This document shows, one piece after another, positions 1 through 64,000 of a stretch of 64,000 bases of DNA (position 1 is its first letter; every line of letters starts with the position of its first letter). Below the pieces are notes generated by a model, which worked only from the letters and a program-made list of their open reading frames with translations, had not been told where the DNA came from and did not search any database. Source of the DNA: Escherichia coli (GTDB lineage Bacteria > Pseudomonadota > Gammaproteobacteria > Enterobacterales > Enterobacteriaceae). Where the stretch lies: NCBI RefSeq assembly GCF_046105845.1, contig NZ_CP151004.1; one strand, written 5' to 3'. Both the position numbers and the translations under genes were made by a program.

Positions 1-922
1 GCGGTTTATCCACCGCCCACATGTGTGCTTCTGCCATCGTGTCCATCAGCACCTGCGCCGTGCGGGTGTAGTTTTCGAAGGCAAAGAGCGGGTCATCACT
101 CAGGCAGCGGGAACCCCAGAAGCGGAAACCGTCTTTACGCACAAGCGTGGTGACGTCGTTCTGGTTCAGCAGACCTGCATCGGTTGCCGGGTCCTGCAGA
201 TCCCAGAACACATCTGCAGAAATTCCGGTGACACCGTTCACGCCCACGTTGGACAGGCTTTTGTGCCATCCGGTCTGCTCGTCAATTTTGGCGCGCAGAC
301 CAAGCGCACGGGCGGTGGCATATGCCGTTGCTTCGGCATTCAGCACCGTGTCCCAGCCAGTAAAGTCAGGCCAGATCAGCATCCCTTCGCGCTGGCTGAA
401 GTTTTCGCGGTAAGTGATCGCCTCCTGCACTGTCTTGCAGCCATACGCTGACAGGTAAGCAAATCCACGCAGGCTTTGCGCCACGCTCAGCAACTCAGTC
501 GCAACGGCTTTGTTATCGTGACCTGGCACGCCGAGAATGCGCGGTTTAACGCCGAGCTGTGTCTGGGCAGATAACAGGGCTTTCATGCCTGTTTTTTTAC
601 CTTCAGCAGTCACTGCGCCGATGATATTGGTCGTGGTTTCTTCTTCCGTTTCACCCTGCGGCACACGCACAACAACGGTCACGGGTTTTGCCTGGTCAGA
701 GATGGCATCCAGCGAACGGGCCAACGTGCCGGACTCACCCGCTTTACCGCTGGCAGTCAGCACATCAGTGATCAGCACGGGTTTATTAAGAGGAAACATT
801 TTTGCATCGGCATCATCGCCCGTGCAGACCATGCCCACGATGGCGGTGCTCACCGTGGTAATGGATCGGGTACCTTCGTTGACTTCAACAACGCGCACCC
901 CGTGGTGGTAATCCTGAGCCAT
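1..922 (-). CDS. FI: Tail sheath protein (P2 gpFI-like), 3' end beyond window
   Basis: Minus-strand ORF with ATG at 920-922 preceded by AGGAGG; translation MAQDYHHGVRVVEVNEGTRSITTVSTAIVGMVCTGDDADA... resembles P2 FI N-terminus; no stop before position 1. Confidence 0.85.
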   Translation of the reverse strand, partial: MAQDYHHGVRVVEVNEGTRSITTVSTAIVGMVCTGDDADAKMFPLNKPVLITDVLTASGKAGESGTLARSLDAISDQAKPVTVVVRVPQGETEEETTTNIIGAVTAEGKKTGMKALLSAQTQLGVKPRILGVPGHDNKAVATELLSVAQSLRGFAYLSAYGCKTVQEAITYRENFSQREGMLIWPDFTGWDTVLNAEATAYATARALGLRAKIDEQTGWHKSLSNVGVNGVTGISADVFWDLQDPATDAGLLNQNDVTTLVRKDGFRFWGSRCLSDDPLFAFENYTRTAQVLMDTMAEAHMWAVDKP

Positions 923-1064
923 AGTGGCGAACCTCCTGATTGGATTAGGCTTCGCCCTATGTTGAAGTGATTGTGCCTGACAAACAGCTAAGCGCAGTTG
1001 TACCGTTATTCACACAAAATGACGGTATTTGTCTGCTTGCAGGGATAATCAAAATAATGCTGAT

Positions 1065-1631
1065 TCAGGGGGATTCATTACTCTTATTTGCCGGAAATTT
1101 TCTATAAATTGTGGAAACACCCACATCAAAAATCAGTGCAATACGCTGTCTTGATTCTCCGGCCTCGAGTAAGCGTCCAATCTGTGCCCACTGTTCGGTG
1201 GTCAACTTAGGACGGCGTCCACCTACTCTGCCTTTGTCGCGAGCTGCAGCAATCCCCGCCCTGGTACGTTCAACTATCAGTTCGCGTTCCATTTCAGCCA
1301 GGGCACCCATGACATGAAAAAAGAAACGGCCCATTGGGGTACTGGTATCAATACTGTCAGTCAGGCTTCGGAAATTCACGCCACGCTGGCGCAACTCTTC
1401 TATCAGCGTAACAAGATGCCGCATACTGCGTCCCAACCTGTCCAGCTTCCAGACAACCAGCGTGTCTCCTGCCGATAGTGTCCTGAGTAGTTTTTTCAGC
1501 CCCGGTCTGTCGGACTTAGTGCCACTGATTTTATCCTCAAAAATCCGCTCACATCCCGCGCAGTTCAGTGCATTACGTTGCAAATCGGTGTTCTGGTCAT
1601 TTGTTGACACGCGTACATAGCCAATAAGCAT
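1065..1631 (-). CDS. Serine DNA invertase (Gin/Cin/Pin/Hin family)
   Basis: Translation from internal start MLIGYVRVSTNDQNTDLQRNAL...; resolvase catalytic N-terminus with Ser in YVRVST motif and C-terminal HTH; lies next to the invertible segment. Confidence 0.9.
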   Translation of the reverse strand: MLIGYVRVSTNDQNTDLQRNALNCAGCERIFEDKISGTKSDRPGLKKLLRTLSAGDTLVVWKLDRLGRSMRHLVTLIEELRQRGVNFRSLTDSIDTSTPMGRFFFHVMGALAEMERELIVERTRAGIAAARDKGRVGGRRPKLTTEQWAQIGRLLEAGESRQRIALIFDVGVSTIYRKFPANKSNESP

Positions 1632-1658
1632 GATCAATCCCCTGAATAAAAACCGTGG

Positions 1659-2060
1659 ATGATGCCAGTTAGCCATTATCTCTGCATTTTCATAAACGTT
1701 GGTTTGGGAGAAGCGGCGAAAAGGGATGTGGGCACAGGAGAAAATCAGATACCGGATATGTCAGCCTGGAAAAGAAATCCGAGTTCTAATCGCTGGAGAA
1801 AATTGCCTGATGGAACCATCATTCAAATGGGAATATCAGCATCAGGACCATTAGGCTCACCTGTAAATATCACCCTGCCGATATCTTTCAGCAATACCAA
1901 TTATTGTGTTGTTGCATCGTACGATAATGCACGGTCAGGTGTGTCAACAATGGTTAGTTTTGCAGCATTGCCTGTTTCACCATCGCAATTTTCCCTGATG
2001 TCATCTGTGACTGAGCAAGGAATAAATCCTTTTGCTTACTGGATTGCTTTTGGAGATTGA
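1659..2060 (+). CDS. Alternative tail-fibre C-terminal variable segment, silent in the present orientation
   Basis: ORF whose residues NVGLGE (1695-1712) are encoded by the crossover site and match LGLGE at residue ~350 of gpH; inversion would fuse it in frame to the constant part of H. Confidence 0.6.
   Translation: MMPVSHYLCIFINVGLGEAAKRDVGTGENQIPDMSAWKRNPSSNRWRKLPDGTIIQMGISASGPLGSPVNITLPISFSNTNYCVVASYDNARSGVSTMVSFAALPVSPSQFSLMSSVTEQGINPFAYWIAFGD
1687..1712. repeat. gix/hix-like inversion crossover site (left)
   Basis: TTTTCATAAACG-TT-GGTTTGGGAGAA, two 12-bp half-sites around a 2-bp core as in Gin gix; 14 nt (1699-1712) are the exact reverse complement of 3537-3550. Confidence 0.65.
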
Positions 2061-2063
2061 TAA

Positions 2064-2483
2064 ATGGACAGATACTTCTATTCACAAAAAGAAAATGGTT
2101 TTTTTACCGATTTAAATAAAGCACCTTCAGATGCTGTTGAGATAACCACGGATGAATGGCTGTTACTACTGGATGGTCAGGATAATGGCATGAAAATAGT
2201 CAGCAATCAGGAGGGATATCCGGTTTTGATAGAGCAACCACCTTTATCAAAAGAAAACCTTATTGCATTGGTGGAGTTGAAAAAAAGAAAACTTATTAAT
2301 GAAGCCAACGAGCACATGAACAGCAGACAATGGCCAGGTAAAGCGGCTATTGGTCGTCTGAAAGGTGAGGAACTGGCGCAATATAATTTATGGCTGGATT
2401 ATCTGGACGCACTGGAACTGGTTGATCCCTCCAGTGCTCCAGATATTGAATGGCCTACGCCTCCGGCAGTTCAGGCCAGATGA
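2064..2483 (+). CDS. Alternative tail-fibre assembly chaperone (Tfa-like), partner of the silent fibre segment
   Basis: 139-aa ORF directly after the alternative fibre segment; C-terminus ...NLWLDYLDALELVDPSSAPDIEWPTPP parallels the active tfa C-terminus ...LDYIDAVTATDTSTAPDVIWPELP. Confidence 0.7.
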   Translation: MDRYFYSQKENGFFTDLNKAPSDAVEITTDEWLLLLDGQDNGMKIVSNQEGYPVLIEQPPLSKENLIALVELKKRKLINEANEHMNSRQWPGKAAIGRLKGEELAQYNLWLDYLDALELVDPSSAPDIEWPTPPAVQAR

Positions 2484-3057
2484 CATCCGGTGCGGTGCTG
2501 GTATCTGTTGCCGTCACCGCGTCAATGTAATCCAGCGCAGCGTTAAGTCGGGCGGTTTCTGCCTGCGTCAGATTCCGTCCGGCCTGTAATTTCAGTTGAA
2601 TCAGACTGATAGAAGCCATTGCTGTATCAATCAGCGACTGGCGCTGTGCTTCTGCTGCATCTACTACGGCGCTATGCTGTGCCTCGGTATCCGTCACCCA
2701 TTTCTCACCATCCCATTTATCGTATGGCGTTAACGGGGCGATAGTGGTTGTATTATCAGGGTAATCACCCGGTGCTGTGATTTCTTTTGATTCTCCTGTT
2801 TCGGTGCTAAAGACAATTTCACCGCGATGGTCTGGTACATATTCCCATGAGTTAAAATCTGCAGAGCGGCAGATTGCATAACCAGCTTTGTAGGTGCCTG
2901 GAGCATCTAAACAGGAATATGCCGGAATGCCGACACCAACAGCAAGATATTCAGTTGAAGCTGAAATATACTCCCGACTCATGACGTCAAAGTTATAAAC
3001 AGTAATTTCTCCTGCCATAGTGGCAATTAATTCACTGTTTAATTCTGCGTTATTCAT
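2455..3057 (-). CDS. G: Tail-fibre assembly protein (P2 gpG/Tfa-like)
   Basis: 200-aa ORF immediately downstream of H; Tfa-type C-terminal motif. Confidence 0.8.
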   Translation of the reverse strand: MNNAELNSELIATMAGEITVYNFDVMSREYISASTEYLAVGVGIPAYSCLDAPGTYKAGYAICRSADFNSWEYVPDHRGEIVFSTETGESKEITAPGDYPDNTTTIAPLTPYDKWDGEKWVTDTEAQHSAVVDAAEAQRQSLIDTAMASISLIQLKLQAGRNLTQAETARLNAALDYIDAVTATDTSTAPDVIWPELPEA

Positions 3058-4598
3058 TATGCAGCCCTCACAATATAGTTAAAAGCGACATTTCGTGGGC
3101 GTGTTTCATTCGCACCTGCAGGTTTAGTCGTTGCCGCAACAACACCACCCTCTGTAATAGCCGGGTTAGGAATTGGGTAATTATCGAAGTCAATGGCCGG
3201 AGACAGGGGCGTGATTTGTTTTAAAATCGTGGTGCCTGTAAAACTTTCCAGAGTCTGGTCGTTAGTTCGTGAAGTCCAGATTCCCCAATAGTGGTTATGA
3301 CTGACAATCGCACCGTCCTGAAGCGTTAATAATCCCCTTCCGTTATCCACTCCACGTCCGTCATCCCAGCCACGAATAAACTCACCGCGTAAATCAGGCA
3401 ATTTATTTGTCGGGTAAGCCTTTGCCAGTTCCGGGTATTCTTCAGCAGAAAAAGCCGCACCATTGCATTTCAGCCAGCCTGTCGGCGGAGTGGCGGAAGG
3501 CCACGGAACAGGCACACCAACAGGTAATGCAGAGCCTTCTCCCAAACCAAGGTATGCGAGAAGACCAGCTACATCCTTTCCACTCAAATTGGTAAGCGTA
3601 TTGTCCAGCGGTTGTTTACCTGCCAGCGCATTAAGCATTGTCGTGGCAAAGTTCGGATCATTCCCCAGTGCCGCCGCCAGTTCGTTCAGTGTATCCAATG
3701 CCGCGGGTGCAGAACCCACCATTGCTGCAATCGCTGATTTTACAAAAGCTGTAGTGGCAATCTGTGTATTGTTGACCGACTGTGCCGCAGTAGGTGCTGT
3801 TGGCGTTCCGGTGAGTGCCGGACTCGACAGTGGCGCTTTCAGTGCCAGCGCATTGTTAATGGTGGTACTGAATTTCGGATCATTGTTAATGGCTACGGCT
3901 ATTTCTTTCAGCGTGTCCAGCGTGGCTGGCGCACCATTAATAAGAGCCGTCAGTGCCGCCTGAACAAATGCGGTGGTCGCAAGCTGCGTGGTATTATTCC
4001 CCGCCGCTGGCGTTGGCGCTTTGGGGGTTCCGGTAAACGTTGGACTTTCTTTGGGTGCATACTGTGAATGCGGGTCCGGCGCGGCAAGATGTTTTGCCAT
4101 CAGGTCATCCACGTACACCTTCAGCTCCAGTGCCTTGTCATCCACATACTTGCGGGTTGCCAGCACTACTGCAGGGTCGATTTTCAGGGTGATATTGTCC
4201 GTGCTGCTGGTAATCAGCACCATGCGCACGGTCTGGGTGCGCCCGCTGCCTTCAGCCAGTTGCGGCTTATAGCTTTCCGGGCAGTTGCCCACGGCAATCA
4301 ATGCACCTGATTCATCAAACAGGCCCACTTCACGTATCCACCAACCGCCCTCGTTTTCAGGGATCACCTGTTCAGCAATAATCTGGCTGCTGTTCTGCGG
4401 GTCGATATAGAGCATATTCAGCGCAGCCCGGCGTTTCTCATTTACCAGTGCCGTCTGCTTTGCGTCCGGCGTTGGCAATGTTCCGCCGCCATCGCCGACC
4501 GCCATATGGGTAATTTTTAAAGGCACACCGAGCGCGGCGGCGCTGGCAAGTTTCGCCGCGCCAATATCCGTCAGCAGGGTATAAAATTTTGTGCTCAT
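3057..4598 (-). CDS. H: Tail fibre protein (P2 gpH-like) with a Mu S / T4 gp37-like C-terminus
   Basis: 513-aa ORF; N-terminus MSTKFYTLLTDIGAAKLA... typical of P2 H; internal repeats (TTQLATTAFVQAAL / NTQIATTAFVKSAI); C-terminus ...RPRNVAFNYIVRAA. Confidence 0.9.
   Translation of the reverse strand: MSTKFYTLLTDIGAAKLASAAALGVPLKITHMAVGDGGGTLPTPDAKQTALVNEKRRAALNMLYIDPQNSSQIIAEQVIPENEGGWWIREVGLFDESGALIAVGNCPESYKPQLAEGSGRTQTVRMVLITSSTDNITLKIDPAVVLATRKYVDDKALELKVYVDDLMAKHLAAPDPHSQYAPKESPTFTGTPKAPTPAAGNNTTQLATTAFVQAALTALINGAPATLDTLKEIAVAINNDPKFSTTINNALALKAPLSSPALTGTPTAPTAAQSVNNTQIATTAFVKSAIAAMVGSAPAALDTLNELAAALGNDPNFATTMLNALAGKQPLDNTLTNLSGKDVAGLLAYLGLGEGSALPVGVPVPWPSATPPTGWLKCNGAAFSAEEYPELAKAYPTNKLPDLRGEFIRGWDDGRGVDNGRGLLTLQDGAIVSHNHYWGIWTSRTNDQTLESFTGTTILKQITPLSPAIDFDNYPIPNPAITEGGVVAATTKPAGANETRPRNVAFNYIVRAA
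3537..3562. repeat. gix/hix-like inversion crossover site (right), inside gene H
   Basis: TTCTCCCAAACC-AA-GGTATGCGAGAA; inverted relative to the 1687-1712 site. Confidence 0.65.
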
Positions 4599-5200
4599 GG
4601 ATTCACTCTCATTGTGTCAATAACATGGACCGCCCCGCCTTCATGCGCGGTGCCACCGGAAATAATCGTTTCGTTGATATACGGATAGATCGTGATTTCT
4701 TCGCCAAGATAGCTGGCGGCTCCCACCCAATGCGGGCCGCTGGTCTGCAGATTGATGGACATGCCGATCATGTGACGGCTACATGGTTTGGCATCGCTTA
4801 TCAGTCGCTCAAGTTCCAGATAGGTATCTTCAGTGATGCCCTGGTCCTGCACGCCGATATCCAGGCGAAACGTGCCCGGTGCCTCTCCGGTCTGCCACCA
4901 CTCAATAATGCGGATCAGAAAGCCGAACGGCTCCACCACCCGCCGCACGGCACTGGTGGTCCCTTTATGCTGATGAATATAAAAAGCATCCTTCACTACC
5001 TGGCGTTTGACGCTTTCTGTCCAGCCCTCGTCCCAGCGATCCACAGAGAACGCCCAGGCGAGATAAGGCAGGAAACTGACCGGACAGGTTGCCGGATTCC
5101 ACAAGTCACGCAGCGGCACCTGCAGATCAGAAATCCCGCTGCAGGTTTGCGCCAGTCGGCGCTCCAGTGGCGTTGAACCCGGTGGCAGCAGACTATTCAT
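4595..5200 (-). CDS. I: Baseplate protein (P2 gpI-like)
   Basis: 201-aa ORF in conserved J-I-H order; ...WNPATCPVSFLPYLAWAFSVDRWDE... motif. Confidence 0.8.
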   Translation of the reverse strand: MNSLLPPGSTPLERRLAQTCSGISDLQVPLRDLWNPATCPVSFLPYLAWAFSVDRWDEGWTESVKRQVVKDAFYIHQHKGTTSAVRRVVEPFGFLIRIIEWWQTGEAPGTFRLDIGVQDQGITEDTYLELERLISDAKPCSRHMIGMSINLQTSGPHWVGAASYLGEEITIYPYINETIISGGTAHEGGAVHVIDTMRVNP

Positions 5201-6101
5201 CCGTTCCTCCGTTGGTTACGCTCCACTGCGTACATGATGCCGCCTGTGTTTTGTTCAGGACCACATCCGCCAGAGGAGAAGCCAGCTCCACACGCTGCAC
5301 ACCCTCAACATGCAGGGCGGCAAAGATGGCGCTACGGCGAATATCCCGACCAAGACGCGTCTGACTGGCGATGTACTTCTGCAGGCTGGCTTTTGCCGCT
5401 GCCATTACCGGCTCTGCTTCCGGTCCCGGATAGAGAAAAATGGTGGCTTCCACGCGATACGGGATGATTTCTGCGCTGCGAACCGTCAGACGGTCAGCCA
5501 CCGGGCGGAAGTTCTCACTGTTCAGAGCTTTTTCCACCACGTCCAGCAGGTCTTTTTCTGCAGTTCCATCGCCTTCGCGGCTAAGGACAGTCAGCACCAC
5601 CTCTGCAGGTGCCGGGCTGGTTGCACTGGCATCCGCCACCCGACCGTCGGCGCTTCGGGCATGAAATTCATAAGCTGCAGTTGGCCCCGCAACAGAAAGC
5701 CCTTCAAAGGCTGCAGGCACACGCAGGCGTAACGCTTCATCGCTTTCCATCACAGCCGCAATGGGTGGCACAGCGTCATTATCAGCAGGCGTCACCGTCA
5801 GGCGTTTCACGTTGTAGTTGGCAGCGAGCTGGTCAAGATCGCCGCCCATCGCGTAAGCCACCATCACAGCCTGCGCGGCTTCGTTAATGCGCTGGCGCAG
5901 AAGCAACTCACGGTAAGCGTTCTCCTGCAGCAATTTGGTGACGGGTTCAGATTCCAGTTCCAGCGTGCGGATCACTGCTTCCTGCTCATCTTTCGGATGA
6001 AGCGCAACAAATTCGGCCTTGCGTTCGGCAAGCAGCGTCTCAAAGTCCGGCACATCCACAATCTGCGGCGCAGGCAACTGCGAAAGGTCAATCACTGCCA
6101 T
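5193..6101 (-). CDS. J: Baseplate protein (P2 gpJ-like)
   Basis: Start placed at internal Met (MAVIDLSQLPAP...) by comparison with P2 J; ORF track gives 5193..6140. Confidence 0.85.
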   Translation of the reverse strand: MAVIDLSQLPAPQIVDVPDFETLLAERKAEFVALHPKDEQEAVIRTLELESEPVTKLLQENAYRELLLRQRINEAAQAVMVAYAMGGDLDQLAANYNVKRLTVTPADNDAVPPIAAVMESDEALRLRVPAAFEGLSVAGPTAAYEFHARSADGRVADASATSPAPAEVVLTVLSREGDGTAEKDLLDVVEKALNSENFRPVADRLTVRSAEIIPYRVEATIFLYPGPEAEPVMAAAKASLQKYIASQTRLGRDIRRSAIFAALHVEGVQRVELASPLADVVLNKTQAASCTQWSVTNGGTDE

Positions 6102-6447
6102 TCTCTGCTCCTGTTGATACGGAAAGGGAAACAGGCACACCGTTATTACGCCGCCCGGTCAGCTCCACCACCATTGAACCGTCAAAATTGCTGTTAATGG
6201 TGATGGAATCCAGCGTCAGCCGTGGCTCCCAGCGACTCAGCGCCACATACACTGCCGACATGACCTGCAGGCGTAATGCCGGATTTTGTGGCTGGTCTAT
6301 CAGTGCCGACAGCAGGGAACCATATTCCCGACGGGCAATGCGGCTACCCTGCGGCGTCAGCAAAATGTCCCGCACCGACTGGCGCAGATGGTCAATATCA
6401 GTAATGGCTTTACCGCTGGTATTGTTCATCCCGCTATAAAGCGTCAT
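6088..6447 (-). CDS. W: Baseplate wedge protein (P2 gpW / gp25-like)
   Basis: 119-aa ORF MTLYSGMNNTSGKAITDIDHLRQSVRDILLTPQGSRIARREYGS... Confidence 0.85.
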   Translation of the reverse strand: MTLYSGMNNTSGKAITDIDHLRQSVRDILLTPQGSRIARREYGSLLSALIDQPQNPALRLQVMSAVYVALSRWEPRLTLDSITINSNFDGSMVVELTGRRNNGVPVSLSVSTGAENGSD

Positions 6448-7022
6448 ACCGGGCCTCCGGTTGTATCGCCGCCTTTCAGGACGCCAGTATGCTGATGCGC
6501 ATCAACCACGATCCCGTTAGAACTCATCGCTCCGCCGCCCTGAGTAACGCCACCATTGACCACCACTTCGCTGTTAATACGCGTGCACTCAGCCTCCAGC
6601 ACAAACTCACTGGTTTTCAGGGTGATGTTATCGGCAGCCTCAATGACCATGGATTTGATGCCCCTGACATACCAGCGCCCGGTGGCAGGTTCGTATTCAA
6701 ACCAGCCACCGTCAGGATGTTCTGTCACGCAGGCGTCCGCCGACGTCGACGGTGGTGCGAACTGATTCGAATAGATGGCGGGCAGCGCAAAAGCTGTTTC
6801 CAGATTACCGCCCATACTCAGCAGCACCACCTGCTCACCTTCCGATGGTCGCCACCATGTCCGGGCATTCCCGGCACGCAGCGTCAGCCAGCTGATCCAG
6901 TTGGTTTCAAGGTCGCCCGTTTTCACCCGGCAAAGCCAGTTTGTCCTGTCCACTTCGGTGACTACCCCAGTGCGGATCAGGTTGGTGATAAGGCGCATGA
7001 TTTCGGTTAATTGTGCGTTCAT
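6444..7022 (-). CDS. V: Baseplate spike / assembly protein (P2 gpV-like)
   Basis: 192-aa ORF, synteny V-W-J-I. Confidence 0.8.
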   Translation of the reverse strand: MNAQLTEIMRLITNLIRTGVVTEVDRTNWLCRVKTGDLETNWISWLTLRAGNARTWWRPSEGEQVVLLSMGGNLETAFALPAIYSNQFAPPSTSADACVTEHPDGGWFEYEPATGRWYVRGIKSMVIEAADNITLKTSEFVLEAECTRINSEVVVNGGVTQGGGAMSSNGIVVDAHQHTGVLKGGDTTGGPV

Positions 7023-7090
7023 AGTGAAAGGTTGCCATCAGGGGAAGAAAGGCGGCAGTGCTGCAACTTGTATCAGTGCTGATACAAAAA

Positions 7091-7537
7091 TCACCCCGCC
7101 AGCCATTGCAGAATCATGTCGCGGGTCATTGCCTCAACATCATCATTTACACCCAGAAGGCGACGCTCTGCGTAACGGACCTCCGGTCCTTTGCGGCTGA
7201 CGCGATCACGTAAGCCGTAGTGATGAACACGGGCAATGCGCTGTACCTTGCCTTCAAACTGCACGCTGGCAGAGTCGGCGCTGGCGGAAGTTTTCAGGTA
7301 TTTTGTGGTGCGCAGCTTTGCAAACATCTGACGTTTGATACGGCCTTTTTTACTGCGTGCTGTTACCCGTCGCGGTTCATAACTGCTGCCATCTGGATTG
7401 CGCTGCATTCTGATATTTTGCTGCTGTGTCCGGCGTAGTTCCTGCGCCAGCTGGCGCATCATGCGGCTTCTTGCGGCTGGCTCCAGATTCGCCAGCAAGG
7501 CACTCAGCCAGTCGTCCACTTTCTGCAGTTCAGCCAC
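7091..7537 (-). CDS. S: Tail completion protein (P2 gpS-like)
   Basis: 148-aa ORF, synteny R-S-V. Confidence 0.8.
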   Translation of the reverse strand: MAELQKVDDWLSALLANLEPAARSRMMRQLAQELRRTQQQNIRMQRNPDGSSYEPRRVTARSKKGRIKRQMFAKLRTTKYLKTSASADSASVQFEGKVQRIARVHHYGLRDRVSRKGPEVRYAERRLLGVNDDVEAMTRDMILQWLAG

Positions 7538-7982
7538 GTTTCACCGTCCACATTTCTTCAGGTTCATCAGGTTCCGCTATAGCTTCAACGCTCGACACAC
7601 TGCCGTCAGTGCTGACCAGCACACGCTCCGTCAGTTGCAGGTTGAGGCTGATATCACAGACATCGTTGCGCAGAATATCCACCTCAAAGGTGAATAGCTT
7701 TTCCCGTAACGCCGGGTTATTGATGGCATCGGGCTGGTTATCACGCAGCCACAGCAAAACCGGGGCCATCAGCAGATTCTGGTCGCCGCTGAAATCCTCA
7801 ATCACCACGTTCAGGGTGTAGCGGTACTCCCATGACATGGAGCTGGCCCCCGTGGCAACCAGCGAACCGTTATCCACAAACAGATGCAGTTTGTCCGGGT
7901 TATTTCGGACATAAGGCACCGCTTTATTGAGGGCGTGGCGCAGGGATTGTGGTTTGTTCACTGTTTCGCTCCTGACACGCAA
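7530..7982 (-). CDS. R: Tail completion protein (P2 gpR-like)
   Basis: 150-aa ORF; ...RYTLNVVIEDFSGDQNLLMAPVLLWLRDNQPD... resembles P2 R. Confidence 0.8.
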   Translation of the reverse strand: MRVRSETVNKPQSLRHALNKAVPYVRNNPDKLHLFVDNGSLVATGASSMSWEYRYTLNVVIEDFSGDQNLLMAPVLLWLRDNQPDAINNPALREKLFTFEVDILRNDVCDISLNLQLTERVLVSTDGSVSSVEAIAEPDEPEEMWTVKRG

Positions 7983-8214
7983 TAATCATGTCCACTTTGT
8001 CTGCACAGACCGCCCAGGCGGCCTCCGTTTCATCCAGCAACTCGTTCAGGTCACCGTTAGTGCGCGGCGCTGCCTGCCCCAGCCGACACGGCGTCACTCG
8101 CGGACAACCACTGACGGTAAGCTGCACCTCCGGTGAGTGCCGGACGTTCCCGCAGCCGGATAATGTCAGCAGGCAAAGGAGTATCAGCCCAGCGGCGTAA
8201 ATCCTCGTTCTCAC
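7924..8214 (-). CDS. Outer-membrane spanin lipoprotein (LysC/Rz1-like), overlapping the 3' end of the i-spanin gene in another frame
   Basis: 96-aa ORF with signal peptide and lipobox-like LTLSGC, Pro-rich; overlaps 8057-8214 of the LysB-like gene. Confidence 0.6.
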   Translation of the reverse strand: MRTRIYAAGLILLCLLTLSGCGNVRHSPEVQLTVSGCPRVTPCRLGQAAPRTNGDLNELLDETEAAWAVCADKVDMIIACQERNSEQTTIPAPRPQ

Positions 8215-8485
8215 GTTTCAGTTCCTCGATCCGGCGTTGTCGTTGTCTCAGCTGTGCGCTGGTCTGTTCTGCTTCGGCATAGAGCCGCGCCTGCTCCCGG
8301 TTATTGGTTTCAGTCAGAATGGACAGGCTGATAAGCTGGCTGTTGCTCTTTGCCAGTGCCTGGCTTTTGCTCTGCAGCTCGTCTGCCTGCGTGCTGATGG
8401 TCTGGCTGGCATCAGCCAGCCGCCACGTCTGCCAGCCCAGCGCCGCCAGTAATAACGCCAGCACAACCAGCAGCAACCGGTTCAT
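8057..8485 (-). CDS. Inner-membrane spanin (LysB/Rz-like)
   Basis: 142-aa ORF with N-terminal transmembrane helix then coiled-coil-like, charged region. Confidence 0.7.
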   Translation of the reverse strand: MNRLLLVVLALLLAALGWQTWRLADASQTISTQADELQSKSQALAKSNSQLISLSILTETNNREQARLYAEAEQTSAQLRQRQRRIEELKRENEDLRRWADTPLPADIIRLRERPALTGGAAYRQWLSASDAVSAGAGSAAH

Positions 8486-8859
8486 GCTGCTACCTGTTGC
8501 GCCATCTGATTACGGGTGATCCAGAAGGCAATAACGGTCAGTAGATAAAAGACCAGGGTAATAGCCCACCCCGTCCAGGCGAGACTTACAACAATCAGCA
8601 ATCGCATCACCCAACTGGTAAATACGTTTTCTTTTCGGGTAATTGTCTTCAGCAAAGATGCCCTTAACTCCTGCCAGAGCGGGCCATTCTTAATTAACGC
8701 AGCCAGTGCTACCGGAATTACCGCCCATGTCAGCAAACAGGCTACCCAAACGCCGGACGCTGCCAGTACCGGAAAAATCCCCTGCGGATACACCATTGCT
8801 GCGATTAACAGCGCCATCCATAACATCAGAAACAGTCCGCTGATTAATTTCTTTTTCAT
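8482..8859 (-). CDS. Lysis-timing membrane protein (P2 LysA-like)
   Basis: Multi-pass hydrophobic protein from MKKKLISGLFLMLWMALLIAAMV...; ORF track start 8931 is probably an upstream extension. Confidence 0.6.
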   Translation of the reverse strand: MKKKLISGLFLMLWMALLIAAMVYPQGIFPVLAASGVWVACLLTWAVIPVALAALIKNGPLWQELRASLLKTITRKENVFTSWVMRLLIVVSLAWTGWAITLVFYLLTVIAFWITRNQMAQQVAA

Positions 8860-8860
8860 T

Positions 8861-9373
8861 TCAGTTTGCTCCCTGTAAGCACCAGGCCATCTCCCGCGCA
8901 CGGCGGTTATCCAGCCCCTGATTAAAAACACCTTTCACATAAACCCAGCGCGGCAACTGTCGGCACGCATCTGCCCAGCGCCGCTGATTGAGTAATTTCA
9001 CCAGCGTGGAACTGCAGGCATTGCCCGTTCCCACGTTGAAGGCAAACGACACCGCAGCGTCATACACCTTCTGCGGCGGCTGTTGCTTCACACACCTTTC
9101 CAGCGCCCGCTCCACACGCAGCACGTTGGAGATCAGCCCTTCTGCTGCCTGTCGCTCCGTAATGGTTTTGCCGGGAATGACGCCTGACGTATTACCAATG
9201 CCGTCGGTCCAGACACCCGCGCTGCACTGATACGGCTGCAGACGACAACCTTCGTAATCAGCAATCAGTTTCAGCCCCTCCACGGAGGTGTGAAGCTGCT
9301 GAAAACCCGGCAGCGTGGCAGCAATAGCCAGCACGGCCCCGACAAGGCAGCGTTTAACGATTGATGGATTCAT
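8861..9373 (-). CDS. Endolysin (lysozyme family) with N-terminal signal-anchor-release-like segment
   Basis: 170-aa ORF; hydrophobic N-terminus CLVGAVLAIAATLPG then LKLIADYEGCRLQPYQCSAGVWTDGIGNT, lysozyme catalytic region. Confidence 0.85.
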   Translation of the reverse strand: MNPSIVKRCLVGAVLAIAATLPGFQQLHTSVEGLKLIADYEGCRLQPYQCSAGVWTDGIGNTSGVIPGKTITERQAAEGLISNVLRVERALERCVKQQPPQKVYDAAVSFAFNVGTGNACSSTLVKLLNQRRWADACRQLPRWVYVKGVFNQGLDNRRAREMAWCLQGAN

Positions 9374-9569
9374 AGTCCTCCCGCGTGATCTGCCCGTCGC
9401 GCAGAAGCTGGTAGGCTTTGTGTTTGTAGTACCAGTTGATAGCCAGCATCAGCACACCAATCATCAGGCCGCCCAGCGTTGAGGCATCCTTGATGGACAA
9501 ATCGCCCAGCCAGGCCAGCACAACGGCGATGCAGTACGTGATAAAGGCGCTGATTCGCTCAAGCGTCAT
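9354..9569 (-). CDS. Holin
   Basis: 71-aa protein with two hydrophobic helices and a charged C-terminus, directly upstream of the endolysin. Confidence 0.7.
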   Translation of the reverse strand: MTLERISAFITYCIAVVLAWLGDLSIKDASTLGGLMIGVLMLAINWYYKHKAYQLLRDGQITREDYESINR

Positions 9570-9572
9570 AAT

Positions 9573-9776
9573 TCAGTCCCATAGCTGGACGGTCTGCACG
9601 GTGGTGGTAGTCGGAATGTCCGGCAGCTCCACCTGCAGCCCGTGAGGTAAAAAGGGGCCGTATTCGGCAAGCCCCGGATTTGCCTTCAGTACCTGCTCCG
9701 TGACACCCTGCGTGCGCCCGTAATGACGCCAGCAAAGCGCGTCCACCGTGTCATACTGATGCGCACGCACTTTCAT
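9573..9776 (-). CDS. X: Tail protein (P2 gpX-like)
   Basis: 67-aa ORF MKVRAHQYDTVDALCWRHYGRTQGVTEQVLKANPGL..., LysM-like, conserved between L and lysis genes. Confidence 0.8.
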   Translation of the reverse strand: MKVRAHQYDTVDALCWRHYGRTQGVTEQVLKANPGLAEYGPFLPHGLQVELPDIPTTTTVQTVQLWD

Positions 9777-10303
9777 CAGATAAGCTCCACTGTGCAGTGC
9801 GGCGCGTCCTGTACCCGGCTGATGGCCCAGCGGGCGTCACGCCATAAATTACCGCTGGCTTCTGCCAGTTCTTCGCCCCGCTTCACACCGGATGCCGTGG
9901 CGTCATAGTCCTGGTAACGTTCGTTGAGCATGGCGCGTGCCCAGCAGTAAACCGCGTTGAAATAGTGCTGAATGCGCTCGCTTTTGCCGTCCAGATGTTC
10001 TGCCGGAACCTCTGCCAGCGAGGCATACCCCAGCATCTGCTGGCGTCTGCGAAACTCATACAGCTCTGCGTTGACCTCCGAAATTGCCGACAGCGCAACC
10101 TGCTTTAAACGCGGCTGCGTCACCGTGCCATCAGTGCGCATCACGCTGCGAAACTCCGACAGGTCCACATCAGGCCAGAACGGCGTATTTCTGATGATTT
10201 CCGCCTGTTCCGGTGCCTGTTCTGGCGCAACAAACTTCATGCTGCTTTCTCCTGAAATAAAGGGCGGTGGACGGGGTTTTGATGTGGCAGTGCCTTTCGC
10301 CAC
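9776..10303 (-). CDS. L: Head completion / stabilisation protein (P2 gpL-like)
   Basis: ORF in conserved M-L-X order; true start may be the internal Met at 10240. Confidence 0.75.
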   Translation of the reverse strand: MAKGTATSKPRPPPFISGESSMKFVAPEQAPEQAEIIRNTPFWPDVDLSEFRSVMRTDGTVTQPRLKQVALSAISEVNAELYEFRRRQQMLGYASLAEVPAEHLDGKSERIQHYFNAVYCWARAMLNERYQDYDATASGVKRGEELAEASGNLWRDARWAISRVQDAPHCTVELI

Positions 10304-10335
10304 CCCGTGCCGCCCGTGCGCGGGGGCACGTTCTG

Positions 10336-10986
10336 TCAGCGGCTGTCATTGCGCAGTCTGCGCTCCAGCTGCTGTTTGTCTTTTTTCACGCCACAGCGGG
10401 GATCGAGCTGTAACGCATGGTTGAGATGATTAAGGGCGGAAGCCGGATTGCTTTCACTCAGAACAGCGCCAATCGCTTTATGCAGACGCGCCCGTGACTG
10501 GTCCGGCATATCCAGACCGTCTGTCAGCTCCAGCGTCTGCAGCAACAGATCGGCATCAAAGCCGGTGGCGGCAAGCATTGCGCTCTGCGCTGCATCTGCC
10601 ATTTCCTCTGCCAGCACGGTCTGCACATTGCGGTTACCCAGCGGCATCACCCAGCCATGACGCAGGGCATGACGCCCGATCTCCAGCGCCCCGGCATAAT
10701 CTCCGGCATCAATACGCCACAGCATCACGTACATCAGCACGTCATCCTGTTGAGCGCCTCCGGCAGCCAGAACACCCTCCGCCCAGGCGGCGTACTTCGG
10801 CAGCAGCTCCACTTTGATTTCCGCTTTTTTGACCGTGGACTGAACGCCCTTGAGACGGCGTCGGTCTTCCGCCAGTTGCAGCAGCATCAGGTCATAGCCC
10901 GACGCGTGGCGAACGCTGCCGCCCTCGCGGGCGGCCTGTTCAGCCTGAACGCGCAGGCGATGCTGCCGTGCGGGACTCAGGCTCAT
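10336..10986 (-). CDS. M: Terminase small (endonuclease) subunit (P2 gpM-like)
   Basis: 216-aa ORF with ...DDVLMYVMLWRIDAGDYAGALEIGRHAL... motif. Confidence 0.85.
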   Translation of the reverse strand: MSLSPARQHRLRVQAEQAAREGGSVRHASGYDLMLLQLAEDRRRLKGVQSTVKKAEIKVELLPKYAAWAEGVLAAGGAQQDDVLMYVMLWRIDAGDYAGALEIGRHALRHGWVMPLGNRNVQTVLAEEMADAAQSAMLAATGFDADLLLQTLELTDGLDMPDQSRARLHKAIGAVLSESNPASALNHLNHALQLDPRCGVKKDKQQLERRLRNDSR

Positions 10987-10989
10987 GGT

Positions 10990-12045
10990 TTATGCTCCGG
11001 CTTCTACGGCGACGCTGAAGTCGCCAATCTGGATGTTTTCCACCAGTGCTGCGCAGCGGTAGTCCTCAACCACATAGGCTTCGTTAACGGATTCAAAGTT
11101 TTCAATCCGGTCACGTTTCGGGTTGTCGATAACTGAACGGCGGCGGGTGTCTTCCTGCCAGTAGATGGACAGGTTATCCAGACGGGTGATCAGCAGCGCA
11201 TTCGGCGGGAAGAACGGCGCACGCACGGCCTGCAGGCCACCCATGCGTTTCTGGCTGATGATCATATCGGCAGCCAGTTTTTCACTGTTTTCCTGCTCTT
11301 TGTTGACCAGCGGGAAATACTTGTCAGACAACAGTTCACGACCGCAAATCACCACCAGATCGTCATCGTCCTGGTAGACCACGTCGATAAGCTCATTGAC
11401 GGCATCCATCACCACAGCGTCCAGGTTGGCATATTCGCCACCTTTCCCGACTTTCACCGCACCCGGTGTGGTTTCACCGCCCGTGGTGGTGCTGCCCATG
11501 ACGTGATCCGGTGCATCCTCACGGATTTTCTGCAGCCAGCCTTTATTCACATCCTGCAGCAGTGGGTTTTCGCTACGGTTTGAGGTTTTCGCACGCTTCA
11601 CGCCGTTAAAGCCGATCATGATGCGGTCCAGTGCCTGACGTTTCACGATCGCGTCACGAATACGCACCTGGAAATCCTGAAACTTCGCCCACAGGTCCAG
11701 CTTCGCGTAGGTCAGCACCGTGTCAAAGTTGGTCTGCTCGCATTTGTATTCCACATCGACCATCAGCGTCGGATCGACAGGCTCACGCTCTTTTGCGGTG
11801 GTATCAGTGGTTCCGGCAATGGTGCTGCCAACACCCAGCCCCAGCAGCTGACCAGACTGCTCGGTCACTGGCGTGACGTTAATCAGCGTAAGGAAAGCGG
11901 CGGATTGCTGGATCTGGTCTTCCAGCGTCTGCTGCACAGACGGCTCCACGGTGAACTTGCTGGACAGTTCTTCAACTGCCACACCGTTCAGACGCGCCAG
12001 CTGCTGCAGGTAAGCGTTAAAAGCAAAGCGGGTTTTCTTCTTCAT
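10990..12045 (-). CDS. N: Major capsid protein (P2 gpN-like)
   Basis: 351-aa ORF MKKKTRFAFNAYLQQLARLNGV...KFTVEPSVQQTL... closely resembles P2 N. Confidence 0.9.
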   Translation of the reverse strand: MKKKTRFAFNAYLQQLARLNGVAVEELSSKFTVEPSVQQTLEDQIQQSAAFLTLINVTPVTEQSGQLLGLGVGSTIAGTTDTTAKEREPVDPTLMVDVEYKCEQTNFDTVLTYAKLDLWAKFQDFQVRIRDAIVKRQALDRIMIGFNGVKRAKTSNRSENPLLQDVNKGWLQKIREDAPDHVMGSTTTGGETTPGAVKVGKGGEYANLDAVVMDAVNELIDVVYQDDDDLVVICGRELLSDKYFPLVNKEQENSEKLAADMIISQKRMGGLQAVRAPFFPPNALLITRLDNLSIYWQEDTRRRSVIDNPKRDRIENFESVNEAYVVEDYRCAALVENIQIGDFSVAVEAGA

Positions 12046-12061
12046 CGGGTTTTGTGCTCCA

Positions 12062-12895
12062 TCAGCAATTGGTCAGAGTGTCAGCGGGGGCGTTACCGCC
12101 TGTTGCACGCTGGCGGTAGTCCTGGCGGCTGTCTTCATGACTCAGCTTGTCCACCAGTTCGTTAAAGGCGGTTTGCTGTGCCTGCAGGGCAGTCTCCAGC
12201 TCAGACAGGCGTTCTTCCTGCTCAGACAGGGATTTTTCGGTGCGTGCGCTCAGGTTCTGCTGCTCAGTGGCGACCAGCTCCACGGCCTTATGCACATCAG
12301 AGAACCGGGCGTCATCGGACTGCTCTTTTTTGGTAAACAGCGCCGTGACACGGGCAAACAGGGACGGTTTGTCGTCCTGGATTTCTTCCAGTTCGATCAC
12401 CGTTTCCTCTGCAGCGGTAAAGAGATTGGCAGGATTCTGCTTGCGGTTTGCCAGTGGGTTATGGGCTGCACTGGCGCTGAATGTCAGCATTTCCGTACCC
12501 AGACTGGCAGGGTCATCAGTGGCAGCCAGGCCGACCAGGTAGGCTTTGCCCGTATCAGCGAACTTCGGGCTGACTTCCATAGAGGTGAATAATTTCTGGC
12601 CTTTTTTCACCAGTTCCACCAGGGACTCCGTTGGCTCAACGTCAGCATACAGCGCCATCTTGCCTGCCAGCGGACCTTCCGTGATTTCTTCAGCAAACAG
12701 CGCCGTCACCTTGCCGTAGCGGTTAAAGGTGCTGTCCGGCAGATAAGACTTGATGTGCTCAAGGTTAATCAGCGCGGTATACACCGCCGGGTTATAGCTG
12801 GCTGCCATCTGTTCCAGCCATTCACGCTGGATTTCGCGTCCGTCGGTGGTGGCACCTTCCACCCCGATGCGAAAACGCTTTGCTTTCACTGTCAT
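12062..12895 (-). CDS. O: Capsid scaffold protein (P2 gpO-like)
   Basis: 277-aa ORF upstream of N, divergent from P-Q. Confidence 0.85.
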   Translation of the reverse strand: MTVKAKRFRIGVEGATTDGREIQREWLEQMAASYNPAVYTALINLEHIKSYLPDSTFNRYGKVTALFAEEITEGPLAGKMALYADVEPTESLVELVKKGQKLFTSMEVSPKFADTGKAYLVGLAATDDPASLGTEMLTFSASAAHNPLANRKQNPANLFTAAEETVIELEEIQDDKPSLFARVTALFTKKEQSDDARFSDVHKAVELVATEQQNLSARTEKSLSEQEERLSELETALQAQQTAFNELVDKLSHEDSRQDYRQRATGGNAPADTLTNC

Positions 12896-13037
12896 GAGCC
12901 GTGCTCCGTTAGAAAAAACTTACTGGAGCCTTATGGTTGCGGTGATAGGGGCAGTGAAACAATGCGCGGTATTTGTACCGACAACCACACAAACCGCAGG
13001 CGGGGAAAGCCTTCATTCAAGGCTGTAGGTTTGTGCC

Positions 13038-14804
13038 ATGAACACCACACTAACACCCGCAGATCTCGATCCCCGTCGGCAGGCCATGCTGCTGTACTTT
13101 CAGGGATACCGCGTAGCCCGCATTGCTGAAATGCTGGGCGAGAAAGTTGCAACCGTTCACAGCTGGAAAAAACGCGACAAGTGGAGTGACTATGGGCCGC
13201 TGGATCAGATGCAGCTCACCACCGCCGCACGCTACTGCCAGCTCATTATGAAGGAGCACAAAGAAGGGAAAGATTTCAAAGAGATTGACCTGCTGGCGCG
13301 CCAGTCGGAGCGCCATGCGCGGATCGGCAAGTTTAACAATGGCGGCAACGAAGCCGACTTAAACCCTAACGTTGCCAACCGCAACAAAGGCCCGCGCCGT
13401 CAGCCGGAAAAGAACGTTTTCACCGATGAACAGATTGAGAAGCTGGAAGAAATCTTCCATTCCTCCATGTTCAACTACCAGCGCCACTGGTGGGAAGCCG
13501 GAAAAACCAACCGCATCCGCAACCTGCTGAAGTCACGCCAGATCGGCGCGACCTTCTATTTTGCCCGTGAAGCCCTGATTGACGCCCTGCTAACCGGGCG
13601 TAACCAGATTTTCCTTTCCGCCAGCAAGGCACAGGCCCACGTCTTTAAGCAGTACATCATCGACTTCGCCAAAGAAGTGGAGGTGGAGCTGAAAGGCGAT
13701 CCGATGGTGCTTCCTAACGGGGCCACGCTGTACTTCCTCGGCACCAATGCCCGCACGGCCCAGAGTTACCACGGCAACCTGTATCTGGATGAATATTTCT
13801 GGATACCGAAATTCCAGGAGCTGCGCAAAGTGGCTTCCGGTATGGCTATTCACAAGAAATGGCGACAGACCTATTTTTCCACGCCATCCAGTCTGACACA
13901 CAGTGCTTATCCGTTCTGGTCCGGTGCGCTGTTCAACCGTGGGCGCAACAGAGCCGATAAGGTGGACATCGACCTGTCCCACAGCAATCTGGCCCCCGGC
14001 CTGCTGTGCGCAGACGGGCAATACCGCCAGATAGTCACCGTGGAAGATGCGGTGCGCGGCGGCTGTAACCTGTTCGACCTTGACCAGTTGCGCATGGAGT
14101 ACAGCCCTGACGAATACCAGAACTTGCTGATGTGCGAGTTCGTGGACGATCTCGCGTCCGTGTTCCCGCTCAGCGAATTGCAGGCGTGCATGGTGGACAG
14201 CTGGGAAGTCTGGACCGACTTTCATGCACTGGCCCTGCGCCCGTTTGGCTGGCGCGAAGTGTGGATCGGTTATGACCCGGCAAAAGGTACGCAGAACGGC
14301 GACAGCGCCGGATGCGTGGTGGTGGCACCGCCAGCCGTGCCAGGCGGTAAGTTCCGCATTCTTGAGCGTCACCAGTGGCGCGGAATGGACTTTCGCGCCC
14401 AGGCTGACGCCATCAAAAAACTGACCGAACAGTACAACGTGACCTATATCGGCATCGACTCAACCGGCGTTGGTCACGGGGTTTACGAGAACGTGAAAGC
14501 GTTTTTTCCTGCCGTCCGGGAGTTTGTCTACAACCCCAACGTTAAAAACGCCCTGGTACTCAAGGCCTACGACATTATCAGCCACCGCCGTCTTGAGTTT
14601 GACGCCGGGCACACCGACATTGCGCAGTCATTCATGGCAATCCGTCGCGCCACCACCGCCAGCGGCAACCGCCCGACCTATGAAGCCAGCCGCAGCGAAG
14701 AAGCCAGCCATGCCGATCTGGCCTGGGCAACAATGCACGCACTGTTTAACGAACCACTGCAGGGCGAGTCCGCCAATACCAGCAATATTGTGGAGATTTT
14801 TTGA
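13038..14804 (+). CDS. P: Terminase large (ATPase) subunit (P2 gpP-like)
   Basis: 588-aa ORF MNTTLTPADLDPRRQAMLLYFQGYRVARIAEMLGEK... Confidence 0.9.
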   Translation: MNTTLTPADLDPRRQAMLLYFQGYRVARIAEMLGEKVATVHSWKKRDKWSDYGPLDQMQLTTAARYCQLIMKEHKEGKDFKEIDLLARQSERHARIGKFNNGGNEADLNPNVANRNKGPRRQPEKNVFTDEQIEKLEEIFHSSMFNYQRHWWEAGKTNRIRNLLKSRQIGATFYFAREALIDALLTGRNQIFLSASKAQAHVFKQYIIDFAKEVEVELKGDPMVLPNGATLYFLGTNARTAQSYHGNLYLDEYFWIPKFQELRKVASGMAIHKKWRQTYFSTPSSLTHSAYPFWSGALFNRGRNRADKVDIDLSHSNLAPGLLCADGQYRQIVTVEDAVRGGCNLFDLDQLRMEYSPDEYQNLLMCEFVDDLASVFPLSELQACMVDSWEVWTDFHALALRPFGWREVWIGYDPAKGTQNGDSAGCVVVAPPAVPGGKFRILERHQWRGMDFRAQADAIKKLTEQYNVTYIGIDSTGVGHGVYENVKAFFPAVREFVYNPNVKNALVLKAYDIISHRRLEFDAGHTDIAQSFMAIRRATTASGNRPTYEASRSEEASHADLAWATMHALFNEPLQGESANTSNIVEIF

Positions 14805-15832
14805 TGGGAAAGAGTAAGAAGAACCGCGCTGCGGCGACGAAACAGATCCAGCATAAAAACCAGACTTCAGCCGAAGCATTCAGCTTCGGTGATCCCGTTC
14901 CTGTTCTGGACCGCCGCGAACTGCTGGACTATGTGGAATGCGTACAGATGGACCGTTGGTATGAGCCACCAGTGAGTTTCGACGGCCTGGCGCGAACCTT
15001 CCGCGCCGCCGTACACCACAGCTCACCGATTGCAGTAAAGTGCAACATTCTGACCAGCACCTATATCCCTCACCCGTTGCTCAGCCAGCAGGCTTTTTCA
15101 CGTTTTGTGCAGGACTATCTGGTATTTGGTAATGCCTACCTGGAGAAACGCACGAACCGCTTCGGTGAAGTTATCGCCCTTGAACCTGCCCTGGCAAAAT
15201 ACACTCGACGCGGATTAGACCTGGATACCTACTGGTTTGTGCAATACGGTATGGCAACCCAGCCGTATCAGTTCACGAAAGGCAGCATCTTTCATCTGAT
15301 GGAACCGGATATTAATCAGGAGATCTACGGCCTGCCTGGCTATCTTTCTGCTATTCCATCCGCTCTGCTCAACGAGTCCGCCACGCTGTTCCGCCGGAAG
15401 TATTACATTAACGGCAGTCATGCAGGCTTCATCATGTACATGACCGATGCCGCGCAAAACCAGGAAGATGTGAACAACCTCCGCAACGCGATGAAAAGCG
15501 CCAAAGGTCCGGGCAATTTCCGCAACCTGTTTATGTACTCGCCTAACGGCAAAAAAGATGGCATTCAGATTATCCCGTTATCGGAAGTCGCGGCGAAGGA
15601 TGAGTTTTTGAATATCAAGAACGTGAGCCGGGACGACATGATGGCAGCACACCGTGTGCCGCCACAAATGATGGGGATTATGCCTAATAATGTTGGGGGA
15701 TTTGGGGATGTGGAGAAGGCGAGCTTGGTCTTTGTTCGTAATGAACTGATTCCTTTACAAAAAAGACTGATGGAAGTAAATGTCTGGCTCAATGAAGAAG
15801 TGATTGTATTCAATAGATACATTTTAGAGTAA
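14804..15832 (+). CDS. Q: Portal protein (P2 gpQ-like)
   Basis: 343-aa ORF; ATG at 14804 overlaps the P stop (TGATG); ORF track start 14801 is a TTG. Confidence 0.9.
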   Translation: MGKSKKNRAAATKQIQHKNQTSAEAFSFGDPVPVLDRRELLDYVECVQMDRWYEPPVSFDGLARTFRAAVHHSSPIAVKCNILTSTYIPHPLLSQQAFSRFVQDYLVFGNAYLEKRTNRFGEVIALEPALAKYTRRGLDLDTYWFVQYGMATQPYQFTKGSIFHLMEPDINQEIYGLPGYLSAIPSALLNESATLFRRKYYINGSHAGFIMYMTDAAQNQEDVNNLRNAMKSAKGPGNFRNLFMYSPNGKKDGIQIIPLSEVAAKDEFLNIKNVSRDDMMAAHRVPPQMMGIMPNNVGGFGDVEKASLVFVRNELIPLQKRLMEVNVWLNEEVIVFNRYILE

Positions 15833-15860
15833 AAAAATGGGCACCATGAGGTGCCCAAGT
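15831..15860. terminator. Hairpin terminator between the convergent portal and NTPase genes
   Basis: GGGCACC-atga-GGTGCCC stem-loop (15839-15856) flanked by an A7 run, which reads as a U-run for the minus-strand transcript. Confidence 0.5.
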
Positions 15861-15862
15861 TG

Positions 15863-17287
15863 TTACTTACGTGTTTCAACTATATTCAGCCCCTTATAAA
15901 GGCTTTGATGGATATATACAGAACCAGTATTTGGCAACATTAAATCAGCATCTTCACATCGGAATCTAGCCGTACCGGAATTGCCCAACCGGACACCAAT
16001 CACAGAAGCATTAAATAGAGTTTTCATCAATTCACGAGAAGTATAGCGCTTACAAAGGTCAGGCGCTTTCTCTTCAATCTTACTGATGAATTCTTCTGTA
16101 GAATTATATCTATGCTGCGTCTGACGTAAAGATTCCAATAGCTCACCAAAATGAGGGTAGAGCCTTTTGTATTCTTGTTTTAAGTCCTCAACTTTCCAAG
16201 CGCTGTACCGTTCTTCAGCTATTCTAATTATATCCTTTTTTATTTCAGAAGCATTAGCATCACAGCGTTTTTGGCATTCTTGCAAAAACTGAATAACTTC
16301 TCTTGGGCGCAAAAATGTGCGCTTCACCAAATAGTTAAACGGTGAAATACTCCCTCTCATTTCACCTTCCTCAAAAATATCATCTATAGTTATATTTTCC
16401 GGCAATCTGGCGTTCACCATATCTTTCAACAACTCTGGTGTCCAGATTATTTCTTCTTCAATTGCTCGGTGTTTATCTTTATCATCAAATTCCAGCCCTT
16501 GATAAATATCAGAGCGTAAAAATGTTACAATATGAATACCTTTGGCTCTAGTATCAGAATAACTATCATTAATATCTTTTGTTGCCTTCAACAAGCCAAT
16601 CAAAAGGCTTTTGGCATCATCCGATCCATCCCAAGAATCATCTAATCGATCAGTGGCAATTAGCACCCCAATATCTGTACAAATTTCTTTAAGCTCGTCA
16701 AGGATGATTTTTATTATTTGAGGTGTCAATGGTGCTTGCGAAGCATCCTTATTAAACCCCACAGCATATCCGAAAGCCTCAAAATTGAATGAACTTAATC
16801 CCGAGAGTAACTTCCTTGCAGTTCCCAAAGTAGTTGGCGATATACCACCATAGTTATCAGAAACAAATTTTTTAATTCTAGCAAGGGCCTCCCGAGGTCT
16901 TTTCTCTGAAAATTGCCTACCTGACCTAATAATTTCTGCCGCAGCCTCAACAGCTATTGCAAATTTCCAAGCATTACAATGTGCCTGTTCGGGTAACAAC
17001 CCTTGCTCTTGATATTGTTTTAATGCTCCCCAAGCATACTGGTCTGGGGTCATGACATTTACGATAACGTCCTGCCCATATTTTGCTCTTACCAACCTTG
17101 GGAGTTGGGTAAAGATGGATGATTTCCCAGCCCCCTTTCTTCCAAGAAAATGGGCACTATAGAAACTCAGAGCTTGCTCAACTTGAGGAGTATTGATGAA
17201 ATAATCAGCCAACCTTCTATCAGCTTCAGCATCGACAGTACCAAAGTTGAGTCCCTTAACTGTAAGGCCTAACGCATCTAACCGCAC
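15863..17287 (-). CDS. P-loop NTPase, divergent KAP-like (candidate anti-phage or accessory gene)
   Basis: 474-aa ORF with GTG start and AAGGA RBS; Walker A FLGRKGAGKSSIF; Walker B-like VLIATDRLDDSW; visibly AT-rich compared with flanking late genes; lies between the cos-like site and Q. Confidence 0.75.
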   Translation of the reverse strand: MRLDALGLTVKGLNFGTVDAEADRRLADYFINTPQVEQALSFYSAHFLGRKGAGKSSIFTQLPRLVRAKYGQDVIVNVMTPDQYAWGALKQYQEQGLLPEQAHCNAWKFAIAVEAAAEIIRSGRQFSEKRPREALARIKKFVSDNYGGISPTTLGTARKLLSGLSSFNFEAFGYAVGFNKDASQAPLTPQIIKIILDELKEICTDIGVLIATDRLDDSWDGSDDAKSLLIGLLKATKDINDSYSDTRAKGIHIVTFLRSDIYQGLEFDDKDKHRAIEEEIIWTPELLKDMVNARLPENITIDDIFEEGEMRGSISPFNYLVKRTFLRPREVIQFLQECQKRCDANASEIKKDIIRIAEERYSAWKVEDLKQEYKRLYPHFGELLESLRQTQHRYNSTEEFISKIEEKAPDLCKRYTSRELMKTLFNASVIGVRLGNSGTARFRCEDADLMLPNTGSVYIHQSLYKGLNIVETRK

Positions 17288-17374
17288 GATAATTCCTTAA
17301 TTGGTAAACTAAATTTGAACTTGATGCCAACAAAGATAATATCAATTTAATTAAAAAGAAAGCTGTTGCGCGCG

Positions 17375-17393
17375 CTCGTATCCCCGCCACGCC
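17375..17393 (-). other. cos-like cohesive-end site (P2/186 type)
   Basis: Minus-strand reading GGCGTGGCGGGGATACGAG; first 13 nt match my recollection of the 186 cos (GGCGTGGCGGGGAAAGCAT); flanked by repeated TTTCATGCA motifs. Confidence 0.5.
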
Positions 17394-17772
17394 TGCCCGC
17401 TTTATGCAGTGGTTTTCATGCACATGCATGACATGAGCAAAAGCCCGCCAGTTCTGGCGGATCTGAGCAAAGACGATCCTCAATCGATCATGCGATTTCA
17501 TGCAGCATAGTCATGCACTGTCAAAGAAGTAAAAATCCGTATCTGAATGGCCACTTGAAAAACGGATCATACGGGTTTACAAAGATGAATGTTCGCTGTG
17601 AACGGGAAGCGGAAGTTAACTTTCAGATAACATAATCCATATGCACGAGAACCTCTAAAATAGAATGGGACACCTAAGCGGGGTACTTACAACGATTCTT
17701 TCCATATTCACAGTTAACACTCTGTTTGGCGTATTTTTATTCAAATAGCAAACACCAATAAAAGGAGTTTCC

Positions 17773-18108
17773 ATGAACAATATTCCCCCTATACCACAGT
17801 TAGGAATTTATGTCTCAAAAATCGATCCCACCCTACGTATCACTGTAACCGATGTTGATATTGTTGATGGTGAGGATGATTCTCCTGATGATGAATTGTT
17901 TTATTTAGTCCACTGGATCGAGGGGGAAGATGAAAGTGATATGACAGCAATGGGATTTGAGCTAGACCCAGTAGAGTGGCAGGCTTTCGTTGAATCTGAG
18001 CAATTAGTGTTTGAGCGTGATCCGTACATGGATTCAATCCCCGAAAATTCAAACTTGGCAAAGATTCGGGATTTTCTCATGAAGACTAAACAGAATGATC
18101 ATTCGTAA
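17773..18108 (+). CDS. Small highly acidic hypothetical protein
   Basis: 111-aa ORF with strong AAGGAG RBS; Asp/Glu-rich (VDIVDGEDDSPDDELF, IEGEDESDM). Confidence 0.6.
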   Translation: MNNIPPIPQLGIYVSKIDPTLRITVTDVDIVDGEDDSPDDELFYLVHWIEGEDESDMTAMGFELDPVEWQAFVESEQLVFERDPYMDSIPENSNLAKIRDFLMKTKQNDHS

Positions 18109-18300
18109 GTGTAAGCATCCATCAGGAAAATGGTTTTGTAAGTGAATCATCAACTTTTAGAGAGTCTCAGACACTCCCACTTCTGCTTCTGACACAAAGC
18201 GGACGATCACTTATCAAAATAACCGCCCACCTTACGCCTTATTTCACTCATTGCCCAAACTAGCCCCCATCAGAATGAATCCTCCTGGGGGCAACATTTC

Positions 18301-18534
18301 TTAATGCAGCCAGCTGTCGTCCTCCCACACCTTCTGCATAATTTTCATCACTTGTTTTCTTTCTTCATCCAGTTGCAGTCCGGTTAGTTCCACACCGTTA
18401 GAGCTACCTTTGCGAATGCGAATTACCGTTTTGGGATACAGGGGGCGCAGATTGCGGTAAAGCTCGGATTCAAGGGCGTCCAGGGTAGACTGGCTAATCT
18501 TCTGCTCTTTATCGATCATTATTTCAATGCGCAT
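18301..18534 (-). CDS. DinI-family protein (186 Tum-like SOS antirepressor, C-terminal module)
   Basis: MRIEIMIDKEQKISQSTLDALESELYRNLRPLYP...KIMQKVWEDDSWLH aligns with the DinI fold; ORF track extends it to 18606 in the same frame. Confidence 0.7.
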   Translation of the reverse strand: MRIEIMIDKEQKISQSTLDALESELYRNLRPLYPKTVIRIRKGSSNGVELTGLQLDEERKQVMKIMQKVWEDDSWLH

Positions 18535-18544
18535 AAAAGTCACC

Positions 18545-18733
18545 TCAGCTGATGACATCCATTGAGCGGTTGTATTCGTGGCTTCTGATTTTTGCCATGA
18601 GTTCATCAGTCAATTCAGAAACCCACTGCAGAGCCAGCCCCTTCTCTTCATCACTACACTCACTAGCCGCTACAAGCTTAAGAAAAAAATCAATGCGCTG
18701 GAGCTTCAAAGACTCCAAAAAATAGTCCTGCAT
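18545..18733 (-). CDS. Small hypothetical protein, first gene of the LexA-boxed operon
   Basis: 62-aa ORF directly downstream of the LexA box, upstream of the DinI-like ORF, in a different frame. Confidence 0.5.
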   Translation of the reverse strand: MQDYFLESLKLQRIDFFLKLVAASECSDEEKGLALQWVSELTDELMAKIRSHEYNRSMDVIS

Positions 18734-18764
18734 CTTTCCTCCTATAACACCAAAACAATACTGT

Positions 18765-18780
18765 ACACATAACCACTGTT
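18765..18780. promoter_or_regulatory. LexA (SOS) box
   Basis: CTGTTTATATTTACAG, a perfect CTGT-N8-ACAG box about 30 bp upstream of the 18733 start. Confidence 0.6.
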
Positions 18781-18885
18781 TATATTTACAGTATATAATA
18801 ATCTTACTGATGTAAAACGTTTTTTTACGTTCATCGGCCTGATATGCCTGGTATTATTAAGAGCACGAATTGTTAACCCGCGTAA

Positions 18886-21300
18886 TTAATATAGGTTCCG
18901 CCACTTATCATCTTCCTTCAGACGCTGGTTCCGATAGAAGATACGCAGGCCTGCTCCTGACGGAATACTGCCGCCGCGAAGGAGCAAATCGACTTCTTTC
19001 TCGCTGCCATCAAATCCCCTGGACTTCAGTTCATAGACGAGCTGCTGTCGCTGATGGTCTGTAATTCGCTGTTTGTAGTCTTTACGCCGTTTCGGTTTCA
19101 CCTGGCGTAACCTTGCAGCCAGTTCCCGGCGCTCTTTTTTGCTCATACTGTGCAGGTAATCGTGCAACTCCTTGTCATTCATACGGGTAATATCCGTTCT
19201 GGAGTCCGCATCAGCTGATTTGTCTTTCCCTTGTTGGTTCAAATTTTCAGCAAGGGGACAGTTATTGCCACGAGTCCAAGGGGCGCAAGCGCCCTGGTCG
19301 GCTGCCGCCTCCTGAACGTCAACGACCTTACGAACCATTTTCCATTTCATTGCATGAGTGCAGATCTTGCCCTGTACAATGGGTGACCAGATGCCATAAA
19401 TACGAATACCGTGATCGCCATAAGCGGTCGGCTCTTCGTTAATTTCATAAGCTGTTCTGATAAGGTGATATTTGCGGGGAACCAGTACGCCGCCCTGCTT
19501 CATGATGTAGGTGGCAAAACAGCCAGCATCAGCGGCAGCCAGGATGGCATCAAGGCGCGGGTCATCCAGTACCGGCGCACCTGCTTTTTTGTCACCCTGT
19601 TGCCTTGCCGCCTGACCAGCCAGCAAGCGAAGTTCACGGTACGCCTGACGCCCCGGAATACCAAAGAAGCGGAACTGCTGAACACGATGCAGAGACGCCC
19701 AGGCATTAACGTATTCGGCGTTATCACGCAGGGATTTACCCGTTTCCTTGCTGATCTCGCCAGCCAGACCACGTCCGTCAATGTTCTTACTGATGTATTT
19801 CGCGATGTAGCTTGTCGGCGTTCCTTTGCGCGGGTTTATCAGCTCAGACTTAAAGCGTGGACCCGTGTTATTGCCCAGTTCCTCGCGGTCTTCACGGATG
19901 GCAAACTTACGCAACAATGCAGTAATGGCGCGGCGGTCTTTTTTGCGCATGAAACACATGAGATGCCAGTGCACAGTACCGTCATGGTGCGGCTCAGCCA
20001 CCCGCACGCCATACCAGCGCAACCCGGCTTTGTGCATAGCCTTACGAAATGCAGCAAACATGCCGACCAGATAATCGCTGCTTTGTCTTACCGTCGCATT
20101 TGTCCAGGTTGGGTTTGGTCTGCCGTTATTGAGCGTAGAATGGAAACGTGACGGACAGGTAATGGTGTAGAAAACGGCGCAGTCACCACGCATTTCCGCG
20201 ATAAGCTCCAGACCTTTAACACAGGCCATCATCTCATTGCGGCGGTGCGCCGGGTTGCTGCTGCTGGCGTTTACCACGTCTTCCATATCCAGCGTGTCGC
20301 CGTCTTCGTTCACCAGTTCATGAGAACGGAAAAACTCCAGCGACTTGCGGCGCTGCTCACGTTTATGCGTCACTGCTTCATAGCTGACATAGGGAGATGC
20401 TTTTTTGCTGACCAGGCAGACAGCACGCAACTGCTCTTCCCGCCATTCGCAACGTATCTTCCACAATTTTCGATACCACCAGTCGGCGCAAAGCATACGT
20501 GCCAGCGAACCCGGTATGAGTTCATAGGGCACGGGTTTGCGGCGGTTTCTTTTCCGACGGAGTTTCTCAAACGCAGGCGGGATAACATCCAGACGCAGGG
20601 TTTCCGCTGCCACCTTTTCCCATGTCTTGCGGATTTCTTCTGGCTTAACGTCATCGGTGGCATACAAATCACCACAAGCGGCCTCAAGACACATGCTCAT
20701 ATGCGCTGCTACCAAGGTGGACAGGCGTTTTACCTGATCCTGACTCATTTCAGGCAGGATCAGCAGGCCCTCAAGCCCTTGATGGCTTGCCATAAAACGG
20801 AAAGAAGCGGATAGCTGACTGTCGCGTACATACTCCAGTCGCTCCAGACATGACTTAATCGTCTCACGCAAATAGCGGGAATAAGCCTTTGGCCTGCCCA
20901 GGCTGCTGAAGTATTCGATACGTTGCATCAGCGGCTTGCTGATGTGGGTGGGCTGGGCGCTGACGTCCGCCAGAATGACCATGTCCGGGTTAAAACGCTG
21001 CTGCTCATGCGCCAGCTTTGCCCGACTAATGAGATTATCCTGCTCCATTTCGCGCTGGACAGGATCACGGGATTCATTAAAGAAATAACGCTCCCAGACC
21101 TGCTCACTCAGTGCATCGCGGCGCAGCTGTTCCTGCTCGTTATCGGCAGCGTACAGAGTGATCATGTTTGAAAGTGCAGACTCCGGCGCAACTTCCGCCG
21201 GGTCCAGATAAGGGTTAATGGCCTTTTTCGGGCCGTTCCATGAAAATGCTGCAGCGGCCTCGTTAAAGCCGCTAGAGTTGCTCATATCATCATGACTCAT
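18886..21300 (-). CDS. A: Replication initiation endonuclease (P2 gpA-like, rolling circle)
   Basis: 804-aa ORF, characteristic size and position. Confidence 0.85.
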
Positions 21301-22154
21301 ACACGCACCTCGTACACAGCAGAACTATCCACGCCACGCGAAGGATCAAATCCCACCCAGCAGCGCGCCCCGGAAACAGCAATGATTTCTGTTGCAGATT
21401 TACTCTCGCCAGCCGACACGCCGATGCTGCGTTTTGCCTTGATGTAGTGGTGAGTGAAATTGCGATACAGCGAACGAATCAGGGATGTGTCACTGTTAGA
21501 AACAATGACCGGATGACCTTCAGATGATCGATGTTCAAGAACGGATGCCAGGTGATACTGGTCATCCTCAGTGAAGCCATCAGTGTGATAGCCGGAAAAC
21601 GTACCGTCATAAGGCGGATCGCAATACACCACATCCCCCGCCTTCAACATCGCCAGCGTTTCATCAAAGCTGGCGCAGATAAACGTTGCTCGCTGGGCTT
21701 TTTCTGCAAATTTGCGAATTTCTTTTTCAGGGAAATACGGATTTTTATAATTCCCGTAGGGAATGTTGAAATGCCCGCTCTTGTTATAGCGACATAACCC
21801 ACGGTAACCATGACGATTGAGATACAGGAAATATACCGCTTTCATGAAATCAGTAATTTCAGTGGAGTAATTAAACTCCTGCCTTATGTTGTAATAAGCC
21901 ACCTCCCTGTTTGCTTCCTCAAATAAAGCTCTGGCACGAGATATAAACGCCTCGCAATCAGCAGCAACCTTTTTATAGAGGTTGATTAAATCAGGATTAA
22001 TATCCGCAACAAGATAGCTGGGGTAATCCGTCTCTATCATCACAGCACAAGAACCCGCGAAAGGTTCAACCAGTCGCGGGCCAGCAGGAAGGTATTTTTT
22101 CAGTTCTGGCATAATGGCGGTTTTATTACCCGCCCATTTCAGGATGGTGCTCAT
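21297..22154 (-). CDS. DNA adenine methyltransferase (Dam family)
   Basis: From internal start [11 protein letters not shown]...; motifs LVEPFAGS and DPPY; stop overlaps the A start. Confidence 0.85.
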
Positions 22155-22378
22155 ACAGCACCTCCGTTGTAATGTTTGCCTTTCAGCTCTGCGATTTCCT
22201 GACAGGTAATGCAAAGCTGCACACCCGGAATGGCGCGACGTCGTGCTGGCGGAATTGGTGCTTCACACTCAATGCAAAGCACGCGGGATACGCCCGGCGT
22301 TTTGGCGCGGGCAGCACGGATATGACGCTGGCGTTCTTCTTCAACGCGCTGCTGTACGAGATCCATTGCATCAGCCAT
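22151..22378 (-). CDS. DksA/TraR-type C4 zinc-finger protein
   Basis: 75 aa, CIECEAPIPPARRRAIPGVQLCITCQ. Confidence 0.7.
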   Translation of the reverse strand: MADAMDLVQQRVEEERQRHIRAARAKTPGVSRVLCIECEAPIPPARRRAIPGVQLCITCQEIAELKGKHYNGGAV

Positions 22379-22617
22379 CAGTGGATCTCCTGCGCTTCGT
22401 TCTGGATTGCTTCAGCAGTCACACGCAGCAGTTCTGCCGCTTCGACGTGGTTTAGCTGGCGGGATGTGATATGAGACGCCAGGCTATCAAGGCGAGCTGC
22501 CATTGCTTCAGCCCTTGCCCGGCGTTCTTCCAGACGAGCCTCTGTCAGTAAAATATTAAGCCCTGCATCATCCGGTCCGGTTTTAGTCATGAGGGTTTCA
22601 ATATTACGCATAATCAA
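22378..22617 (-). CDS. Hypothetical phage protein
   Basis: 79-aa ORF in the early operon, tightly packed with neighbours. Confidence 0.5.
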   Translation of the reverse strand: MIMRNIETLMTKTGPDDAGLNILLTEARLEERRARAEAMAARLDSLASHITSRQLNHVEAAELLRVTAEAIQNEAQEIH

Positions 22618-22678
22618 TTCTCCTGAATTTAGATAAAGGGATGCCTGGCGGGTTTACGCCATGAATTTCATTAGTTGG

Positions 22679-23020
22679 TTAATTCGGCATGGTTAGCCGT
22701 CTGGGAAATAAGCTCACCACTGCACGAAAATGATTCATTGCTTTAATCAGCTCCCGCTTTTCGTCAGTGGTCAGCTCATTAATGCTGATGCTATGACGTT
22801 CAGCTGGAATTTTTGCCATAAAGAATATGGCAGCCAGTGCCCGTTTATTTTGTTCATTATTGATATCCCGTGGATCACGCATATCTTTAATAAACCGCTC
22901 AAGCTCTGACTCAATATTCAGGCCAAAAACTTTCGCTCTTAATTCCGCAATATGATTAAGTCCATTCAGGCGTTCACCGGGGCTTAATGGAACAGTCGCC
23001 GCAGCGCCTTCAATAGCCAT
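22679..23020 (-). CDS. Hypothetical phage protein
   Basis: 113-aa ORF in the early operon. Confidence 0.5.
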   Translation of the reverse strand: MAIEGAAATVPLSPGERLNGLNHIAELRAKVFGLNIESELERFIKDMRDPRDINNEQNKRALAAIFFMAKIPAERHSISINELTTDEKRELIKAMNHFRAVVSLFPRRLTMPN

Positions 23021-23214
23021 TGGTTCCCCCGTTTTTTCGTTGATAGTTCTGCCAGCAATTCATCTTGTGAACGGCACGGATGCCAGCGTTTACCATCCTC
23101 ACCCATGATCCAGCCGTGACCGTAGTGCATTGCCGGACTTTGTTTTACCAGCAGCGATGCAAATGATGGTTCTTTCGTCAGCATAAGCACCTCACAGCAA
23201 ACCGAATGAAGCAC
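22984..23214 (-). CDS. Hypothetical phage protein
   Basis: 76-aa ORF overlapping neighbours by a few codons; start uncertain. Confidence 0.4.
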   Translation of the reverse strand: MLHSVCCEVLMLTKEPSFASLLVKQSPAMHYGHGWIMGEDGKRWHPCRSQDELLAELSTKKRGNQWLLKALRRLFH

Positions 23215-23701
23215 CGAGGCCAGTCACGGTATCAACTGCACTCGCCATCGCAGGATTAGCCTGTAAACGGGCCTGCAATGAAACAGCAGCCAGCGCCATC
23301 AGTCGTGTAACAGAGTTAATGCTGCTGATCGCATCACGACGGCCTGCACTGGTTTTTACATCGCCAGAAACCGCACCTGCCGCGACACGCCCTATCTCTG
23401 CAGTTGCACTCATGACGTAATGCGGCAGTTTCTCTTTTGCCACCTCATTAATCGGTACACATGGCAGGCAGTGAATCTGTGCCAGAAAGCCATCTACCAG
23501 CGTTGAATCTTCAGTCAGATCGGTAAGCAGCCAGATTTCTGGCGCATTGAGCTGATGCGGTTGATCTGGGTTGAGTTTGTTTCGCAGAGTCTGGACATTC
23601 ATTCCTGCACGTTCTGCCAGCTTCGCCATATTGTGACGAAGTGCAAAAGCTCTACAGGCTTCATCAAAATGCGGGTGTTTGGAAACTTGGTAATCAAACA
23701 T
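23192..23701 (-). CDS. cII: Lysogeny establishment regulator CII (186 type)
   Basis: [50 protein letters not shown]... resembles 186 CII. Confidence 0.85.
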
Positions 23702-23733
23702 GGTCAATGCCTCTGATGTATTTCAGAATCGAA

Positions 23734-23955
23734 CTAATTAAGGTTTAGATTGCATTCTGAAAGCGCATCAACGGTCATGGCTGCTATGTTGATCATCACT
23801 TTTTCGCGTTTTTTATCTTTCCGCAGACGGTGACGGATAAGACGTCCATCAGCCAACATGTCATTGATAGTATCGATGGATAGCCCTGTCAGCTCGCTAT
23901 AACGTTCAATAGTCACATGAGGCGTGGTAAGAGTGATTGAAATGTTAGGTTTCAT
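23734..23955 (-). CDS. apl: Apl/Cox-like excisionase-repressor
   Basis: 73-aa HTH protein, first gene of the lytic operon, divergent from cI. Confidence 0.65.
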
Positions 23956-24080
23956 GATGCAACATTCCTCGTTTAATGTTGATTAATCAGGACGAATACG
24001 GATCGTTTGTATTTTGTGAACATCATAAACATACGATCGCATAATGAAATCGTCAAGACAAAAGTTCACTTGGAGTGACC
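23956..24080. promoter_or_regulatory. Lysis-lysogeny switch region (face-to-face pR/pL type, inferred)
   Basis: ~120-bp AT-rich interval between divergent apl and cI with short repeats (ATACGGATCG / ATACGATCGC). Confidence 0.45.
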
Positions 24081-24650
24081 ATGAATTTGGAGAAAGGCGG
24101 ACGAGGCGCTATAGAGCGCATGGTAGAAGCATATGGCTTCAAGACTCGACAGGCGTTGTGCGATCACTTAGGAATCTCTAAAAGTACTCTCGCCACACGC
24201 TATATGCGTGACTCATTCCCTGCTGAATGGGTAATCCAGTGCGCACTTGAAACGGGCGCCTCGCTTAACTGGCTCACGACCGGACATGGTTCAAAGCAAA
24301 CTTCAGGTAATACAAATACTATGGAAGTCGTTAAATATGTATTATCTGATGGAACCTTGCAGGAAGATGGTTTTTATATTTTCGATAAAGAATTTCTACC
24401 ATCTACGCTCAAAAATCCGTTTGTAATCACCGATAACAATTCCGTTTTTATTTGCGATAAAGAGTTTAACGATATTCGTGACGGCAAATGGGTAATAAGT
24501 ATTGATGCCGAAGTAACAATCCGCGATATCACTCGTTTACCTGGTGGAAGAATCTTAGTTGAAGGTGGAAATAGGGCTTTCGAATGTAAAAAAGAAGAAA
24601 TCGAAATTATTGGAAAAATTATAAGCATAACAGTTAAGTACTTTGAGTAA
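24081..24650 (+). CDS. cI: Immunity repressor CI (186 type)
   Basis: ATG at 24081 after a GGAG RBS; ...IERMVEAYGFKTRQALCDHLGISKSTLATRYMRD..CALETGASLNWLTTG...ITRLPGG...FECK... Confidence 0.85.
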   Translation: MNLEKGGRGAIERMVEAYGFKTRQALCDHLGISKSTLATRYMRDSFPAEWVIQCALETGASLNWLTTGHGSKQTSGNTNTMEVVKYVLSDGTLQEDGFYIFDKEFLPSTLKNPFVITDNNSVFICDKEFNDIRDGKWVISIDAEVTIRDITRLPGGRILVEGGNRAFECKKEEIEIIGKIISITVKYFE

Positions 24651-24700
24651 TATAGGAATGTTTTTATGCTTGGTAAAGCATTTGTTGTGGTGTAAAAAAT

Positions 24701-25624
24701 ATGTCAACTCAAAAATTAAAATTTAGCCATATCAAAAACGATCTGAAAGCAATAGTTATGCAGAATCGTGGAGGGCAAAAAGTTATTGAGCGTATACTCC
24801 TAGCCTATGGCTTCAAGTCACGACAGGCATTATGTAATCATCTAGGTATTTCCCAAAGTACTATGGCCAACAGATATGCACGTAATACCTTTCCTGCAGA
24901 TTGGGTTGTTATATGTTCCATAGAAACAGGAGCATCAATTGAATGGTTAGTTCTTGGTTCAGATACTGCTCCTTCATCAGAGCAATATTCTGAAAAACAT
25001 GCCGTTAATGGCCTTTGCAATGAAGTATACATTCCCACTATAAAGTTCGATAATGAAAAACTCATGAATTTTAACCGAGGGGGTAAGGCAACAATAGAAC
25101 GAATTGTCGAGGCTTACGGTTACAAAACGCGCCAAGCATTAGCTGATCACCTAGGTATTTCAAAAAGCACATTAGCCACACGATACATGCGTGACATTTT
25201 TCCTGCAGACTGGGTTTTGCAGTGTGCAATAGAAACGGGCCATTCTATTGAATGGATTTCATTTGGTACAGGAGAAATGAAAAACACAAAAAATAAAGAT
25301 ACTTTAACATTAGTGAAAAAAGTATTAATCAATGGCAAGTTAATAAATGATGGCTCATATTTATTTGACCCATGCTTTCTACCTTCCAATTTAAAAAATG
25401 CATTCGTAGTATCTACCGAAGACTCTGAATTAATATGTGAAATGGGTTTTAAAGATGTACATGATGGTAAGTGGCTAGTAAATATTGATGGAGAGAATTC
25501 ATTTAGAATGATAACTCGACTACCTAAAGGACGAGTTTATATTTCATCCCAAAATCACTCTTTTGAATGTTCGCTTACAGACATTGAGTTTATTGCAAAA
25601 GTTATTATAAGTTGTTTACATTAA
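24701..25624 (+). CDS. CI paralogue with tandem duplicated N-terminal HTH domains plus a CI-like C-terminal domain
   Basis: 307 aa; residues ~22-90 and ~125-190 each resemble the CI N-domain (the second carries ISKSTLATRYMRD, identical to CI); C-terminal FECSLTDIEF region parallels the CI C-domain. Confidence 0.8.
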   Translation: MSTQKLKFSHIKNDLKAIVMQNRGGQKVIERILLAYGFKSRQALCNHLGISQSTMANRYARNTFPADWVVICSIETGASIEWLVLGSDTAPSSEQYSEKHAVNGLCNEVYIPTIKFDNEKLMNFNRGGKATIERIVEAYGYKTRQALADHLGISKSTLATRYMRDIFPADWVLQCAIETGHSIEWISFGTGEMKNTKNKDTLTLVKKVLINGKLINDGSYLFDPCFLPSNLKNAFVVSTEDSELICEMGFKDVHDGKWLVNIDGENSFRMITRLPKGRVYISSQNHSFECSLTDIEFIAKVIISCLH

Positions 25625-25649
25625 GTAAATTTTTCATGGAGACTTCATA

Positions 25650-27167
25650 GTGAAATGTGGTGATTGTAATTGGAACTGGGATGAAGAAACTACCTTTATA
25701 TTAGACGACGAAGAGGAAATTCTTTCCAAAGACAAACTTAATCGGAGACACTATGCAGAATATCTATATTTTTATCTTAAGGAAAAGGGGCAAAAGAACA
25801 ACACGGTAATCAACCTTAATGCAGAATGGGGAGCTGGTAAAAGTTTTTTCATAAAGAGATTTTATAACTCAATAAAAGATGCACACCCATGCGTTTACAT
25901 TGATGCCTGGAAGCAAGACTTTTCTGATGATGCATTTTTAACCCTTTTTTCTTCTTTGTCACAACAATTGCAAACATATGCAGGAAAACTTGATGCTCGA
26001 TTGATACAAAGCGGCCATGCTATCGGACGCTTTACAAAAGGTGTTCTACCTGAAATCATATCTGGCCTAATCAAGACTTATGCAGGAGTAGATAACGTAG
26101 GTGATATAGCCAAAGAAGCCTCATTAATAATGCTGAAGGAACACCAGGAAAAACTGAAGAGCATTAAGGTATTAAAAAAAGAACTAACGTTATGGTCTAG
26201 GTTGGCATATGAAAATAGTTTTTCATGTCCTATATTTATCTTTATAGATGAATTAGACAGATGCAGGCCAGATTATGCAATTTCTCTTTTAGAGATTGTT
26301 AAACATATATTCGATATTAAAAATTTTGTCTTTATTATTGCTACTGACACAGATCAATTACAACATTCAATCAAGAATGTTTACGGTAATGATTTTTCCG
26401 CAAATGACTATTTAGGCCGTTTTTTTCATAGAAGATTTACTTTAAAACAACCTGAACTTAAAGATTTAATTAATGGTGTTATTGGTGATTATATTGGTAC
26501 CGATTTTGAAAATATCACATCAAAAACATACCCACTAACAGCAACATTAGAAGACTTTTCAATAAATATTTCCAACGTATTTGAAGCATTTGGGTTAAAT
26601 CTAAGAGACTCAATCCGAAATACTGAAAGGTTAATAGACATTCTTAAATCTGATTTAGTCAAAAAGAAAGTAGATTATATTTTTATAATTTCGCTAATGA
26701 TTATATATGATAAGGATCGTCAAATTATAGATGGACTAATTGGTCGAAGAAATGCAGCACAACGTTTCACTGATTCGATAAAGCAAAGCTCCAATTTAAA
26801 AGGTGTTTCTCAAGCCATCCTTGAATTAAATCTTGATACAAATCAGCAAAGAATAGGTGTCAATTATATCTATAGAACGGCGAGCAGTAGATTATTCATC
26901 TCACAGATCGAGCCCAAAATAAATTTAACATTAATAAATTACTTAGATGTTGCATTGTATTTTATTAATAATATAAACATGCTTAAATCAAGTATAAAAA
27001 ACAATGGGCAAAATTCACTAATGATTATATCTCAACAAGGCCCTATTGATGGTGATACAGCTATAAAGTATTTGCAAGGAGCCCTTATAGAGAATGGTCT
27101 GAATACATCTTTTTATGCCTTACATAATTACATTGAATTAATTGAACTGGCCACATCATTTGATTAA
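25650..27167 (+). CDS. KAP-family P-loop NTPase
   Basis: 505 aa, GTG start with GGAGA RBS; NLNAEWGAGKSFF (Walker A), IDAWKQDFSDDAFLTLF, IFIFIDELDRCRPDYAISLLEIVKHIF (Walker B), all hallmark KAP motifs; AT-rich. Confidence 0.85.
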   Translation: MKCGDCNWNWDEETTFILDDEEEILSKDKLNRRHYAEYLYFYLKEKGQKNNTVINLNAEWGAGKSFFIKRFYNSIKDAHPCVYIDAWKQDFSDDAFLTLFSSLSQQLQTYAGKLDARLIQSGHAIGRFTKGVLPEIISGLIKTYAGVDNVGDIAKEASLIMLKEHQEKLKSIKVLKKELTLWSRLAYENSFSCPIFIFIDELDRCRPDYAISLLEIVKHIFDIKNFVFIIATDTDQLQHSIKNVYGNDFSANDYLGRFFHRRFTLKQPELKDLINGVIGDYIGTDFENITSKTYPLTATLEDFSINISNVFEAFGLNLRDSIRNTERLIDILKSDLVKKKVDYIFIISLMIIYDKDRQIIDGLIGRRNAAQRFTDSIKQSSNLKGVSQAILELNLDTNQQRIGVNYIYRTASSRLFISQIEPKINLTLINYLDVALYFINNINMLKSSIKNNGQNSLMIISQQGPIDGDTAIKYLQGALIENGLNTSFYALHNYIELIELATSFD

Positions 27168-27229
27168 AAGCATTGTTTGAATAAACTAAACCATACATTG
27201 ACCACTGGTCAAACATACAGTTAAATTTA

Positions 27230-27253
27230 GCCCTCTGATATGAGGGCTTTATT
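27230..27253 (+). terminator. Weak hairpin upstream of int
   Basis: GCCCTC-tgatat-GAGGGC followed by TTTATT. Confidence 0.35.
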
Positions 27254-28306
27254 ATGGCAGTACGAAAACTCACCACAGGAAAATGGCTTTGCGAATGTTA
27301 CCCCGCCGGACGTAGTGGGCGTCGTGTGCGTAAACAATTCGCCACCAAAGGCGAAGCACTGGCTTTTGAGCGTCACACGATGGAAGAAACCGAAGCAAAG
27401 CCCTGGCTGGGTGAATCAGTGGATCGTCGAACACTGAAAGACGTGGTTGAGCTATGGTTCAAACTACATGGTAAATCTCTGACTGCTGGGCAGCATGTCT
27501 ATGACAAATTGCTGCTGATGGTTGACGCTCTGGGCAATCCCCTTGCAACTGATCTAACCTCTAAAATGTTTGCCCACTATCGAGATAAACGCCTGACAGG
27601 TGAGATCTACTTCAGTGAGAAATGGAAGAAAGGAGCAAGCCCGGTCACCATTAACCTGGAGCAAAGCTATCTAAGTAGTGTTTTTAGCGAACTATCCCGC
27701 CTGGGCGAATGGTCGTATCCGAACCCACTGGAGAACATGCGAAAATTCACCATCGCAGAAAAAGAGATGGCATGGCTTACCCATGAGCAGATTGTTGAAT
27801 TACTAGCTGATTGCAAACGTCAGGACCCAATTCTGGCACTGGTAGTTAAGATATGCTTAAGCACAGGCGCACGCTGGCGAGAAGCCGTAAATCTTACCCG
27901 CTCACAGGTGACCAAATACCGAATTACCTTTGTAAGAACGAAGGGGAAGAAAAACAGAAGCATCCCTATCAGTAAAGAGCTTTACGAAGAGATCATGGCG
28001 CTTGATGGGTTCAATTTCTTCACAGACTGCTATTTTCAATTTTTATCCGTGATGGAAAAAACGTCTATCGTGCTCCCTCGCGGTCAACTCACACACGTTC
28101 TGCGCCATACGTTTGCGGCGCACTTCATGATGTCGGGTGGAAACATTCTGGCTTTACAAAAAATTCTCGGACACCACGATATAAAAATGACTATGCGTTA
28201 CGCACATCTGGCACCGGATCATCTGGAAACGGCGCTCCGTTTCAATCCTCTGGCAACGCTGCCAAGTGGCGACAAAGTGGCGGCAGCGGTTGGCATTACC
28301 CCGTAA
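27254..28306 (+). CDS. int: Tyrosine integrase (P2/186 Int family)
   Basis: 350 aa; C-terminal catalytic region ...HVLRHTFAAHFMMSGGNILALQKILGHHDIKMTMRYAHL. Confidence 0.9.
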   Translation: MAVRKLTTGKWLCECYPAGRSGRRVRKQFATKGEALAFERHTMEETEAKPWLGESVDRRTLKDVVELWFKLHGKSLTAGQHVYDKLLLMVDALGNPLATDLTSKMFAHYRDKRLTGEIYFSEKWKKGASPVTINLEQSYLSSVFSELSRLGEWSYPNPLENMRKFTIAEKEMAWLTHEQIVELLADCKRQDPILALVVKICLSTGARWREAVNLTRSQVTKYRITFVRTKGKKNRSIPISKELYEEIMALDGFNFFTDCYFQFLSVMEKTSIVLPRGQLTHVLRHTFAAHFMMSGGNILALQKILGHHDIKMTMRYAHLAPDHLETALRFNPLATLPSGDKVAAAVGITP

Positions 28307-28442
28307 TAACCACCACTGACCACCAACCCAACTTATTGTTTTTACTCTAAGTTATTGTTTTCATTAACCCGTTTACATAAATGGGTAATTTGTATTGTTG
28401 AATAGCATCTGATGAGAAATTGATGCTAATATTATAAACATA
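28307..28442. other. Junction between the P2/186-like prophage (int side) and the lambdoid element; expected position of the P2-type att core
   Basis: AT-rich 136-bp interval between the int stop and the first lambdoid gene. Confidence 0.4.
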
Positions 28443-28616
28443 CTAGATTAAATCAATCTTGATATCATAGCTTTCAAGACCAGTCATTTTTTCCCGTGCA
28501 GTAAACTGGATACTGGTAACTTCTTTCCCGGTCTTTTTCTTAAGCTCAATGATTTTTTTTGTTATATATTCAGAAATATCTGCTTCTGTTTTTGTTTTTA
28601 ACTCTTCAATGTTCAT
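28443..28616 (-). CDS. GnsA/GnsB-family protein
   Basis: MNIEELKTKTEADISEYITKKIIELKKKTGKEVTSIQFTAREKMTGLESYDIKIDLI resembles E. coli GnsB. Confidence 0.7.
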   Translation of the reverse strand: MNIEELKTKTEADISEYITKKIIELKKKTGKEVTSIQFTAREKMTGLESYDIKIDLI

Positions 28617-28788
28617 CATTTCCTCTTTTAGTCTGTTATGACTTTCCTGGTACACAGTAGTGTCAATTATATGGAGCAAACGTATAAAAGATAAGATGAA
28701 ACATCGCAATAATCAACATACGACGGTCTAAATTTCACACAAACAGATAAAGATGATTATCATTTATTATCAATGCATTAGAATCAAA

Positions 28789-29019
28789 TCAATTCAAGAG
28801 TCTCATTGCTGCTTCCAGAATTTCTTCTGAAGTTACATGTCGATCCGCTGCTACATAAATGACTTTATGATCTCCGGTCAGAGATGGAAACCCTGCAGCC
28901 ATTACAGTGAGGTGTGTTGTTTCGCCATTTGGATATTCACGCATGATGGTGTTAACTCCGGTCATCACTGGCACTACCATTGCTGGTTCAGAGTTAAAAA
29001 AAACTATTATTTTTTTCAT
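28789..29019 (-). CDS. Hypothetical small protein
   Basis: ORF MKKIIVFFNSEPAMVVPVMTGVNT...; start uncertain. Confidence 0.4.
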   Translation of the reverse strand: MKKIIVFFNSEPAMVVPVMTGVNTIMREYPNGETTHLTVMAAGFPSLTGDHKVIYVAADRHVTSEEILEAAMRLLN

Positions 29020-29290
29020 AATGTTACCGTAATATGTGAGTATCCATCGACTAGACACTAAGCAAAAAAGCTCCCGAAGGAGCCTTCATTTTCACTTTCT
29101 TAAATCTAACGACAGACGGCTAACATTTAAGTATTGTGAAATATTATCAAATGTAATCATCATTGATTTACAAAAGATACATTTTGCCCCGAAAGGATTC
29201 CTGTCAGAAACATCAAAAGATGATGTTCTATACTGAGAACCATGGCAACACGGGCATCTAAAGTGAATATGGTTTGTAATATTTTCTACC

Positions 29291-29506
29291 TCAAAGTGCC
29301 ACTACATGAACAGCCGCGGGGCCTTTAGGTCCGTTCTCAATACCAAATTCGACTTCCTGATTCTCAGTTAACGTTTTGAAATCGTTGCTCTGAATAACTG
29401 AGAAATGGACAAACACATCTTTGCTACCATCTTTCGGCGTGATGAAACCAAAACCTTTTTCAGGGTTAAACCATTTCACTAAACCAGTCATTTTGTTAGA
29501 CATCAT
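29291..29506 (-). CDS. Cold-shock protein (CspA family)
   Basis: [23 protein letters not shown]...VFVHFS, RNP motifs. Confidence 0.85.
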
Positions 29507-29866
29507 TATTACCTTTTGAAGAAGTTAGCCCTTGGGCAGAATGGTCCGAAAAAAAATATCAGAGAGAAAAACCAACAAGGAGATCTCAAGAGGTACAAAT
29601 AATAAAATTATAACAATGACTGCTTCAGATAATTTTGTAACAAACCAGAACACCATTAACGCATGATTAACCAACCATAGCAAGGATTACTTTTGTAAAG
29701 AAAAACACACGAATGAAACAATAGCTTTATTTATTAATAAAACGTGTCATTCTGTCTAATGACCTTTTATCTTACCCTTAAGATTTCAAGGATTTTGACT
29801 CATGGAAGAGTCCTTTTTATTTAAATTTCACATTCAGCGCTAAAAATAATCCGATTTAATATTAAT

Positions 29867-30894
<1,028 letters not shown>

Positions 30895-31215
30895 GGATAT
30901 TTATCAGGATTTATCGGCTTCAAATCCCCGGATATGTTAAATCTTACCTCACCAGTGATGGGCACTGGCGGGAGGAGGATGTCAATCTGATAAACACAGA
31001 GGTGACTATGGATTACACAAATCTACCAAAACAAACTTTTGCTGATTTAATCGCACTCAGGCAAGCAGTCGTAGCTCTAATCAACTTGTTGCCGGAGAAG
31101 GAAAAGGAATTAGTTAAAGCGCTTCTTAACAGAACTGCCGCCGATTTTTCATCATATCCACTGACAGATGACCTTGCGGACCTTCCTGAATTAATTGCAG
31201 CGTCCGCCATTAAGC

Positions 31216-31767
31216 TTACTGAAGAGATTTACCCTCCTCAAAAATCTTCACAAAATTCCTGCGAGTAACTTCAATGCAATAATCGTAAAACGCCGCAAAC
31301 TGCTCATCGCGGCGTTTTTTTTCATCTTCAGAAGGGATCAGCACCGACAATTTTTTATTCAGATCAGCGACGCTGCCCTCCAGTTTTTCAATGGGCGATT
31401 CAATATCATCTTTTTCTGACCGCAATGCCGTCGGTGGCGTCTTCAGAGAACCAGTAATTCTTCCCGGTAGCTTTCCTTTGTAGGTTATCCACACATTCTG
31501 CGCCTCTAAAATTATGGGGCGCTTTTCCGGCGACTGCTCATCCCCTACACATAACCCGGCAGCAACATCCAGGAATACCTGTCTGATTCTCATTCTGGCT
31601 GCTGCCTCATAAAACTCCAGCGCGGCACCTTCAACACGGTCCAGCGAGATGTCCAGGTCAAAAATTTCACCGTCAAAGCGTTTTTTGTCCCGTAAGGCTA
31701 CAGTTACCGCCACTTTATTCTCAAAATTGCGGACTCCTTTCACAACCAGTTCATAGTCTTGTGTCAT
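31216..31767 (-). CDS. YdfR-like protein (DUF1327-type), between holin and lysozyme
   Basis: Position matches Qin essQ-ydfR-rrrQ; family assignment from memory only. Confidence 0.5.
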   Translation of the reverse strand: MTQDYELVVKGVRNFENKVAVTVALRDKKRFDGEIFDLDISLDRVEGAALEFYEAAARMRIRQVFLDVAAGLCVGDEQSPEKRPIILEAQNVWITYKGKLPGRITGSLKTPPTALRSEKDDIESPIEKLEGSVADLNKKLSVLIPSEDEKKRRDEQFAAFYDYCIEVTRRNFVKIFEEGKSLQ

Positions 31768-31771
31768 TGGA

Positions 31772-31987
31772 TTACTCTCTTCTCGCAACCTTACGCCTGT
31801 CTTCTTTAATCTTGAAATAAAGGTTTGTCAGATACGTCAGCAGGCCAAAAACCAGACTACCCAGCACACCGATTGCAGCCCACTGTGACGGAGTTACTTT
31901 ATCGAGTAACTGCAATGCCCAGAAACCAGCATTACCAGCCGATGTGCCATAGGCGATACCTGTTGTTAACTTATCCATTGATTTCAT
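31772..31987 (-). CDS. Holin (EssD/EssQ-like)
   Basis: [66 protein letters not shown]. Confidence 0.85.
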
Positions 31988-32205
31988 ATCCTCACCCCGA
32001 TGTACACAGATGGTGCAATATGTTTGAAAAGATCGGAGTCTATGGGTTAGTTTTTATAGCAAACGTTGTTCTCAACGGCGCTAAAAAACAGACACATTAA
32101 AAATGTGGGTAATTATTTTAAAAGAAAATCATATATTAAATAATAATACGAGATATGTTTTCATATTTAGTGTACTGTATACGGCCATTTATACAGGAAA
32201 AGCCT

Positions 32206-32376
32206 ATGTCAGAACGTAAAGACTCAAAATCACGCCGTAATTATCTCGTTAAATGTTCCTGCCCAAACTGCACCCAAGAGTCAGAACACAGTTTTTCAAG
32301 AGTACAAAAAGGTGCCCTTTTGATCTGCCCTCATTGCAACAAAGTATTCCAGACAAATCTTAAAGCTGTAGCTTGA
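32206..32376 (+). CDS. Small zinc-ribbon protein (hypothetical)
   Basis: ATG at 32206 after an AGGAAAAG RBS; CSCPNCTQ...CPHCNK, two CxxC pairs. Confidence 0.5.
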   Translation: MSERKDSKSRRNYLVKCSCPNCTQESEHSFSRVQKGALLICPHCNKVFQTNLKAVA

Positions 32377-32739
32377 TTGATTTTATTCGTAACAAGTATT
32401 TTTTATATTTTAATAACATATTTAAAGCAGATAATAAAAAACCCGCCTGAGCGGGTTTAATATTGTGGTACTTTTTGTGGGAGTCATCCACTTACGCACT
32501 TTGTTTTGCTATGCCAGCAGTTAGCTTCTGCTGTAAAACTATTCATGCAGCAAACCTGCACTTCACCACAATGGTTAGCATACTTTTCCTGATTAAGTTA
32601 TTGCCAAATATGCTGGCCATTGTTTCATGTATTGGACCTCCTTACTATTTATTAAAGAGATCCAATATTCACCACTCTGTCTGTATCTCCACTCAGGCAT
32701 CAGCCTTCTTCGTTATCGTATACAGACAAACTATGAATT

Positions 32740-32955
32740 TTAATCAGTAATTATGACATTTGCTGCTGCAGGACCTTTAGCACCACTCTCTACAGAGAAG
32801 GTAACCTTTTGACCTTCAAATAAGGTTCGAAAATTATCATTCTGAATCGCAGAAAAATGCACAAACACATCTTTACTACCATCAACAGGAGAAATAAAGC
32901 CAAAACCTTTATCAGCGTTAAACCATTTTACTAAACCAGTCATTTTATTTGACAT
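32740..32955 (-). CDS. Cold-shock protein (CspA/B/G family)
   Basis: [23 protein letters not shown]...VFVHFSAI. Confidence 0.85.
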
Positions 32956-33255
32956 TCTACATTCCTTAACTTGAGCCTTTCGGCATAAATGGCTTGTATA
33001 ACAGAAACGACTTCGTACTTAATTGGAGAGACTCAAAGAAGGAATAAGTGAATAACACCTGAAATGAGAACTGCTTTAGTAAACTACTTCGTATATCGTC
33101 TGTTCTTCAAACCGACGCAATCATTAACGCATAGTTGAACATATGAAGCAATGTTTATTTTAGACATCCAGCCATCTTCAACCCCATCAAAAAACTATAG
33201 CTTTCTTCAGGAACGTGTGTATAGTGCGCCCAGTTATCAGTATTAAGGAATTTTT

Positions 33256-33468
33256 TTGTCCCGTAAAATGACAGGAATTGTCAAAACCTTTGACGGCAAA
33301 AGCGGCAAGGGTCTTATCACCCCATCCGATGGTCGTATCGATGTCCAGCTTCATGTTTCAGCGCTCAATCTCCGCGATGCAGAAGAAATTACCACCGGAT
33401 TACGCGTGGAATTTTGCCGGATAAATGGTCTGCGTGGCCCTTCAGCTGCCAATGTTTACCTTTCATGA
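33256..33468 (+). CDS. Cold-shock-like protein (CspF/CspH type)
   Basis: [37 protein letters not shown]...[16 protein letters not shown]. Confidence 0.8.
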
Positions 33469-33883
33469 GCTATATTAAAGCTTTAATTTCAGGCCCCATC
33501 GAATCAAACATGGAGAGTTTTCATGAATAACCCCGTCTGTCTTGATGACTGGTTGATTGGCTTTAAAAGCTTATGCTGTACTTTGACCGTAATAGCTCTG
33601 CTAATAATGTAATATGCAGACTCATTGTATCTAGGGACATAGTACTGGAAGAAAACATTTTAAACATCAGGCAAAGTCACCCGATAAATAATAAGTAAAC
33701 AAACATGAATCCCGGAATGAGATTCAACATCTCTATTACCCTATTTAAAGCACAAAAACCCGCTCATCAGCGGGTTTTCTACTTTTTCTTAACGTCGGGT
33801 ATATAAAGCCCATCGTTGAAAAAATTTTATCCATATTTTTTGAAAAATGCAAGCATTACGTCGCCATCTTCGGCGAAAATCAT

Positions 33884-34636
33884 TTATCTCGTCACTTTTC
33901 TTAATTGCACCTCAGCATATGCTTCTTCCTGCCAGCACTTTGTAACCAGTTTATCAATGACATCTGCATATCCTTTGTACCACTGATAATCAGTCAGGTC
34001 TGGTACCAGCTTCTGGACATGACACCGCGCCAGTGTCGTTGGTAAACGACTAAACCGGTTTCCATTGCAACGCCCACAAATCTTATAAACAGGCGCGCCA
34101 TGAAGCCGGGTCCTTTTTTCATCCAGGACAATACCTTTACCCTTACACCCTCTGCACGCTGTGCTGACTTCTCCCTTACCATGACAATGCTGACATAGTT
34201 CCTTCACCCACTCTTCCTTGATAACAGACTCCCCGCTTCTGGAGTATTTCACCACTTCGCGCAATACATTATGAAATCCAGTACCAGCACAAGGCTCACA
34301 GCGAGCCTTACTTGCCGCAGACCTGGAATAATCAGCAAAGGCAAAACTCACAAGGTAAGGGATGATCTGTAACCGGATTTCTTCACTCAATTTGTTCAAT
34401 GTCGGGTTATCCAGTGCCATCGCGTAATTGAGCAGACCTTCAATCGCAAACTGAGGATCCTGAACGCCAGCTTTTGCCAGGAATAAGGCAAACCCAAGCG
34501 GTGCTTTCGACTGCACCATCCCCTGCGCAGCCATCACATCCGTAATCGTTAAACCACCTGAGCCTGTCGCCGGTGCGGCATCACTCAATTTTGGAGATTT
34601 TGGGGAGTAATATTTTGGTAAGGCTTCAAGGTTCAT
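33884..34636 (-). CDS. Late-gene antiterminator Q (QuuD/QuuQ type)
   Basis: From MNLEALPKYY...; Cys-rich zinc-binding region CEPCAGTGF...CQHCHGKGE...CRGCKGKG...CGRCNGN. Confidence 0.8.
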   Translation of the reverse strand: MNLEALPKYYSPKSPKLSDAAPATGSGGLTITDVMAAQGMVQSKAPLGFALFLAKAGVQDPQFAIEGLLNYAMALDNPTLNKLSEEIRLQIIPYLVSFAFADYSRSAASKARCEPCAGTGFHNVLREVVKYSRSGESVIKEEWVKELCQHCHGKGEVSTACRGCKGKGIVLDEKRTRLHGAPVYKICGRCNGNRFSRLPTTLARCHVQKLVPDLTDYQWYKGYADVIDKLVTKCWQEEAYAEVQLRKVTR

Positions 34637-34649
34637 GCTCGTTCTCCAC

Positions 34650-35645
34650 TTACGCCAGTACGCCAATTGCCAGCGCACGATCGATAAAACGAAATATCAG
34701 CTCCAGTTGGGAGCCATACTTCTCTTCAAATGTCACGGTATCCGCATGCAGCTCGTCGTGATGCTTTCTGCACAAAGGCAACACAAAGAGATCATGCGCT
34801 TTTGTACCCATTCCACCCTGACCGTGGCCTATCAGGTGGTGGGGATCATCAGCTGGCTTTCCACAACATGCGCACGGCTGCGTCTTAACCCAGCGCGTGT
34901 ACTTTTCATTAACCCAGCGGCGACGTTTGGGGCGTAACATAAAAGACTCCGGCGACTCCGGATCCACTTTCAGCGCCAGCACCTTTTTCGCTTTATCCTG
35001 GATGATGCTGGTGGCAGGAACCGAAGGCACAAGGTCACTTTCCCGGGTGACAGATGGCACAACAGGCTTCGGTAATCTCAGTGCCTTACGGGCTGCACTT
35101 TCCGGTAAGGCATCCGCCAAATCATTACGAACCAGCCACCAGCACAGTTCCGGCATTGTCACAACGTGACTGTCATCAAAACCGAGATCCCGACGCACGA
35201 CAGACAACACCCAGCGGGCACAGTTATCCGTTGCCATTGATTCCAGCCGTTCCGTGAACTGGTCACGCAGCTGGTTATCGCAGTGCCAGCACAGACGAAT
35301 TGCTCCCGGAGCGTGCCGCATTGTGGTCATGTTCTCGCTGTGCCAGTCGGAATGAGGCCACTGACAGCCCTTTTCACGAAGTAACCAGCTTTCAAGACAT
35401 TCCACGCCACCAGCACGACGGATCACTGCCTCATTGCGGAACACGGCCCGAACGGCAGGATCATCCGCCAGCGGTTGTGATGCCGCCGGAACGGCACCAC
35501 TGGCGAAAGATGAATAACGTTCCGGCTCAGGCTCCAGCAGGACACGCCCCTGCATAAACAGGGGCATCAGCTCTGAACCTGGCCTGAACAATACAATCCC
35601 CATACGCGGGGCAATTTCAGGGGTCAGTAGTGCTCTCACGGTCAC
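34650..35645 (-). CDS. YdfU-like protein (DUF968)
   Basis: 331 aa; C-terminal ...CACCGKPADDPHHLIGHGQGGMGTKAHDLFVLPLCRKHHDELH; Qin-like position upstream of Q. Confidence 0.75.
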   Translation of the reverse strand: MTVRALLTPEIAPRMGIVLFRPGSELMPLFMQGRVLLEPEPERYSSFASGAVPAASQPLADDPAVRAVFRNEAVIRRAGGVECLESWLLREKGCQWPHSDWHSENMTTMRHAPGAIRLCWHCDNQLRDQFTERLESMATDNCARWVLSVVRRDLGFDDSHVVTMPELCWWLVRNDLADALPESAARKALRLPKPVVPSVTRESDLVPSVPATSIIQDKAKKVLALKVDPESPESFMLRPKRRRWVNEKYTRWVKTQPCACCGKPADDPHHLIGHGQGGMGTKAHDLFVLPLCRKHHDELHADTVTFEEKYGSQLELIFRFIDRALAIGVLA

Positions 35646-35646
35646 C

Positions 35647-36444
35647 TCAATGAACGGTATCGAGCAGCTTTAACAGCTCAGGGAATCGGGATTCGAAGAA
35701 ATGCGGCTGCGTCTCGCGCGGATTTGCAGGACTGGTGATGTTCTTGCCGAACATGCAGCCTTTCGCCGTCAGCGACCAGAATTTTTTGATGTTGTTAATC
35801 GCGGTACGGCTGTATCGTTCGCGTTGTTCAACGATCCCCAGCTTCACCATCTGGTGATATGCCTGATTAGCCGTCAGGCGGATACCATACTGCCTCAGCA
35901 GTGCACTCAGAGACAGCGTGGGGCGACTTGAGCCATCGTGTGCATCAGCAGGAGCATCAATGGCATAGCGCGGTGCCAGATTCGGTAAGCCAACAGCCTC
36001 CTGGAGTTTCTGGCAGGCACCAAGCACTGAAGAGTTAGACAGGTTTAATTCCCGGCGCATAAAGTCCAGCAGAATCACACCAGCCTGCATCTTGTCAGCA
36101 GCCTGTCCGGATAATTTTTCCGGTGCGCTGGTTACCATGTCGAAAGTACGGATCACCTTCAGATGGAATGACGGGCTGATCCACATTGCATAGGCATACA
36201 CCAGTTCTTTGCAGACATACGTCCCCTGGTTATTTCCGCCACGAATAACGTTAACTGGCTCTATATTGACCGAGTTGCAAATCTGCAACTCGCTTATTAA
36301 ACGCTCAGTTTGCTCATTGCGGAGCCAGAATGCGGGCTTATGCTTATCCAGAGAACCAGCAGCCCTGTGCAGATCGTTCAGGCTGTAACGCCCATAAGCA
36401 TCACGACGAACTTCAATACCATCAATAACCATCAGATTATTCAT
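35647..36444 (-). CDS. KilA-N domain protein (antirepressor-like)
   Basis: N-terminal VIDGIEVRRDAYGRYSLNDLHRAAG...KPAFWLRNEQTERLISEL. Confidence 0.75.
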   Translation of the reverse strand: MNNLMVIDGIEVRRDAYGRYSLNDLHRAAGSLDKHKPAFWLRNEQTERLISELQICNSVNIEPVNVIRGGNNQGTYVCKELVYAYAMWISPSFHLKVIRTFDMVTSAPEKLSGQAADKMQAGVILLDFMRRELNLSNSSVLGACQKLQEAVGLPNLAPRYAIDAPADAHDGSSRPTLSLSALLRQYGIRLTANQAYHQMVKLGIVEQRERYSRTAINNIKKFWSLTAKGCMFGKNITSPANPRETQPHFFESRFPELLKLLDTVH

Positions 36445-36463
36445 ACTTCGTTTCTCCTCTTAA

Positions 36464-36853
36464 TCAGGCGGCTGCACCCGCCGTTTTCTCGTACTTACTG
36501 ATAGTGATCTCGACCTTCCCTTCCGGGATAACCGGTCCCCACTCCACCAGCATTCTTTTCACCTGACTGTCGTCTTCCCACACACCCGCGTGGGTCAGGG
36601 CGTCAAACAGCGCCTTGTTATAGTTGTCCAGATCGCGGATCCGGTTATCCGGAGGAAACAACACGATCTCCACTGAAGCAGGTGCCGACGTTGGTTTTGG
36701 CAGACGACGTAACTGCTCAAATATTGCTGCACACGCCGCGCTCTGGAATTTGCGCCCCGCCGCGCTTATCAGGCTCTTACCAGCAAACGCCCCTTTGTTG
36801 GGGTGTCGCCAGTACGTGTTCACGCTGGGCGGGAAAGGCAGGATCAGCTTCAT
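36464..36853 (-). CDS. rusA: Holliday junction resolvase RusA
   Basis: MKLILPFPPSVNTYWRH...DLDNYNKALFDALTHAGVWEDDSQV. Confidence 0.85.
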   Translation of the reverse strand: MKLILPFPPSVNTYWRHPNKGAFAGKSLISAAGRKFQSAACAAIFEQLRRLPKPTSAPASVEIVLFPPDNRIRDLDNYNKALFDALTHAGVWEDDSQVKRMLVEWGPVIPEGKVEITISKYEKTAGAAA

Positions 36854-37176
36854 ACTTTCAGGCCCCTCTCATGTAACCAGTGGGCTGCACGCAGTCTGGC
36901 GTTTTCCTCACCGGCAAGCAGTGCGCGGATAATCCCGGCTGCCTCGCTGTCGTCGTCCTTCACTGTGGTATGAAGCGTGATACCCCGGGCCACGCCACGC
37001 TTTATCGTGATGACGCCTTTTTTCTCCAGTGCGCGAAGATGCTCCACCGCTGCATTCACCGAACGGTATCCCAGCATGGCTGCCACCTCCTGATTGGTTG
37101 GCGGGAAACCACGTTCTTTCTGATAAGAAATCAGCATATCCAGCACCTGCTGCTGGCATTGAGTTAACGTCGTCAT
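36850..37176 (-). CDS. LexA-N-terminal-like winged-helix DNA-binding protein
   Basis: LTQCQQQVLDMLISYQKERGFPPTNQEVAAMLGYRSVNAAVEHLRALEKKGVITI parallels the LexA DNA-binding domain; no S24 peptidase domain. Confidence 0.6.
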   Translation of the reverse strand: MTTLTQCQQQVLDMLISYQKERGFPPTNQEVAAMLGYRSVNAAVEHLRALEKKGVITIKRGVARGITLHTTVKDDDSEAAGIIRALLAGEENARLRAAHWLHERGLKV

Positions 37177-37664
37177 TAAGCCCACACGTAATTCCCTGAC
37201 AGATACCACTCATCACCCGATACAGCGCGCTTGCTGCTTTTCCGTAAGCACCGCTCACGGCGCGCCAGAAAATTGTTTCGTTCTGACTGGGAGTGGCTTT
37301 CACGGAATGCCGCCATCCACACGGTTGCAGCACGACGGTATAAGCCCCTGGACTCCAGTTCTTCAGCCTGGCGGGTCAGGCACAAAATTACCCGGGGATC
37401 GTTAGTGCCGACATAGAAATTGCGCACAGGTCTGGTTTCACGAACTGGTTGTGGTTCCGGCTCCTGCGCTCTCTCAGTCAGGCGCGGGAAATGTCTGCGT
37501 GTATTTCCTTCACAACGGTGAGCCACACGCCCACTCTGACGTAACTTGCTTGCTGACTGCAGAACGCGCTGCCGTGAGTAACCTGCAAAAGCATCTGCAA
37601 TGTCTCCGGAAGTACACCCCGGATGGGCTTCAATGAATTTCTGAACTTCATTCAAAAGACTCAT
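37176..37664 (-). CDS. PerC/ANR-like small regulator (hypothetical)
   Basis: C-terminal ELESRGLYRRAATVWMAAF resembles the PerC-family signature. Confidence 0.5.
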   Translation of the reverse strand: MSLLNEVQKFIEAHPGCTSGDIADAFAGYSRQRVLQSASKLRQSGRVAHRCEGNTRRHFPRLTERAQEPEPQPVRETRPVRNFYVGTNDPRVILCLTRQAEELESRGLYRRAATVWMAAFRESHSQSERNNFLARRERCLRKSSKRAVSGDEWYLSGNYVWA

Positions 37665-37666
37665 GA

Positions 37667-38485
37667 TTACCCCCTGAATCCTGCCGGGATCTGGCTGTAG
37701 TCCACGTTGTCGTAACTGGCTTTGAAGTACGGGTCCTCGCGTCTGGCTGCAGATACCGCAGGAACTTCCCAGGATTCTTCGAAATGACGATCCGGACCAA
37801 AGAACGTGACAGCCTGTTTCACAAATTGTGTGCCGCTGTTACCCATCGCAGATACCCAGCCCGCGTAGCGTTTCACACCTTCCAGCATGGTTTCGGGTTT
37901 TACCCCCTCATTCAAACGGGCTTTCCAGGCTTTGAAGGCTGCAGATTTTGAATTGCCACCAGCACGTTTGGGGTATGCCAGCCATGCCTGCTCAAACTCC
38001 GGAGAGTATTCCGGTCGGTTTGAACGAACTCGCACAGACTCATCAGCAGATGCACCAACAGCTATTGGTTCATTGACTGGTTCTTTGACTGGTTCAAAAG
38101 AGTGACTGGTTCTGGGTGAATCTCCTGCACCACCCCCTGGTGCAACTCCTGCACTACCTGGTGAATTTGCTGCACCAGATAGTGAATTATTTGCACTACC
38201 CCCTAGTGAATCTCCTGCACCATCAAGATGAAGGAGATAGATATTACTTGAGTTACCTTTTTCACCTTTCCGGGTGACTTTTTTTACCAGCCCGGAATCA
38301 CAAAGGGCCGCAATATGATTCATCACAGAACGTTTGCTAATCTCGCACTGGTCAGCAATATGCTGGTAGCTGGGCCAGCACTCACCCTGATCGCTGGCAT
38401 TATCAGCCAGCTTGATCAGAACCAGTTTTCGCAATGGATTACCCACTCGAATTTTCATCGCTTTAACCATCAGCTCCATACTCAT
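37667..38485 (-). CDS. Replication initiator (lambda O-like) with N-terminal winged HTH and DnaT-like C-terminal tail
   Basis: Start at 38485 after a GGAGG RBS; low-complexity middle encoded by iterons; C-terminus ...DYSQIPAGFRG matches host DnaT ...[10 protein letters not shown]. Confidence 0.7.
   Translation of the reverse strand: MSMELMVKAMKIRVGNPLRKLVLIKLADNASDQGECWPSYQHIADQCEISKRSVMNHIAALCDSGLVKKVTRKGEKGNSSNIYLLHLDGAGDSLGGSANNSLSGAANSPGSAGVAPGGGAGDSPRTSHSFEPVKEPVNEPIAVGASADESVRVRSNRPEYSPEFEQAWLAYPKRAGGNSKSAAFKAWKARLNEGVKPETMLEGVKRYAGWVSAMGNSGTQFVKQAVTFFGPDRHFEESWEVPAVSAARREDPYFKASYDNVDYSQIPAGFRG
38040..38230. repeat. Iteron-like direct repeats inside the initiator gene (putative replication origin)
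   Basis: Repeated TTGACTGGTTC units and ~21-bp units ending in ...CCTGCAC or TTTGCAC (e.g. CCCTGGTGCAACTCCTGCAC, TACCTGGTGAATTTGCTGCAC, CAGATAGTGAATTATTTGCAC, CCCTAGTGAATCTCCTGCAC). Confidence 0.6.
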
Positions 38486-38718
38486 GCTGCACCTCCGAGA
38501 TGCTTCATGTTTTTTCCGGAGCAAAAGGCTATAAGCGGCATACTGATGCGGTAATTACGGCCCAGCGGTTCACAAATCACCTTCTGACATTCACGGTCAA
38601 CCAGGCTAACACGTAGAACATGCCCTGCAGGCGTGGTGTACCACTGCCCAACTGTAGGAATTGATGTTTTTTTACGCTGAAGCAAACGGCAAATATTGAG
38701 GATCAACGGATTAAGCAT
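38482..38718 (-). CDS. Hypothetical protein
   Basis: 78-aa ORF translationally coupled to the initiator. Confidence 0.4.
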   Translation of the reverse strand: MLNPLILNICRLLQRKKTSIPTVGQWYTTPAGHVLRVSLVDRECQKVICEPLGRNYRISMPLIAFCSGKNMKHLGGAA

Positions 38719-39547
38719 GACGATGCCCTCCGCTGATATTCAGGAGACGGTGAATATGAAAATTAGCCTTATCCGCCAGACGAATACGTTCAGCCTGCAA
38801 GTTAAGAAGGGTTTCTACCAAAACCTGATGCGCCTGCGGATCCGAAAGAGTTACCTTGCGCAGAGCACGTAGTGCAGTTGTTACATAACTGAGTTTATGT
38901 AAGTCTTCATCATTCAGACGAGTGAGGGCTGGGACAGTAGCCATGATGGCAGCCTCCGATAACAGTGAATTACCTTCACCACCGGAAACGCCAATTTCGC
39001 TGGTGGTGAACTGAACGGGGTTGGCGTAACCGGCGTTATCGGAAACCGGCGCACCTTTCGGTGCCCCCGTCCAGCCCACCATAATTTGGGTGTGCACAGA
39101 CACAGACGATAAAAAAGACGCTGGCGCGTCATATATCGCCGATAACATTTCCAGGACGCCAATCCCGTCACCCGCTTTATAAGGTGCCTGAACAGTGTAA
39201 CGTCCCGGAATGGCAGAATCAATGTGCTGGTGGTCCTTCACACTCAACAAAATCACGCCTGAATTTCCACAAAGGACTAAAGCACTCATGCGGGTAGTCT
39301 TTGCGAAGATAGATAACGCGCTGTGTTTCTGGTTCCCAACGAATAACATGGACATAAAGCCCTCTTCCGTCACGAAACCAGCGGTTAAGTTCCCGCACAA
39401 CTCGCCCCCCACAGTCAGGTAAAGTTCTCTGTGGTTACTTACAGCCAGGTGATTTGGTAATCTGCATTCATGCCGTAACAACAGGTGTTCAGCGACACTG
39501 ACCACCAGCTGTTGCGACAAACGGTTATTTGCCGTTAAACTGTTCAT
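38711..39547 (-). CDS. Hypothetical phage early protein
   Basis: 278-aa ORF in the cro-proximal early-right operon. Confidence 0.5.
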   Translation of the reverse strand: MNSLTANNRLSQQLVVSVAEHLLLRHECRLPNHLAVSNHRELYLTVGGELCGNLTAGFVTEEGFMSMLFVGNQKHSALSIFAKTTRMSALVLCGNSGVILLSVKDHQHIDSAIPGRYTVQAPYKAGDGIGVLEMLSAIYDAPASFLSSVSVHTQIMVGWTGAPKGAPVSDNAGYANPVQFTTSEIGVSGGEGNSLLSEAAIMATVPALTRLNDEDLHKLSYVTTALRALRKVTLSDPQAHQVLVETLLNLQAERIRLADKANFHIHRLLNISGGHRHA

Positions 39548-40107
39548 GCGTTAGTTTCTCCACAGACACAAAACGCCACGACGCCCGGAGCTGCACACTC
39601 GCGGGCGTCACTCTTTTCTGGAGCGCAAAAGATTTTGTAGACCAGTGCTGCATGCTCTTGGAGCTTCGAAATTGACAGATACAACTCATCATTAATTGCT
39701 GTCTGCTCGTGTGGCTCCACGACCCCATCTTCGATTGCCGAACGAATCTGCTTTGAGTAATTCCCGATCTGTTCGATGACTTCCAGCAGGCGCTGGTTTA
39801 TATCGGCGTTCTCTACTTCCTCAATTTCAGGAAGCGATACGAACACCCCACCAGCAGACTGTGCGACAGCATCCGCAATGTAGTGAGTGTCAGCCGCGCG
39901 CTGTAAAACCATTGCCCATCCCAGCGGGAAAATCTGATCGCCATCGGCACGAAGGCGGTTAAATAATGCGTTCTCTGTTACATCCAGCCAGTCAGCTGCT
40001 TCAGCGTAACCACCCGGCAACGCTGCGATAGTTTTTCTGACAGCTTTCACGTACCACTCAGGCTGTTTTTCTACTTTCCAGTGATACTTACCCACGGTTA
40101 GCCTCAT
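39544..40107 (-). CDS. Hypothetical early regulator (YdaT/CII-like position)
   Basis: 187-aa ORF immediately downstream of cro; family not confirmed. Confidence 0.45.
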   Translation of the reverse strand: MRLTVGKYHWKVEKQPEWYVKAVRKTIAALPGGYAEAADWLDVTENALFNRLRADGDQIFPLGWAMVLQRAADTHYIADAVAQSAGGVFVSLPEIEEVENADINQRLLEVIEQIGNYSKQIRSAIEDGVVEPHEQTAINDELYLSISKLQEHAALVYKIFCAPEKSDARECAAPGVVAFCVCGETNA

Positions 40108-40138
40108 CGTTCTGTGGTTAAAAATTGAAGGTGTTCTG

Positions 40139-40339
40139 TTAATCTTTCGGATAGATATCCGGTCTTAAGTCAGATTTCGTAATTGCACCTGACGTGCATT
40201 GCTCAAGTTTTTTCGCCAGCACAAAACTGGCTTTTTTATAACCATTGAAAACCAGCCGTAAGTAGCCAGGTGTTGAGCCAACTTTTCCGGCCAACTCGCC
40301 CTGCTGTTCTTTGGTTAAAGAGTCCCAATACGCTTTCAT
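40139..40339 (-). CDS. Cro-like HTH repressor (YdaS-type)
   Basis: From MKAYWDSLTKEQQGELAGKVGSTPGYLRLVFNGYKKASFVLAKKLEQ with GGAGG RBS; divergent from cI. Confidence 0.6.
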   Translation of the reverse strand: MKAYWDSLTKEQQGELAGKVGSTPGYLRLVFNGYKKASFVLAKKLEQCTSGAITKSDLRPDIYPKD

Positions 40340-40429
40340 ACAATATGTACCTCCAGTATACATATTACATGATTGAAATGAACCTTCAAGATACTTGTAC
40401 CTTATCGGTACAAAGGTTTTAATTTCGTT
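40340..40429. promoter_or_regulatory. cro-cI intergenic switch with palindromic operator-like sites
   Basis: Imperfect palindromes ATATGTAC-ctccag-TATACATAT and CTTGTACC-ttatc-GGTACAAAG sharing a TGTAC core. Confidence 0.5.
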
Positions 40430-41104
40430 ATGAAAACAATCCATGACATCCGGCGGTCTAACGCCAGAAAACTGAGAGATGGTGTTGGCGGAAATTCATC
40501 CTTTGCCACCATGATTGATCGCGAGCCAACCCAAACCAGCAGGTTTATGGGGGATGGCGCTACTAAAAATATCGGTGACAGCATGGCACGGCACATCGAA
40601 AAATGTTTCGACCTGCCTGTCGGATGGCTTGATCAAGAACACCAGACAACGAACATCACAAAAAAACCTGATGTTTCAATCACTAACAAACAAATAACGT
40701 TAGTCCCTGTCATATCATGGGTACAGGCCGGAGCATGGAAAGAAGTTGGCTATTCTGAGGTTGATTTGAGCACAGCAGAAACGTATCCCTGCCCTGTACC
40801 CTGTGGCGAAATGACTTATATCTTGCGGGTGATTGGTGATTCAATGATTGATGAGTACCGCCCTGGAGACATGATTTTTGTTGATCCCGAAGTCCCTGCC
40901 TGCCACGGTGACGACGTTATTGCATTGATGCACGATACAGGCGAAACCACCTTCAAGCGATTGATAGAAGATGGAACACAGCGTTATCTCAAAGCATTAA
41001 ACCCAAACTGGCCTGAGCCTTACATTAAGATTAACGGTAATTGCTCTATAATTGGTACAGTGATTTTCTCGGGAAAACCAAGAAGATACACAATAAAGGC
41101 CTAA
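40430..41104 (+). CDS. CI-type repressor (HTH plus S24 LexA-like peptidase domain)
   Basis: C-terminal ...VISWVQAGAWKEV...LRVIGDSMIDEYRPGDMIFVDPE...TFKRLIEDGTQRYLKALNPNWPEPY... closely parallels the lambda CI C-domain with Ser and Lys catalytic pair. Confidence 0.85.
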   Translation: MKTIHDIRRSNARKLRDGVGGNSSFATMIDREPTQTSRFMGDGATKNIGDSMARHIEKCFDLPVGWLDQEHQTTNITKKPDVSITNKQITLVPVISWVQAGAWKEVGYSEVDLSTAETYPCPVPCGEMTYILRVIGDSMIDEYRPGDMIFVDPEVPACHGDDVIALMHDTGETTFKRLIEDGTQRYLKALNPNWPEPYIKINGNCSIIGTVIFSGKPRRYTIKA

Positions 41105-41116
41105 TCAATATTTATG

Positions 41117-41140
41117 AACCTGCTTCGGCAGGTTTTTTTA
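41117..41140 (+). terminator. Rho-independent terminator after cI
   Basis: AACCTGC-ttcg-GCAGGTT followed by TTTTTT. Confidence 0.65.
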
Positions 41141-41589
41141 TACTTGACAATGTACCTATGAGATACATAATGTATCCAAAAGAAACATGAGGCAGGCAAG
41201 ATTCAAACAAAATTTGGTTGTAACACGGCGTATGGCACATGCGTCGTTAGCGGTCTGGGGACGTTAAAGGGGACAATCCACTCCTTGCTAGGGCAAACAA
41301 ACCAGGTAGCCGGAATGTGCAAGTCAATGATGATGCTGATAAGACGCCTAACCAGCGTGGCGATCCGGTTTGACGCCTGGGAAGAGACCAGGGTGCAACG
41401 ATGAGGGCATTTATGGAGCCGCGACAAAGTGTGGTGCCGTAACTGGCTAAGTGCTCTCAGCGTTGTGGTCATCCGCGAAATGGCGCGGCGGTAAGTATGG
41501 CTGGGTTACTCTTTCCCCGTTGAGGACACCGGATTGTCAGGTTGACCATACGCCTGAGTGACAACCCCACCACAACAGCCACTGCTTTG

Positions 41590-41635
41590 GCGGTACCAGT
41601 TTGTACACTTGCTTCCGGCTGGTACCGCTCTTTTT
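41590..41635 (+). terminator. Rho-independent terminator-like hairpin in the cI / early-left intergenic region
   Basis: GCGGTACCAG (41590-41599), 19-nt loop, CTGGTACCGC (41619-41628), then TCTTTTT. Confidence 0.5.
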
Positions 41636-41724
41636 ACAAAACAGAGAAGAGCATCACCGGACGACGGGCTCATAACCCAATCCATCCGGGCGGCTGCCAC
41701 CGCAGGTGTTCTTCTCTGTTTTGT
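41636..41724. repeat. Perfect 15-bp inverted repeat with 59-bp spacer
   Basis: ACAAAACAGAGAAGA (41636-41650) and TCTTCTCTGTTTTGT (41710-41724). Confidence 0.6.
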
Positions 41725-41772
41725 GGAGAAACCAACCGACCTTGCAGGGTCGATATGATGAGGAGCAGCAAA

Positions 41773-42135
41773 ATGGCTAGCGAACGCAGTACTGATGTGC
41801 AGGCATTTATCGGGGAGCTGGACGGCGGCGTATTTGAAACCAAAATCGGCGCAGTTCTCAGTGAAGTCGCTTCCGGTGTGATGAACACGAAAACCAAAGG
41901 TAAGGTCTCACTCAACCTGGAAATCGAACCATTTGATGAGAACCGTGTGAAAATCAAACACAAACTCTCATATGTTCGCCCGACTAACCGCGGGAAAATT
42001 TCCGAAGAAGACACCACCGAAACGCCGATGTATGTCAATCGCGGTGGTCGCCTGACTATTCTGCAGGAAGACCAGGGACAATTACTGACTCTTGCCGGTG
42101 AACCTGACGGAAAACTACGCGCAGCAGGTCATTAA
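41773..42135 (+). CDS. YfdP-like early protein (hypothetical)
   Basis: Start at 41773 after an AGGAG RBS, 120 aa; upstream part of ORF track 41542..42135 spans the terminator hairpin. Confidence 0.55.
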   Translation: MASERSTDVQAFIGELDGGVFETKIGAVLSEVASGVMNTKTKGKVSLNLEIEPFDENRVKIKHKLSYVRPTNRGKISEEDTTETPMYVNRGGRLTILQEDQGQLLTLAGEPDGKLRAAGH

Positions 42136-42200
42136 TATCGTTCTTAATTAACTGATTATTTATCTCATCACTGAATATCTTTATATAGTGAGGACTTATT

Positions 42201-43025
42201 ATGTCTCAGAACTTAGACGCAACCGCAATTAATCAAATCCATGCCCTTATTTCTGCTCAGGGTGTTAATGAAATTATCAGTAAGATTGGTGCCGATGCTG
42301 TGGTATTGCCTGAGAATTTCCGCATTCATGATCTGGAAAAATTTAATTTAAATCGCTTCCGTTTCCGTGGTGCGCTTTCCACTGCCAGCATCGATGACTT
42401 TACCCGTTATTCTAAAGATCTTGCAGATGAAGGCACCCGCTGCTTTATCGATGCTGATAATATGCGTGCCGTCAGTGTACTTAACCTGGGTACTATTGAT
42501 GAACCAGGTCACGCAGATAACACCGCCACTCTCAAACTGAAAAAGACAGCACCGTTCTCTGCCCTGTTGTCTGTTAACGGCGAGCGTAACTCCCAGAAGT
42601 CACTGGCAGAATGGATTGAAGACTGGGCCGACTACCTTGTGGGCTTTGATGCTAATGGTGACGCTATTCAGGCAACAAAAGCGGCTGCGGCAGTCCGTAA
42701 AATCACGATTGAAGCAAACCAGACCGCTGATTTTGAAGATAATGACTTCAGCGGCAAACGCTCCCTGATGGAATCTGTCGAAGCGAAGACCAAAGACATT
42801 ATGCCAGTGGCATTTGAAATTAAATGCGTTCCGTTTGAAGGTCTGAAAGAACGTCCGTTTAAATTACGCCTCAGCATTATCACTGGCGATCGTCCTGTAC
42901 TGGTTCTGCGCATTATTCAGCTGGAAGCGGTGCAGGAAGATATGGCTAACGAATTTCGTGATCTGCTTGTTGAGAAATTCAAAGACAGCAAAGTAGAAAC
43001 CTTTATTGGTACTTTCACCGCCTGA
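42201..43025 (+). CDS. YfdQ-like protein (DUF2303-type)
   Basis: 274-aa ORF; family assignment by recollection of CPS-53 synteny yfdP-Q-R-S-T. Confidence 0.6.
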
Positions 43026-43152
43026 TTTCATTACTGCAAATGCCCCTGCGGGGGCATTTATGGAAACGTAATTAACTCAATAATCACCGGATGGTGAGGG
43101 CTTCCTTTTACCCAAACTCAGCGCGGTGCAGCGCATATACGTGGAGAACAAA

Positions 43153-43689
43153 ATGTCATTTATTAAAACTTTTTCCGGGAAGCATTTTTATTATGACAAG
43201 ATAAATAAAGACGACATCGTGATTAACGATATCGCGGTTTCCCTTTCAAATATCTGCCGCTTTGCCGGTCATCTTTCTCACTTCTACAGTGTCGCCCAAC
43301 ATGCGGTGCTTTGCAGCCAGCTGGTGCCGCAGGAATTTGCTTTTGAAGCGTTAATGCATGATGCAACAGAAGCGTATTGCCAGGATATTCCCGCTCCACT
43401 GAAACGCCTTCTTCCTGACTATAAACGGATGGAAGAAAAAATTGACGCCGTAATCCGTGAGAAATACGGGTTACCCCCAGTTATGAGTACGCCCGTGAAA
43501 TATGCCGATCTTATCATGCTGGCAACCGAACGCCGCGATCTCGGGCTTGATGATGGCTCTTTCTGGCCTGTACTGGAAGGCATCCCGGCAACAGAGATGT
43601 TCAACGTGATTCCACTGGCACCTAGCCATGCCTACGGGATGTTTATGGAACGTTTTAACGAGTTATCGGAGTTACGCAAATGCGCATGA
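43153..43689 (+). CDS. HD-domain phosphohydrolase (YfdR-like)
   Basis: ATG at 43153 after a GGAGA RBS; HD-type metal-binding motifs ...SVAQHAVLCSQ...ALMHDATEAY. Confidence 0.75.
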   Translation: MSFIKTFSGKHFYYDKINKDDIVINDIAVSLSNICRFAGHLSHFYSVAQHAVLCSQLVPQEFAFEALMHDATEAYCQDIPAPLKRLLPDYKRMEEKIDAVIREKYGLPPVMSTPVKYADLIMLATERRDLGLDDGSFWPVLEGIPATEMFNVIPLAPSHAYGMFMERFNELSELRKCA

Positions 43690-44042
43690 ATGTTTTCGAA
43701 ATGGAAGGGTTTCTTCGCGGTAAATGTGTACCGCGAGATCTGAAAGTGAACGAAACAAATGCTGAGTACCTGGTACGTAAATTCGACGCGCTTGAAGCTA
43801 AATGTGCGGCACTGGAAAACAAAATAATACCAGTGTCAGCTGAACTGCCACCAGCAAATGAAAGTGTTCTGTTATTTGATGCTAACGGAGAAGGCTGGCT
43901 GATTGGCTGGCGTTCTCTCTGGTACACCTGGGGACAAAAAGAAACCGGAGAATGGCAGTGGACATTTCAGGTCGGGGACCTTGAAAACTTCAATATCACT
44001 CACTGGGCAGTAATGCCAAAAGCGCCGGAGGCTGGAGCATAA
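43680..44042 (+). CDS. YfdS-like hypothetical protein
   Basis: 120-aa ORF overlapping the previous stop; synteny. Confidence 0.55.
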   Translation: MRMNVFEMEGFLRGKCVPRDLKVNETNAEYLVRKFDALEAKCAALENKIIPVSAELPPANESVLLFDANGEGWLIGWRSLWYTWGQKETGEWQWTFQVGDLENFNITHWAVMPKAPEAGA

Positions 44043-44662
44043 TGACCACATTTACCAATAAAGAACTGATTAAAGAAATCAAAGAACGAATCAGCAGCCT
44101 AGAGGTTCGAGACGATATTGAGCGCCGTGCTTATGAAATTGCTCTGGCATCGCTAGAAGAGGAGCCGGTGGCATGGCTGCATTCAGAAAATGGCTTAGGT
44201 ATTCCGGCAATAACGAGGAGTAAAAACATTGCTGACAGTTGGTTATCAAAGGGCTGGTATGTTCAGCCGCTATATATAGCCAAGCCAGTGCCGGTGGTGC
44301 CAGATGCTCGTCCGTCTTTAAATAATGGCATAGTCGGCTTTGATGAAGGCTGGAACGCCTGCCGCGCCGCCATGCTTAATGGTGCCGAACCTGTAAGCCA
44401 GACTTACAAGTTGAACGAGCTGTCGGGCAACTCTCCGGTAACTCCGGATGGTTGGATAAGCTGTAGTGAGCGAATGCCGAACGATAAACAGTATGTTTGG
44501 TGTTGGGGTAAGTCTTACGGCTGGACTGAGTACGATACCTTCGAAGGGTATTACGATTGTTCGAGAAACAAATGGTGGGCAGTTACTGACAATGGGGAAG
44601 AACCGGCATCGAAAGTAACCCACTGGATGCCGCTACCGGAGCCGCCGCAGGAGGTGAAGTAA
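44042..44662 (+). CDS. DUF551-domain protein (YfdT-like)
   Basis: C-terminal ...DGWISCSERMP......THWMPLPEPP typical of DUF551. Confidence 0.7.
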   Translation: MTTFTNKELIKEIKERISSLEVRDDIERRAYEIALASLEEEPVAWLHSENGLGIPAITRSKNIADSWLSKGWYVQPLYIAKPVPVVPDARPSLNNGIVGFDEGWNACRAAMLNGAEPVSQTYKLNELSGNSPVTPDGWISCSERMPNDKQYVWCWGKSYGWTEYDTFEGYYDCSRNKWWAVTDNGEEPASKVTHWMPLPEPPQEVK

Positions 44663-44856
44663 TGAACAACTTAATGACAACTAAACAAGTCGCCGATTTC
44701 TGTGGTGTTTCAGTATCGACAGTTCTTCGCTGGAACAGCGTAAACAGGAGAACTGGCCAGAAATACAGGCCTGACTTTCCAGATCCTGATATTAAATCCT
44801 GCCCAAATAAATGGGCATCACACAAGATTTACAGATTTGCGGGAGTGATTGATTAA
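44662..44856 (+). CDS. AlpA/Xis-like excisionase HTH protein
   Basis: MNNLMTTKQVADFCGVSVSTVLRWNS..., MerR-type HTH, int-proximal. Confidence 0.6.
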   Translation: MNNLMTTKQVADFCGVSVSTVLRWNSVNRRTGQKYRPDFPDPDIKSCPNKWASHKIYRFAGVID

Positions 44857-45138
44857 TATGTATTAGCTTAGATGTGAGCTGACACATCTATGATTAGATG
44901 CCAAACCAAATCTGAGCGTCCACTCTTTAACAAGAGCGGACGTTACCAATGACCATATGACATGAATCGATAAGATCAAAACATTATCGCCAAGAAATGT
45001 CATACCATTGATACAAATAAAATTGATTACCCCCTTACTCTTGTTGAAAAGTTAGTCGTAGAGTACCTATCGCAATGTAATCAGCTTTAATCATCTGAAA
45101 ATTACTCCTTAAAAATTAGCTTTTATATACTGAACAAA

Positions 45139-45858
45139 TTAAATCTCTGTTTCTTTTCCTGTTCGGCTCAACCAATACTCCATTGTTTGAGTATGAATCT
45201 TTTCAGCGTATATTTTATCAATTAATTTATCTCGTTTTTCTTTAATGACTTTACGCAGTGAATCATATAACATAAAAAAACGTTCATCATCTTCCTCATT
45301 ATTACCATAATTTATTTGATTGAGTTCTGAAAAAATATGATAGCACCTTTTTTTCTTGGTCCCCGGCAATATTAAAACCAAGCCACATTGATCATATTCA
45401 AATTCACCTTTATGGGCAGCAAAGTTATGTCTAACATTCATAATAGAATCATGTAAATCTCTGTATTTTTCTGGCACATGCTTTCTCTGCAATGTGAATC
45501 GACGCCCTTTCGCCTCTGTAAAACACTTACCGTAAGTAACAACTTTTGATATAAATAAAGACTTTAATATTAGATTCTTTTCTAAATCAGGATAAATAAA
45601 GTGTTGTTCTCTATTAATGTTATTACAAATGTTTTTTATTATATTCTCCCAACCAATAACATTCCGAAGATCTTTATCCAGCAACTGTAAGGCCACATAT
45701 TGTTCTACAAAGCGGCCTTTTAAAGGTATTCGTGGTAATATTACACCTTTCTGCTTATAAACTCTTTCTATCGTATTATCTGGATATTGGATCTTCCTTA
45801 TTTCTATTCCGTCTTCTTCTGATACCCTTACTAATGGTTCATTTTTTAACTTTGACAT
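45139..45858 (-). CDS. AT-rich hypothetical protein between xis and int (candidate accessory or defence gene)
   Basis: 239-aa ORF in a very AT-rich stretch with GAGGG RBS and ATG at 45856-45858; no motif I recognise. Confidence 0.6.
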   Translation of the reverse strand: MSKLKNEPLVRVSEEDGIEIRKIQYPDNTIERVYKQKGVILPRIPLKGRFVEQYVALQLLDKDLRNVIGWENIIKNICNNINREQHFIYPDLEKNLILKSLFISKVVTYGKCFTEAKGRRFTLQRKHVPEKYRDLHDSIMNVRHNFAAHKGEFEYDQCGLVLILPGTKKKRCYHIFSELNQINYGNNEEDDERFFMLYDSLRKVIKEKRDKLIDKIYAEKIHTQTMEYWLSRTGKETEI

Positions 45859-46143
45859 GTTAACCCTCTTAAATAAAAAACTAACTTTATCCAGATAGTG
45901 TCCGTTAAGAAGTTTTCGTTACAACTAAGTTTCTAGGTAAATCATGAATCAACCTATAGTATCAAAAACATTTGGTGGTAAACATCTGCATTTATCAAAT
46001 AGCAGGAGCGATTTAGGGGCATAGGGATAGTGATGATATCTATACCCGTGCCCTCTTATGTCAACACAATGGCGTAAACTTAACGCTCACATCTCGCTCA
46101 AAGTGTGCTAGGAGATTTGGTTATGTTCAGGTGATACAAACCG

Positions 46144-47367
46144 TCAGTTTGAATCAGAGATAGTACAATTAACAATCGATTCAACCCTCTTCCACCATGC
46201 CAGGTAAGCTTTACGCTGTTCTTCTAGATAATCGCTCTTATCATAAACTTGCCATACCCCTGGCAGCTTATGACCAAGCATAATTTCTGCGATATGAGGC
46301 GCAGTAAGATCAGAAAAATTTGTTCGTGCTGTCCGTCTCAAGTCATGAAGAGACCAATGAGGGAATTGATATCCTAAACGCCGCCACGCGTACTGCATTA
46401 AATTGTAAGGCAGCGACTGTAATGATGTCCTACCGACTGGCTCCCTGCTTCCTTCCTTAGTAAAAAGCATATCGGAACCGTTGTTCATAGAGATAACGTA
46501 TTTTATAAGCTCTTCAACCGGTTCAATAATGGGCCGCTTTAGCGGTTCGCCTGTTATGTCCCCTGTCTTATGTCGTTCAGGTGGTACAGTCCATACCTTA
46601 TTTATGAAATCAAAATCACCCACCCTAGCAGTAATTAGCTCCGAACTACGGCAACCAAAATGCAGTAATAGTTTAATGAAGGCCCGGTATTTGGGAACCA
46701 TTCTAGAGCCATCGATCGCAGCATAAAGAATTTTAATTTCATCGTGTGTCAGAAACCGTTTCTTCTGACCTTTACGGATATCCATATCTTTACCCGTGAT
46801 ATCCGACAGCGGGCGAGTTTCAATAAGCTTTCTCTTATACGCCCAGACATGGGCCTGCTTTGCGTTAATTAGCAATCGGTCTGCTATTGCTGGAGTCTTA
46901 GTGCTAAGAGGCTCCAGGACTTCTAACCAATCATGCAATGTAGCTGCATCGTGAGGGATATTCCCGATTTTAGAGAACAGGTGCAGCTCAAACGAGCGGA
47001 GTATCTGTTCAGAACCCTTTTTATTTTTTACACAATATGCTTCATACCAGGCACGGATCACAGACTCTACCGTCATGGCTTCAGTAGCTTTTCGTTTTTC
47101 AGCCTGCTTGACCAATCGTGGATTACGGTTTGACTCGAGTTCACCACGGAGACGGATAACTTCTTCTCTGGCCTCTTTTAATCCAGTTGCCGGGTAAGTT
47201 CCGATATCAAGACGCTCACCTTTCCCTGCCCATTGATAACGATATTGAAACACTACGCGACCTTTCGGTGATACTCTGACAGACAGACCATCACGATCGG
47301 ATTTAACCAAAACCTTATCACGTTCCTTTCCAACGACTGAACGCAACCACGCATCAGACAGCGCCAT
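46144..47367 (-). CDS. int: Tyrosine integrase (P4-like, arm-binding N-domain)
   Basis: 407 aa; N-terminal ...LSVRVSPKGRVVFQYRYQWAGKGERLDIGTYPATGLKEAREE; C-terminal ...HDLRRTARTNF...IMLGHKLPGVWQVYDKSDY. Confidence 0.9.
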   Translation of the reverse strand: MALSDAWLRSVVGKERDKVLVKSDRDGLSVRVSPKGRVVFQYRYQWAGKGERLDIGTYPATGLKEAREEVIRLRGELESNRNPRLVKQAEKRKATEAMTVESVIRAWYEAYCVKNKKGSEQILRSFELHLFSKIGNIPHDAATLHDWLEVLEPLSTKTPAIADRLLINAKQAHVWAYKRKLIETRPLSDITGKDMDIRKGQKKRFLTHDEIKILYAAIDGSRMVPKYRAFIKLLLHFGCRSSELITARVGDFDFINKVWTVPPERHKTGDITGEPLKRPIIEPVEELIKYVISMNNGSDMLFTKEGSREPVGRTSLQSLPYNLMQYAWRRLGYQFPHWSLHDLRRTARTNFSDLTAPHIAEIMLGHKLPGVWQVYDKSDYLEEQRKAYLAWWKRVESIVNCTISDSN

Positions 47368-47376
47368 TACTCACCT

Positions 47377-47433
47377 TGTACAAATCGCAAAACACCTCTG
47401 CTGCTTTGTACATTATGTACAAGCATATGTACA
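47377..47433. repeat. Cluster of four TGTACA hexamers upstream of int (possible arm or operator sites)
   Basis: TGTACA at 47377, 47407, 47416 and 47428. Confidence 0.4.
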
Positions 47434-47587
47434 GATTTTTGATGAAAGCAACCTGATCGATTTAAAGTTACATGAAAGAATTTTCAATTAAAGAAGCCAC
47501 ATAACTATATGTATTTAAATGAGTTATATAACCAGACCTCAATTAACTGAAAGGATTTTGAAAGAGTAAAAGAGCTTTAATTTGGGA

Positions 47588-47662
47588 TTAATTATTGGGG
47601 TGAGAAATAATGGCAAAAGTGCGGCGCTTCGCCACCTCTTGCAAATAAGGAGACAACGTCAT
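47588..47662 (-). pseudogene. prfC: prfC (peptide chain release factor 3) 5' fragment, truncated at the prophage junction
   Basis: Minus-strand ATG at 47660-47662; [22 protein letters not shown] then NN-stop; the host reading ...HPDAGKTT is lost at ~47597. Confidence 0.8.
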
Positions 47663-47752
47663 AATTCTTTCTTCTTGAGTAAGCGGCATCGCGCCGCGCT
47701 TGTTGAAAACGAAAAATTGCGGCTATTTTACCCATCAACGGGGGGGAGGCAA

Positions 47753-48430
47753 TCAGTGTTTACACAGGAGCTGCTCCAGTTCGTGCAACGAAGAAACTGT
47801 CCAGGTGGGCGCGATGCCTTCTGGTTGCTCGCGATTGTGCGCATTCAGCCAGCAGGTCGCAAGCCCGGCGTTGATGCCACCGAGAATATCGGACTCGGCA
47901 GTGTCGCCAACCATCAGCACGCGTGAACGGTCAGGATTGCCCGCCTGTTCCAGCGCATAATCGAAAATTTTCTTATTCGGTTTGGCAACGCCAACTTCTT
48001 CGGAAATCACCAGCAAATCGAAATAATCACGCAGGCCCGTGCGTTCCAGACGCACTTGCTGCAAAGCGCTAAAGCCGTTGGTGATGATGCCAATTTTAGC
48101 ATTGCCACGAATGGCGTTAAGCAGAGAAACCGCGCCCGGCAGCGGCGTACAGATTTCCGCCATCGCATTAATAAAGGCTTCGTTGAGTTTACCCGGCTCG
48201 ACGTTCAGCCGTTCGGCCCAGCTCTCAAACCGCCCGTGCTGAAGCTGTAATGAAGTGATCGCGCCGTTTTGATAATCCACCCACAGTGGCTTGTTAACGG
48301 CCTGATAGTCCTGAAAATCTTCAGCGGTAAAGGTGACGCTGTAATCAAGAAACATCCGCTGCAGGCCGGTGAATGAGTCAAAGGTAAACAGCGTTTCATC
48401 GGCATCAAAGAAAATCCAGTCCCACTTCAT
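47753..48430 (-). CDS. yjjG: Pyrimidine 5'-nucleotidase YjjG (HAD family)
   Basis: 225 aa, [15 protein letters not shown]... Confidence 0.9.
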
Positions 48431-48444
48431 TATTCCACCTTGTC

Positions 48445-48891
48445 TTACATACTGATTGGCAACGCCATGATGATGGCGTCTTCGCGACCGTCCGTGGTGG
48501 GGTAGTAATTGCGGCGAATCGTCGCCTCGTTAAAGCCTAAACTTTCGTACAGTGCAATGGCGGCAGCGTTTGAGGCACGGACTTCCAGCCATAGCGTCGC
48601 CACGCCGCGTTTTTCCAGTTCGTCGATCAGATGTTCCAGCAGCGCCCTTCCCAATCCCTGACGCTGATAGTCAGGATCGACCGCAATATTGAACAATGTA
48701 GCTTCATCCAGCACCACTTGCGTAATCGCAAACGCCGCCATTTTGCCGTTTTGCGTTAACTGAAAGTTGAGATAACGCTCGCCCTGGTTGCTGGCAAAGG
48801 TTTTTTCACTCCACGGAAAGGCGTGGGCGCGTTGTTCAATGTGGTAAGCCGCTGGTAAATCAGTCGTTTCGAGGGAAGAAATCGTGTTCAT
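48445..48891 (-). CDS. rimI: Ribosomal protein S18 alanine N-acetyltransferase
   Basis: 148 aa, GNAT motifs ...[13 protein letters not shown]... Confidence 0.9.
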
Positions 48892-49273
48892 ATGTGCAAA
48901 TTTGTTGCCATAACGCGGCGCGTGCCGTTGGGTTTGCCCGTAATTCGGTGAGCGCCGGTGATGCCACCTGAGCGCCTTCCAGTGATAGCGGTTCGTCAGT
49001 ACCCAACCGCCAGCTGTTGCAGCGACTGCCTTGCGGCAGCATCGCGATTTTTTCTGGCGTCAGTTGCAGCACTTGATCGGGGCTGACGGTTAATGCGCGC
49101 AGAACATCGCTCACTAAAGGATCAGTCAGGGCGGGAAGATCGTTTGCCACCATCACCAGACGGACGTGTGCCGGGATCGCAATGGCAATCTCCCCCTGCA
49201 ACGCGCCAGGGCGACGCAGCGACCACTGGGTAATGCCCAGTTGCTGTAACTGCCAGTCTCGTCGGGATGTCAT
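48860..49273 (-). CDS. holD: DNA polymerase III psi subunit
   Basis: 137 aa, MTSRRDWQLQQLGITQW...; overlaps rimI start as in E. coli. Confidence 0.9.
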   Translation of the reverse strand: MTSRRDWQLQQLGITQWSLRRPGALQGEIAIAIPAHVRLVMVANDLPALTDPLVSDVLRALTVSPDQVLQLTPEKIAMLPQGSRCNSWRLGTDEPLSLEGAQVASPALTELRANPTARAALWQQICTYEHDFFPRND

Positions 49274-49375
49274 AGCGAATCGCTCCTGTTGTCAGGGGCG
49301 CAAATATAGCAAATTCGTCGATACCGCGCCAACATATGGCTATAATCGCCGCCAGTATCAATTGAGGAGCATTCC

Positions 49376-50407
49376 ATGTCTGCATTTACCCCGGCAAGTG
49401 AAGTCTTGCTGCGTCACAGTGATGATTTCGAACAAAGCCGTATTCTTTTTGCCGGAGACTTACAGGATGACCTGCCCGCGCGTTTAGATACCGCGGCCAG
49501 CCGTGCTCATACCCAGCAATTCCACCATTGGCAGGTGTTAAGCCGCCAGATGGGGGATAACGCCCGTTTTAGTCTGGTCGCCACGGCGAATGATGTCGCA
49601 GATTGCGATACGTTGATTTACTACTGGCCGAAGAACAAACCGGAAGCCCAGTTCCAGTTGATGAATTTACTTTCTCTGCTGCCGGTGGGCACGGATATTT
49701 TTGTCGTTGGCGAGAACCGCAGCGGCGTGCGCAGCGCCGAACAGATGCTGGCAGATTATGCGCCGTTGAATAAAGTCGACAGCGCCCGTCGCTGTGGCCT
49801 CTATTTTGGTCGTCTGGAAAAACAGCCGGTGTTTGATGCCGATAAATTCTGGGGCGAATACAGCGTCGATGGCCTGACGGTCAAAACGCTGCCGGGCGTG
49901 TTTAGCCGCGACGGTCTGGATGTCGGTAGCCAGTTGCTGCTCTCGACGTTAACTCCGCACACGAAAGGTAAAGTGCTGGATGTCGGCTGTGGCGCGGGCG
50001 TGCTTTCTGTTGCCTTTGCGCGCCATTCGCCGAAAATTCGTCTCACTCTGTGCGATGTCTCTGCGCCAGCGGTAGAAGCCAGCCGCGCAACACTTGCCGC
50101 CAACGGTGTTGAAGGTGAAGTCTTTGCCAGTAACGTCTTTTCCGAGGTGAAAGGTCGTTTTGATATGATCATCTCCAACCCGCCGTTCCACGATGGGATG
50201 CAAACCAGCCTCGATGCGGCGCAAACGCTGATTCGCGGCGCGGTGCGTCATCTTAATAGCGGCGGCGAGCTGCGAATTGTAGCGAACGCCTTCCTGCCTT
50301 ATCCGGACGTGCTGGATGAGACATTTGGCTTCCACGAAGTGATCGCGCAAACCGGGCGCTTCAAGGTGTATCGCGCCATTATGACCCGCCAGGCGAAGAA
50401 AGGTTAA
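49376..50407 (+). CDS. rsmC: 16S rRNA m2G1207 methyltransferase
   Basis: 343 aa, ...[12 protein letters not shown]...IISNPPFH... Confidence 0.9.
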
Positions 50408-50420
50408 GTATCTGATATCT

Positions 50421-50460
50421 GTCGCCGCATACCGTGTCGGATGCGGCGTACACGCCTTCT
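50421..50460. repeat. REP-like palindromic element
   Basis: CGCCGCAT-accgtgtcgg-ATGCGGCG then TACACGCCTTCT. Confidence 0.4.
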
Positions 50461-50606
50461 CTGACCGACAAACGAATTATCCACAATCCGCTGATGGACA
50501 TTTTTCCAGCAATTACACCTCCGGCGATAATTAACTATTGACGAAAAGCTGAAAACCACTAGAATGCGCCTCCGTGGTAGCAATTCTTTTTAAGAATTGA
50601 TGGTAT

Positions 50607-50693
50607 GCGAAGGTGGCGGAATTGGTAGACGCGCTAGCTTCAGGTGTTAGTGTCCTTACGGACGTGGGGGTTCAAGTCCCCCCCCTCGCACCA
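50607..50693 (+). tRNA. leuQ: tRNA-Leu (anticodon CAG)
   Basis: GCGAAGGTGGCGGAATTGGTAGACGCG...CTTCAGGTG...GGTTCAAGTCCCCCCCCTCGCACCA; long variable arm; first of three tandem copies. Confidence 0.95.
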
Positions 50694-50721
50694 AAAACCA
50701 CGTTGATATTGCTCGCACTGG

Positions 50722-50808
50722 GCGAAGGTGGCGGAATTGGTAGACGCGCTAGCTTCAGGTGTTAGTGTTCTTACGGACGTGGGGGTTCAAGTCCCCCCCC
50801 TCGCACCA
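50722..50808 (+). tRNA. leuP: tRNA-Leu (anticodon CAG)
   Basis: Second tandem copy, one substitution in the variable arm (GTGTTC vs GTGTCC). Confidence 0.95.
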
Positions 50809-50842
50809 AACGAGGCGATATCAAAAAAAGTAAGATGACTGT

Positions 50843-50929
50843 GCGAAGGTGGCGGAATTGGTAGACGCGCTAGCTTCAGGTGTTAGTGTCCTTACGGACG
50901 TGGGGGTTCAAGTCCCCCCCCTCGCACCA
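50843..50929 (+). tRNA. leuV: tRNA-Leu (anticodon CAG)
   Basis: Third tandem copy, identical to the first. Confidence 0.95.
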
Positions 50930-50967
50930 ATTATCTTTACTTCCTTTCTTGTTGCTTCCCTGTTTTA

Positions 50968-51204
50968 TCATCCCTGCTTCAAATTCATTATCATCAGCAT
51001 GATGCCAGCAATAAGCGCCAGGCACGATGGCAGCAAAACGTAATGCCGCAACTGTTTGTGATACAGCATCACCGGCGTCAATACTAATCCCATCAGAATG
51101 ATAATCCGCCATTGATCCGGCGATAAATCCGCATACATCAGCCCTGCAATCAGCAATCCCGGCAGCAACACTCCCCAGCCACTGCCCAGCGTACGTTGCA
51201 ACAT
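50968..51204 (-). CDS. yjjZ: Small inner-membrane protein YjjZ
   Basis: From MLQRTLGSGWGVLLPGLLIAGLMY..., 78 aa; divergent from fhuF. Confidence 0.7.
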   Translation of the reverse strand: MLQRTLGSGWGVLLPGLLIAGLMYADLSPDQWRIIILMGLVLTPVMLYHKQLRHYVLLPSCLALIAGIMLMIMNLKQG

Positions 51205-51220
51205 GGTTTCATCTCTTTCA

Positions 51221-51262
51221 TTGATAATGATAACTAATATCATATGATAATTTTTATCATTT
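51221..51262. promoter_or_regulatory. Fur boxes (iron box) in the yjjZ-fhuF divergent promoter
   Basis: GATAATGATAACTAATATCATATGATAATTTTTATCATT, overlapping GATAAT hexamers. Confidence 0.6.
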
Positions 51263-51310
51263 GCAAGCCAGAGAAATCCCTTGCTATCGGGTAAACCTAT
51301 CGCTAGGATT

Positions 51311-51328
51311 AGCAATCATTATCATTTA
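51311..51328. promoter_or_regulatory. Second Fur-box-like site proximal to fhuF
   Basis: GCAATCATTATCATTTAG. Confidence 0.5.
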
Positions 51329-51344
51329 GATTACTATCCCGATT

Positions 51345-52133
51345 ATGGCCTATCGTTCCGCACCGCTCTATGAAGATGTTATCTGGCGAACGCATCTCCA
51401 GCCGCAGGATGCTGGGCTTGCACAAGCCATACGGGCGACGATCGCCGAACATCGTGAACATTTGCTCGAGTTTATCCGCCTGGATGAACCCGCTCCGCTT
51501 AACGCCATGACGCTGGCGCAATGGTCATCAACGAATGCGCTAAGTTCTCTACTCGCGGTCTATTCCGATCATATCTATCGCAACCAACCAACGATGATCC
51601 GCGAGAACAAACCGCTGATCTCACTATGGGCGCAATGGTATATCGGCCTGATGGTGCCACCATTAATGCTGGCGCTACTGACGCAGGAAAAAGCATTAGA
51701 TGTGTCGCCGGAACATTTCCACGTTGAGTTTCACGAAACCGGACGCGCCGCCTGTTTCTGGGTCGATGTGTGTGAAGATAAAAACGCAACACTACATTCG
51801 CCGCAGCAGCGAATGGAAACGTTAATCAGCCAGGCGCTTGTTCCGGTTGTGCAGGCACTAGAAGCGACGGGAGAGATCAACGGCAAACTTATCTGGAGTA
51901 ATACCGGTTATTTGATCAACTGGTATCTCACTGAGATGAAGCAGCTGCTTGGCGAGGCGACGGTTGAATCGCTGCACCATGCCCTCTTTTTTGAGAAAAT
52001 GCTCACGAACGGTGAAGATAATCCACTCTGGCGTACCGTGGTACTGCGCGACGGCCTGCTGGTGCGCCGCACTTGCTGCCAGCGTTATCGCTTACCGGAT
52101 GTGCAGCAATGTGGCGATTGTACGCTGAAATGA
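51345..52133 (+). CDS. fhuF: Ferric-siderophore reductase FhuF
   Basis: 262 aa; C-terminal Cys cluster CCQRYRLPDVQQCGDC. Confidence 0.9.
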   Translation: MAYRSAPLYEDVIWRTHLQPQDAGLAQAIRATIAEHREHLLEFIRLDEPAPLNAMTLAQWSSTNALSSLLAVYSDHIYRNQPTMIRENKPLISLWAQWYIGLMVPPLMLALLTQEKALDVSPEHFHVEFHETGRAACFWVDVCEDKNATLHSPQQRMETLISQALVPVVQALEATGEINGKLIWSNTGYLINWYLTEMKQLLGEATVESLHHALFFEKMLTNGEDNPLWRTVVLRDGLLVRRTCCQRYRLPDVQQCGDCTLK

Positions 52134-52170
52134 AAGCACTGCCGGGGAAGTAAACCCGGCATCATGCGGA

Positions 52171-52848
52171 TTAATAGGGATGCAACACATTACTTGCTTC
52201 GCAATGCCGCATACATAACAGAATATCTGCGGCCTCCAACAACCCTGCGTCAGAACTTACGCCCAGTTTCGACATCACATTAAATTTATGTGCACGGATC
52301 GTTTTGATATTGCGTTTAAGCTGCTCGGCAATTTGTGTCATTGAGTAGCCACGCGACATAAAGCGCAATATTTCTCTCTCCGTCGGGCTTAGCGTCCGGC
52401 TTTGGTTAATGTACCACTGATTGTTCAGTCGGTCGGTCGCCTGACGTACACCATTTAATGACAAAAAGAGTTCCTGATGAAAAATCTCCAGCGTTGACGC
52501 TTTACTTAATACACCGTCCAGCGGTGATGGCGACAATGAACCAATCAGCCGAGCTTCAATATCATCATCCGCAATAACTAAACGCCGGGTACGCGGAAAC
52601 TTAATCGCCAGTTCAGTCAGGCAAGATAATCCCTCTCTGCGCTCACTTCTCATGGCAGAAAAAGAAAAAATGACCGCCGCAAACGAGATCCGCGACATGG
52701 CATCCTGAAATGACTCCTGACTGGTATAGGTATGGAGCTTATAAGGGTTACCCGCAAACTTTCTGAATAAACTCTCAATACCGATACTACTCATGACGCA
52801 TTTTTCTATGAGTGCGACATTTCTCTTCTTAATTCGGCTGTGTTCCAT
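52171..52848 (-). CDS. bglJ: LuxR-family transcriptional regulator BglJ
   Basis: 225 aa, C-terminal LuxR HTH ...[25 protein letters not shown]. Confidence 0.85.
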
Positions 52849-53531
52849 TCTGCGGCATCTCCATAAACAGAAGGCAAGTTAAGTTCTCTTGCACCCTGCG
52901 CGCTATTTATCCATGCATACATTTCAGCGTTGCTGTGAATTGCCAGTCGACGCATCGCACTGTTTTTTTGGGCGCTGATAGTTTTATTACTTTTCTTAAG
53001 CAATGAAGCTATCTGGTTGATGCCCCATCCTTTACCTAATAGCCGCAGTACCTTGCGCTCTGAAAGAGTGAGAATGACGGAGCGATAGCTAAAATCATGA
53101 GTTTCAATCATTGCCGGAGAGGTCAGCATGGCGCTGATACGCTCTGAGTGCGTATTGCCGGAACGTACGGTCTTGACCAGATTCTCAATGGGTTCAACAT
53201 CAGACAATAACGTCGCCGTAGGGCACATGAGCATTTCTACTGCCTGGGAATACCAGGAACGTGACACCATGAAAACCCAGTGAATTTCCCGATATTGTGA
53301 GATTAAAGAATAATAATGTTCACAAACAGAACGTGGATCTTCACTTTCACCGGCTAAATCAGCAATGACTAATCCGGAACGACGTAATTGTAATAAGGTA
53401 AGGTCCTCCGCAGAGGCGCTGGATATTATTTCATATTCAGGGAAGTGAGTCCTCATGACCTCTTTTAACCCTGCTTGCATAACAGGTATTTTACTGATAA
53501 CAATTCCATTTTTGCAGCATCCTGGCAACAT
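52806..53531 (-). CDS. yjjQ: LuxR-family regulator YjjQ
   Basis: 241 aa, ...[23 protein letters not shown]; overlaps bglJ start. Confidence 0.85.
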
Positions 53532-54150
53532 ATTTCCTCCACATCCACTGTCTATAAATCATGATGGTTTATTCAGGATATTCATCCCTTAAATATTTTC
53601 AGCAAATTAATAGATTAAGCGAATAAATTATCCTTTGCATTCACTTTTATATCAGCATACTCCTGCTGCACATTAACTCCACTGCATGTGTCAGAAGGTT
53701 AGCATCAAATGATAACCTGGTGAAATAGCCTGGAGACATTTAAAATATCTACATTAAGTTGTTAGAAATACTTAATGAAAAACAGAAATCTCATTCATTT
53801 AATTTATAATTAAATGATATCTCTTCTCGCAGAATGCGGGAATCACACAATCAATATTTATTCAATAAAATCTAATGGTTTTAACTTGTTAACATTAAAA
53901 AACGCGCCCAGCTATCTATTATCCTGACTCGTAAAGGTCAAACAATAAATTCATTATAGTGATAATATTCATTCGATAGTTTGTTTACGGCGAGAGATAA
54001 TTCGCTTTTTATCACCAAGCGTCTCCCGATAACCAGGATTAATCAGCGCAATTTTGATCTTAACCTACCGCAAAACAGCCGTGCTTCATGATACAAATGG
54101 ATTCTCATTATCTGAACAATACGCAGCACGTCTATGACAAAGGGCGAGTT

Positions 54151-54921
54151 ATGCAAACTGAGCAACAGCGAGCCGTAACACGGCTTTGTATCCAGTGTGG
54201 ATTATTTCTTTTGCAACATGGTGCGGAAAGCGCGTTGGTTGATGAGCTTTCCTCACGACTGGGTCGGGCGCTGGGAATGGACAGCGTCGAAAGTTCTATC
54301 TCTTCGAACGCCATAGTGCTGACAACTATTAAAGATGGGCAATGCCTGACATCGACACGAAAAAATCAAGATCGCGGCATTAATATGCATGTGGTGACTG
54401 AAGTCCAGCACATTGTGATTCTGGCGGAGCATCATCTGCTGGATTACAAAGGTGTAGAGAAACGATTTAGCCAAATTCAGCCATTACGTTACCCGAGATG
54501 GCTGGTAGCCTTAATGGTCGGCCTTTCTTGCGCCTGTTTCTGTAAACTCAATAAAGGTGGCTGGGATGGTGCCGTCATCACCTTCTTTGCCAGTACGGTC
54601 GCGATGTATATCCGCCAGCTACTGGCACAGCGTCATCTTCATCCACAGATCAACTTTTGCCTCACCGCTTTCGCCGCCACCACCATTTCCGGATTGCTTT
54701 TGCAACTTCCCACTTTCAGCAATACCCCCACCATCGCGATGGCCGCCAGCGTTCTGCTGCTGGTGCCGGGCTTTCCGTTGATTAATGCCGTCGCCGATAT
54801 GTTTAAAGGCCACATCAATACCGGACTGGCACGCTGGGCGATCGCCAGTCTGCTGACACTGGCTACCTGCGTCGGCGTAGTGATGGCACTGACGATTTGG
54901 GGGCTACGCGGATGGGTGTGA
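54151..54921 (+). CDS. yjjP: Inner-membrane protein YjjP (ThrE/succinate exporter family)
   Basis: Start chosen at MQTEQQRAV...; ORF track begins 54088. Confidence 0.8.
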
Positions 54922-55385
54922 TCGAATTTCTGTTAGCGTTGGCGCAGGATATTATCCTCGCCGCCATTCCTGCGGTCGGCTTTGCGATGGTGTTCAACGT
55001 TCCCGTGCGGGCGTTACGCTGGTGTGCGCTGCTTGGCGCGATTGGTCATGGTTCACGAATGATCTTAATGACCAGCGGGCTGAATATTGAGTGGTCAACC
55101 TTTATGGCCTCCATGCTGGTCGGCACCATTGGTATTCAATGGTCGCGCTGGTATCTGGCGCATCCGAAAGTGTTTACCGTGGCGGCTGTTATCCCCATGT
55201 TTCCGGGCATATCGGCTTATACCGCAATGATTTCGGCGGTAAAAATCAGCCAGCTAGGTTACAGCGAACCGTTGATGATTACCCTGTTAACCAACTTTCT
55301 TACAGCTTCATCGATTGTTGGTGCGTTATCTATCGGTCTTTCCATTCCTGGATTATGGTTGTACCGCAAGCGCCCTCGCGTATAA
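54912..55385 (+). CDS. yjjB: Inner-membrane protein YjjB
   Basis: From [13 protein letters not shown]..., 157 aa; overlaps yjjP stop. Confidence 0.8.
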
Positions 55386-55491
55386 AATTGCCTCGCTTAA
55401 GCACACGGATGAGAGACAGCCTCCTCTCCTCCGTGTGTTACTATAAAAGTTATCTCCCTTCTCGTTCATCGTTCCATATTTGAGAAACAGT

Positions 55492-56031
55492 ATGTCTTCC
55501 AGAGTTTTAACCCCGGACGTCGTTGGTATTGACGCCCTGGTACACGATCACCAAACCGTTCTGGCAAAAGCTGAAGGCGGTGTGGTTGCCGTATTTGCTA
55601 ACAATGCCCCGGCGTTTTATGCCGTCACGCCTGCACGCCTGGCTGAACTGCTAGCGCTGGAAGAAAAGCTGGCGCGTCCGGGAAGCGATGTCGCTCTGGA
55701 CGATCAACTCTATCAGGAACCGCAAGCTGCTCCCGTTGCTGTACCCATGGGGAAATTCGTCATGTATCCGGACTGGCAACCCGATGCCGACTTTATCCGC
55801 CTGGCGGCGCTATGGGGCGTGGCACTAAGAGAGCCGGTGACCACCGAAGAACTGGCCTCATTCATTGCCTACTGGCAGGCGGAAGGTAAAGTCTTTCACC
55901 ATGTGCAGTGGCAACAAAAACTGGCGCGCAGCCTGCAAATCGGTCGTGCCAGCAACGGCGGACTGCCGAAACGAGATGTGAATACGGTCAGTGAACCTGA
56001 CAGCCAAATTCCACCAGGATTCAGAGGGTAA
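55492..56031 (+). CDS. dnaT: Primosomal protein DnaT
   Basis: From [17 protein letters not shown]...; C-terminus ...[13 protein letters not shown]. Confidence 0.9.
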
Positions 56032-56033
56032 CG

Positions 56034-56771
56034 ATGAAAAACGTTGGCGACCTGATGCAACGCCTGCAAAAAATGATGCCTGCCCATATCAAACCTGCTT
56101 TCAAAACGGGTGAAGAACTACTGGCCTGGCAGAAAGAACAAGGGGCGATCCGCTCCGCCGCTCTCGAACGTGAAAATCGGGCGATGAAAATGCAGCGCAC
56201 CTTTAACCGCTCCGGTATTCGTCCACTGCATCAGAACTGCTCCTTTGAGAACTATCGCGTTGAGTGTGAAGGGCAAATGAATGCGTTAAGCAAAGCGCGC
56301 CAGTATGTCGAAGAGTTTGACGGCAACATCGCCAGCTTCATCTTTTCTGGTAAGCCAGGAACCGGCAAAAACCATCTGGCGGCGGCAATCTGCAACGAGC
56401 TGCTGCTACGCGGTAAATCCGTATTGATCATCACCGTGGCCGATATTATGTCGGCGATGAAAGATACCTTCAGGAATAGCGGTACCAGCGAAGAACAACT
56501 GCTTAACGATCTGAGCAACGTTGATCTGCTGGTGATCGATGAGATCGGCGTGCAGACCGAATCGAAATACGAAAAAGTGATCATCAACCAGATCGTCGAT
56601 CGCCGCTCTTCTTCCAAACGCCCAACCGGGATGCTGACCAACAGTAATATGGAAGAGATGACCAAGTTGCTGGGCGAACGCGTGATGGACCGTATGCGCC
56701 TGGGTAATAGTTTGTGGGTGATCTTCAACTGGGATAGCTACCGTAGTCGGGTAACGGGTAAAGAGTATTAA
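56034..56771 (+). CDS. dnaC: Helicase loader DnaC
   Basis: 245 aa, Walker A GKPGTGKNHL, Walker B LLVIDEIG. Confidence 0.9.
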   Translation: MKNVGDLMQRLQKMMPAHIKPAFKTGEELLAWQKEQGAIRSAALERENRAMKMQRTFNRSGIRPLHQNCSFENYRVECEGQMNALSKARQYVEEFDGNIASFIFSGKPGTGKNHLAAAICNELLLRGKSVLIITVADIMSAMKDTFRNSGTSEEQLLNDLSNVDLLVIDEIGVQTESKYEKVIINQIVDRRSSSKRPTGMLTNSNMEEMTKLLGERVMDRMRLGNSLWVIFNWDSYRSRVTGKEY

Positions 56772-56816
56772 TCTCCGTTTCTGGCGGTATACTGCGACAC
56801 AATTCCACCTTGAGTA

Positions 56817-57314
56817 ATGATGATGAAAACTGTTAAACACCTTCTGTGCTGTGCCATTGCCGCCAGCGCATTAATTTCCACCGGGGTGCATGCTGCGTCC
56901 TGGAAAGATGCGCTCTCCAGCGCCGCCAGCGAACTTGGCAACCAAAACAGCACGACACAAGAAGGCGGTTGGTCGCTCGCGTCATTAACTAACTTGCTTA
57001 GCAGCGGGAATCAGGCCTTAAGCGCAGATAACATGAACAACGCCGCAGGCATTCTGCAATACTGCGCGAAGCAAAAGCTGGCTTCGGTAACCGATGCCGA
57101 AAACATCAAGAATCAGGTACTGGAAAAACTGGGCCTGAACAGTGAAGAGCAAAAAGAAGACACCAACTATCTGGATGGCATTCAGGGTTTGCTGAAAACT
57201 AAAGATGGTCAGCAACTCAATCTGGATAATATCGGAACGACTCCGCTGGCAGAAAAGGTGAAAACCAAAGCCTGCGATCTGGTGTTAAAGCAGGGGCTGA
57301 ACTTCATTTCCTGA
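56817..57314 (+). CDS. yjjA: Periplasmic protein YjjA (signal peptide)
   Basis: 165 aa, MMMKTVKHLLCCAIAASALISTGVHA... Confidence 0.8.
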   Translation: MMMKTVKHLLCCAIAASALISTGVHAASWKDALSSAASELGNQNSTTQEGGWSLASLTNLLSSGNQALSADNMNNAAGILQYCAKQKLASVTDAENIKNQVLEKLGLNSEEQKEDTNYLDGIQGLLKTKDGQQLNLDNIGTTPLAEKVKTKACDLVLKQGLNFIS

Positions 57315-57567
57315 ACCGCGAAACGCCGCGTTTTAGCTGTTACCCGGCTGACGCGGCTCTCTCCTGCCCTTTTCCCTGCTCCTGGACGGTTTTCCCCCTG
57401 TTACACGGGAAGCGACCGTAATCAAAAAAGTCTGTTTATAAACTAATTCCTAACAACATCGCATTTTTTTGACACTAGAATTGCAGCAATATGGCGACGC
57501 CATTACATTGTGCTTCTCAAAAAGCTTAAACGTTGGCTAAACGGCCCGGTTTAGTGAGGATCGCCCG

Positions 57568-59859
57568 TTGTCAGAACTACTCTCTTTCGCCCTTTTTCTC
57601 GCCTCTGTGCTGATTTACGCATGGAAAGCGGGACGTAACACCTGGTGGTTTGCAGCCACATTAACGGTACTGGGGCTATTTGTCGTTTTAAATATCACCC
57701 TGTTTGCCAGCGACTATTTTACTGGCGATGGTATTAACGACGCGGTTCTCTATACCTTAACCAACAGCCTGACCGGTGCTGGTGTCAGCAAATACATTCT
57801 TCCGGGTATCGGCATTGTGCTGGGGCTGACGGCGGTGTTCGGTGCGCTGGGCTGGATCCTGCGCCGTCGTCGCCATCATCCGCACCATTTTGGTTACAGC
57901 CTGCTGGCACTATTACTGGCGCTGGGTTCAGTGGATGCCAGCCCGGCATTTCGTCAGATAACGGAACTGGTGAAATCCCAGTCACGCGACGGCGACCCGG
58001 ACTTTGCGGCTTATTATAAAGAGCCGTCGAAAACTATCCCTGACCCGAAACTCAACCTGGTTTATATCTACGGCGAAAGTCTCGAGCGAACCTATTTTGA
58101 TAACGAGGCTTTCCCGGATCTCACGCCTGAACTGGGCGCGTTGAAAAATGAAGGCCTGGATTTCAGCCACACGCAGCAGCTGCCAGGAACGGATTACACG
58201 ATTGCGGGCATGGTGGCTTCTCAGTGCGGAATACCGCTGTTTGCCCCATTTGAAGGCAACGCCTCCGCTTCTGTTTCCAGCTTCTTCCCGCAGAACATCT
58301 GTCTGGGCGATATCCTGAAAAACTCGGGTTATCAGAACTATTTCGTGCAGGGCGCGAATCTGCGTTTTGCCGGTAAAGATGTGTTCCTGAAGTCGCATGG
58401 CTTCGACCACTTATATGGCTCAGAAGAGCTGAAAAGCGTGGTGGCCGACCCGCACTATCGCAACGACTGGGGATTCTACGACGATACCGTTCTCGACGAA
58501 GCGTGGAAAAAGTTTGAAGAGCTTTCCCGCTCAGGTCAGCGATTCTCACTGTTTACCCTGACAGTCGATACCCATCACCCGGATGGTTTTATCTCGCGCA
58601 CCTGTAACCGCAAAAAATATGATTTTGACGGTAAGCCTAATCAGTCATTCAGCGCGGTAAGTTGCAGCCAGGAGAACATCGCGACGTTTATCAACAAAAT
58701 CAAAGCGTCACCGTGGTTTAAAGATACCGTCATCGTCGTCTCTTCTGACCATTTAGCGATGAACAACACGGCGTGGAAATACCTCAATAAGCAGGATCGC
58801 AATAACCTGTTTTTTGTCATCCGTGGCGACAAGCCGCAGCAAGAGACGCTGGCAGTGAAGCGTAATACGATGGATAACGGCGCGACGGTGCTGGACATTC
58901 TCGGTGGCGATAACTATCTCGGACTTGGTCGTAGCAGTTTATCCGGGCAGTCAATGTCGGAAATCTTCCTCAATATCAAAGAGAAAACATTGGCGTGGAA
59001 GCCGGATATCATCCGCCTGTGGAAATTCCCTAAAGAGATGAAAGAGTTCACCATCGACCAGCAGAAAAACATGATTGCCTTCTCGGGTAGCCATTTCCGT
59101 TTGCCGCTGCTGTTGCGGGTTTCAGACAAGCGCGTAGAACCGCTGCCGGAAAGCGAATACTCAGCACCGCTGCGTTTCCAGCTGGCCGATTTCGCTCCAC
59201 GCGACAATTTCGTCTGGGTTGACCGTTGCTACAAGATGGCACAACTTTGGGCTCCGGAACTGGCACTCTCCACCGACTGGTGTGTCTCGCAAGGGCAGCT
59301 TGGCGGTCAGCAAATTGTCCAGCATGTTGATAAAACAATGTGGAAGGGCAAAACGGCATTTAAAGATACGGTCATCGACATGGCGCGTTACAAAGGCAAT
59401 GTCGATACGCTGAAGATTGTTGATAACGATATTCGCTACAAAGCCGACAGTTTCATCTTTAACGTCGCCGGTGCGCCAGAAGAGGTGAAACAGTTTAGCG
59501 GAATTTCCCGTCCGGAGTCGTGGGGCCGCTGGTCCAACGCTCAGCTGGGCGATGAAGTAAAAATCGAGTACAAGCATCCGCTGCCGAAGAAATTTGACCT
59601 GGTGATTACCGCCAAAGCATACGGCAATAACGCCAGCCGTCCTATTCCGGTACGCGTAGGCAATGAAGAACAAACCCTTGTGCTGGGCAATGAAGTGACC
59701 ACCACCACACTGCATTTCGATAACCCAACCGATGCAGGCACACTGGTAATTGTGCCGCCGGAACCTGTCTCAACCAACGAAGGGAATATCCTCGGACACT
59801 CGCCGCGTAAGCTCGGGATCGGCATGGTGGAAATTAAAGTGGTAGAACGTGAAGGGTAA
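57568..59859 (+). CDS. opgB: Phosphoglycerol transferase I (OPG biosynthesis)
   Basis: 763 aa, N-terminal transmembrane helices plus sulfatase-like domain. Confidence 0.9.
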
Positions 59860-59865
59860 TTCCTG

Positions 59866-59915
59866 ACTGATGTGTAGGTCGCATAAGGTGCGACCTACAC
59901 ACCTTCTCCGGCCTA
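59866..59915. repeat. REP element
   Basis: GTAGGTCGCATAAGGTGCGACCTAC palindrome then CACACCTTCTCCGGCCTACAAAA. Confidence 0.55.
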
Positions 59916-59997
59916 CAAAACATCATTGAGAAACAGAAAAAAACAGCGCCCAACACTTCCCCGGACGCTGCATGGCAACTTTAATAATCTCGCCTTA

Positions 59998-61020
59998 TCA
60001 GAAAGTAATTACACCCTTAATCAACTCACGATTGTTAATCACATCGCGCTCGTAGGTTTCTGCCAGCGTGGCGAACGGATAGCGATGGGTTAACATCATG
60101 TCGGCAGTGATTTTCCCTTCCGCCATCAGTCGACCGACTTTAGCGAAATCTTCTGGCGTGGCGTTGCGGCTGCCCATCATCGTCGTTTCTTTTTTATGGA
60201 ATTCCGGATCGGAGAACTGCAACTCACCTTTAAACAGGCCGACAAATACCACCGTGCCGCCGTGACGAATCAGATTCACGGTGTTATTCATCGCATGTTG
60301 ATTACCTGTCGCGTCGATCACTTTCTGCGCCAGAGAACCACCAAACTGCGCCCGCAGCTGCGCGTCAAAATCTTCGGCTGACGGGTCCAGTACAGGTAAT
60401 TCCAGACGCGTTGCCACATGTTCACGGCGCGCCGGACTGGTATCCGCCACCACCACCTGTGCGCCATCGGCTTTAGCGATTGCCGCCGCGCCCAGACCGA
60501 TTGGCCCCGCCCCGACCACCAGCACCTGCTCGCCGGGAGCAATGGCTGCGCGACGCACCGCATGAGCGCTAATAGCGAAAGGTTCAATTAATGCTGCCGC
60601 CTGCGGGTCAATACCGTCTGCGGGCAAAATGTTCGCCACCGGCACGCTCAAATACTCACTAAAACCGCCATCCTGATGCACGCCAATGACTGAAATTTTT
60701 TCACAGCAATTGGTACGACCGCTTTTACATGCAGGGCATTGCTGACAGGCAACATAAGGGATCACAGCAACTTGCTGACCATTTTTAAGATCAGCAATAT
60801 TTTTACCCAGCCCAACAATCTCCCCACATATTTCATGGCCTAAAACACGTGGATAACTAAAAAATGGTTGATTTCCACCCCAGGCATGAATATCGGTACC
60901 GCAAATCCCGACAGACTTAATTTTTATTAATGCTTCATTGTCACCCGGAATAGGTATCTCGCGTTGTTTCCAGACTAATTCTTTCGGCTGCTGGCAAATT
61001 AAAACATTCATCGTAGACAT
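59998..61020 (-). CDS. lgoD: L-galactonate 5-dehydrogenase (Zn-dependent ADH family)
   Basis: From MSTMNVLICQQPKELVW...; GHEICGEI Zn motif, GAGPIGLG NAD fold. Confidence 0.85.
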   Translation of the reverse strand: MSTMNVLICQQPKELVWKQREIPIPGDNEALIKIKSVGICGTDIHAWGGNQPFFSYPRVLGHEICGEIVGLGKNIADLKNGQQVAVIPYVACQQCPACKSGRTNCCEKISVIGVHQDGGFSEYLSVPVANILPADGIDPQAAALIEPFAISAHAVRRAAIAPGEQVLVVGAGPIGLGAAAIAKADGAQVVVADTSPARREHVATRLELPVLDPSAEDFDAQLRAQFGGSLAQKVIDATGNQHAMNNTVNLIRHGGTVVFVGLFKGELQFSDPEFHKKETTMMGSRNATPEDFAKVGRLMAEGKITADMMLTHRYPFATLAETYERDVINNRELIKGVITF

Positions 61021-61158
61021 GATTCGGCTCTCCATTTTTTGTTGCCTTAGATATCAATGAAAATGAAAAATGGCAGCGGAACGGAAAATCTATTTTGTGA
61101 AAACACACGCATAAAAATGTTTTAAATCGGGTTTTAATGGACTCACAAGGAGGAAAAT

Positions 61159-62073
61159 ATGAGTCGTTCACAAAATTTACGCCACAATGTGATTAACCAG
61201 GTCATTGATGATATGGCGCGGGGTCATATCCCTTCCCCACTTCCATCGCAAAGTGCGCTGGCGGAAATGTACAACATCAGCCGCACTACAGTGCGTCATA
61301 TTCTCAGCCACTTACGCGAATGCGGCGTCTTAACGCAGGTTGGAAACGACTATGTTATTGCGCGTAAACCTGACCATGATGACGGTTTCGCCTGTACTAC
61401 CGCTTCAATGAGTGAACAAAACAAAGTGTTTGAGCAGGCTTTTTTCACGATGATAAACCAGCGCCAGTTACGCCCTGGGGAAACTTTTTCTGAACTGCAA
61501 CTGGCTCGGGCCGCGGGTGTCAGCCCGGTTGTAGTAAGAGAATATCTTTTAAAATTCGGCCGTTATAATCTTATTCAAAGCGAAAAGCGCGGCCAGTGGA
61601 GCATGAAGCAATTCGATCAATCCTACGCTGAGCAGCTGTTTGAGCTACGCGAAATGCTCGAAACTCATTCACTTCAGCACTTTCTCAACCTGCCTGATCA
61701 TGATCCTCGCTGGCTGCAGGCGAAAACCATGCTCGAACGTCATCGGCTACTGCGTGACAACATCGGCAATAGCTTTCGCATGTTCTCGCAACTTGACAGA
61801 GATTTTCACTCCTTACTGCTTTCAGCTGCCGACAATATCTTTTTTGATCAATCGCTTGAGATCATCTCAGTCATCTTTCATTTTCACTATCAATGGGACG
61901 AAAGCGATCTTAAACAGCGCAATATCATTGCCGTCGATGAGCATATGACCATTCTCAGCGCTCTGATTTGCCGCAGTGACCTTGATGCCACCCTTGCGCT
62001 CCGTAACCATTTGAATTCAGCTAAACAATCAATGATTCGATCCATTAATGAGAACACGCGTTATGCTCATTAA
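61159..62073 (+). CDS. lgoR: GntR-family regulator LgoR (YjjM)
   Basis: 304 aa, N-terminal GntR HTH ...SQSALAEMYNISRTTVRHIL. Confidence 0.85.
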   Translation: MSRSQNLRHNVINQVIDDMARGHIPSPLPSQSALAEMYNISRTTVRHILSHLRECGVLTQVGNDYVIARKPDHDDGFACTTASMSEQNKVFEQAFFTMINQRQLRPGETFSELQLARAAGVSPVVVREYLLKFGRYNLIQSEKRGQWSMKQFDQSYAEQLFELREMLETHSLQHFLNLPDHDPRWLQAKTMLERHRLLRDNIGNSFRMFSQLDRDFHSLLLSAADNIFFDQSLEIISVIFHFHYQWDESDLKQRNIIAVDEHMTILSALICRSDLDATLALRNHLNSAKQSMIRSINENTRYAH

Positions 62074-62287
62074 GTACGGATTAAAAACAGCAAACTATTA
62101 GCGGGTGCACGGTTTTATCAAAAGATAAATACCGGGAAATTCCCGCTTACCTATGCTCACAATCAGTCGACTAAAAATGTTTTTGTGAGCGGTAGTAAAG
62201 TCCTAAAACTTTAACCTGCCGTTAATGTCAACCTTGCGTAATGCACAATTACGTAAACAATTAAAATTATAAATACAGGAGTCCGGC

Positions 62288-63649
62288 GTGGAAAAAGAAA
62301 ATATCACCCTCGATCCGCGTTCTTCATTTACTCCATCTTCGTCGGCAGATATTCCCGTGCCACCAGATGGATTAGTTCAACGCAGTACCCGAATTAAACG
62401 CATTCAAACCACCGCCATGTTGTTATTATTTTTTGCGGCGGTAATCAATTATCTCGACCGCAGTTCGCTGTCGGTAGCAAATTTAACGATTCGTGAAGAA
62501 TTGGGATTAAGTGCCACCGAAATCGGCGCTTTGCTCTCCGTGTTTTCACTCGCTTACGGGATTGCGCAACTTCCTTGCGGCCCACTATTGGATCGTAAAG
62601 GCCCACGCCTGATGCTGGGACTGGGGATGTTCTTCTGGTCACTGTTCCAGGCCATGTCTGGCATGGTGCACAGCTTTACGCAGTTCGTGTTGGTGCGTAT
62701 CGGTATGGGAATTGGTGAAGCGCCGATGAACCCATGCGGTGTAAAAGTCATTAACGACTGGTTCAACATCAAAGAGCGCGGACGCCCGATGGGCTTCTTC
62801 AACGCAGCTTCTACCATTGGCGTTGCCGTAAGCCCACCGATTCTGGCGGCGATGATGCTGGTGATGGGCTGGCGCGGGATGTTTATTACCATTGGTGTAC
62901 TGGGGATTTTTCTCGCCATCGGCTGGTATATGCTCTATCGCAACCGCGAGCACGTAGAACTGACTGCCGTTGAACAAGCTTATCTCAATGCAGGTAGCGT
63001 CAATGCCCGCCGAGATCCGCTCAGTTTTGCCGAATGGCGCAGCCTGTTCCGTAACCGCACAATGTGGGGAATGATGCTCGGATTCAGTGGCATCAACTAC
63101 ACTGCGTGGCTGTATCTGGCCTGGCTTCCTGGTTACCTGCAAACAGCCTATAACCTGGATTTAAAAAGCACAGGGTTGATGGCGGCTATCCCTTTCCTGT
63201 TTGGGGCTGCCGGGATGCTGGTCAACGGTTACGTTACTGACTGGCTGGTCAAAGGGGGAATGGCTCCGATTAAAAGCCGTAAGATCTGCATTATTGCCGG
63301 GATGTTCTGTTCTGCCGCCTTTACGCTGGTCGTACCGCAAGCGACAACATCCATGACGGCGGTTCTGCTGATTGGCATGGCACTGTTCTGTATTCACTTT
63401 GCCGGAACATCCTGCTGGGGCTTGATCCACGTCGCAGTTGCTTCTCGCATGACGGCATCGGTGGGCAGTATCCAGAACTTTGCCAGCTTCATCTGCGCCT
63501 CTTTCGCGCCGATCATTACTGGTTTTATTGTTGATACCACCCACTCATTCCGTCTGGCACTAATCATCTGCGGTTGCGTCACTGCAGCGGGGGCACTGGC
63601 GTACATCTTCCTGGTTCGTCAGCCGATCAACGACCCGCGTAAAGATTAA
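62288..63649 (+). CDS. lgoT: L-galactonate:H+ symporter (MFS)
   Basis: 453 aa with about 12 transmembrane segments. Confidence 0.85.
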   Translation: MEKENITLDPRSSFTPSSSADIPVPPDGLVQRSTRIKRIQTTAMLLLFFAAVINYLDRSSLSVANLTIREELGLSATEIGALLSVFSLAYGIAQLPCGPLLDRKGPRLMLGLGMFFWSLFQAMSGMVHSFTQFVLVRIGMGIGEAPMNPCGVKVINDWFNIKERGRPMGFFNAASTIGVAVSPPILAAMMLVMGWRGMFITIGVLGIFLAIGWYMLYRNREHVELTAVEQAYLNAGSVNARRDPLSFAEWRSLFRNRTMWGMMLGFSGINYTAWLYLAWLPGYLQTAYNLDLKSTGLMAAIPFLFGAAGMLVNGYVTDWLVKGGMAPIKSRKICIIAGMFCSAAFTLVVPQATTSMTAVLLIGMALFCIHFAGTSCWGLIHVAVASRMTASVGSIQNFASFICASFAPIITGFIVDTTHSFRLALIICGCVTAAGALAYIFLVRQPINDPRKD

Positions 63650-63658
63650 ACTCCCTAT

Positions 63659-63691
63659 GCCCGATAACATTTTGCTTATCGGGCATTTTTA
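63659..63691. terminator. Bidirectional rho-independent terminator between lgoT and tsr
   Basis: GCCCGATAA-cattttgc-TTATCGGGC followed by ATTTTTA. Confidence 0.65.
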
Positions 63692-63697
63692 TGGCGA

Positions 63698-64000
63698 TTA
63701 AAACGTTTCCCAATTCTCGCCGCTATCTGCCACGGCCATTTTACGCGGCGTAGCTGGCGTCACGGTTTTTACTACAGCCGATGTTTCACGCTGCTGTTGC
63801 TGCTGTTGCTGAATCCGGAACACTGCCACAGCTTCGGTCAGGCGACTGGCCTGCTCTTCCAGCGCGGCGGCGGCGGCGGCAGATTCTTCCACCAGCGCGG
63901 CGTTCTGTTGAGTTACCCGGTCCATCTCAGCAACCGCTAAGCCAACCTGATCGATACCACGGCTCTGCTCATCAGAAGCAGAAGCAATTTCGCCCATAAT
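63698..64000 (-). CDS. tsr: Methyl-accepting chemotaxis protein Tsr, C-terminal part (5' end beyond window)
   Basis: Ends ...[40 protein letters not shown] with the NWETF pentapeptide. Confidence 0.85.

Follow-up and report, generated by a model that had tools for sequence, protein, structure and literature searches.

The pentamer TGTAC recurs at three places in one stretch of Escherichia coli DNA: in two palindromes between the divergent cro and cI genes of a prophage, in the loop of a hairpin beyond cI, and, four times over, just upstream of the integrase gene int. The question that this locus raises is whether all these sequences are read by one protein or whether the likeness conceals separate systems. 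The original prediction opted for the former, proposing that a single repressor, cI, binds operators with this core at oR, at the int promoter, and at oL, which was equated with the hairpin; on that model, int would be under the direct control of immunity. It also named a core frequency no higher than chance as an outcome that would speak against it.

The window, that is, the whole stretch of 64,000 nucleotides that was analyzed, is E. coli chromosome with a lambdoid prophage of the SfV / cdtI / 2H10 immunity type inside the 5' end of prfC. Over positions 39500-42200, it is 99.4% identical to Escherichia phage 2H10 and 97-98% identical to Ayreon, cdtI, SfV, and a set of Stx2c-converting phages. 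The genes and signals on which the argument turns are these:

40139..40339, minus strand: cro, 66 aa, HTH_3/YdaS-like (open reading frame list; Pfam and PHROG transcriptional repressor matches; labeled cro in SfV and cdtI)
40430..41104, plus strand: cI repressor, 224 aa, with an N-terminal HTH and an S24 self-cleaving C-terminal domain (Pfam, PDB, and PHROG matches)
41116..41135, plus strand: terminator after cI (terminator scan; also annotated in Ayreon and SfV)
44662..44856, plus strand: xis, excisionase, 64 aa, the final gene of the pL-direction block (phrog_1553, E 6.4e-36; weak HTH_17 and MerR matches)
46144..47367, minus strand: int, tyrosine integrase with an N-terminal arm-DNA-binding domain (Phage_integrase, E 6e-17; Arm-DNA-bind_3, PF13356, residues 3-90, E 1.9e-16)

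The cI product combines, as a repressor should, an HTH DNA-binding domain with a cleavage and oligomerization domain of the LexA/S24 type: it matches Peptidase_S24 (PF00717; E 1.5e-26) and, among PDB structures, the C-terminal domain of lambda CI (E 1.8e-9), whereas its N-terminal residues 1-76 match the repressor 5d50 (E 0.0018); its PHROG matches are phrog_4 (transcriptional repressor) and phrog_12107. On the 3' side of cro lie a CII-family gene (39544-40107) and then an Ash-family gene. The former, on the minus strand, matches Phage_CP76 (CII regulatory protein; E 4e-14); the SfIV paper describes cII as missing from SfV and SfIV, and reports the cI and Cro of SfIV to be identical to those of SfV, with nothing further on them. 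The Ash-family ORF (278 aa, 38711-39547), in a place where SfV carries the label 'immunity region', contains two minus-strand Rfam matches above the gathering score, namely, C4 antisense RNA (38999-39086, 82.8 bits) and isrK (39111-39187, 55.4 bits), a hint that the early-right operon has a second layer of control, an antisense one resembling P1 immI. The Rfam scan, which extended over 38000-50000, yielded no match at the operators, the hairpin, or the int arm. Between xis and int, a 239-aa ORF on the minus strand (45139-45858) has no Pfam match and falls in phrog_8440, of unknown function; it is kept in 2H10, with a bigger gene in its place in Ayreon and cdtI, and may mark a cargo (moron) slot beside int.

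All the sequences on which the original prediction was built are present in the window: ATATGTA..TACATAT at 40343-40365, CTTGTACC..GGTACAAAG at 40394-40415, TGTACA at 41602-41607, within the loop of the 41589-41629 hairpin, and TGTACA at 47377, 47407, 47416, and 47428. In plain counts over the 64-kb window, the core is found at chance frequency (88 TGTAC against 83.2 expected, and 12 TGTACA against 11.6 expected), and, without enrichment, the shared TGTAC or TGTACA core was dropped as evidence for common regulation. What did stand up in the motif search is the arrangement of the core, which is not random either in the dyads or in the int-upstream cluster. The dyad TGTA-N9-TACA is found five times, with 0.59 expected, and three of the five, all beginning with TGTACCT on the plus strand, lie within 820 bp around cI (40346-40362, 40396-40412, and 41151-41167), while four of the 12 TGTACA hexamers of the window are packed into 57 bp (47377-47433). 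Each of 200 first-order Markov simulations of the window contained at most two TGTA-N9-TACA dyads per 900-bp span and at most two TGTACA per 60-bp span. The remaining two dyads, one in the 3' end of a coding ORF (15805-15821) and the other in the early-left gene block (44392-44408), have poor inner half-site bases and are treated as chance occurrences. A position matrix built from nine operator sites (from the window, SfV, and Hafnia phage yong2) gives the three dyads around cI 18.6-22.8 bits and everything else in the window 14.1 bits or less; after these, the immunity region scores highest at 41171-41187 (13.9 bits) and 40379-40395 (13.0 bits), which rank in the top six of the window.

Two of the three strong dyads lie between cro and cI, along with the promoter hexamers that can be read there:

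40346..40362, no strand: OR1, putative operator TGTACCTCCAGTATACA (TGTA-N9-TACA match; 18.6 bits; starts 84-85 bp before the cI ATG in five phages)
40362..40389, minus strand: predicted pR for cro, -35 TTGAAG (40389-40384), 16-bp spacer, -10 TAATAT (40367-40362), read from the sequence
40379..40395, no strand: OR2, weak candidate operator TGAACCTTCAAGATACT (13.0 bits, sixth best in the window)
40396..40412, no strand: OR3, putative operator TGTACCTTATCGGTACA, a perfect dyad (TGTA-N9-TACA match; 21.8 bits; starts 34-35 bp before the cI ATG in five phages)
40395..40423, plus strand: predicted pRM, TTGTAC (40395-40400), 17-bp spacer, TTTAAT (40418-40423), read from the sequence, with hexamers and spacing also found in yong2

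The operator consensus for cI, and presumably for Cro, is probably the 17-bp dyad TGTACC-N5-GGTACA, the right half being degenerate in OR1 and in the oL site OL1 (TATACA and GATACA), and the palindromes between cro and cI are very probably the operators of the cI/Cro switch, as had been proposed. They overlap the predicted promoters: OR1 extends over the cro Shine-Dalgarno sequence, the predicted start of pR, and the final base of its -10, and OR3 lies across the spacer and the -35 of the predicted pRM, its left half doubling as the -35 itself. Both pR hexamers are conserved in yong2. The predicted pR matches the consensus at 8 of 12 positions and pRM at 8 or fewer, below the threshold of 9 used in the promoter scan, and for this reason the scan does not list them. 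The -10 of the predicted pRM ends 6 nt before the cI ATG and, therefore, the cI mRNA is probably leaderless, as at lambda pRM. A further palindrome in the middle of the spacer, TTGAA-N7-TTCAA (40373-40389), was considered as an operator and dropped, its left half being lost in yong2.

The weak OR2 candidate abuts OR3 and overlaps the -35 of the predicted pR. The Pseudomonas phages carry TGTACCGTCAAGGTTCT abutting their OR3, in the position equivalent to OR2, which supports this candidate; the conservation of OR2 may stem solely from the pR -35 that it contains. If cI and Cro bind these dyads, occupancy of OR1, on the -10 edge, the start site, and the cro ribosome-binding site, would shut off pR, and occupancy of OR3 would either provide for autoregulation of cI or serve as the Cro site for shutting cI off; OR2 and its weak counterpart OL2 on the other side of cI would probably contribute cooperative binding. 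A literature search that included the exact site sequences and TGTACC/GGTACA operators returned no published binding data for these proteins or sites.

The relatives of this prophage allow the dyads to be followed over a broad range of divergence. The search of viral contigs with cI, which gave 418 stretches, recovered only copies 99-100% identical and is useful for natural variants rather than for divergence. Among 52 close IMG/VR loci (cI 99-100% identical, cI start locatable), substitutions in the dyads are nearly all in the central bases, with a single half-site change, in two loci. Divergent relatives came from a tblastn search of a phage collection with the cI N-domain, namely, Hafnia phage yong2 (72% identity in this domain), Edwardsiella phage EPP-1 (60%), and the Pseudomonas phages CF3a (51%) and D14E (43%). 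All four have kept the recognition helix IDREPTQxSR, yong2 with A in place of P, and all four carry dyads of the same family that start 84-85 and 34-35 bp before the cI ATG, in DNA that is otherwise unrelated. Thus, in five phages, the sequence of the site follows the recognition helix, and where the helix is different, in the H-19B-type cI of Stx1a phages, the cI-cro spacer contains no TGTAC. This is the comparative pattern that would be expected of immunity-specific operators. A close described counterpart is the immunity region of SfV (U82619), which has the same cI and cro at about 97% DNA identity; the SfV genome contains exactly three TGTA-N9-TACA dyads, two at oR and one at oL, at the same places as here and with one or two central bases different. 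The GenBank record labels the cro-cI spacer 'putative operator region', and so marks a region rather than single sites, with oL unmarked.

On the far side of cI, the third strong dyad falls within a near-consensus promoter and not in the hairpin to which oL had been assigned:

41144..41171, plus strand: pL promoter, TTGACA, 16-bp spacer, CATAAT, 11 of 12 consensus positions (promoter scan; annotated in Ayreon)
41151..41167, no strand: OL1, putative operator TGTACCTATGAGATACA, within the pL spacer (TGTA-N9-TACA match; 22.8 bits, the best in the window; conserved in yong2, EPP-1, and SfV)
41171..41187, no strand: OL2, weak candidate operator TGTATCCAAAAGAAACA over the predicted pL start (13.9 bits)
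41589..41636, plus strand: intrinsic terminator in the pL leader, 13-bp stem, 15-nt loop with TGTACA, then UCUUUUU (fold -24.7 kcal/mol; annotated in SfV as a rho-independent terminator)

The OL1 dyad, which the original prediction overlooked, lies right in the spacer of pL and is, therefore, the real oL, where it would act as the cI operator controlling the pL side. Dyads thus lie on both sides of cI, with OL1 inside the pL spacer and OR1 and OR3 over the predicted pR and pRM hexamers. For the weaker OL2, a clear second oL dyad 20 bp after OL1 in EPP-1 lends support, and its left half reads TGTACC in natural variants and in yong2. The hairpin, by contrast, is a terminator: it is nearly invariant in the relatives that carry it, its best score with the operator matrix is -1.5 bits, and the loop TGTACA, which lacks a second half-site at operator spacing, is a chance hexamer. 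The leader in which the hairpin lies, about 580 nt (41172-41754) between pL and the first plausible ORF (41755), lacks consistent coding annotation in the relatives, has a fold z-score of -2.3, and ends with the strong terminator (41589-41636); no N gene is evident within it. In yong2, the equivalent place is taken by a tRNA-Gly(ccc) (L009 3472-3545).

With both operator regions mapped, one can ask whether the cro-cI palindromes act as RNA structures, one as a hairpin that masks the ribosome-binding site of cro and the other as a weak terminator ahead of cI, rather than as protein-binding sites. The span of OR1 over the Shine-Dalgarno sequence would accommodate this, as would the marking of 40395-40413 as terminator-like in the terminator scan. 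However, the predicted start of pR lies inside OR1, so that the hairpin would be incompletely transcribed; the two halves of OR1 and of OL1 are not complementary (TGTACC against TATACA or GATACA), a form that is conserved across genera; OL1 sits in an untranscribed promoter spacer; and the stem of OR3 includes just three G-C pairs. We regard a role as RNA as exceedingly improbable and retain the reading of the palindromes as operators.

Read in this way, the region closely resembles the CI/Cro switch of lambda, with divergent cro and cI, 17-bp dyads over pR, pRM, and pL, a repressor that joins an N-terminal HTH to a lambda-CI-like S24 domain, a cI mRNA that is probably leaderless, and, possibly, three oR sites. 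It differs from lambda in the half-site (here TGTACC-N5-GGTACA), in having two strong oR sites 50 bp apart with the weak middle candidate abutting OR3, in having one strong and one weak oL site, in placing the perfect dyad over pRM instead of pR, and in lacking an N gene, with the untranslated leader of about 580 nt and its strong terminator after pL.

The four hexamers upstream of int belong to a different context, the attachment site of the prophage:

47377..47433, no strand: four TGTACA sites (47377, 47407, 47416, 47428) in the int-proximal att arm (motif scan; conservation)
47598..47611, no strand: att core GGGTGAGAAATAAT, the crossover region, to which the 'duplication due to insertion' of Stx phage records maps
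47588..47662, minus strand: truncated 5' end of host prfC, then NN and a stop, pointing towards int (translation; matches the Salmonella prfC annotation)

The target of integration is the 5' end of prfC. Positions 47662-47597, read as the reverse complement, encode the prfC N-terminus, the host genes yjjG, rimI, and holD flank the prophage end beyond int, and phage and host sequences diverge beyond the att core, whose annotated duplication in the Stx phage records is 14 bp; the attP of the phage brings along a substitute for the prfC 5' end. The SXT/R391 elements integrate at the same end of the same gene (PMC5812530), the element here being a phage rather than an ICE. Only the int-proximal arm lies within the window, which contains a single copy of the 14-bp core and nothing that matches the int-distal arm of 2H10, the other end of the prophage thus being absent; the second arm was read from phage attP records.

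The four sites are located 165-221 bp from the att core and 10-66 bp upstream of the int ATG, and their TGTACA cores are unchanged in six phages while the flanking bases vary. In the attP of 2H10, cdtI, and Ayreon, TGTACA is found at -221, -191, -182, and -170 and again at +82, +94, +122, and +191 from the core, with the unit ATTATGTACAAkCATATGTACA on both arms. These sites do not have the geometry of operators, given that TGTA-N9-TACA is not formed by any pair of them and that the matrix gives them 5.6 bits at most. Moreover, they accompany the integrase and not the repressor. The Stx1a phage LC727899, with Int 96.8% and Xis 96.9% identical to those studied here but an H-19B-type cI that is only 32% identical, keeps four TGTACA at each prophage end and has a TGTAC-free operator region. 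In Acinetobacter phage ABMM1, whose Int is 45% identical and whose repressor is unrelated, the 290 bp upstream of int contain five TGTACA, likewise with a spacing of 12 bp within pairs, and the 45.7 kb examined contain zero TGTA-N9-TACA. Conversely, SfV has the same cI and cro but another integrase; its attP is located at a tRNA gene, its int-xis pair forms part of the pL operon, and its att/int region contains zero TGTACA and no such cluster. Given the presence of the sites on both arms, their travel with the int module, and their non-operator geometry, they belong, therefore, to the recombination module and not to the immunity module.

These observations largely dispose of the proposal that cI acts at all three places. 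In its favor, TGTAC does occur in each of them, and the immunity region and the int module do travel together in 2H10, cdtI, Ayreon, and the Stx2c phages. Against it, no 17-bp dyad exists at int, and the scores at int (5.6 bits) and at the hairpin (-1.5 bits) compare poorly with the 18.6-22.8 bits of the dyads around cI; the hexamers recur on the int-distal arm of attP, persist beside H-19B-type or unrelated repressors, and are missing from the att/int region of SfV despite the same cI; and the true oL is at 41151-41167. That a single repressor reads the core at oR, the hairpin, and the int promoter is, accordingly, a very slim prospect, and the claim that the int-upstream sites are cI operators is not sustained.

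Most likely, the TGTACA cluster consists of Int arm-type sites. Int contains an arm-binding domain, the motif is present on both attP arms, and it is linked to the int module. As with the lambda arm-type sites (P1/P2, P'1-3), a short motif is repeated on both arms of attP at 80-220 bp from the core, adjacent copies are spaced by about one helical turn, and the cognate integrase has an N-terminal arm-binding domain; here, however, that domain is of the P4/DUF4102 type (PF13356), and the motif has a palindromic hexamer core, in four copies per arm. Arm-type sites are normally asymmetric, so that the palindromic TGTACA is unusual in this role. In the proposed mechanism, the N-terminal domain of Int or, less likely, Xis would bind the TGTACA sites in building the recombination complex.

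Whether the hexamers are instead binding sites of Xis, the recombination directionality factor, deserves consideration. Sites 2-4 are spaced by 9 and 12 bp, about one helical turn, like the arrays of Xis and TorI, and in KplE1 the TorI sites overlap the int promoter (PMC2951348). Xis (phrog_1553) also travels with Int in the Stx1a phage, and a small HTH-like gene adjoins the att region of ABMM1; tblastn, however, detected no Xis homologue at that position in ABMM1, where the motif is nonetheless kept. Furthermore, TGTACA is equally numerous on both attP arms. In lambda, Xis sites are confined to one arm and Int arm sites are found on both. Finally, the dedicated arm-binding domain of Int needs sites of this kind. 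Xis as the cognate protein thus seems an unlikely but not negligible option, and we proceed with Int.

The location of the arm sites bears on the expression of int itself. The int and xis genes are not co-transcribed, given that xis is on the plus strand (44662-44856) and int on the minus strand (46144-47367). Furthermore, int abuts the att arm and is read away from att, a geometry by which its promoter would lie in the arm. The promoter scan of the int arm found no convincing sigma-70 promoter, and the candidates CATAAT (47417-47412) and TTGCTT-18-TATGCT, with poor partner hexamers, are not asserted. With the arm sites between the att core and the int start, and with int divergent from xis and lacking another promoter region, occupancy of these sites would probably repress int. 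This would amount to negative autoregulation of int, by analogy with KplE1, in which the occupation of attL by IntS and TorI silences the int promoter (PMC2951348). There, too, int abuts att and is read away from it, with xis transcribed separately from the opposite strand; in keeping with this likeness, the arm sites of the present prophage lie 10-66 bp upstream of the int ATG. Unlike in KplE1, the target is the 5' end of prfC, not a tRNA gene. As an alternative source of int transcription, a leftover host prfC promoter-like site (TTGCCT 47752.. / TAAAAT ..47725) and a 24-codon prfC' fragment aim straight at int (47588-47760, minus strand). The stretch between this promoter-like site and int has no terminator-like site, so that transcription from the prfC promoter may run on into int in the lysogen.

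Taken together, these findings make it likely that the TGTAC sequences of this prophage represent two independent lambdoid systems, the cI operators and the integrase arm sites, plus one chance hexamer. The likeness between the operator and arm motifs is a coincidence of 4-5 bp. There is only a faint chance that, through the shared GTAC core, cI or Cro binds the arm sites, or Int the operators, with low affinity; if so, immunity would be coupled directly to int expression or excision in the phages that combine both modules.

Both systems are of well-known kinds, a lambda-type CI/Cro switch and the attP of a heterobivalent integrase, and the current understanding of phage biology is unchanged by these results. 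What is new is narrower: the operator consensus of the SfV/cdtI/2H10 immunity type, stated explicitly and mapped site by site with an unannotated oL among the sites, an operator geometry conserved across four genera, and TGTACA as the probable arm motif of a prfC-targeting integrase lineage. Prophages of E. coli and Shigella commonly carry this immunity type, as the 418 viral-contig stretches indicate, and its carriers include phages that convey Stx2c, cytolethal distending toxin, and O-antigen serotype conversion. For these phages, the operator consensus and the promoter map could be used for the prediction of cross-immunity, for the design of induction reporters, and for the correct annotation of oL and oR, whereas the recognition of TGTACA clusters as probable att arm sites would help delimit the attP of prfC-targeting prophages and predicts autoregulation of their integrases.

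Follow-up and report, generated by a model that had tools for sequence, protein, structure and literature searches.

What is encoded by the roughly 630 bases that separate a cI-like repressor gene from the first early-left gene of a lambdoid prophage, if not a protein? This question was raised by the interval 41141-41772 of a 64,000-nucleotide stretch of Escherichia coli DNA (the window). The repressor gene (40430-41104), which matches PHROG phrog_4, is followed by an intrinsic terminator identified in a terminator scan (41116-41139, + strand) just outside the interval, and the first early-left gene on the other side is a yfdP-like gene (41773-42135) that matches phrog_204. An earlier note had called the interval non-coding, and this description held in that no candidate reading frame was conserved in homologues. 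Sequence comparison makes it probable that these bases form the untranslated start of the early-left (pL) transcript, built as a chain of RNA modules. The module types recur, reshuffled, in hundreds of enterobacterial temperate phages. The main feature of the interval, a conserved RNA domain of 175 nt at 41221-41398, was absent from the earlier note, which also did not recognise the mosaic make-up of the interval, with modules that are found as well in P1, in epsilon15-like phages and at the dicF locus of Qin.

Promoter, operator and reading frames of the interval

The interval had been expected to hold pL and its operators. A pL-like sigma-70 promoter, TTGACA-16-CATAAT, opens the interval at 41144-41171 (+ strand) with 11 of 12 promoter matches, and an identical promoter is present downstream of the cI gene of SfV. 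Transcription would start at approximately position 41178. An exact operator, TGTACCTATGAGATACA, is situated within the promoter spacer at 41151-41167, and a weaker repeat is found at 41170-41188. Thus the expectation was correct for pL and for one exact operator, which are confined to 41144-41171; promoter and operator take up about 50 bp, after which the RNA cassette follows. Exact matches to the operator pattern TGTAC-N7-RTACA occur in the window at 40346, 40396 and 41151 only, two of them in the oR region and one at pL. TTGTACA, previously taken for a recurring operator motif, is present eight times in the window compared to 7.2 expected occurrences, which is chance frequency. The copy in the loop of the downstream hairpin was rejected as an operator, the loop containing no second half-site. 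A simple scan identified no consensus promoter before the phiV10 and P1-like units. Searches of the interval for tRNA and tmRNA detected none, and Rfam searches over the region at E<=10 returned chance-level matches only.

We also considered whether part of the interval is protein-coding. Open frames are present, and hypothetical proteins are annotated here in some GenBank records. A 197-aa N-terminal extension of yfdP, corresponding to the ORF at 41542, had been named as the case that would overturn the non-coding description. The frame through module C varies between homologues: the ATG lies 105, 106, 107, 109 or 133 nt from a conserved RNA motif, which covers all three phases, and one homologue has a stop codon one codon 5′ of the ATG. 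A minus-strand ORF of 89 aa that covers module A (41203-41472) was discarded because indels interrupt it in the copies of P1-like elements and of phiV10. A 37-aa minus-strand ORF over module B stays open in most copies; it was also discarded, as the start codon is lost in some copies, a frameshift is present in one of them, and almost all nucleotide differences between the two B types alter an amino acid of the frame. A coding function for any of these three frames is therefore barely conceivable.

A conserved pseudoknotted RNA domain downstream of pL

Module A is a conserved pseudoknotted domain of about 175 nt (41221-41398, + strand) that was delineated by covariation and a covariance model. 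Its core consists of helix P1 (41226-41230 / 41242-41246) with the loop UAUGGCACAUG, helix P2 (41250-41257 / 41303-41310), helix P4 (41344-41347 / 41355-41358) and helix P5 (41376-41380 / 41388-41392), the last with an invariant GAAGAGA loop. Two pseudoknots complete the structure: PK1 joins 41235-41240 with 41315-41320, both sides of which are invariant, and PK2 joins 41350-41353 with 41367-41370. In a covariation test of 43 sequences, each less than 93% identical, 96.1% of the cells were paired and 16 pairs had changed on both sides, a result equalled in 0 of 500 shuffles, while slid controls gave pairing at 26-40% (about 35%). An independent covariation scan recovered P1, P2, P2b, P4, PK2 and P5. 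A long-range pairing suggested by alifold between columns 7-9 and 104-106 was rejected; it is the local P1 hairpin that has the compensatory changes. Two G-U pairs, at columns 33-88 and 34-87, are invariant in all 43 sequences. Since these would be A-C mismatches on the opposite strand, the constrained molecule is the + strand RNA. Folding energy gave no signal for the A core by itself (z = -0.84), and so the case for A as an RNA is made by covariation alone.

The alignment of A contains 76 full-length copies, and about 60 bases are invariant across the family. With covariance model R1, A reaches 132 bits and is the single copy in the 64-kb window. The sole Rfam 15 match overlapping A at E<=10 was CC0196 on the minus strand (14.6 bits, E = 5.9), which is at chance level, and gathering-threshold Rfam scans of 20 homologous loci yielded nothing over A. 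The comparative data indicate that the A core is a genuine, strongly constrained + strand structured RNA that matches no Rfam family. Conserved 15-mers of A had no match in the searched literature. A literature search for a described pL-leader RNA returned only the work on DicF, STnc100 and Pas; an older account, in the P1 genome paper or in work of 1994 on dicF homologues, may still exist.

A is present in 1832 of 5426 complete E. coli genomes (about a third), and its annotation is 'none' in 39 of 40 E. coli rows among the matches listed. Pattern scans of IMG/VR loci gave more than 240 copies among the matches listed. The domain was also found in 24 species-representative genome contigs, full length in each case; 22 of these are from Enterobacteriaceae or Erwinia, and the other two are short MAG contigs binned as Bacillota and Lachnospiraceae that are probably mis-binned. 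On this sampling, the A family is limited to phages and prophages of Enterobacteriaceae. A lies 107-165 nt downstream of CI-like repressor genes of several immunity types. It also occurs in P1-like plasmids and epsilon15-like phages, often adjoining tRNA genes. P1-like elements have the order tRNA(CAU), A, ban, the tRNA and A being direct neighbours, and the A of epsilon15-like phages is immediately 5′ of tRNA-Arg. Long invariant stretches are retained across these unrelated backgrounds and many lambdoids. The leader of the window is also carried by mEp460, cdtI, 2H10 and an Stx2c phage. Sibling prophages contain A-B-D-C, A-B'-D-C, or a truncated A with a different insert.

Scaffold helices, terminator hairpin and tRNA-like element

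The A core is followed by two helices. P6 (41396-41465, + strand), recognized by duplex covariation, is formed between CAAC-GAUGAGGGCAUU (41396-41411) and AAGUGCUCUCAGC-GUUG (41449-41465), with a variable insert inside. The duplex is predicted at -8 kcal/mol or better in 168 of 174 units with many compensatory sequence variants, and the fold z-score of P6 is -2.3. P7 (41462-41576, + strand) pairs GUUGUGGU (41462-41469) with ACCACAAC (41569-41576) and encloses module B (41470-41568). The closing helix covaries (C-G to U-A) and the interior is nearly invariant, with neither covariation nor a fold signal (z = +0.38). B is about 90% identical (about 86% ungapped) to the DNA immediately upstream of dicF in the Qin prophage of K-12. 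The same slot contains tRNA-Arg(UCU) in epsilon15-like phages, and an STnc100-type domain in SfV, ST64B and sibling prophages. We conclude from these alignments that P6 and P7 are scaffold helices after A that hold interchangeable cargo, whether tRNA-Arg(UCU), an STnc100-type domain or B. A nut-like boxA/boxB reading of GUGCUCUCA together with a CCGCG-AAAUGG-CGCGG hairpin (41452-41492) was examined and rejected. Within the covarying P6 helix the boxA-like GUGCUCU makes up the 3′ strand and is hence not a single-stranded site, and this stretch gives way to unrelated sequence in some units.

Judging from the aligned copies, the unit usually ends in module D, a conserved DicF-type hairpin and U-tract (41585-41635, + strand; U-run 41631-41635) that was identified by folding, alignment to DicF and covariation. 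The hairpin and T-run reported previously are real (41589-41635) and non-random by shuffling. Its arms form a perfect 10-bp duplex (41590-41599 / 41619-41628), which RNAfold extends to a stem of 13 bp (41589-41601 / 41617-41629) followed by a tail of C and UUUUU (41630-41635). Its predicted energy, -21.2 kcal/mol (z = -4.4), was matched by 0 of 200 shuffles. Most units have a GGCGGU..ACCGCC-CUUUU-ACA hairpin after the A core in which stem positions 7-8 covary. Among representative copies, an intrinsic terminator is found within 400 nt downstream of A in 37 of 48, and phiV10 has two tandem terminators ahead of the next gene. The suggestion that the hairpin belongs to a small RNA is reasonable; D as an Hfq-binding small RNA would be an extrapolation from its relatives.

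A might also be a riboswitch-type sensor, in which a ligand bound by A would decide between termination at P6 or D and readthrough into the early-left genes. The size, pseudoknots and invariant junction nucleotides of A are like those of large aptamers, and some units have a U-run after P6, giving a terminator-like structure 67-98 nt after A. We nevertheless regard this reading as highly improbable, as no conserved expression platform overlaps the aptamer, D is 190 nt downstream of A in the window with interchangeable cargo in between, and A is present in stand-alone tRNA units and also before ban without a terminator.

The inverted repeat that follows the hairpin was confirmed as exact over 15 bp, with ACAAAACAGAGAAGA at 41636-41650 and its reverse complement at 41710-41724, and a search for the 15-mer returned just these two matches in the window, even with two mismatches (0.16 expected). 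The arms extend to a 20-bp helix (41636-41655 / 41705-41724; -45.5 kcal/mol, z = -7.3) that closes module C, a Y-shaped tRNA-like element (41636-41724, + strand) predicted from its fold and its homologues. Arm 1 (41657-41661 / 41685-41689) carries the tip GGG-CUCAUAA-CCC (41666-41678), and arm 2 is formed by 41690-41693 / 41700-41703. The sequence GGGCTCATAACCC is that of the anticodon arm in the initiator tRNA of E. coli. The Y shape recurs in ST64B, 118970_sal3, Kp4866-6, Flotzy, GZ7 and PA-1, in which the closing-stem sequences differ. The folds indicate that the inverted repeat closes a tRNA-like three-way junction carrying an initiator-tRNA anticodon arm. Neither ARAGORN nor the Rfam tRNA model called C as a tRNA (41000-42000). 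C sits just 5′ of the ribosome-binding site of the yfdP-like gene, in a segment (41738-41775, + strand) comprising a small hairpin, CGACCUUGCAGGGUCG (41738-41753), the Shine-Dalgarno sequence GAGGAG (41760-41765) and the ATG at 41773.

Could the hairpin and the inverted repeat instead be a pair of operators for repressor looping, or a nut/put-like site, as had been proposed? Their position downstream of pL and the one TTGTACA in the hairpin loop would fit, but nothing else does. However, both structures covary as RNA helices in distant homologues; the sequence varies while pairing is kept, which is how RNA helices behave and not protein-binding DNA. Moreover, TTGTACA is at chance frequency, the TGTAC-N7-RTACA consensus is in neither structure, and the modules are also found away from repressor genes, in epsilon15-like units and after Q in GZ7. 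The looping proposal was consequently abandoned, and we give the whole operator or nut/put reading of these structures hardly any credence.

Another conceivable reading is that recombination has left decayed tRNA and small-RNA genes behind in the leader, with no function beyond spacing and a terminator. The mosaic organisation with its alternative inserts, the tRNA-like pieces in C and in some inserts (T-arm-like hairpins and an anticodon arm) and the flat folding profile of B are consistent with such an origin. This is very unlikely, however, given that the helices keep their pairing by compensatory changes across lineages that are 70-80% identical, that A retains its invariant stretches in P1, epsilon15-like and lambdoid backgrounds, and that none of the 24 copies in species-representative contigs is truncated.

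A probable modular stable-RNA cassette and its known relatives

The interval is probably the non-coding 5′ part of the pL transcript of an N-less lambdoid prophage, and as such would encode a modular stable-RNA cassette. Upon derepression, polymerase starting at about 41178 would make an immediate-early RNA of about 458 nt, mostly stopping at D. Host RNases would cut this RNA as they do in dicF and tRNA precursors, and two products would be freed, a small RNA of the D type that binds Hfq and a stable RNA containing the A domain. Readthrough at D would generate a yfdP-yfdQ-yfdR mRNA with the very stable C element at its 5′ end, which C could stabilise or where it could be cut by RNase III. In N-less lambdoids the A-bearing RNA would be the earliest product of pL once the prophage is induced, and its timing would thus favour an effect on the host or on the expression of early genes.

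The most likely role of A is that of a functional domain of the cassette itself, either as a trans-acting stable RNA or as an element needed to make or stabilise the cargo. A role confined to taking polymerase through D is less likely. In some epsilon15-like phages (L147, L206 and L192) a convergent terminase gene directly follows the A-cargo-D unit, and so the expression of downstream genes cannot be the sole purpose of A. Lambdoid copies have same-strand operons about 100-200 nt beyond D in 27 of 38 cases, an arrangement that would also fit cis-acting antitermination by A.

We further propose, more tentatively, that A together with P6/P7 may constitute an undescribed class of large structured RNA in temperate phages of E. 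coli, Salmonella and Klebsiella, P1 and epsilon15-like phages among them, with a function of its own, such as binding RNA polymerase, the ribosome or an RNase, or serving as a chassis from which exchangeable tRNA or small-RNA cargo is expressed and by which it is protected. DicF and STnc100/PasD would then be its 3′ modules, and C would be a mimic of the initiator-tRNA anticodon arm acting on translation initiation. E. coli and its phages have been heavily mined for non-coding RNA, yet A is almost entirely unannotated. DicF, STnc100/PasD and phage tRNAs have so far been regarded as unrelated subjects; the architecture would link them as one cassette with a common chassis, and it suggests how prophage small RNAs arise and swap.

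Like HK022 put and lambda nut, A lies just downstream of pL and upstream of terminators, with no N gene before the first terminator. A could be a cis-acting processive antiterminator of the put type that replaces N, binds the polymerase transcribing it and carries this polymerase past D and later terminators. In many immunity types transcription from pL reaches A before any other element, at the site of nutL/putL, and when the main ORFs flanking the repressor gene were searched against PHROG no N-like protein was found, the sole find of this kind being a Q-like one at 33884-34678. The frequent terminators and same-strand ORFs downstream of A, as well as the tandem terminators of phiV10, are also compatible with antitermination, and an Enterobacteriaceae-only family with so many invariant bases would fit a conserved host machine. 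Several findings make this reading unlikely. Whereas put consists of two stem-loops (about 70 nt) and is paired L/R, A is pseudoknotted, about 2.5 times the size of put, and present in one copy per genome with none on the pR side; unlike put and nut, it also occurs in stand-alone tRNA units. An nhmmer search of the HK022 immunity region with the A profile gave nothing significant, as did the R1 model. The HK022 put regions share nothing detectable with the leader, and this result, together with the failure to find an N gene, counts equally against the nut/put-like site envisaged in the earlier note. Some epsilon15-like units have no downstream same-strand gene, SfV and ST64B share pL, D, C and yfdP yet do not contain A, and Qin expresses dicB past DicF without A (PMC5069750).

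Turning from antitermination to the cassette reading that we prefer, DicF (RF00039) of the Qin dicBF operon occupies the same place on the map, in an early operon reading away from the repressor gene. D is likewise at the end of a long untranslated early-operon stretch by the repressor gene, with homologous upstream sequence. The approximately 100 nt upstream of dicF in Qin are about 86-90% identical to B, and the similarity takes in P7 and what is left of P6, whereas Qin does not contain the A core. D and DicF have the same kind of terminal hairpin and U-tract and share the stretches UUUGGCGGUAYCAGUUU and CCGCYCUUUUU. Alignment to Qin indicates that the 5′ seed of DicF, UUUCUGGUGACG, is deleted in the window, where the U-tract and the base of the hairpin persist with a different loop. 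The DicF Rfam model (gathering threshold 48 bits) gave no match at E<=10 in 40000-43000, compared to 76.7 bits for Qin DicF in the same search. RNase E generates the 5′ end of DicF, and the 3′ end results either from termination or from RNase III (PMC5069750).

Prophages also encode the small RNAs STnc100 and PasD, of which PasD was found to be Hfq-bound by RIL-seq and was validated by northern blotting; they were described near Q and lysis genes, without an A-type 5′ domain (bioRxiv 10.64898/2026.05.13.724894). In the STnc100 consensus (RF02076), a closing helix, UGGUGAAU...CACCA, which is the one seen in P7, surrounds a cargo domain and is followed by a terminator hairpin, giving the P7-cargo-D layout. 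The window has this layout, with P7 at 41462-41469 / 41569-41576 followed by D. The STnc100 model itself has no match in the window, where the cargo is B instead. The SfV homologue of P7-cargo-D matches the Rfam STnc100 model at 39.5 bits (E = 2e-7), below the gathering threshold of 47 bits, and D and C of the SfV leader are about 97% common with the window. Another of the loci, L212, contains an above-threshold STnc100 copy elsewhere (89.7 bits).

The GGG-CUCAUAA-CCC tip of C, with its three G-C pairs, is identical to the anticodon arm of initiator tRNA-fMet. In contrast to a tRNA, C has no cloverleaf and its closing helix is 20 bp rather than 7. The motif varies in relatives, being CUCAUUA in ST64B and AAUCC in GZ7. 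In the latter, a Klebsiella phage, the homologous C element comes after two tRNAs and ends in ACCA.

GOLLD and ROOL are large phage-associated structured RNAs that are often next to tRNAs or contain them. The cassette differs from both in its Enterobacteriaceae hosts, its smaller size and its small-RNA-type terminator end, and it has no Rfam match to either. What the cassette has in common with GOLLD and ROOL is the general plan of a large multi-domain phage non-coding RNA, with a constant and a variable domain and with tRNAs embedded or adjacent.

Prophage setting and mosaic composition of the leader

The window contains a lambdoid prophage in which the CI-like repressor gene (40430-41104) is on the plus strand and the Cro-like (40139-40345) and CII-like (39544-40107) genes are on the minus strand. 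The right operon, also on the minus strand, includes an O-like replication gene, RusA, a Q-like antiterminator gene identified by PHROG search (33884-34678) and then the lysis genes. The first gene on the left is a yfdP-like ORF (ATG at 41773), after which come yfdQ-like, yfdR-like and further genes; the integrase gene is on the minus strand at 46144-47367. Three tandem tRNA-Leu(CAG) genes at 50607-50929, about 3 kb past the integrase gene, are presumably host genes close to the prophage end.

The interval between the repressor gene terminator and the yfdP-like gene (41141-41772) opens with a near-consensus pL promoter (TTGACA and CATAAT separated by 16 nt; 41144-41171). The operator pattern that we derived, TGTAC-N7-RTACA, is found exactly at only three places, two between cro and cI and one in the pL spacer (41151-41167). 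On these grounds, pL and its operator take up about 50 bp. The earlier note had also taken TTGTACA in a downstream hairpin loop as an operator motif, a proposal that we abandoned because there is no second half-site and the heptamer occurs at chance frequency. Four overlapping palindromic copies of TTGTACA within 47 bp (47376-47422), just upstream of the integrase gene start, could belong to an attachment site or to the regulation of int.

The expectation that the interval encodes no conserved protein was borne out, as the frame 5′ of the yfdP-like ATG varies between homologues. The distance from a conserved RNA motif to this ATG is 105, 106, 107, 109 or 133 nt, and in Flotzy a stop codon lies one codon 5′ of the ATG. 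A minus-strand ORF (41203-41472) was rejected as a gene because it is interrupted in the P1-like and phiV10 copies.

In BLAST comparisons with phage genomes and with 5426 complete E. coli genomes, of which 4702 matched some portion, the 632 bases fell into pieces with separate distributions. Query positions 72-332 (module A) also occur in P1-like elements, the epsilon15-like phages phiV10, SPN1S, BUCT711 and 65FD, and other lambdoids such as mEp390. Positions 322-444 (module B) are shared with the K-12 Qin prophage and its relatives, and positions 428-632 (hairpin D, inverted-repeat element C and the gene start) with SfII, SfIV, SfV and ST64B-like phages. Sibling prophages of the one in the window carry A-B-D-C, A-B′-D-C, or a shortened A with another insert.

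Structure and distribution of module A

The most notable content of the interval is module A (core 41221-41398), a widespread structured RNA domain, strongly backed by comparative evidence and without an Rfam match, that lies upstream of the hairpin and repeat flagged previously. Two pattern scans of viral contigs, each giving at least 120 loci, provided 243 copies (150 distinct), from which 48 representatives with less than 93% identity were taken. The alignment contains long invariant stretches (UAUGGCACAUG, GGUAGCCGGAAUGUGCAAG, CACCAUCGUGGCGAU, GGUGUGAC and GGAAGAGA), and between them are helices in which the sequence varies and pairing is maintained. In a 43-sequence alignment 96.1% of cells are paired in the curated structure, and 16 of the 35 pairs have changes in both partners (122 cells). 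No shuffle out of 500 attained any of the five measures used, and pairing fell to 26-40% when the 3′ partners were slid as a control. Each of the helices P1, P2, P2b, P4 and P5 is backed by covariation. For pseudoknot PK2 (CACC with GGUG), nine sequences, including the window, keep the pairing through a double change from C-G to A-U; both sides of PK1 (GCACAU with AUGUGC) are invariant, such that covariation speaks neither for nor against it. A also contains invariant G-U pairs, and thus the constrained molecule is the plus strand, as RNA rather than as a duplex-DNA site.

A covariance model built from the alignment detected a single copy in the window (132 bits) and none in Qin, HK022, SfV or ST64B. 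No Rfam 15 family matched A in the window or the homologous loci, and conserved 15-mers of A were not found in the literature searched. Among 100,044 species-representative genomes, A was present on 24 contigs, always at full length. Twenty-two were from Enterobacteriaceae or Erwinia; the other two (L256 and L269), very short MAG contigs labelled Bacillota and Lachnospiraceae, are probably mis-binned enterobacterial phage DNA rather than a sign of a wider host range. Of 5426 complete E. coli genomes, 1832 have A, and 554 of its locations are on plasmids; among the matches listed for these genomes it was unannotated in 39 of 40, the remaining one being called a hypothetical protein. In P1-like elements A directly follows a tRNA(CAU) gene and lies 88 nt before ban, and in epsilon15-like phages it directly precedes tRNA-Arg(UCU). 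One P1-like locus (L002) has, right after A and upstream of ban, the sequence UUUUCUGGUGAUGAC (3199-3215), which resembles the 5′ seed of DicF.

The downstream scaffold and the role of module A

Downstream of A, the units of many phages follow one common plan. Helix P6 (41396-41465 in the window) follows P5, with CAAC-GAUGAGAGCAUU pairing to AAGUGCUCUCAGC-GUUG in many compensatory variants, and its duplex reaches -8 kcal/mol or better in 168 of 174 units. GUUGUGG after P6 then opens P7 (41462-41576), which is closed by CCACAAC and encloses a cargo. In epsilon15-like and some lambdoid units the cargo is tRNA-Arg, the acceptor stem of which stands in for helix P7; many other units carry a domain starting with GAAUGCGCAGGCUGAUGCGCG in this slot, and the window carries module B (41470-41568). 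The cargo is usually followed by a hairpin (AUCACG...CGUGAU) and a conserved spacer, both of which the window lacks. The unit ends with a hairpin, GGCGGU-NN-CAG...CUG-NN-ACCGCC, followed by CUUUUU-ACA, which in the window is D (41585-41635).

We treated B as an RNA cargo. Its sequence is highly conserved, with two types about 86% alike, covariation is confined to the closing helix, and the fold is no better than that of shuffles. A 37-aa minus-strand frame (41469-41582) that coincides exactly with B is open in most copies; it was rejected as a protein because conservation does not extend to its start codon, a frameshift affects one copy, and nearly every difference separating the two B types is non-synonymous.

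In some P6 inserts (L036 5256-5538; L176) there are two hairpins, CUGG-UUCAAUU-CCAG and GUCCG-UUCGAUU-CGGAC, whose loops resemble that of a tRNA T arm, an indication that tRNA fragments are used repeatedly to build such leaders. At two other loci (L161 and L164) the P6 region, 20-190 nt past A, is swapped for an apparent short protein-coding insert (AGGAUGACCAUGGAAUACGAAUUG...) that precedes the usual hairpin and D terminator.

The main alternative for A is a cis-acting antiterminator like put, the antitermination RNA of HK022. This would fit the finding that in at least 17 of 49 representatives A comes after a repressor gene, of one of several immunity types, as the first element transcribed from pL, and PHROG searches of the main ORFs on both sides of the repressor gene found no N-like gene. 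Moreover, terminators lie downstream of A in 37 of 48 representatives, and 27 of 38 have an operon on the same strand after D. However, A is present in one copy per genome and has no similarity to put. SfV and ST64B share pL, D, C and yfdP with the window but have a different 5′ domain instead of A, and Qin also lacks A. In some epsilon15-like phages a convergent terminase gene immediately follows the A-tRNA-D unit, and therefore nothing downstream needs read-through. A riboswitch reading is disfavored by the absence of a conserved expression platform. We favor the interpretation that A is part of a self-contained stable-RNA cassette and serves it or acts inside it; for this cassette we infer the start site, termination, processing and Hfq binding, as well as any activity of A or C. 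The conserved domain in the A position of SfV (L359 790-870) and ST64B (L276 640-720), CAGGCAGGACGCCCACGAAGUAGCCGCC..GGCAUAYGAA..GGAUGAUUCG, may represent a second, alternative leader RNA family.

The tRNA-like element and the DicF/STnc100-type hairpin

All of the features listed in the earlier note were present where it had placed them. Its interpretation held only broadly, in that the interval is a non-coding leader with pL and functional RNA; the two flagged structures fit neither an operator pair nor a nut/put-like RNA, two of its suggestions. The inverted repeat closes a tRNA-like element (C, 41636-41724), and the hairpin D is a new variant of a DicF/STnc100-type terminal module.

The 15-mer and its reverse complement are real and form the outer portion of a 20-bp helix in this 89-nt element (z = -7.3); the 15-mer had no further match in the 64 kb with two mismatches tolerated. 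The helix closes a three-way junction, one arm of which ends in GGG-CUCAUAA-CCC and the other of which is a short GC hairpin. This Y shape is kept in ST64B, 118970_sal3, Klebsiella Kp4866-6, Flotzy and SfV, with the closing stem differing at several paired positions. The sequence GGGCUCAUAACCC in C is that of the E. coli initiator tRNA anticodon arm (four copies per genome, annotated tRNA-Met), and neither ARAGORN nor Rfam called C as a tRNA. In Klebsiella phage GZ7 (L275 1208-1278), the C core lies downstream of Q, directly after tRNA-Asn and tRNA-Arg, in an unannotated tRNA-like element (GGCCUGA...CAGGCC-ACCA) with a 7-bp acceptor-like stem. In Pantoea phage PA-1 the core is within a P6-type stem that is followed by GUUGUGGUGAAU. 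Because the C stem of the window (AGAAGAGCAU and GUGUUCUUCU), together with the GUUUUGUGGAGAA after it, is similar to P6 plus GUUGUGG, C looks like a second scaffold copy with a tRNA-derived insert.

The arms of hairpin D pair perfectly over 10 bp, which folding lengthens to 13 bp, and are followed by C and five U residues (-21.2 kcal/mol, z = -4.4). Its stem covaries at position 7 (A-U, G-C or C-G) and position 8 (C-G, G-C or A-U). The stretch of the window that starts with the 3′ strand of P6 and takes in P7 and B is about 90% identical (about 86% ungapped) to K-12 Qin DNA just upstream of dicF, and DicF itself aligns with D, having UUUGGCGGUAYCAGUUU and CCGCYCUUUUU in common. Because of these alignments we consider D a positional and partial sequence homologue of DicF. 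The DicF 5′ seed (UUUCUGGUGACG) is missing from D, however, and D fails against the Rfam DicF model. The 5′ end of DicF is generated by RNase E processing of a polycistronic transcript, in a long portion that is not translated, and its 3′ end by termination or RNase III (PMC5069750). The P7-cargo-D stretch of SfV, the D and C of which are about 97% identical to those of the window, scored just below threshold against Rfam STnc100 (39.5 bits, E = 2e-7), and both the closing helix of P7 and the final hairpin are part of the STnc100 consensus. Like STnc100, the related PasD is a prophage small RNA with a 3′ terminator; it was among the Hfq-bound RNAs identified by RIL-seq and was validated by northern blot (bioRxiv 10.64898/2026.05.13.724894).

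Follow-up and report, generated by a model that had tools for sequence, protein, structure and literature searches.

The Escherichia coli gene located at positions 45139 to 45858 (- strand, ATG start) in the 64,000 nucleotides analyzed here, designated the window, encodes a 239-aa member of the PHROG 8440 protein family and occupies a true cargo hotspot between the xis-like and integrase (int) genes of a lambdoid prophage. This gene probably has a role in defence or in conflict between elements, and we assign a probability of ~0.5 to the reading that its product is an HEPN-like RNase, expressed in lysogens, that functions as an abortive-infection effector. The interpretation as a single-gene phage-defence system is based on the HEPN RNase signature of the family and on its travel with anti-phage genes. 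The RNase activity, expression in lysogens, activation by a phage and abortive-infection outcome are the components that we infer. The gene thus joins a known class, single-gene HEPN/Abi-like prophage cargo, and is not categorically new.

The prophage in the window matches Escherichia phage 2H10 (Glaedevirus) and is inserted beside yjjG. Phage 2H10 has a 100% identical copy of the 239-aa gene and the surrounding gene order is also shared. A copy with 100% identity is present in a natural lysogen as well, APEC BEN2908 (NZ_LR740776.1). On the + strand, the gene for an S24 cI-like repressor (40430-41104) is followed by genes that encode a DUF2303 protein, a YfdR-like 5′-deoxynucleotidase, two DUF551 proteins and, as the last early-left gene, a 64-aa HTH protein (44662-44856, + strand) with a sub-threshold match to HTH_17, the xis-like gene that forms the left anchor of the slot. 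Between the repressor and the early-left genes, at 41200-41800, there is a stretch with a GC content of ~0.54 in which long ORFs overlap on both strands, for example 41542-42135 on the + strand and 41670-42038 on the - strand. The right anchor of the slot is a tyrosine integrase gene (46144-47367, - strand; Phage_integrase and Arm-DNA-bind_3), and int and the 239-aa ORF, both on the - strand, are separated by a 285-nt spacer. The original prediction positioned the ORF between xis and int, convergent with the early-left operon. The position is borne out, as is the convergence, but it was overlooked that int is on the same strand, directly upstream, and is itself convergent with the early-left genes. 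In all of the sister prophages there is a 69-nt pseudogene fragment (annotated in RefSeq as 'missing C-terminus'; 4961-5029 in sister locus L028) between int and yjjG, in the region that corresponds to 47368-47752 of the window, and this is probably an attachment-site remnant. Within the window, a search for att repeats of ≥13 nt was negative. Outside the prophage, the chromosomal flank has three tandem tRNA-Leu(CAG) genes at 50607-50929, downstream of rimI, holD and rsmC.

The integrase is present in 697 of 5,426 complete E. coli genomes (~13%) and the 239-aa gene in 69-70 of these 697 (~10%), always on the chromosome and always annotated as encoding a 'hypothetical protein'. In sister prophages at yjjG, int is ~95% identical and the early-left end is shared, but the slot is filled by other cargo. 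Homology to these differently loaded sisters ends at ~44890-44950 and restarts shortly beyond the int stop codon, at 46136/46137. These breakpoints delimit a variable cargo cassette of ~1.2 kb (44950-46136; GC content 0.325) that in the window consists of the 239-aa ORF and its flanks. The xis-like gene is outside the cassette and part of the conserved backbone, present also in sister prophages with different cargo, and a 46-aa ORF at 44863-45003 (- strand) is not conserved elsewhere. At least five types of cargo are found between the same breakpoints, among them an AIPR protein (L028; PADLOC AbiU match, E 3e-111), a defence dGTPase (L029; PADLOC, E 8e-105), two small hypothetical genes (L030; 1411-1893 and 1935-2387) and a gene for a 413-aa hypothetical protein (L031; 995-2236). 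The small genes of L030 and the 413-aa gene of L031 have no PADLOC match and are candidates for further defence genes. The slot is therefore polymorphic, and the proposal that this int-proximal position carries lysogenic-conversion or defence genes is supported by the AbiU/AIPR and dGTPase cargo of the sisters. A small locus, with conserved phage genes on both sides and with a turnover of cargo that includes defence genes, has the features of an antiviral hotspot. As in the hotspots described by Rousset et al. 2022 (PMC9122126), ~1-2 kb between conserved phage genes has a high cargo turnover, and the cargo also includes known defence systems. Those hotspots are cos-proximal in P2 and P4, whereas the slot described here is in a Glaedevirus-type lambdoid prophage at yjjG, between the xis-like gene and int.

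The 239-aa ORF is a genuine gene under selection. At the base composition of the ORF, the computed likelihood of 239 codons without a stop by chance is ~1e-10. Comparisons with the Cronobacter and Leclercia orthologues, which are 83-85% identical, gave dN/dS values of 0.05-0.12, as expected of a protein maintained by purifying selection. A Shine-Dalgarno sequence, AAGAGGG (45864-45870, - strand), is positioned 5 nt before the ATG and is retained in both of these orthologues, in which the TTTAAGAGG block at the RBS is invariant, and so the good RBS reported initially for this ORF is confirmed. So is the markedly AT-rich DNA: the ORF has a GC content of 0.312 (GC3 of 0.254) versus ~45% in its flanks, 0.446 in int, 0.466 in the early-left genes and 0.485 in the window overall. 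Upstream, a leader of ~175 nt (45859-46035, - strand) moves with the gene, as it can be aligned between E. coli and Cronobacter despite the presence of a different upstream gene in Cronobacter. The sigma-70-like candidates in this leader, of which TTTACC-15-TGaTACTAT at 45956-45982 is one, are weak; neither a convincing promoter nor a terminator for the 239-aa gene was found, and there is no terminator-like hairpin. In the 3′-flank, conservation ends beyond ~40 nt and the sequence does not travel with the gene. The encoded protein, of ~28 kDa, is basic, with 43 lysine plus arginine versus 35 aspartate plus glutamate residues, and is cytoplasmic, as its hydrophobic stretches never exceed 7 residues.

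PHROG 8440, a family with no function assigned in PHROG, matches the 239-aa protein from end to end. The gene was considered initially to be an orphan, incorrectly, as there are at least 498 representatives of the family (clusters at 50% identity) at E ≤ 1e-3, and a search from a Vibrio member added 307 clusters. All members are ~225-250 aa, none has been named, and they are present in Escherichia, Salmonella, Cronobacter, Yersinia, Vibrio, Aeromonas, Pseudomonas and other genera. Conservation was calculated over 101 diverse representatives. In these, D63, Y109, R119, H136 and R143 are invariant, H149 is 99% conserved, and H149, K111, F113, W70 and G151 are each conserved in ≥95%. The original prediction recognized no motif in this protein; the family does have one, R[H/N]x4H. 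The R143-H-N-F-A-A-H149 codons (45412-45432, - strand) encode an R-x5-H sequence of the HEPN-type Rx4-6H that is present in 100 of the 101 representatives, with H (57), N (43) or D (1) as the residue that follows the motif R. HEPN superfamily proteins are characterized by an Rx4-6H motif and by a polar residue, mostly N, D or H, immediately after the R (PMC3710099), and PHROG 8440 proteins have both. Within these proteins, conservation is highest in the catalytic segment and lowest in the N-terminal domain, a hairpin and the C-terminus, and a conserved core with a variable periphery is the pattern expected of a conserved effector with a diversifying sensor.

The AF2 model of the 239-aa protein (pLDDT 85.9, pTM 0.75) predicts a four-helix bundle, with helices at residues 49-79, 92-111, 130-147 and 188-221, to which a small N-terminal beta domain (~9-47) and a beta-hairpin insert (156-181) are added. 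In this model, helix 3 (130-147) has R143 close to its end, H149 opens the loop toward helix 4, and there is a conserved insert (112-129) between helices 2 and 3. Around the motif (residues 141-150), the pLDDT is only ~74. This predicted layout agrees with the HEPN layout described in PMC3710099. With the N-terminal beta domain, Foldseek returned small viral proteins, aligned over 34-39 columns with probabilities of 0.97-0.99 and non-significant E values of 0.5-0.9. These matches, which include a Tudor-domain phage protein, hint at an SH3/Tudor-like module but are too short to trust.

Members of the family are found in many different locations. In V. proteolyticus (L016, 1-9947), the family gene is a cassette in a chromosomal integron with ~13 attC/VCR-like repeats, and the cassette that follows it encodes an FRG-domain PDC-S15 defence candidate. 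In V. cholerae, family genes occur in shuffled superintegron contexts, among toxin-antitoxin cassettes. In other Proteobacteria, the neighbors include LmuB/Lamassu (E 1e-150), PDC-M54A, Ppl/PDC-M49A-like, PDC-S15 and an HNH gene. In every context the family member is a single gene, and the neighbors vary between contexts. Searches around family members for a partner gene, an antitoxin or an sRNA/Rfam family found none. These contexts bear on the reading, which we consider very unlikely, that the gene serves as a selfish toxin or addiction element, stabilizing mobile elements such as prophage ends and integron arrays, and has no anti-phage role. The company of toxin-antitoxin cassettes in V. 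cholerae would fit such a role, HEPN domains are common toxins (PMC3710099), and an HEPN AbiU2-domain integron cassette from V. mimicus, HNPBCG_15845, that protects against T4 and T7, could not be cloned alone by the authors of that screen (bioRxiv 10.64898/2026.03.17.712381). HNPBCG_15845 may or may not belong to PHROG 8440. Against a toxin, there is no conserved partner or antitoxin, and so not the conserved adjacent antitoxin gene of a type II toxin-antitoxin system; the flanks vary by host, with members present as single-gene integron cassettes, and there is neither an Rfam RNA nor conserved downstream sequence. Furthermore, the exact sequence of the E. coli protein is present on at least 1,000 contigs, and 604 member sequences make up its 90% cluster, which implies that the protein is tolerated alone.

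Enterobacter, Citrobacter and Yersinia have P2/186-like prophages in which the family gene is directly after int, as the last gene before the chromosome, and either overlaps int by 17-20 nt or starts within 35 nt of it. Four more int-adjacent P2/186-like cases were found in IMG/VR. In phages 186 and P2, int and the repressor gene are co-transcribed from the lysogenic promoter and so, by analogy, family genes that overlap the int stop codon would be expressed in lysogens. In lambdoid prophages of Cronobacter, umuDC and the tail-fibre genes precede the family gene. A phage-like plasmid of E. coli has it with the lysis cassette on one side and the HNH/terminase genes on the other, and a Vibrio inovirus (PQ189351) carries it as cargo. 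The inovirus has a further gene on the same strand after the family member (L001, 6738-7844) that encodes a 368-aa protein with no PADLOC match and, being absent from every other context, this is probably unrelated cargo. Among sequenced phage isolates the family is rare, being present in 2H10 and the one inovirus. A copy in an IMG/VR sequence (L053, 1510-2226) that tblastn presented as a '65% identical' allele was rejected as such; its DNA is 99.6% identical with a frameshift mid-gene, and it is either a pseudogene or the result of a sequencing error.

The repeated location next to int, downstream and on the same strand in two unrelated phage types, and the late-operon slot in one element, the phage-like plasmid, are consistent with an accessory gene of some other benefit to the phage, through counter-defence, control of lysogeny or help to the integrase. 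We regard such a function as improbable. Many family members, among them the inovirus copy, the integron cassettes and those in defence islands, have no integrase close by. Sister prophages whose int is the same do without the gene, and its neighbors in bacterial genomes are defence genes rather than phage genes.

Searches of Pfam, NCBIfam and PADLOC with the 239-aa protein returned nothing significant, and a match to Tcp10_C (E 0.01) was discounted as noise. PADLOC-DB v2.0.0 (2023) has no model that recognizes the protein, and the 101 family members gave scattered single matches to this database with E > 1e-3. Weak matches to PF18734 (HEPN_AbiU2) were obtained with 5 of the 101 members, the best with an E value of 0.0022 and all below the gathering threshold, and no other Pfam family was matched by more than two members. 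The 239-aa protein itself has no match to the PF18734 model, and when the family consensus was compared with Pfam, AbiU2 was not recovered, and the only matches were low-complexity coiled-coil noise. PDB sequences were searched with profiles of the entire family and of its 65-residue catalytic core, and neither profile found a match. Foldseek searches of PDB and BFVD with the AF2 model gave no significant match, and no peptide of the 239-aa protein was found in the DefensePredictor supplementary tables examined. There is, therefore, no significant profile or sequence similarity to a recognized HEPN family in Pfam, NCBIfam, PADLOC or the PDB. Two other assignments were considered for the conserved residues and rejected, an HD domain at H136-D137, as D137 is not conserved, and a tyrosine-recombinase-like catalytic set, as the residues are in the wrong order for it. 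The remote-homology and structure searches that accompanied the original prediction as suggestions thus revealed no routine phage function and, instead, an HEPN-like signature and defence-island neighbors.

This absence of a significant HEPN profile match would be in keeping with a protein that provides defence or superinfection exclusion without HEPN RNase action, and the hotspot and defence-island context fits such a protein equally well. The helical bundle might, for example, bind and block a phage component, or might act on DNA or nucleotides through its H/R/Y/D constellation. Four of the invariant residues, D63, Y109, R119 and H136, are outside the canonical HEPN description and could signify a different chemistry, and the depositor's note on the Vibrio inovirus homologue (PQ189351) reads 'endonuclease'. 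On balance, we consider it unlikely that the protein works in this way, and the HEPN-like RNase is the reading retained below.

The closest functional analogue of the 239-aa protein is Tha, from S. aureus prophages such as 80alpha, an HEPN RNase encoded beside int that is triggered by tail proteins; a gene annotated as xis is convergent with tha, and the gene for the inhibitor, Ith, overlaps tha (PMC11087260). There is, however, no detectable sequence homology (hhalign versus Tha-1, probability 0.3), the motif is Rx4H in Tha but Rx5H in PHROG 8440, and tha is upstream of int whereas the 239-aa gene is downstream. Neither homology to Tha nor a small inhibitor gene that travels with the family was found. 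The xis-like gene was considered as a cognate, Ith-like inhibitor gene and rejected, as it belongs to the conserved backbone and does not vary together with the cargo. Proteins of the AbiU2 type (PF18734) are similar in being standalone bacterial HEPN proteins, with a link to abortive infection and a presence in integron cassettes, but differ in that the PF18734 model matches neither the 239-aa protein nor the PHROG 8440 consensus. HNPBCG_15845, which is of this type and, like Tha, a precedent for the HEPN reading, and 'Esos', from V. cholerae N16961, are HEPN-like single-gene defence cassettes described in two integron studies. Members of the family from V. cholerae have low contig counts, which suggests that PHROG 8440 is absent from N16961, and Esos is then probably a different protein. 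Other known systems close to this one are the HEPN protein Vpc_cass2 from an integron cassette (PDB 3jrt) and the HEPN-MNT toxins (PDB 7ae2).

Taken as an HEPN-like RNase, the 239-aa protein would be the product of a self-contained accessory ('moron') cassette in the cargo hotspot of a 2H10-type lambdoid prophage. Its core would be an HEPN-like four-helix bundle, with a putative active site formed by R143 and H149, probably together with H136, R119, Y109 and D63. The lysogen would make the protein and hold it inactive until activated by an infecting phage, perhaps by way of its hairpin or its variable N-terminal beta domain. The activated protein would then cut RNA of the cell or of the phage, with no need for a metal cofactor, and this cleavage would stop translation and abort the infection. 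As an outcome, the lysogen population and the resident prophage would be protected from competing phages.

More tentatively, and with rather less confidence than in the reading above, PHROG 8440 might constitute an unrecognized clade of HEPN-like nucleases, with an enlarged invariant constellation, an N-terminal beta domain and a hairpin, that act as one-protein sensor-effectors spread by cassettes. If so, these proteins would directly recognize a conserved phage component, with both the trigger and the RNA target being new, and they would represent a streamlined cassette that has spread over integrons, inoviruses, P2-like and lambdoid prophages and the defence islands of Proteobacteria. The 239-aa gene is readily testable, being small, standalone and available from an inducible phage, 2H10. 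Confirmation of its function would provide a name and a role for a widespread family of 'hypothetical proteins' that is overlooked by current defence finders. It would also establish the slot between xis and int in E. coli prophages that integrate at yjjG as an anchor-gene hotspot, one that can be mined for more defence genes, such as those in the cargo of L030 and L031.

Follow-up and report, generated by a model that had tools for sequence, protein, structure and literature searches.

The window, a 64-kb stretch of Escherichia coli DNA, carries on its host side the minus-strand chromosomal genes prfC, yjjG, rimI, and holD, with prfC present as a 5′ stub that runs into phage DNA next to a phage integrase gene (int). 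The int/att module of this phage DNA is 99.3% identical at the nucleotide level to that of the free phage 2H10 (LR595862) and 94.5–95.5% identical to the corresponding regions of phage cdtI, phage Ayreon, and 27 Stx1a/Stx2c prophage records (94.5% for the int region of cdtI, AB285204), and positions 28381 to 47597 are colinear with the lambdoid prophage of strain ST38. Judged by these similarities, a lambdoid prophage of the 2H10/cdtI/Stx1a–Stx2c type meets the host here at its int-proximal junction. The features on which the description rests are the following:

28394 to 47597: the part of the lambdoid prophage present in the window (early, immunity, and lysis regions), delimited by colinearity with ST38
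40343 to 40413: cI–cro operator-like palindromes with TGTAC half-sites, seen in the sequence; outside the att site and given for comparison
44662 to 44856, plus strand: xis (excisionase), convergent with int (PHROG 1553, E = 6e-36)
46144 to 47367, minus strand: int, encoding a 407-aa tyrosine integrase of the IntSXT subgroup (Pfam domains, PHROG 1)
47368 to 47597, minus strand: P′ arm, the phage DNA from the core to the int start (99.7% identical to the 2H10 attP)
47588 to 47662, minus strand: prfC 5′ stub, codons 1–22 plus a phage-encoded Asn-Asn-stop (translation; tblastn with RF3)
47598 to 47611, minus strand: att core ATTATTTCTCACCC, 14 bp, the sole stretch identical in attB, both junctions, and attP
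47725 to 47752, minus strand: candidate native prfC promoter TTGCCT-16-TAAAAT (consensus scan only, in sequence identical to that of K-12)

The int gene reads inward from the att site, and its product is 100% identical in amino acid sequence to the 2H10 integrase and 38.5% identical, over 99% of its length, to that of R997, an SXT/R391 integrative and conjugative element (ICE; PMC5561048). It contains the Pfam domains Arm-DNA-bind_3 (PF13356, residues 3–90, E = 5e-16), Phage_int_M (PF22022), and Phage_integrase (PF00589). Smyshlyaev et al. (PMC8138268) place the cdtI integrase and IntSXT in a single cluster that targets prfC, within the IntSXT subgroup, whose mark is an N-terminal DUF4102 arm-binding domain. 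The window enzyme shares with this SXT cluster the Arm-DNA-bind_3 and catalytic domains, insertion at the 5′ end of prfC, and relatedness to the cdtI and R997 integrases; the grouping itself is that of PMC8138268, to which we add pairwise identities only. Since int points inward from the att site and converges with xis, it lies outside the leftward early operon. Between xis and int, the minus strand contains a 239-aa ORF (PHROG 8440, 45139–45858), in a slot where lambdoid phages often carry cargo genes; no stx or cdt gene was seen in the window.

On the host side of the junction, upstream of the core, the window does not differ from the K-12 attB region over the stretch that leads from the end of yjjG across the start of prfC. 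The stub starts at 47662 and its stop codon occupies 47588–47590. Its translation and the K-12 alignment agree with an initial sequence-only reading of this DNA, according to which host DNA is intact up to codon 22 of prfC and then gives way to Asn-Asn-stop, with the element inserted within the prfC coding sequence; the junction indeed lies inside codons 18–22. That reading set the switch to phage DNA precisely after codon 22; the change from host to phage DNA stands, but its exact placement does not, as it lies somewhere within the 14-bp identity. When RF3 was searched with tblastn across the window, residues 1–23 matched at the stub only and the rest gave no significant match, the remainder of prfC being absent from these 64 kb. 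The stub is annotated as an incomplete pseudogene in the RefSeq records of relatives. We also considered whether the segment at 47588–47662 could be phage-borne mimicry, which its identity to, and contiguity with, the host yjjG–prfC region excludes: it is host DNA, and the mimic lies at the other end of the prophage. The insertion had also been considered unusual for its position in the 5′ end of a gene, a view at odds with the presence of the int–yjjG junction in 698 of 5,426 complete E. coli genomes (~13%).

The core was defined by a four-way alignment of the K-12 attB, the window junction, the far junction of ST38, and the 2H10 attP. Comparison with a prophage-free relative, here K-12, had been proposed as the means of defining the att core, and it yielded the 14 bp ATTATTTCTCACCC, which span prfC codons 18–21 and two bases of codon 22. 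Stx phage records, LC727891 among them, mark this 14-bp stretch as the insertion duplication. Because this is the single identity shared by all four att sequences, the alignment places the crossover within the IISHP codons, where the GTPase G1/P-loop motif begins. A direct-repeat search detected no second copy of the core in the window.

The window also contains a second prophage. Positions 1–28393 belong to a P2-like prophage nested inside the lambdoid one (junction at 28381–28393), where it separates the lysis/cold-shock cargo region from the missing late genes. Its junction core, ATGGGTAATTTGT, resembles the usual site by rcdA in E2348/69, ATGGGTTTTTTGT, and the insertion looks like a case of secondary-site integration. 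No complete E. coli genome covers positions 22000–32000 of the window, which include this P2-in-lambdoid junction, by at least 80%, and the junction itself recurs in none of them. As the left side of the lambdoid prophage is interrupted in this way, its far junction falls outside the window, by colinearity with ST38 roughly 30–35 kb past the left edge, and what happens there has to be extrapolated from relatives.

In ST38, phage DNA at the far junction contributes an ATG and 21 codons leading in frame into the core. The resulting hybrid RF3 is 528 aa long, is annotated in RefSeq as an intact prfC, and is identical to RF3 past the surrogate start, the change being confined to the Thr2–Glu9 segment, where LSPYLQ is replaced by SLLAA, one residue shorter. 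The junction between phage arm and prfC is present in 699 of the 5,426 complete E. coli genomes and is annotated as prfC in every one of the matches listed. In free phage 2H10, which carries an intact attP, the surrogate start belongs to a 24-codon mini-ORF ending in NN-stop. The sequence-only reading had expected prfC to be disrupted unless the far junction rebuilt its 5′ end. It was right to make disruption depend on the far junction but not to regard it as the likely outcome, given the full-length in-frame hybrid of ST38 and the hundreds of genomes with the same phage-arm/prfC junction; the concern is probably unfounded in the window strain as well, to the extent that its relatives are a guide.

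The surrogate start also bears the mark of coding sequence. Across the nine codons for EVAKRRTFA, phage and host differ at 8 of 27 bases with no amino acid change, an outcome that 300,000 random draws of eight substitutions failed to produce even once. Such silent-only divergence indicates that the surrogate segment evolved as RF3-coding sequence, although it could predate capture, having accumulated in a functional prfC of another host, and does not imply current selection. There are hints that the surrogate descends from the prfC of another host. Its N-terminus (ST38 segment 26096–26160) has the length of the Pseudomonas RF3 N-terminus (stub at 2741–2815) and a 16-letter sequence stretch in common with it, unlike that of E. 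coli.

An intact hybrid ORF is not necessarily an expressed one, and the most serious alternative is that prfC is functionally inactivated in the window strain, either because the far junction is damaged or absent there or because the hybrid is not expressed, its promoter and ribosome-binding site having been removed. Ogura et al. (PMC2323221), who described this very junction for an O103 Stx1 phage in prfC, with a changed RF3 N-terminus, noted that the phage takes away the gene's original ribosome-binding site and its promoter and left expression of the hybrid open; they also reported prfC to be non-essential, so that the high prevalence of the hybrid is no proof of its function. Bobay et al. 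(PMC3603311) list prfC among phage-disrupted genes. In our material, the window lacks the remainder of prfC, its prophage has been rearranged by the nested P2-like insertion, and a consensus scan in the prfC direction found no sigma-70 site scoring at least 9/12, and thus no strong promoter consensus, upstream of the surrogate ATG, where by eye there are weak candidates such as TTTTCT-17-CATAAT. Against inactivation, ST38 has the hybrid ORF undamaged and at full length and the listed junctions are all annotated as prfC, the surrogate codons depart from those of the host silently only, and the homologous SXT element is reported to supply both a promoter and an N-terminus (PMC8409611, citing Hochhut & Waldor 1999). 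The P2-like insertion, for its part, is ~19 kb from the int-side junction and, by colinearity with ST38, far from the other one. On balance we regard inactivation as unlikely, while transcription and function of the hybrid are inferences. A dinI-like gene, divergent from the surrogate prfC start and separated from its ATG by 220 bp, has two LexA-box-like palindromes (CTGT-N8-ACAG) in front of it (ST38 far-arm segment 25880–25950; 2H10 segment 3170–3230). The region upstream of the hybrid prfC may be SOS-regulated.

The second conspicuous trait of the junction is a cluster of TGTACA repeats between the core and int. Exact TGTACA hexamers start at 47377, 47407, 47416, and 47428, just as first noticed, and although the 12 copies found in the 64-kb window amount to chance expectation overall, the 230-bp spacer between int and the core contains four against 0.087 expected, a number reached in none of 20,000 dinucleotide shuffles. 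Extended to 10 bp, they read as four candidate arm-type sites:

47377 to 47386, plus strand: TGTACAAATC, directly upstream of the int ribosome-binding site
47407 to 47416, plus strand: TGTACATTAT, inverted with respect to the sites at 47412–47421 and 47424–47433
47412 to 47421, minus strand: TGTACATAAT, its hexamer invariant in 2H10, cdtI, Ayreon, and Stx1a phages
47424 to 47433, minus strand: TGTACATATG, in a 12-bp-spaced tandem pair with the site at 47412–47421

Next to the first of these lies the ribosome-binding site of int (TGTACAAGGTGAGTAATG, minus strand). Reading the attP of 2H10, cdtI, Ayreon, a reconstructed Stx1a phage, and the ST38/window composite reveals the same 4 + 4 arrangement throughout, with TGTACA at −183, −114, −86, and −74 from the core start on the P arm and at +178, +190, +199, and +229 on the P′ arm. 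The hexamers are invariant across these sequences while the neighboring spacer bases vary. Similarity between Ayreon and the other phages starts ~28 bp outside the outermost P-arm site, which fits a functional attP of roughly 450 bp. Taken over 24 sites, the repeats give the asymmetric candidate consensus TGTACATAWT, a motif that we did not find in the literature searched, including a full-text search for TGTACA together with attP.

The motif is retained well beyond the close relatives of the prophage, in elements of five other genera and in R997, whose integrases are 38–65% identical to that of the window. Behind a prfC stub, integrases of Xenorhabdus (65% identical), Serratia (61%), Pseudomonas (52%), and Shewanella (50%) are preceded by 3–4 TGTACA-type sites in an arm that is otherwise unalignable, with TGTACA 9–13 nt upstream of the int start in Xenorhabdus, Serratia, and Shewanella and TGTAC ~19 nt upstream in Pseudomonas. 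A Morganella contig (Logan SRR16377031, 5756–6000) encodes a 50% identical integrase after trkA and keeps a 12-bp-spaced TGTACA pair. The idea that all ~50% identical homologs target prfC is excluded by this trkA-associated relative. Arm specificity thus appears to be more conserved than core specificity in this integrase family. An IMG/VR scan with the integrase family alignment returned, among the 80 matches listed, E. coli copies in all cases, 97–100% identical and most of them ending at int.

The repeats had been read in two ways, as integrase arm sites or as repressor-controlled operators for int, and their distribution discriminates between the two. They occur on both attP arms and follow int, not immunity, across relatives: Stx1a phages keep all eight sites and lack the window-type cI–cro module, which we found in 2H10, Ayreon, cdtI, 12 Stx2c phages, SfV, and SfIV but in no Stx1a phage, the first 12 kb of one of these containing no CI or Cro homolog. 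The presence of repeats on both arms, their co-inheritance with int, and the arm-binding domain of the integrase make arm-type sites the best reading, and the TGTACA repeats are most likely arm-type integrase sites with the consensus TGTACATAWT, the binding by Int being predicted from these associations.

The competing view, in which the cluster consists of CI (or Cro) operators that place int under immunity control, has some appeal. The TGTAC core does recur, as first observed, in the cI–cro palindromes of the window (ATATGTA..TACATAT at 40343–40365 and TTGTACC-N5-GGTACAA at 40395–40413), which share the half-site TTGTAC with the repeats; one inverted pair, TTGTACA-TTA-TGTACAA, lies at 47406–47422; and the immunity and int modules occur together in 2H10, Ayreon, cdtI, and Stx2c phages. 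Yet the half-sites of this inverted pair are spaced differently by 2 bp (TTGTAC-N5-GTACAA, versus TTGTAC-N7-GTACAA in cI–cro), the remaining sites form no palindromes but direct repeats in tandem, at 12-bp intervals, and the P arm, remote from int, has the same sites. The two modules are also separable, since 12 Stx1a phages have all the sites without the window-type cI–cro module and, conversely, SfV and SfIV have the immunity module and are absent among the records matching the int/att module. The motif is kept, moreover, in the Pseudomonas, Shewanella, Xenorhabdus, and Serratia elements and in ICE R997, with its different regulation. Operators are for these reasons a very improbable explanation. 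Still slightly less credible as the ligand of the repeats, in place of Int, is the excisionase or an architectural protein of the host (IHF or Fis): a xis gene is present at 44662–44856 and excisionases bind repeated att-arm sites in lambda-type systems, but the repeats are similarly numerous on both arms where lambda Xis sites occupy one only, the motif is unlike the IHF consensus, and it is conserved alongside the Arm-DNA-bind_3 domain across elements, including that of Morganella with another target.

Taken together, we consider it highly probable that this is the int-proximal junction of a prophage inserted by an SXT-cluster integrase at a 14-bp core in prfC, that the far end rebuilds RF3, and that the TGTACA repeats are arm sites of the integrase. 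In the mechanism that we propose, an SXT-cluster tyrosine integrase would integrate the lambdoid prophage into the 14-bp core within prfC codons 18–22. At the end contained in the window, the host keeps the prfC promoter and the first 22 codons, which run into phage DNA and stop after two Asn codons, followed by the P′ arm and then by int on the same strand as the stub. At the far end, the P arm would bring a ribosome-binding region, an ATG, and 21 codons, joining the core in frame to encode a 528-aa RF3, such that insertion would swap the 5′ end of the gene instead of destroying prfC. The TGTACATAWT sites, with their 12-bp-spaced pairs, would be bound by the N-terminal arm-binding domain of Int, four on each attP arm as in lambda-type intasomes.

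This arrangement has potential consequences for transcription. In the free phage, int lies downstream of the surrogate prfC start region; integration puts it downstream of the promoter and the stub of host prfC. The candidate native promoter is then upstream of both the stub and int, and no terminator-like site was predicted between these two. Two TGTACATAWT sites fall within ~40 bp upstream of the surrogate ATG and another borders the ribosome-binding site of int. A lysogen may transcribe int from the promoter of host prfC, with the hybrid prfC driven by signals on the phage side. A bolder extension, which we advance only as a speculative and rather improbable idea, is that attP acts as a promoter-swap device in which Int occupancy couples the expression of RF3 and Int to the integration state. 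Separate from this, and offered in the same spirit, is the idea of a single TGTACATAWT code extending from lambdoid phages to SXT/R391 ICEs, together with target switching between paralogous GTPase genes, Gifsy-1 being the nearest outgroup.

The prfC junction is in itself an ordinary and already described prophage junction, integration with a replaced N-terminus having been published for Stx1 phages and for SXT. It nevertheless means that a hybrid RF3 with a phage-encoded N-terminus occurs in ~13% of complete E. coli genomes, and that genomes with a prfC prophage should not be scored as prfC-disrupted; in view of the hybrid ORF, the listing of prfC as disrupted by Bobay et al. (PMC3603311) is too strong. 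The candidate consensus TGTACATAWT, seemingly common to SXT/R391 resistance elements, offers a concrete target for dissecting integration and excision across the cluster.

Among known systems, the closest are the other prfC lambdoid phages, namely 2H10, cdtI, Ayreon, and the Stx1a/Stx2c prophages of O103/CC119 STEC, which have the same core, NN-stop stub, and surrogate N-terminus. The window prophage does not differ from them in kind, apart from hosting the nested P2-like prophage and carrying other cargo. SXT/R391 elements also integrate at the 5′ end of prfC (PMC2791158, PMC4344509), and R997 (NZ_KY433363.1) resembles the window phage type in having a prfC-like mini-ORF with a core-like sequence, ATTATTTCCCACCC, and TGTACA(A) pairs 12–13 bp apart on both sides of the att region, although the record was circularized from an integrated copy and little weight should be given to the precise bases at its origin. 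The arm motif therefore seems, from these sequences, to be common to lambdoid phages and SXT/R391 ICEs. The differences are nonetheless considerable: SXT/R391 elements are conjugative ICEs and not phages, the R997 integrase is only 38.5% identical, its gene lies beyond xis and reads toward att whereas that of the window reads away from it, and int/xis expression in SXT/R391 depends on SetCD (PMC4344509). The dusA-specific genomic islands and prophages (Farrugia et al. 2015; IMEVchUSA3) are described as behaving analogously, with another target gene (PMC8409611).

The next closest phage integrase is that of Gifsy-1 of Salmonella (46.6% identity), which differs in its target, lepA, and in its arm repeats, of the GTGTCCA type and not TGTACA. 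The terminal att segment of Gifsy-1 (NC_010392.1, 46800–48491) reads SIIAHID-N-stop, and we take SIIAHID to be the codons of the LepA G1 motif, paralogous in position to FAIISHP of RF3. The match suggests that the target was switched from one translational GTPase gene to a paralogous one. Phage 21 and e14, which integrate into icd, and tRNA-targeting elements likewise carry a copy of the segment that they displace and leave the target intact, but they replace the 3′ end of the gene, for which no promoter is needed; the prfC prophage, by contrast, must supply the 5′ end, a start codon, and transcription signals.
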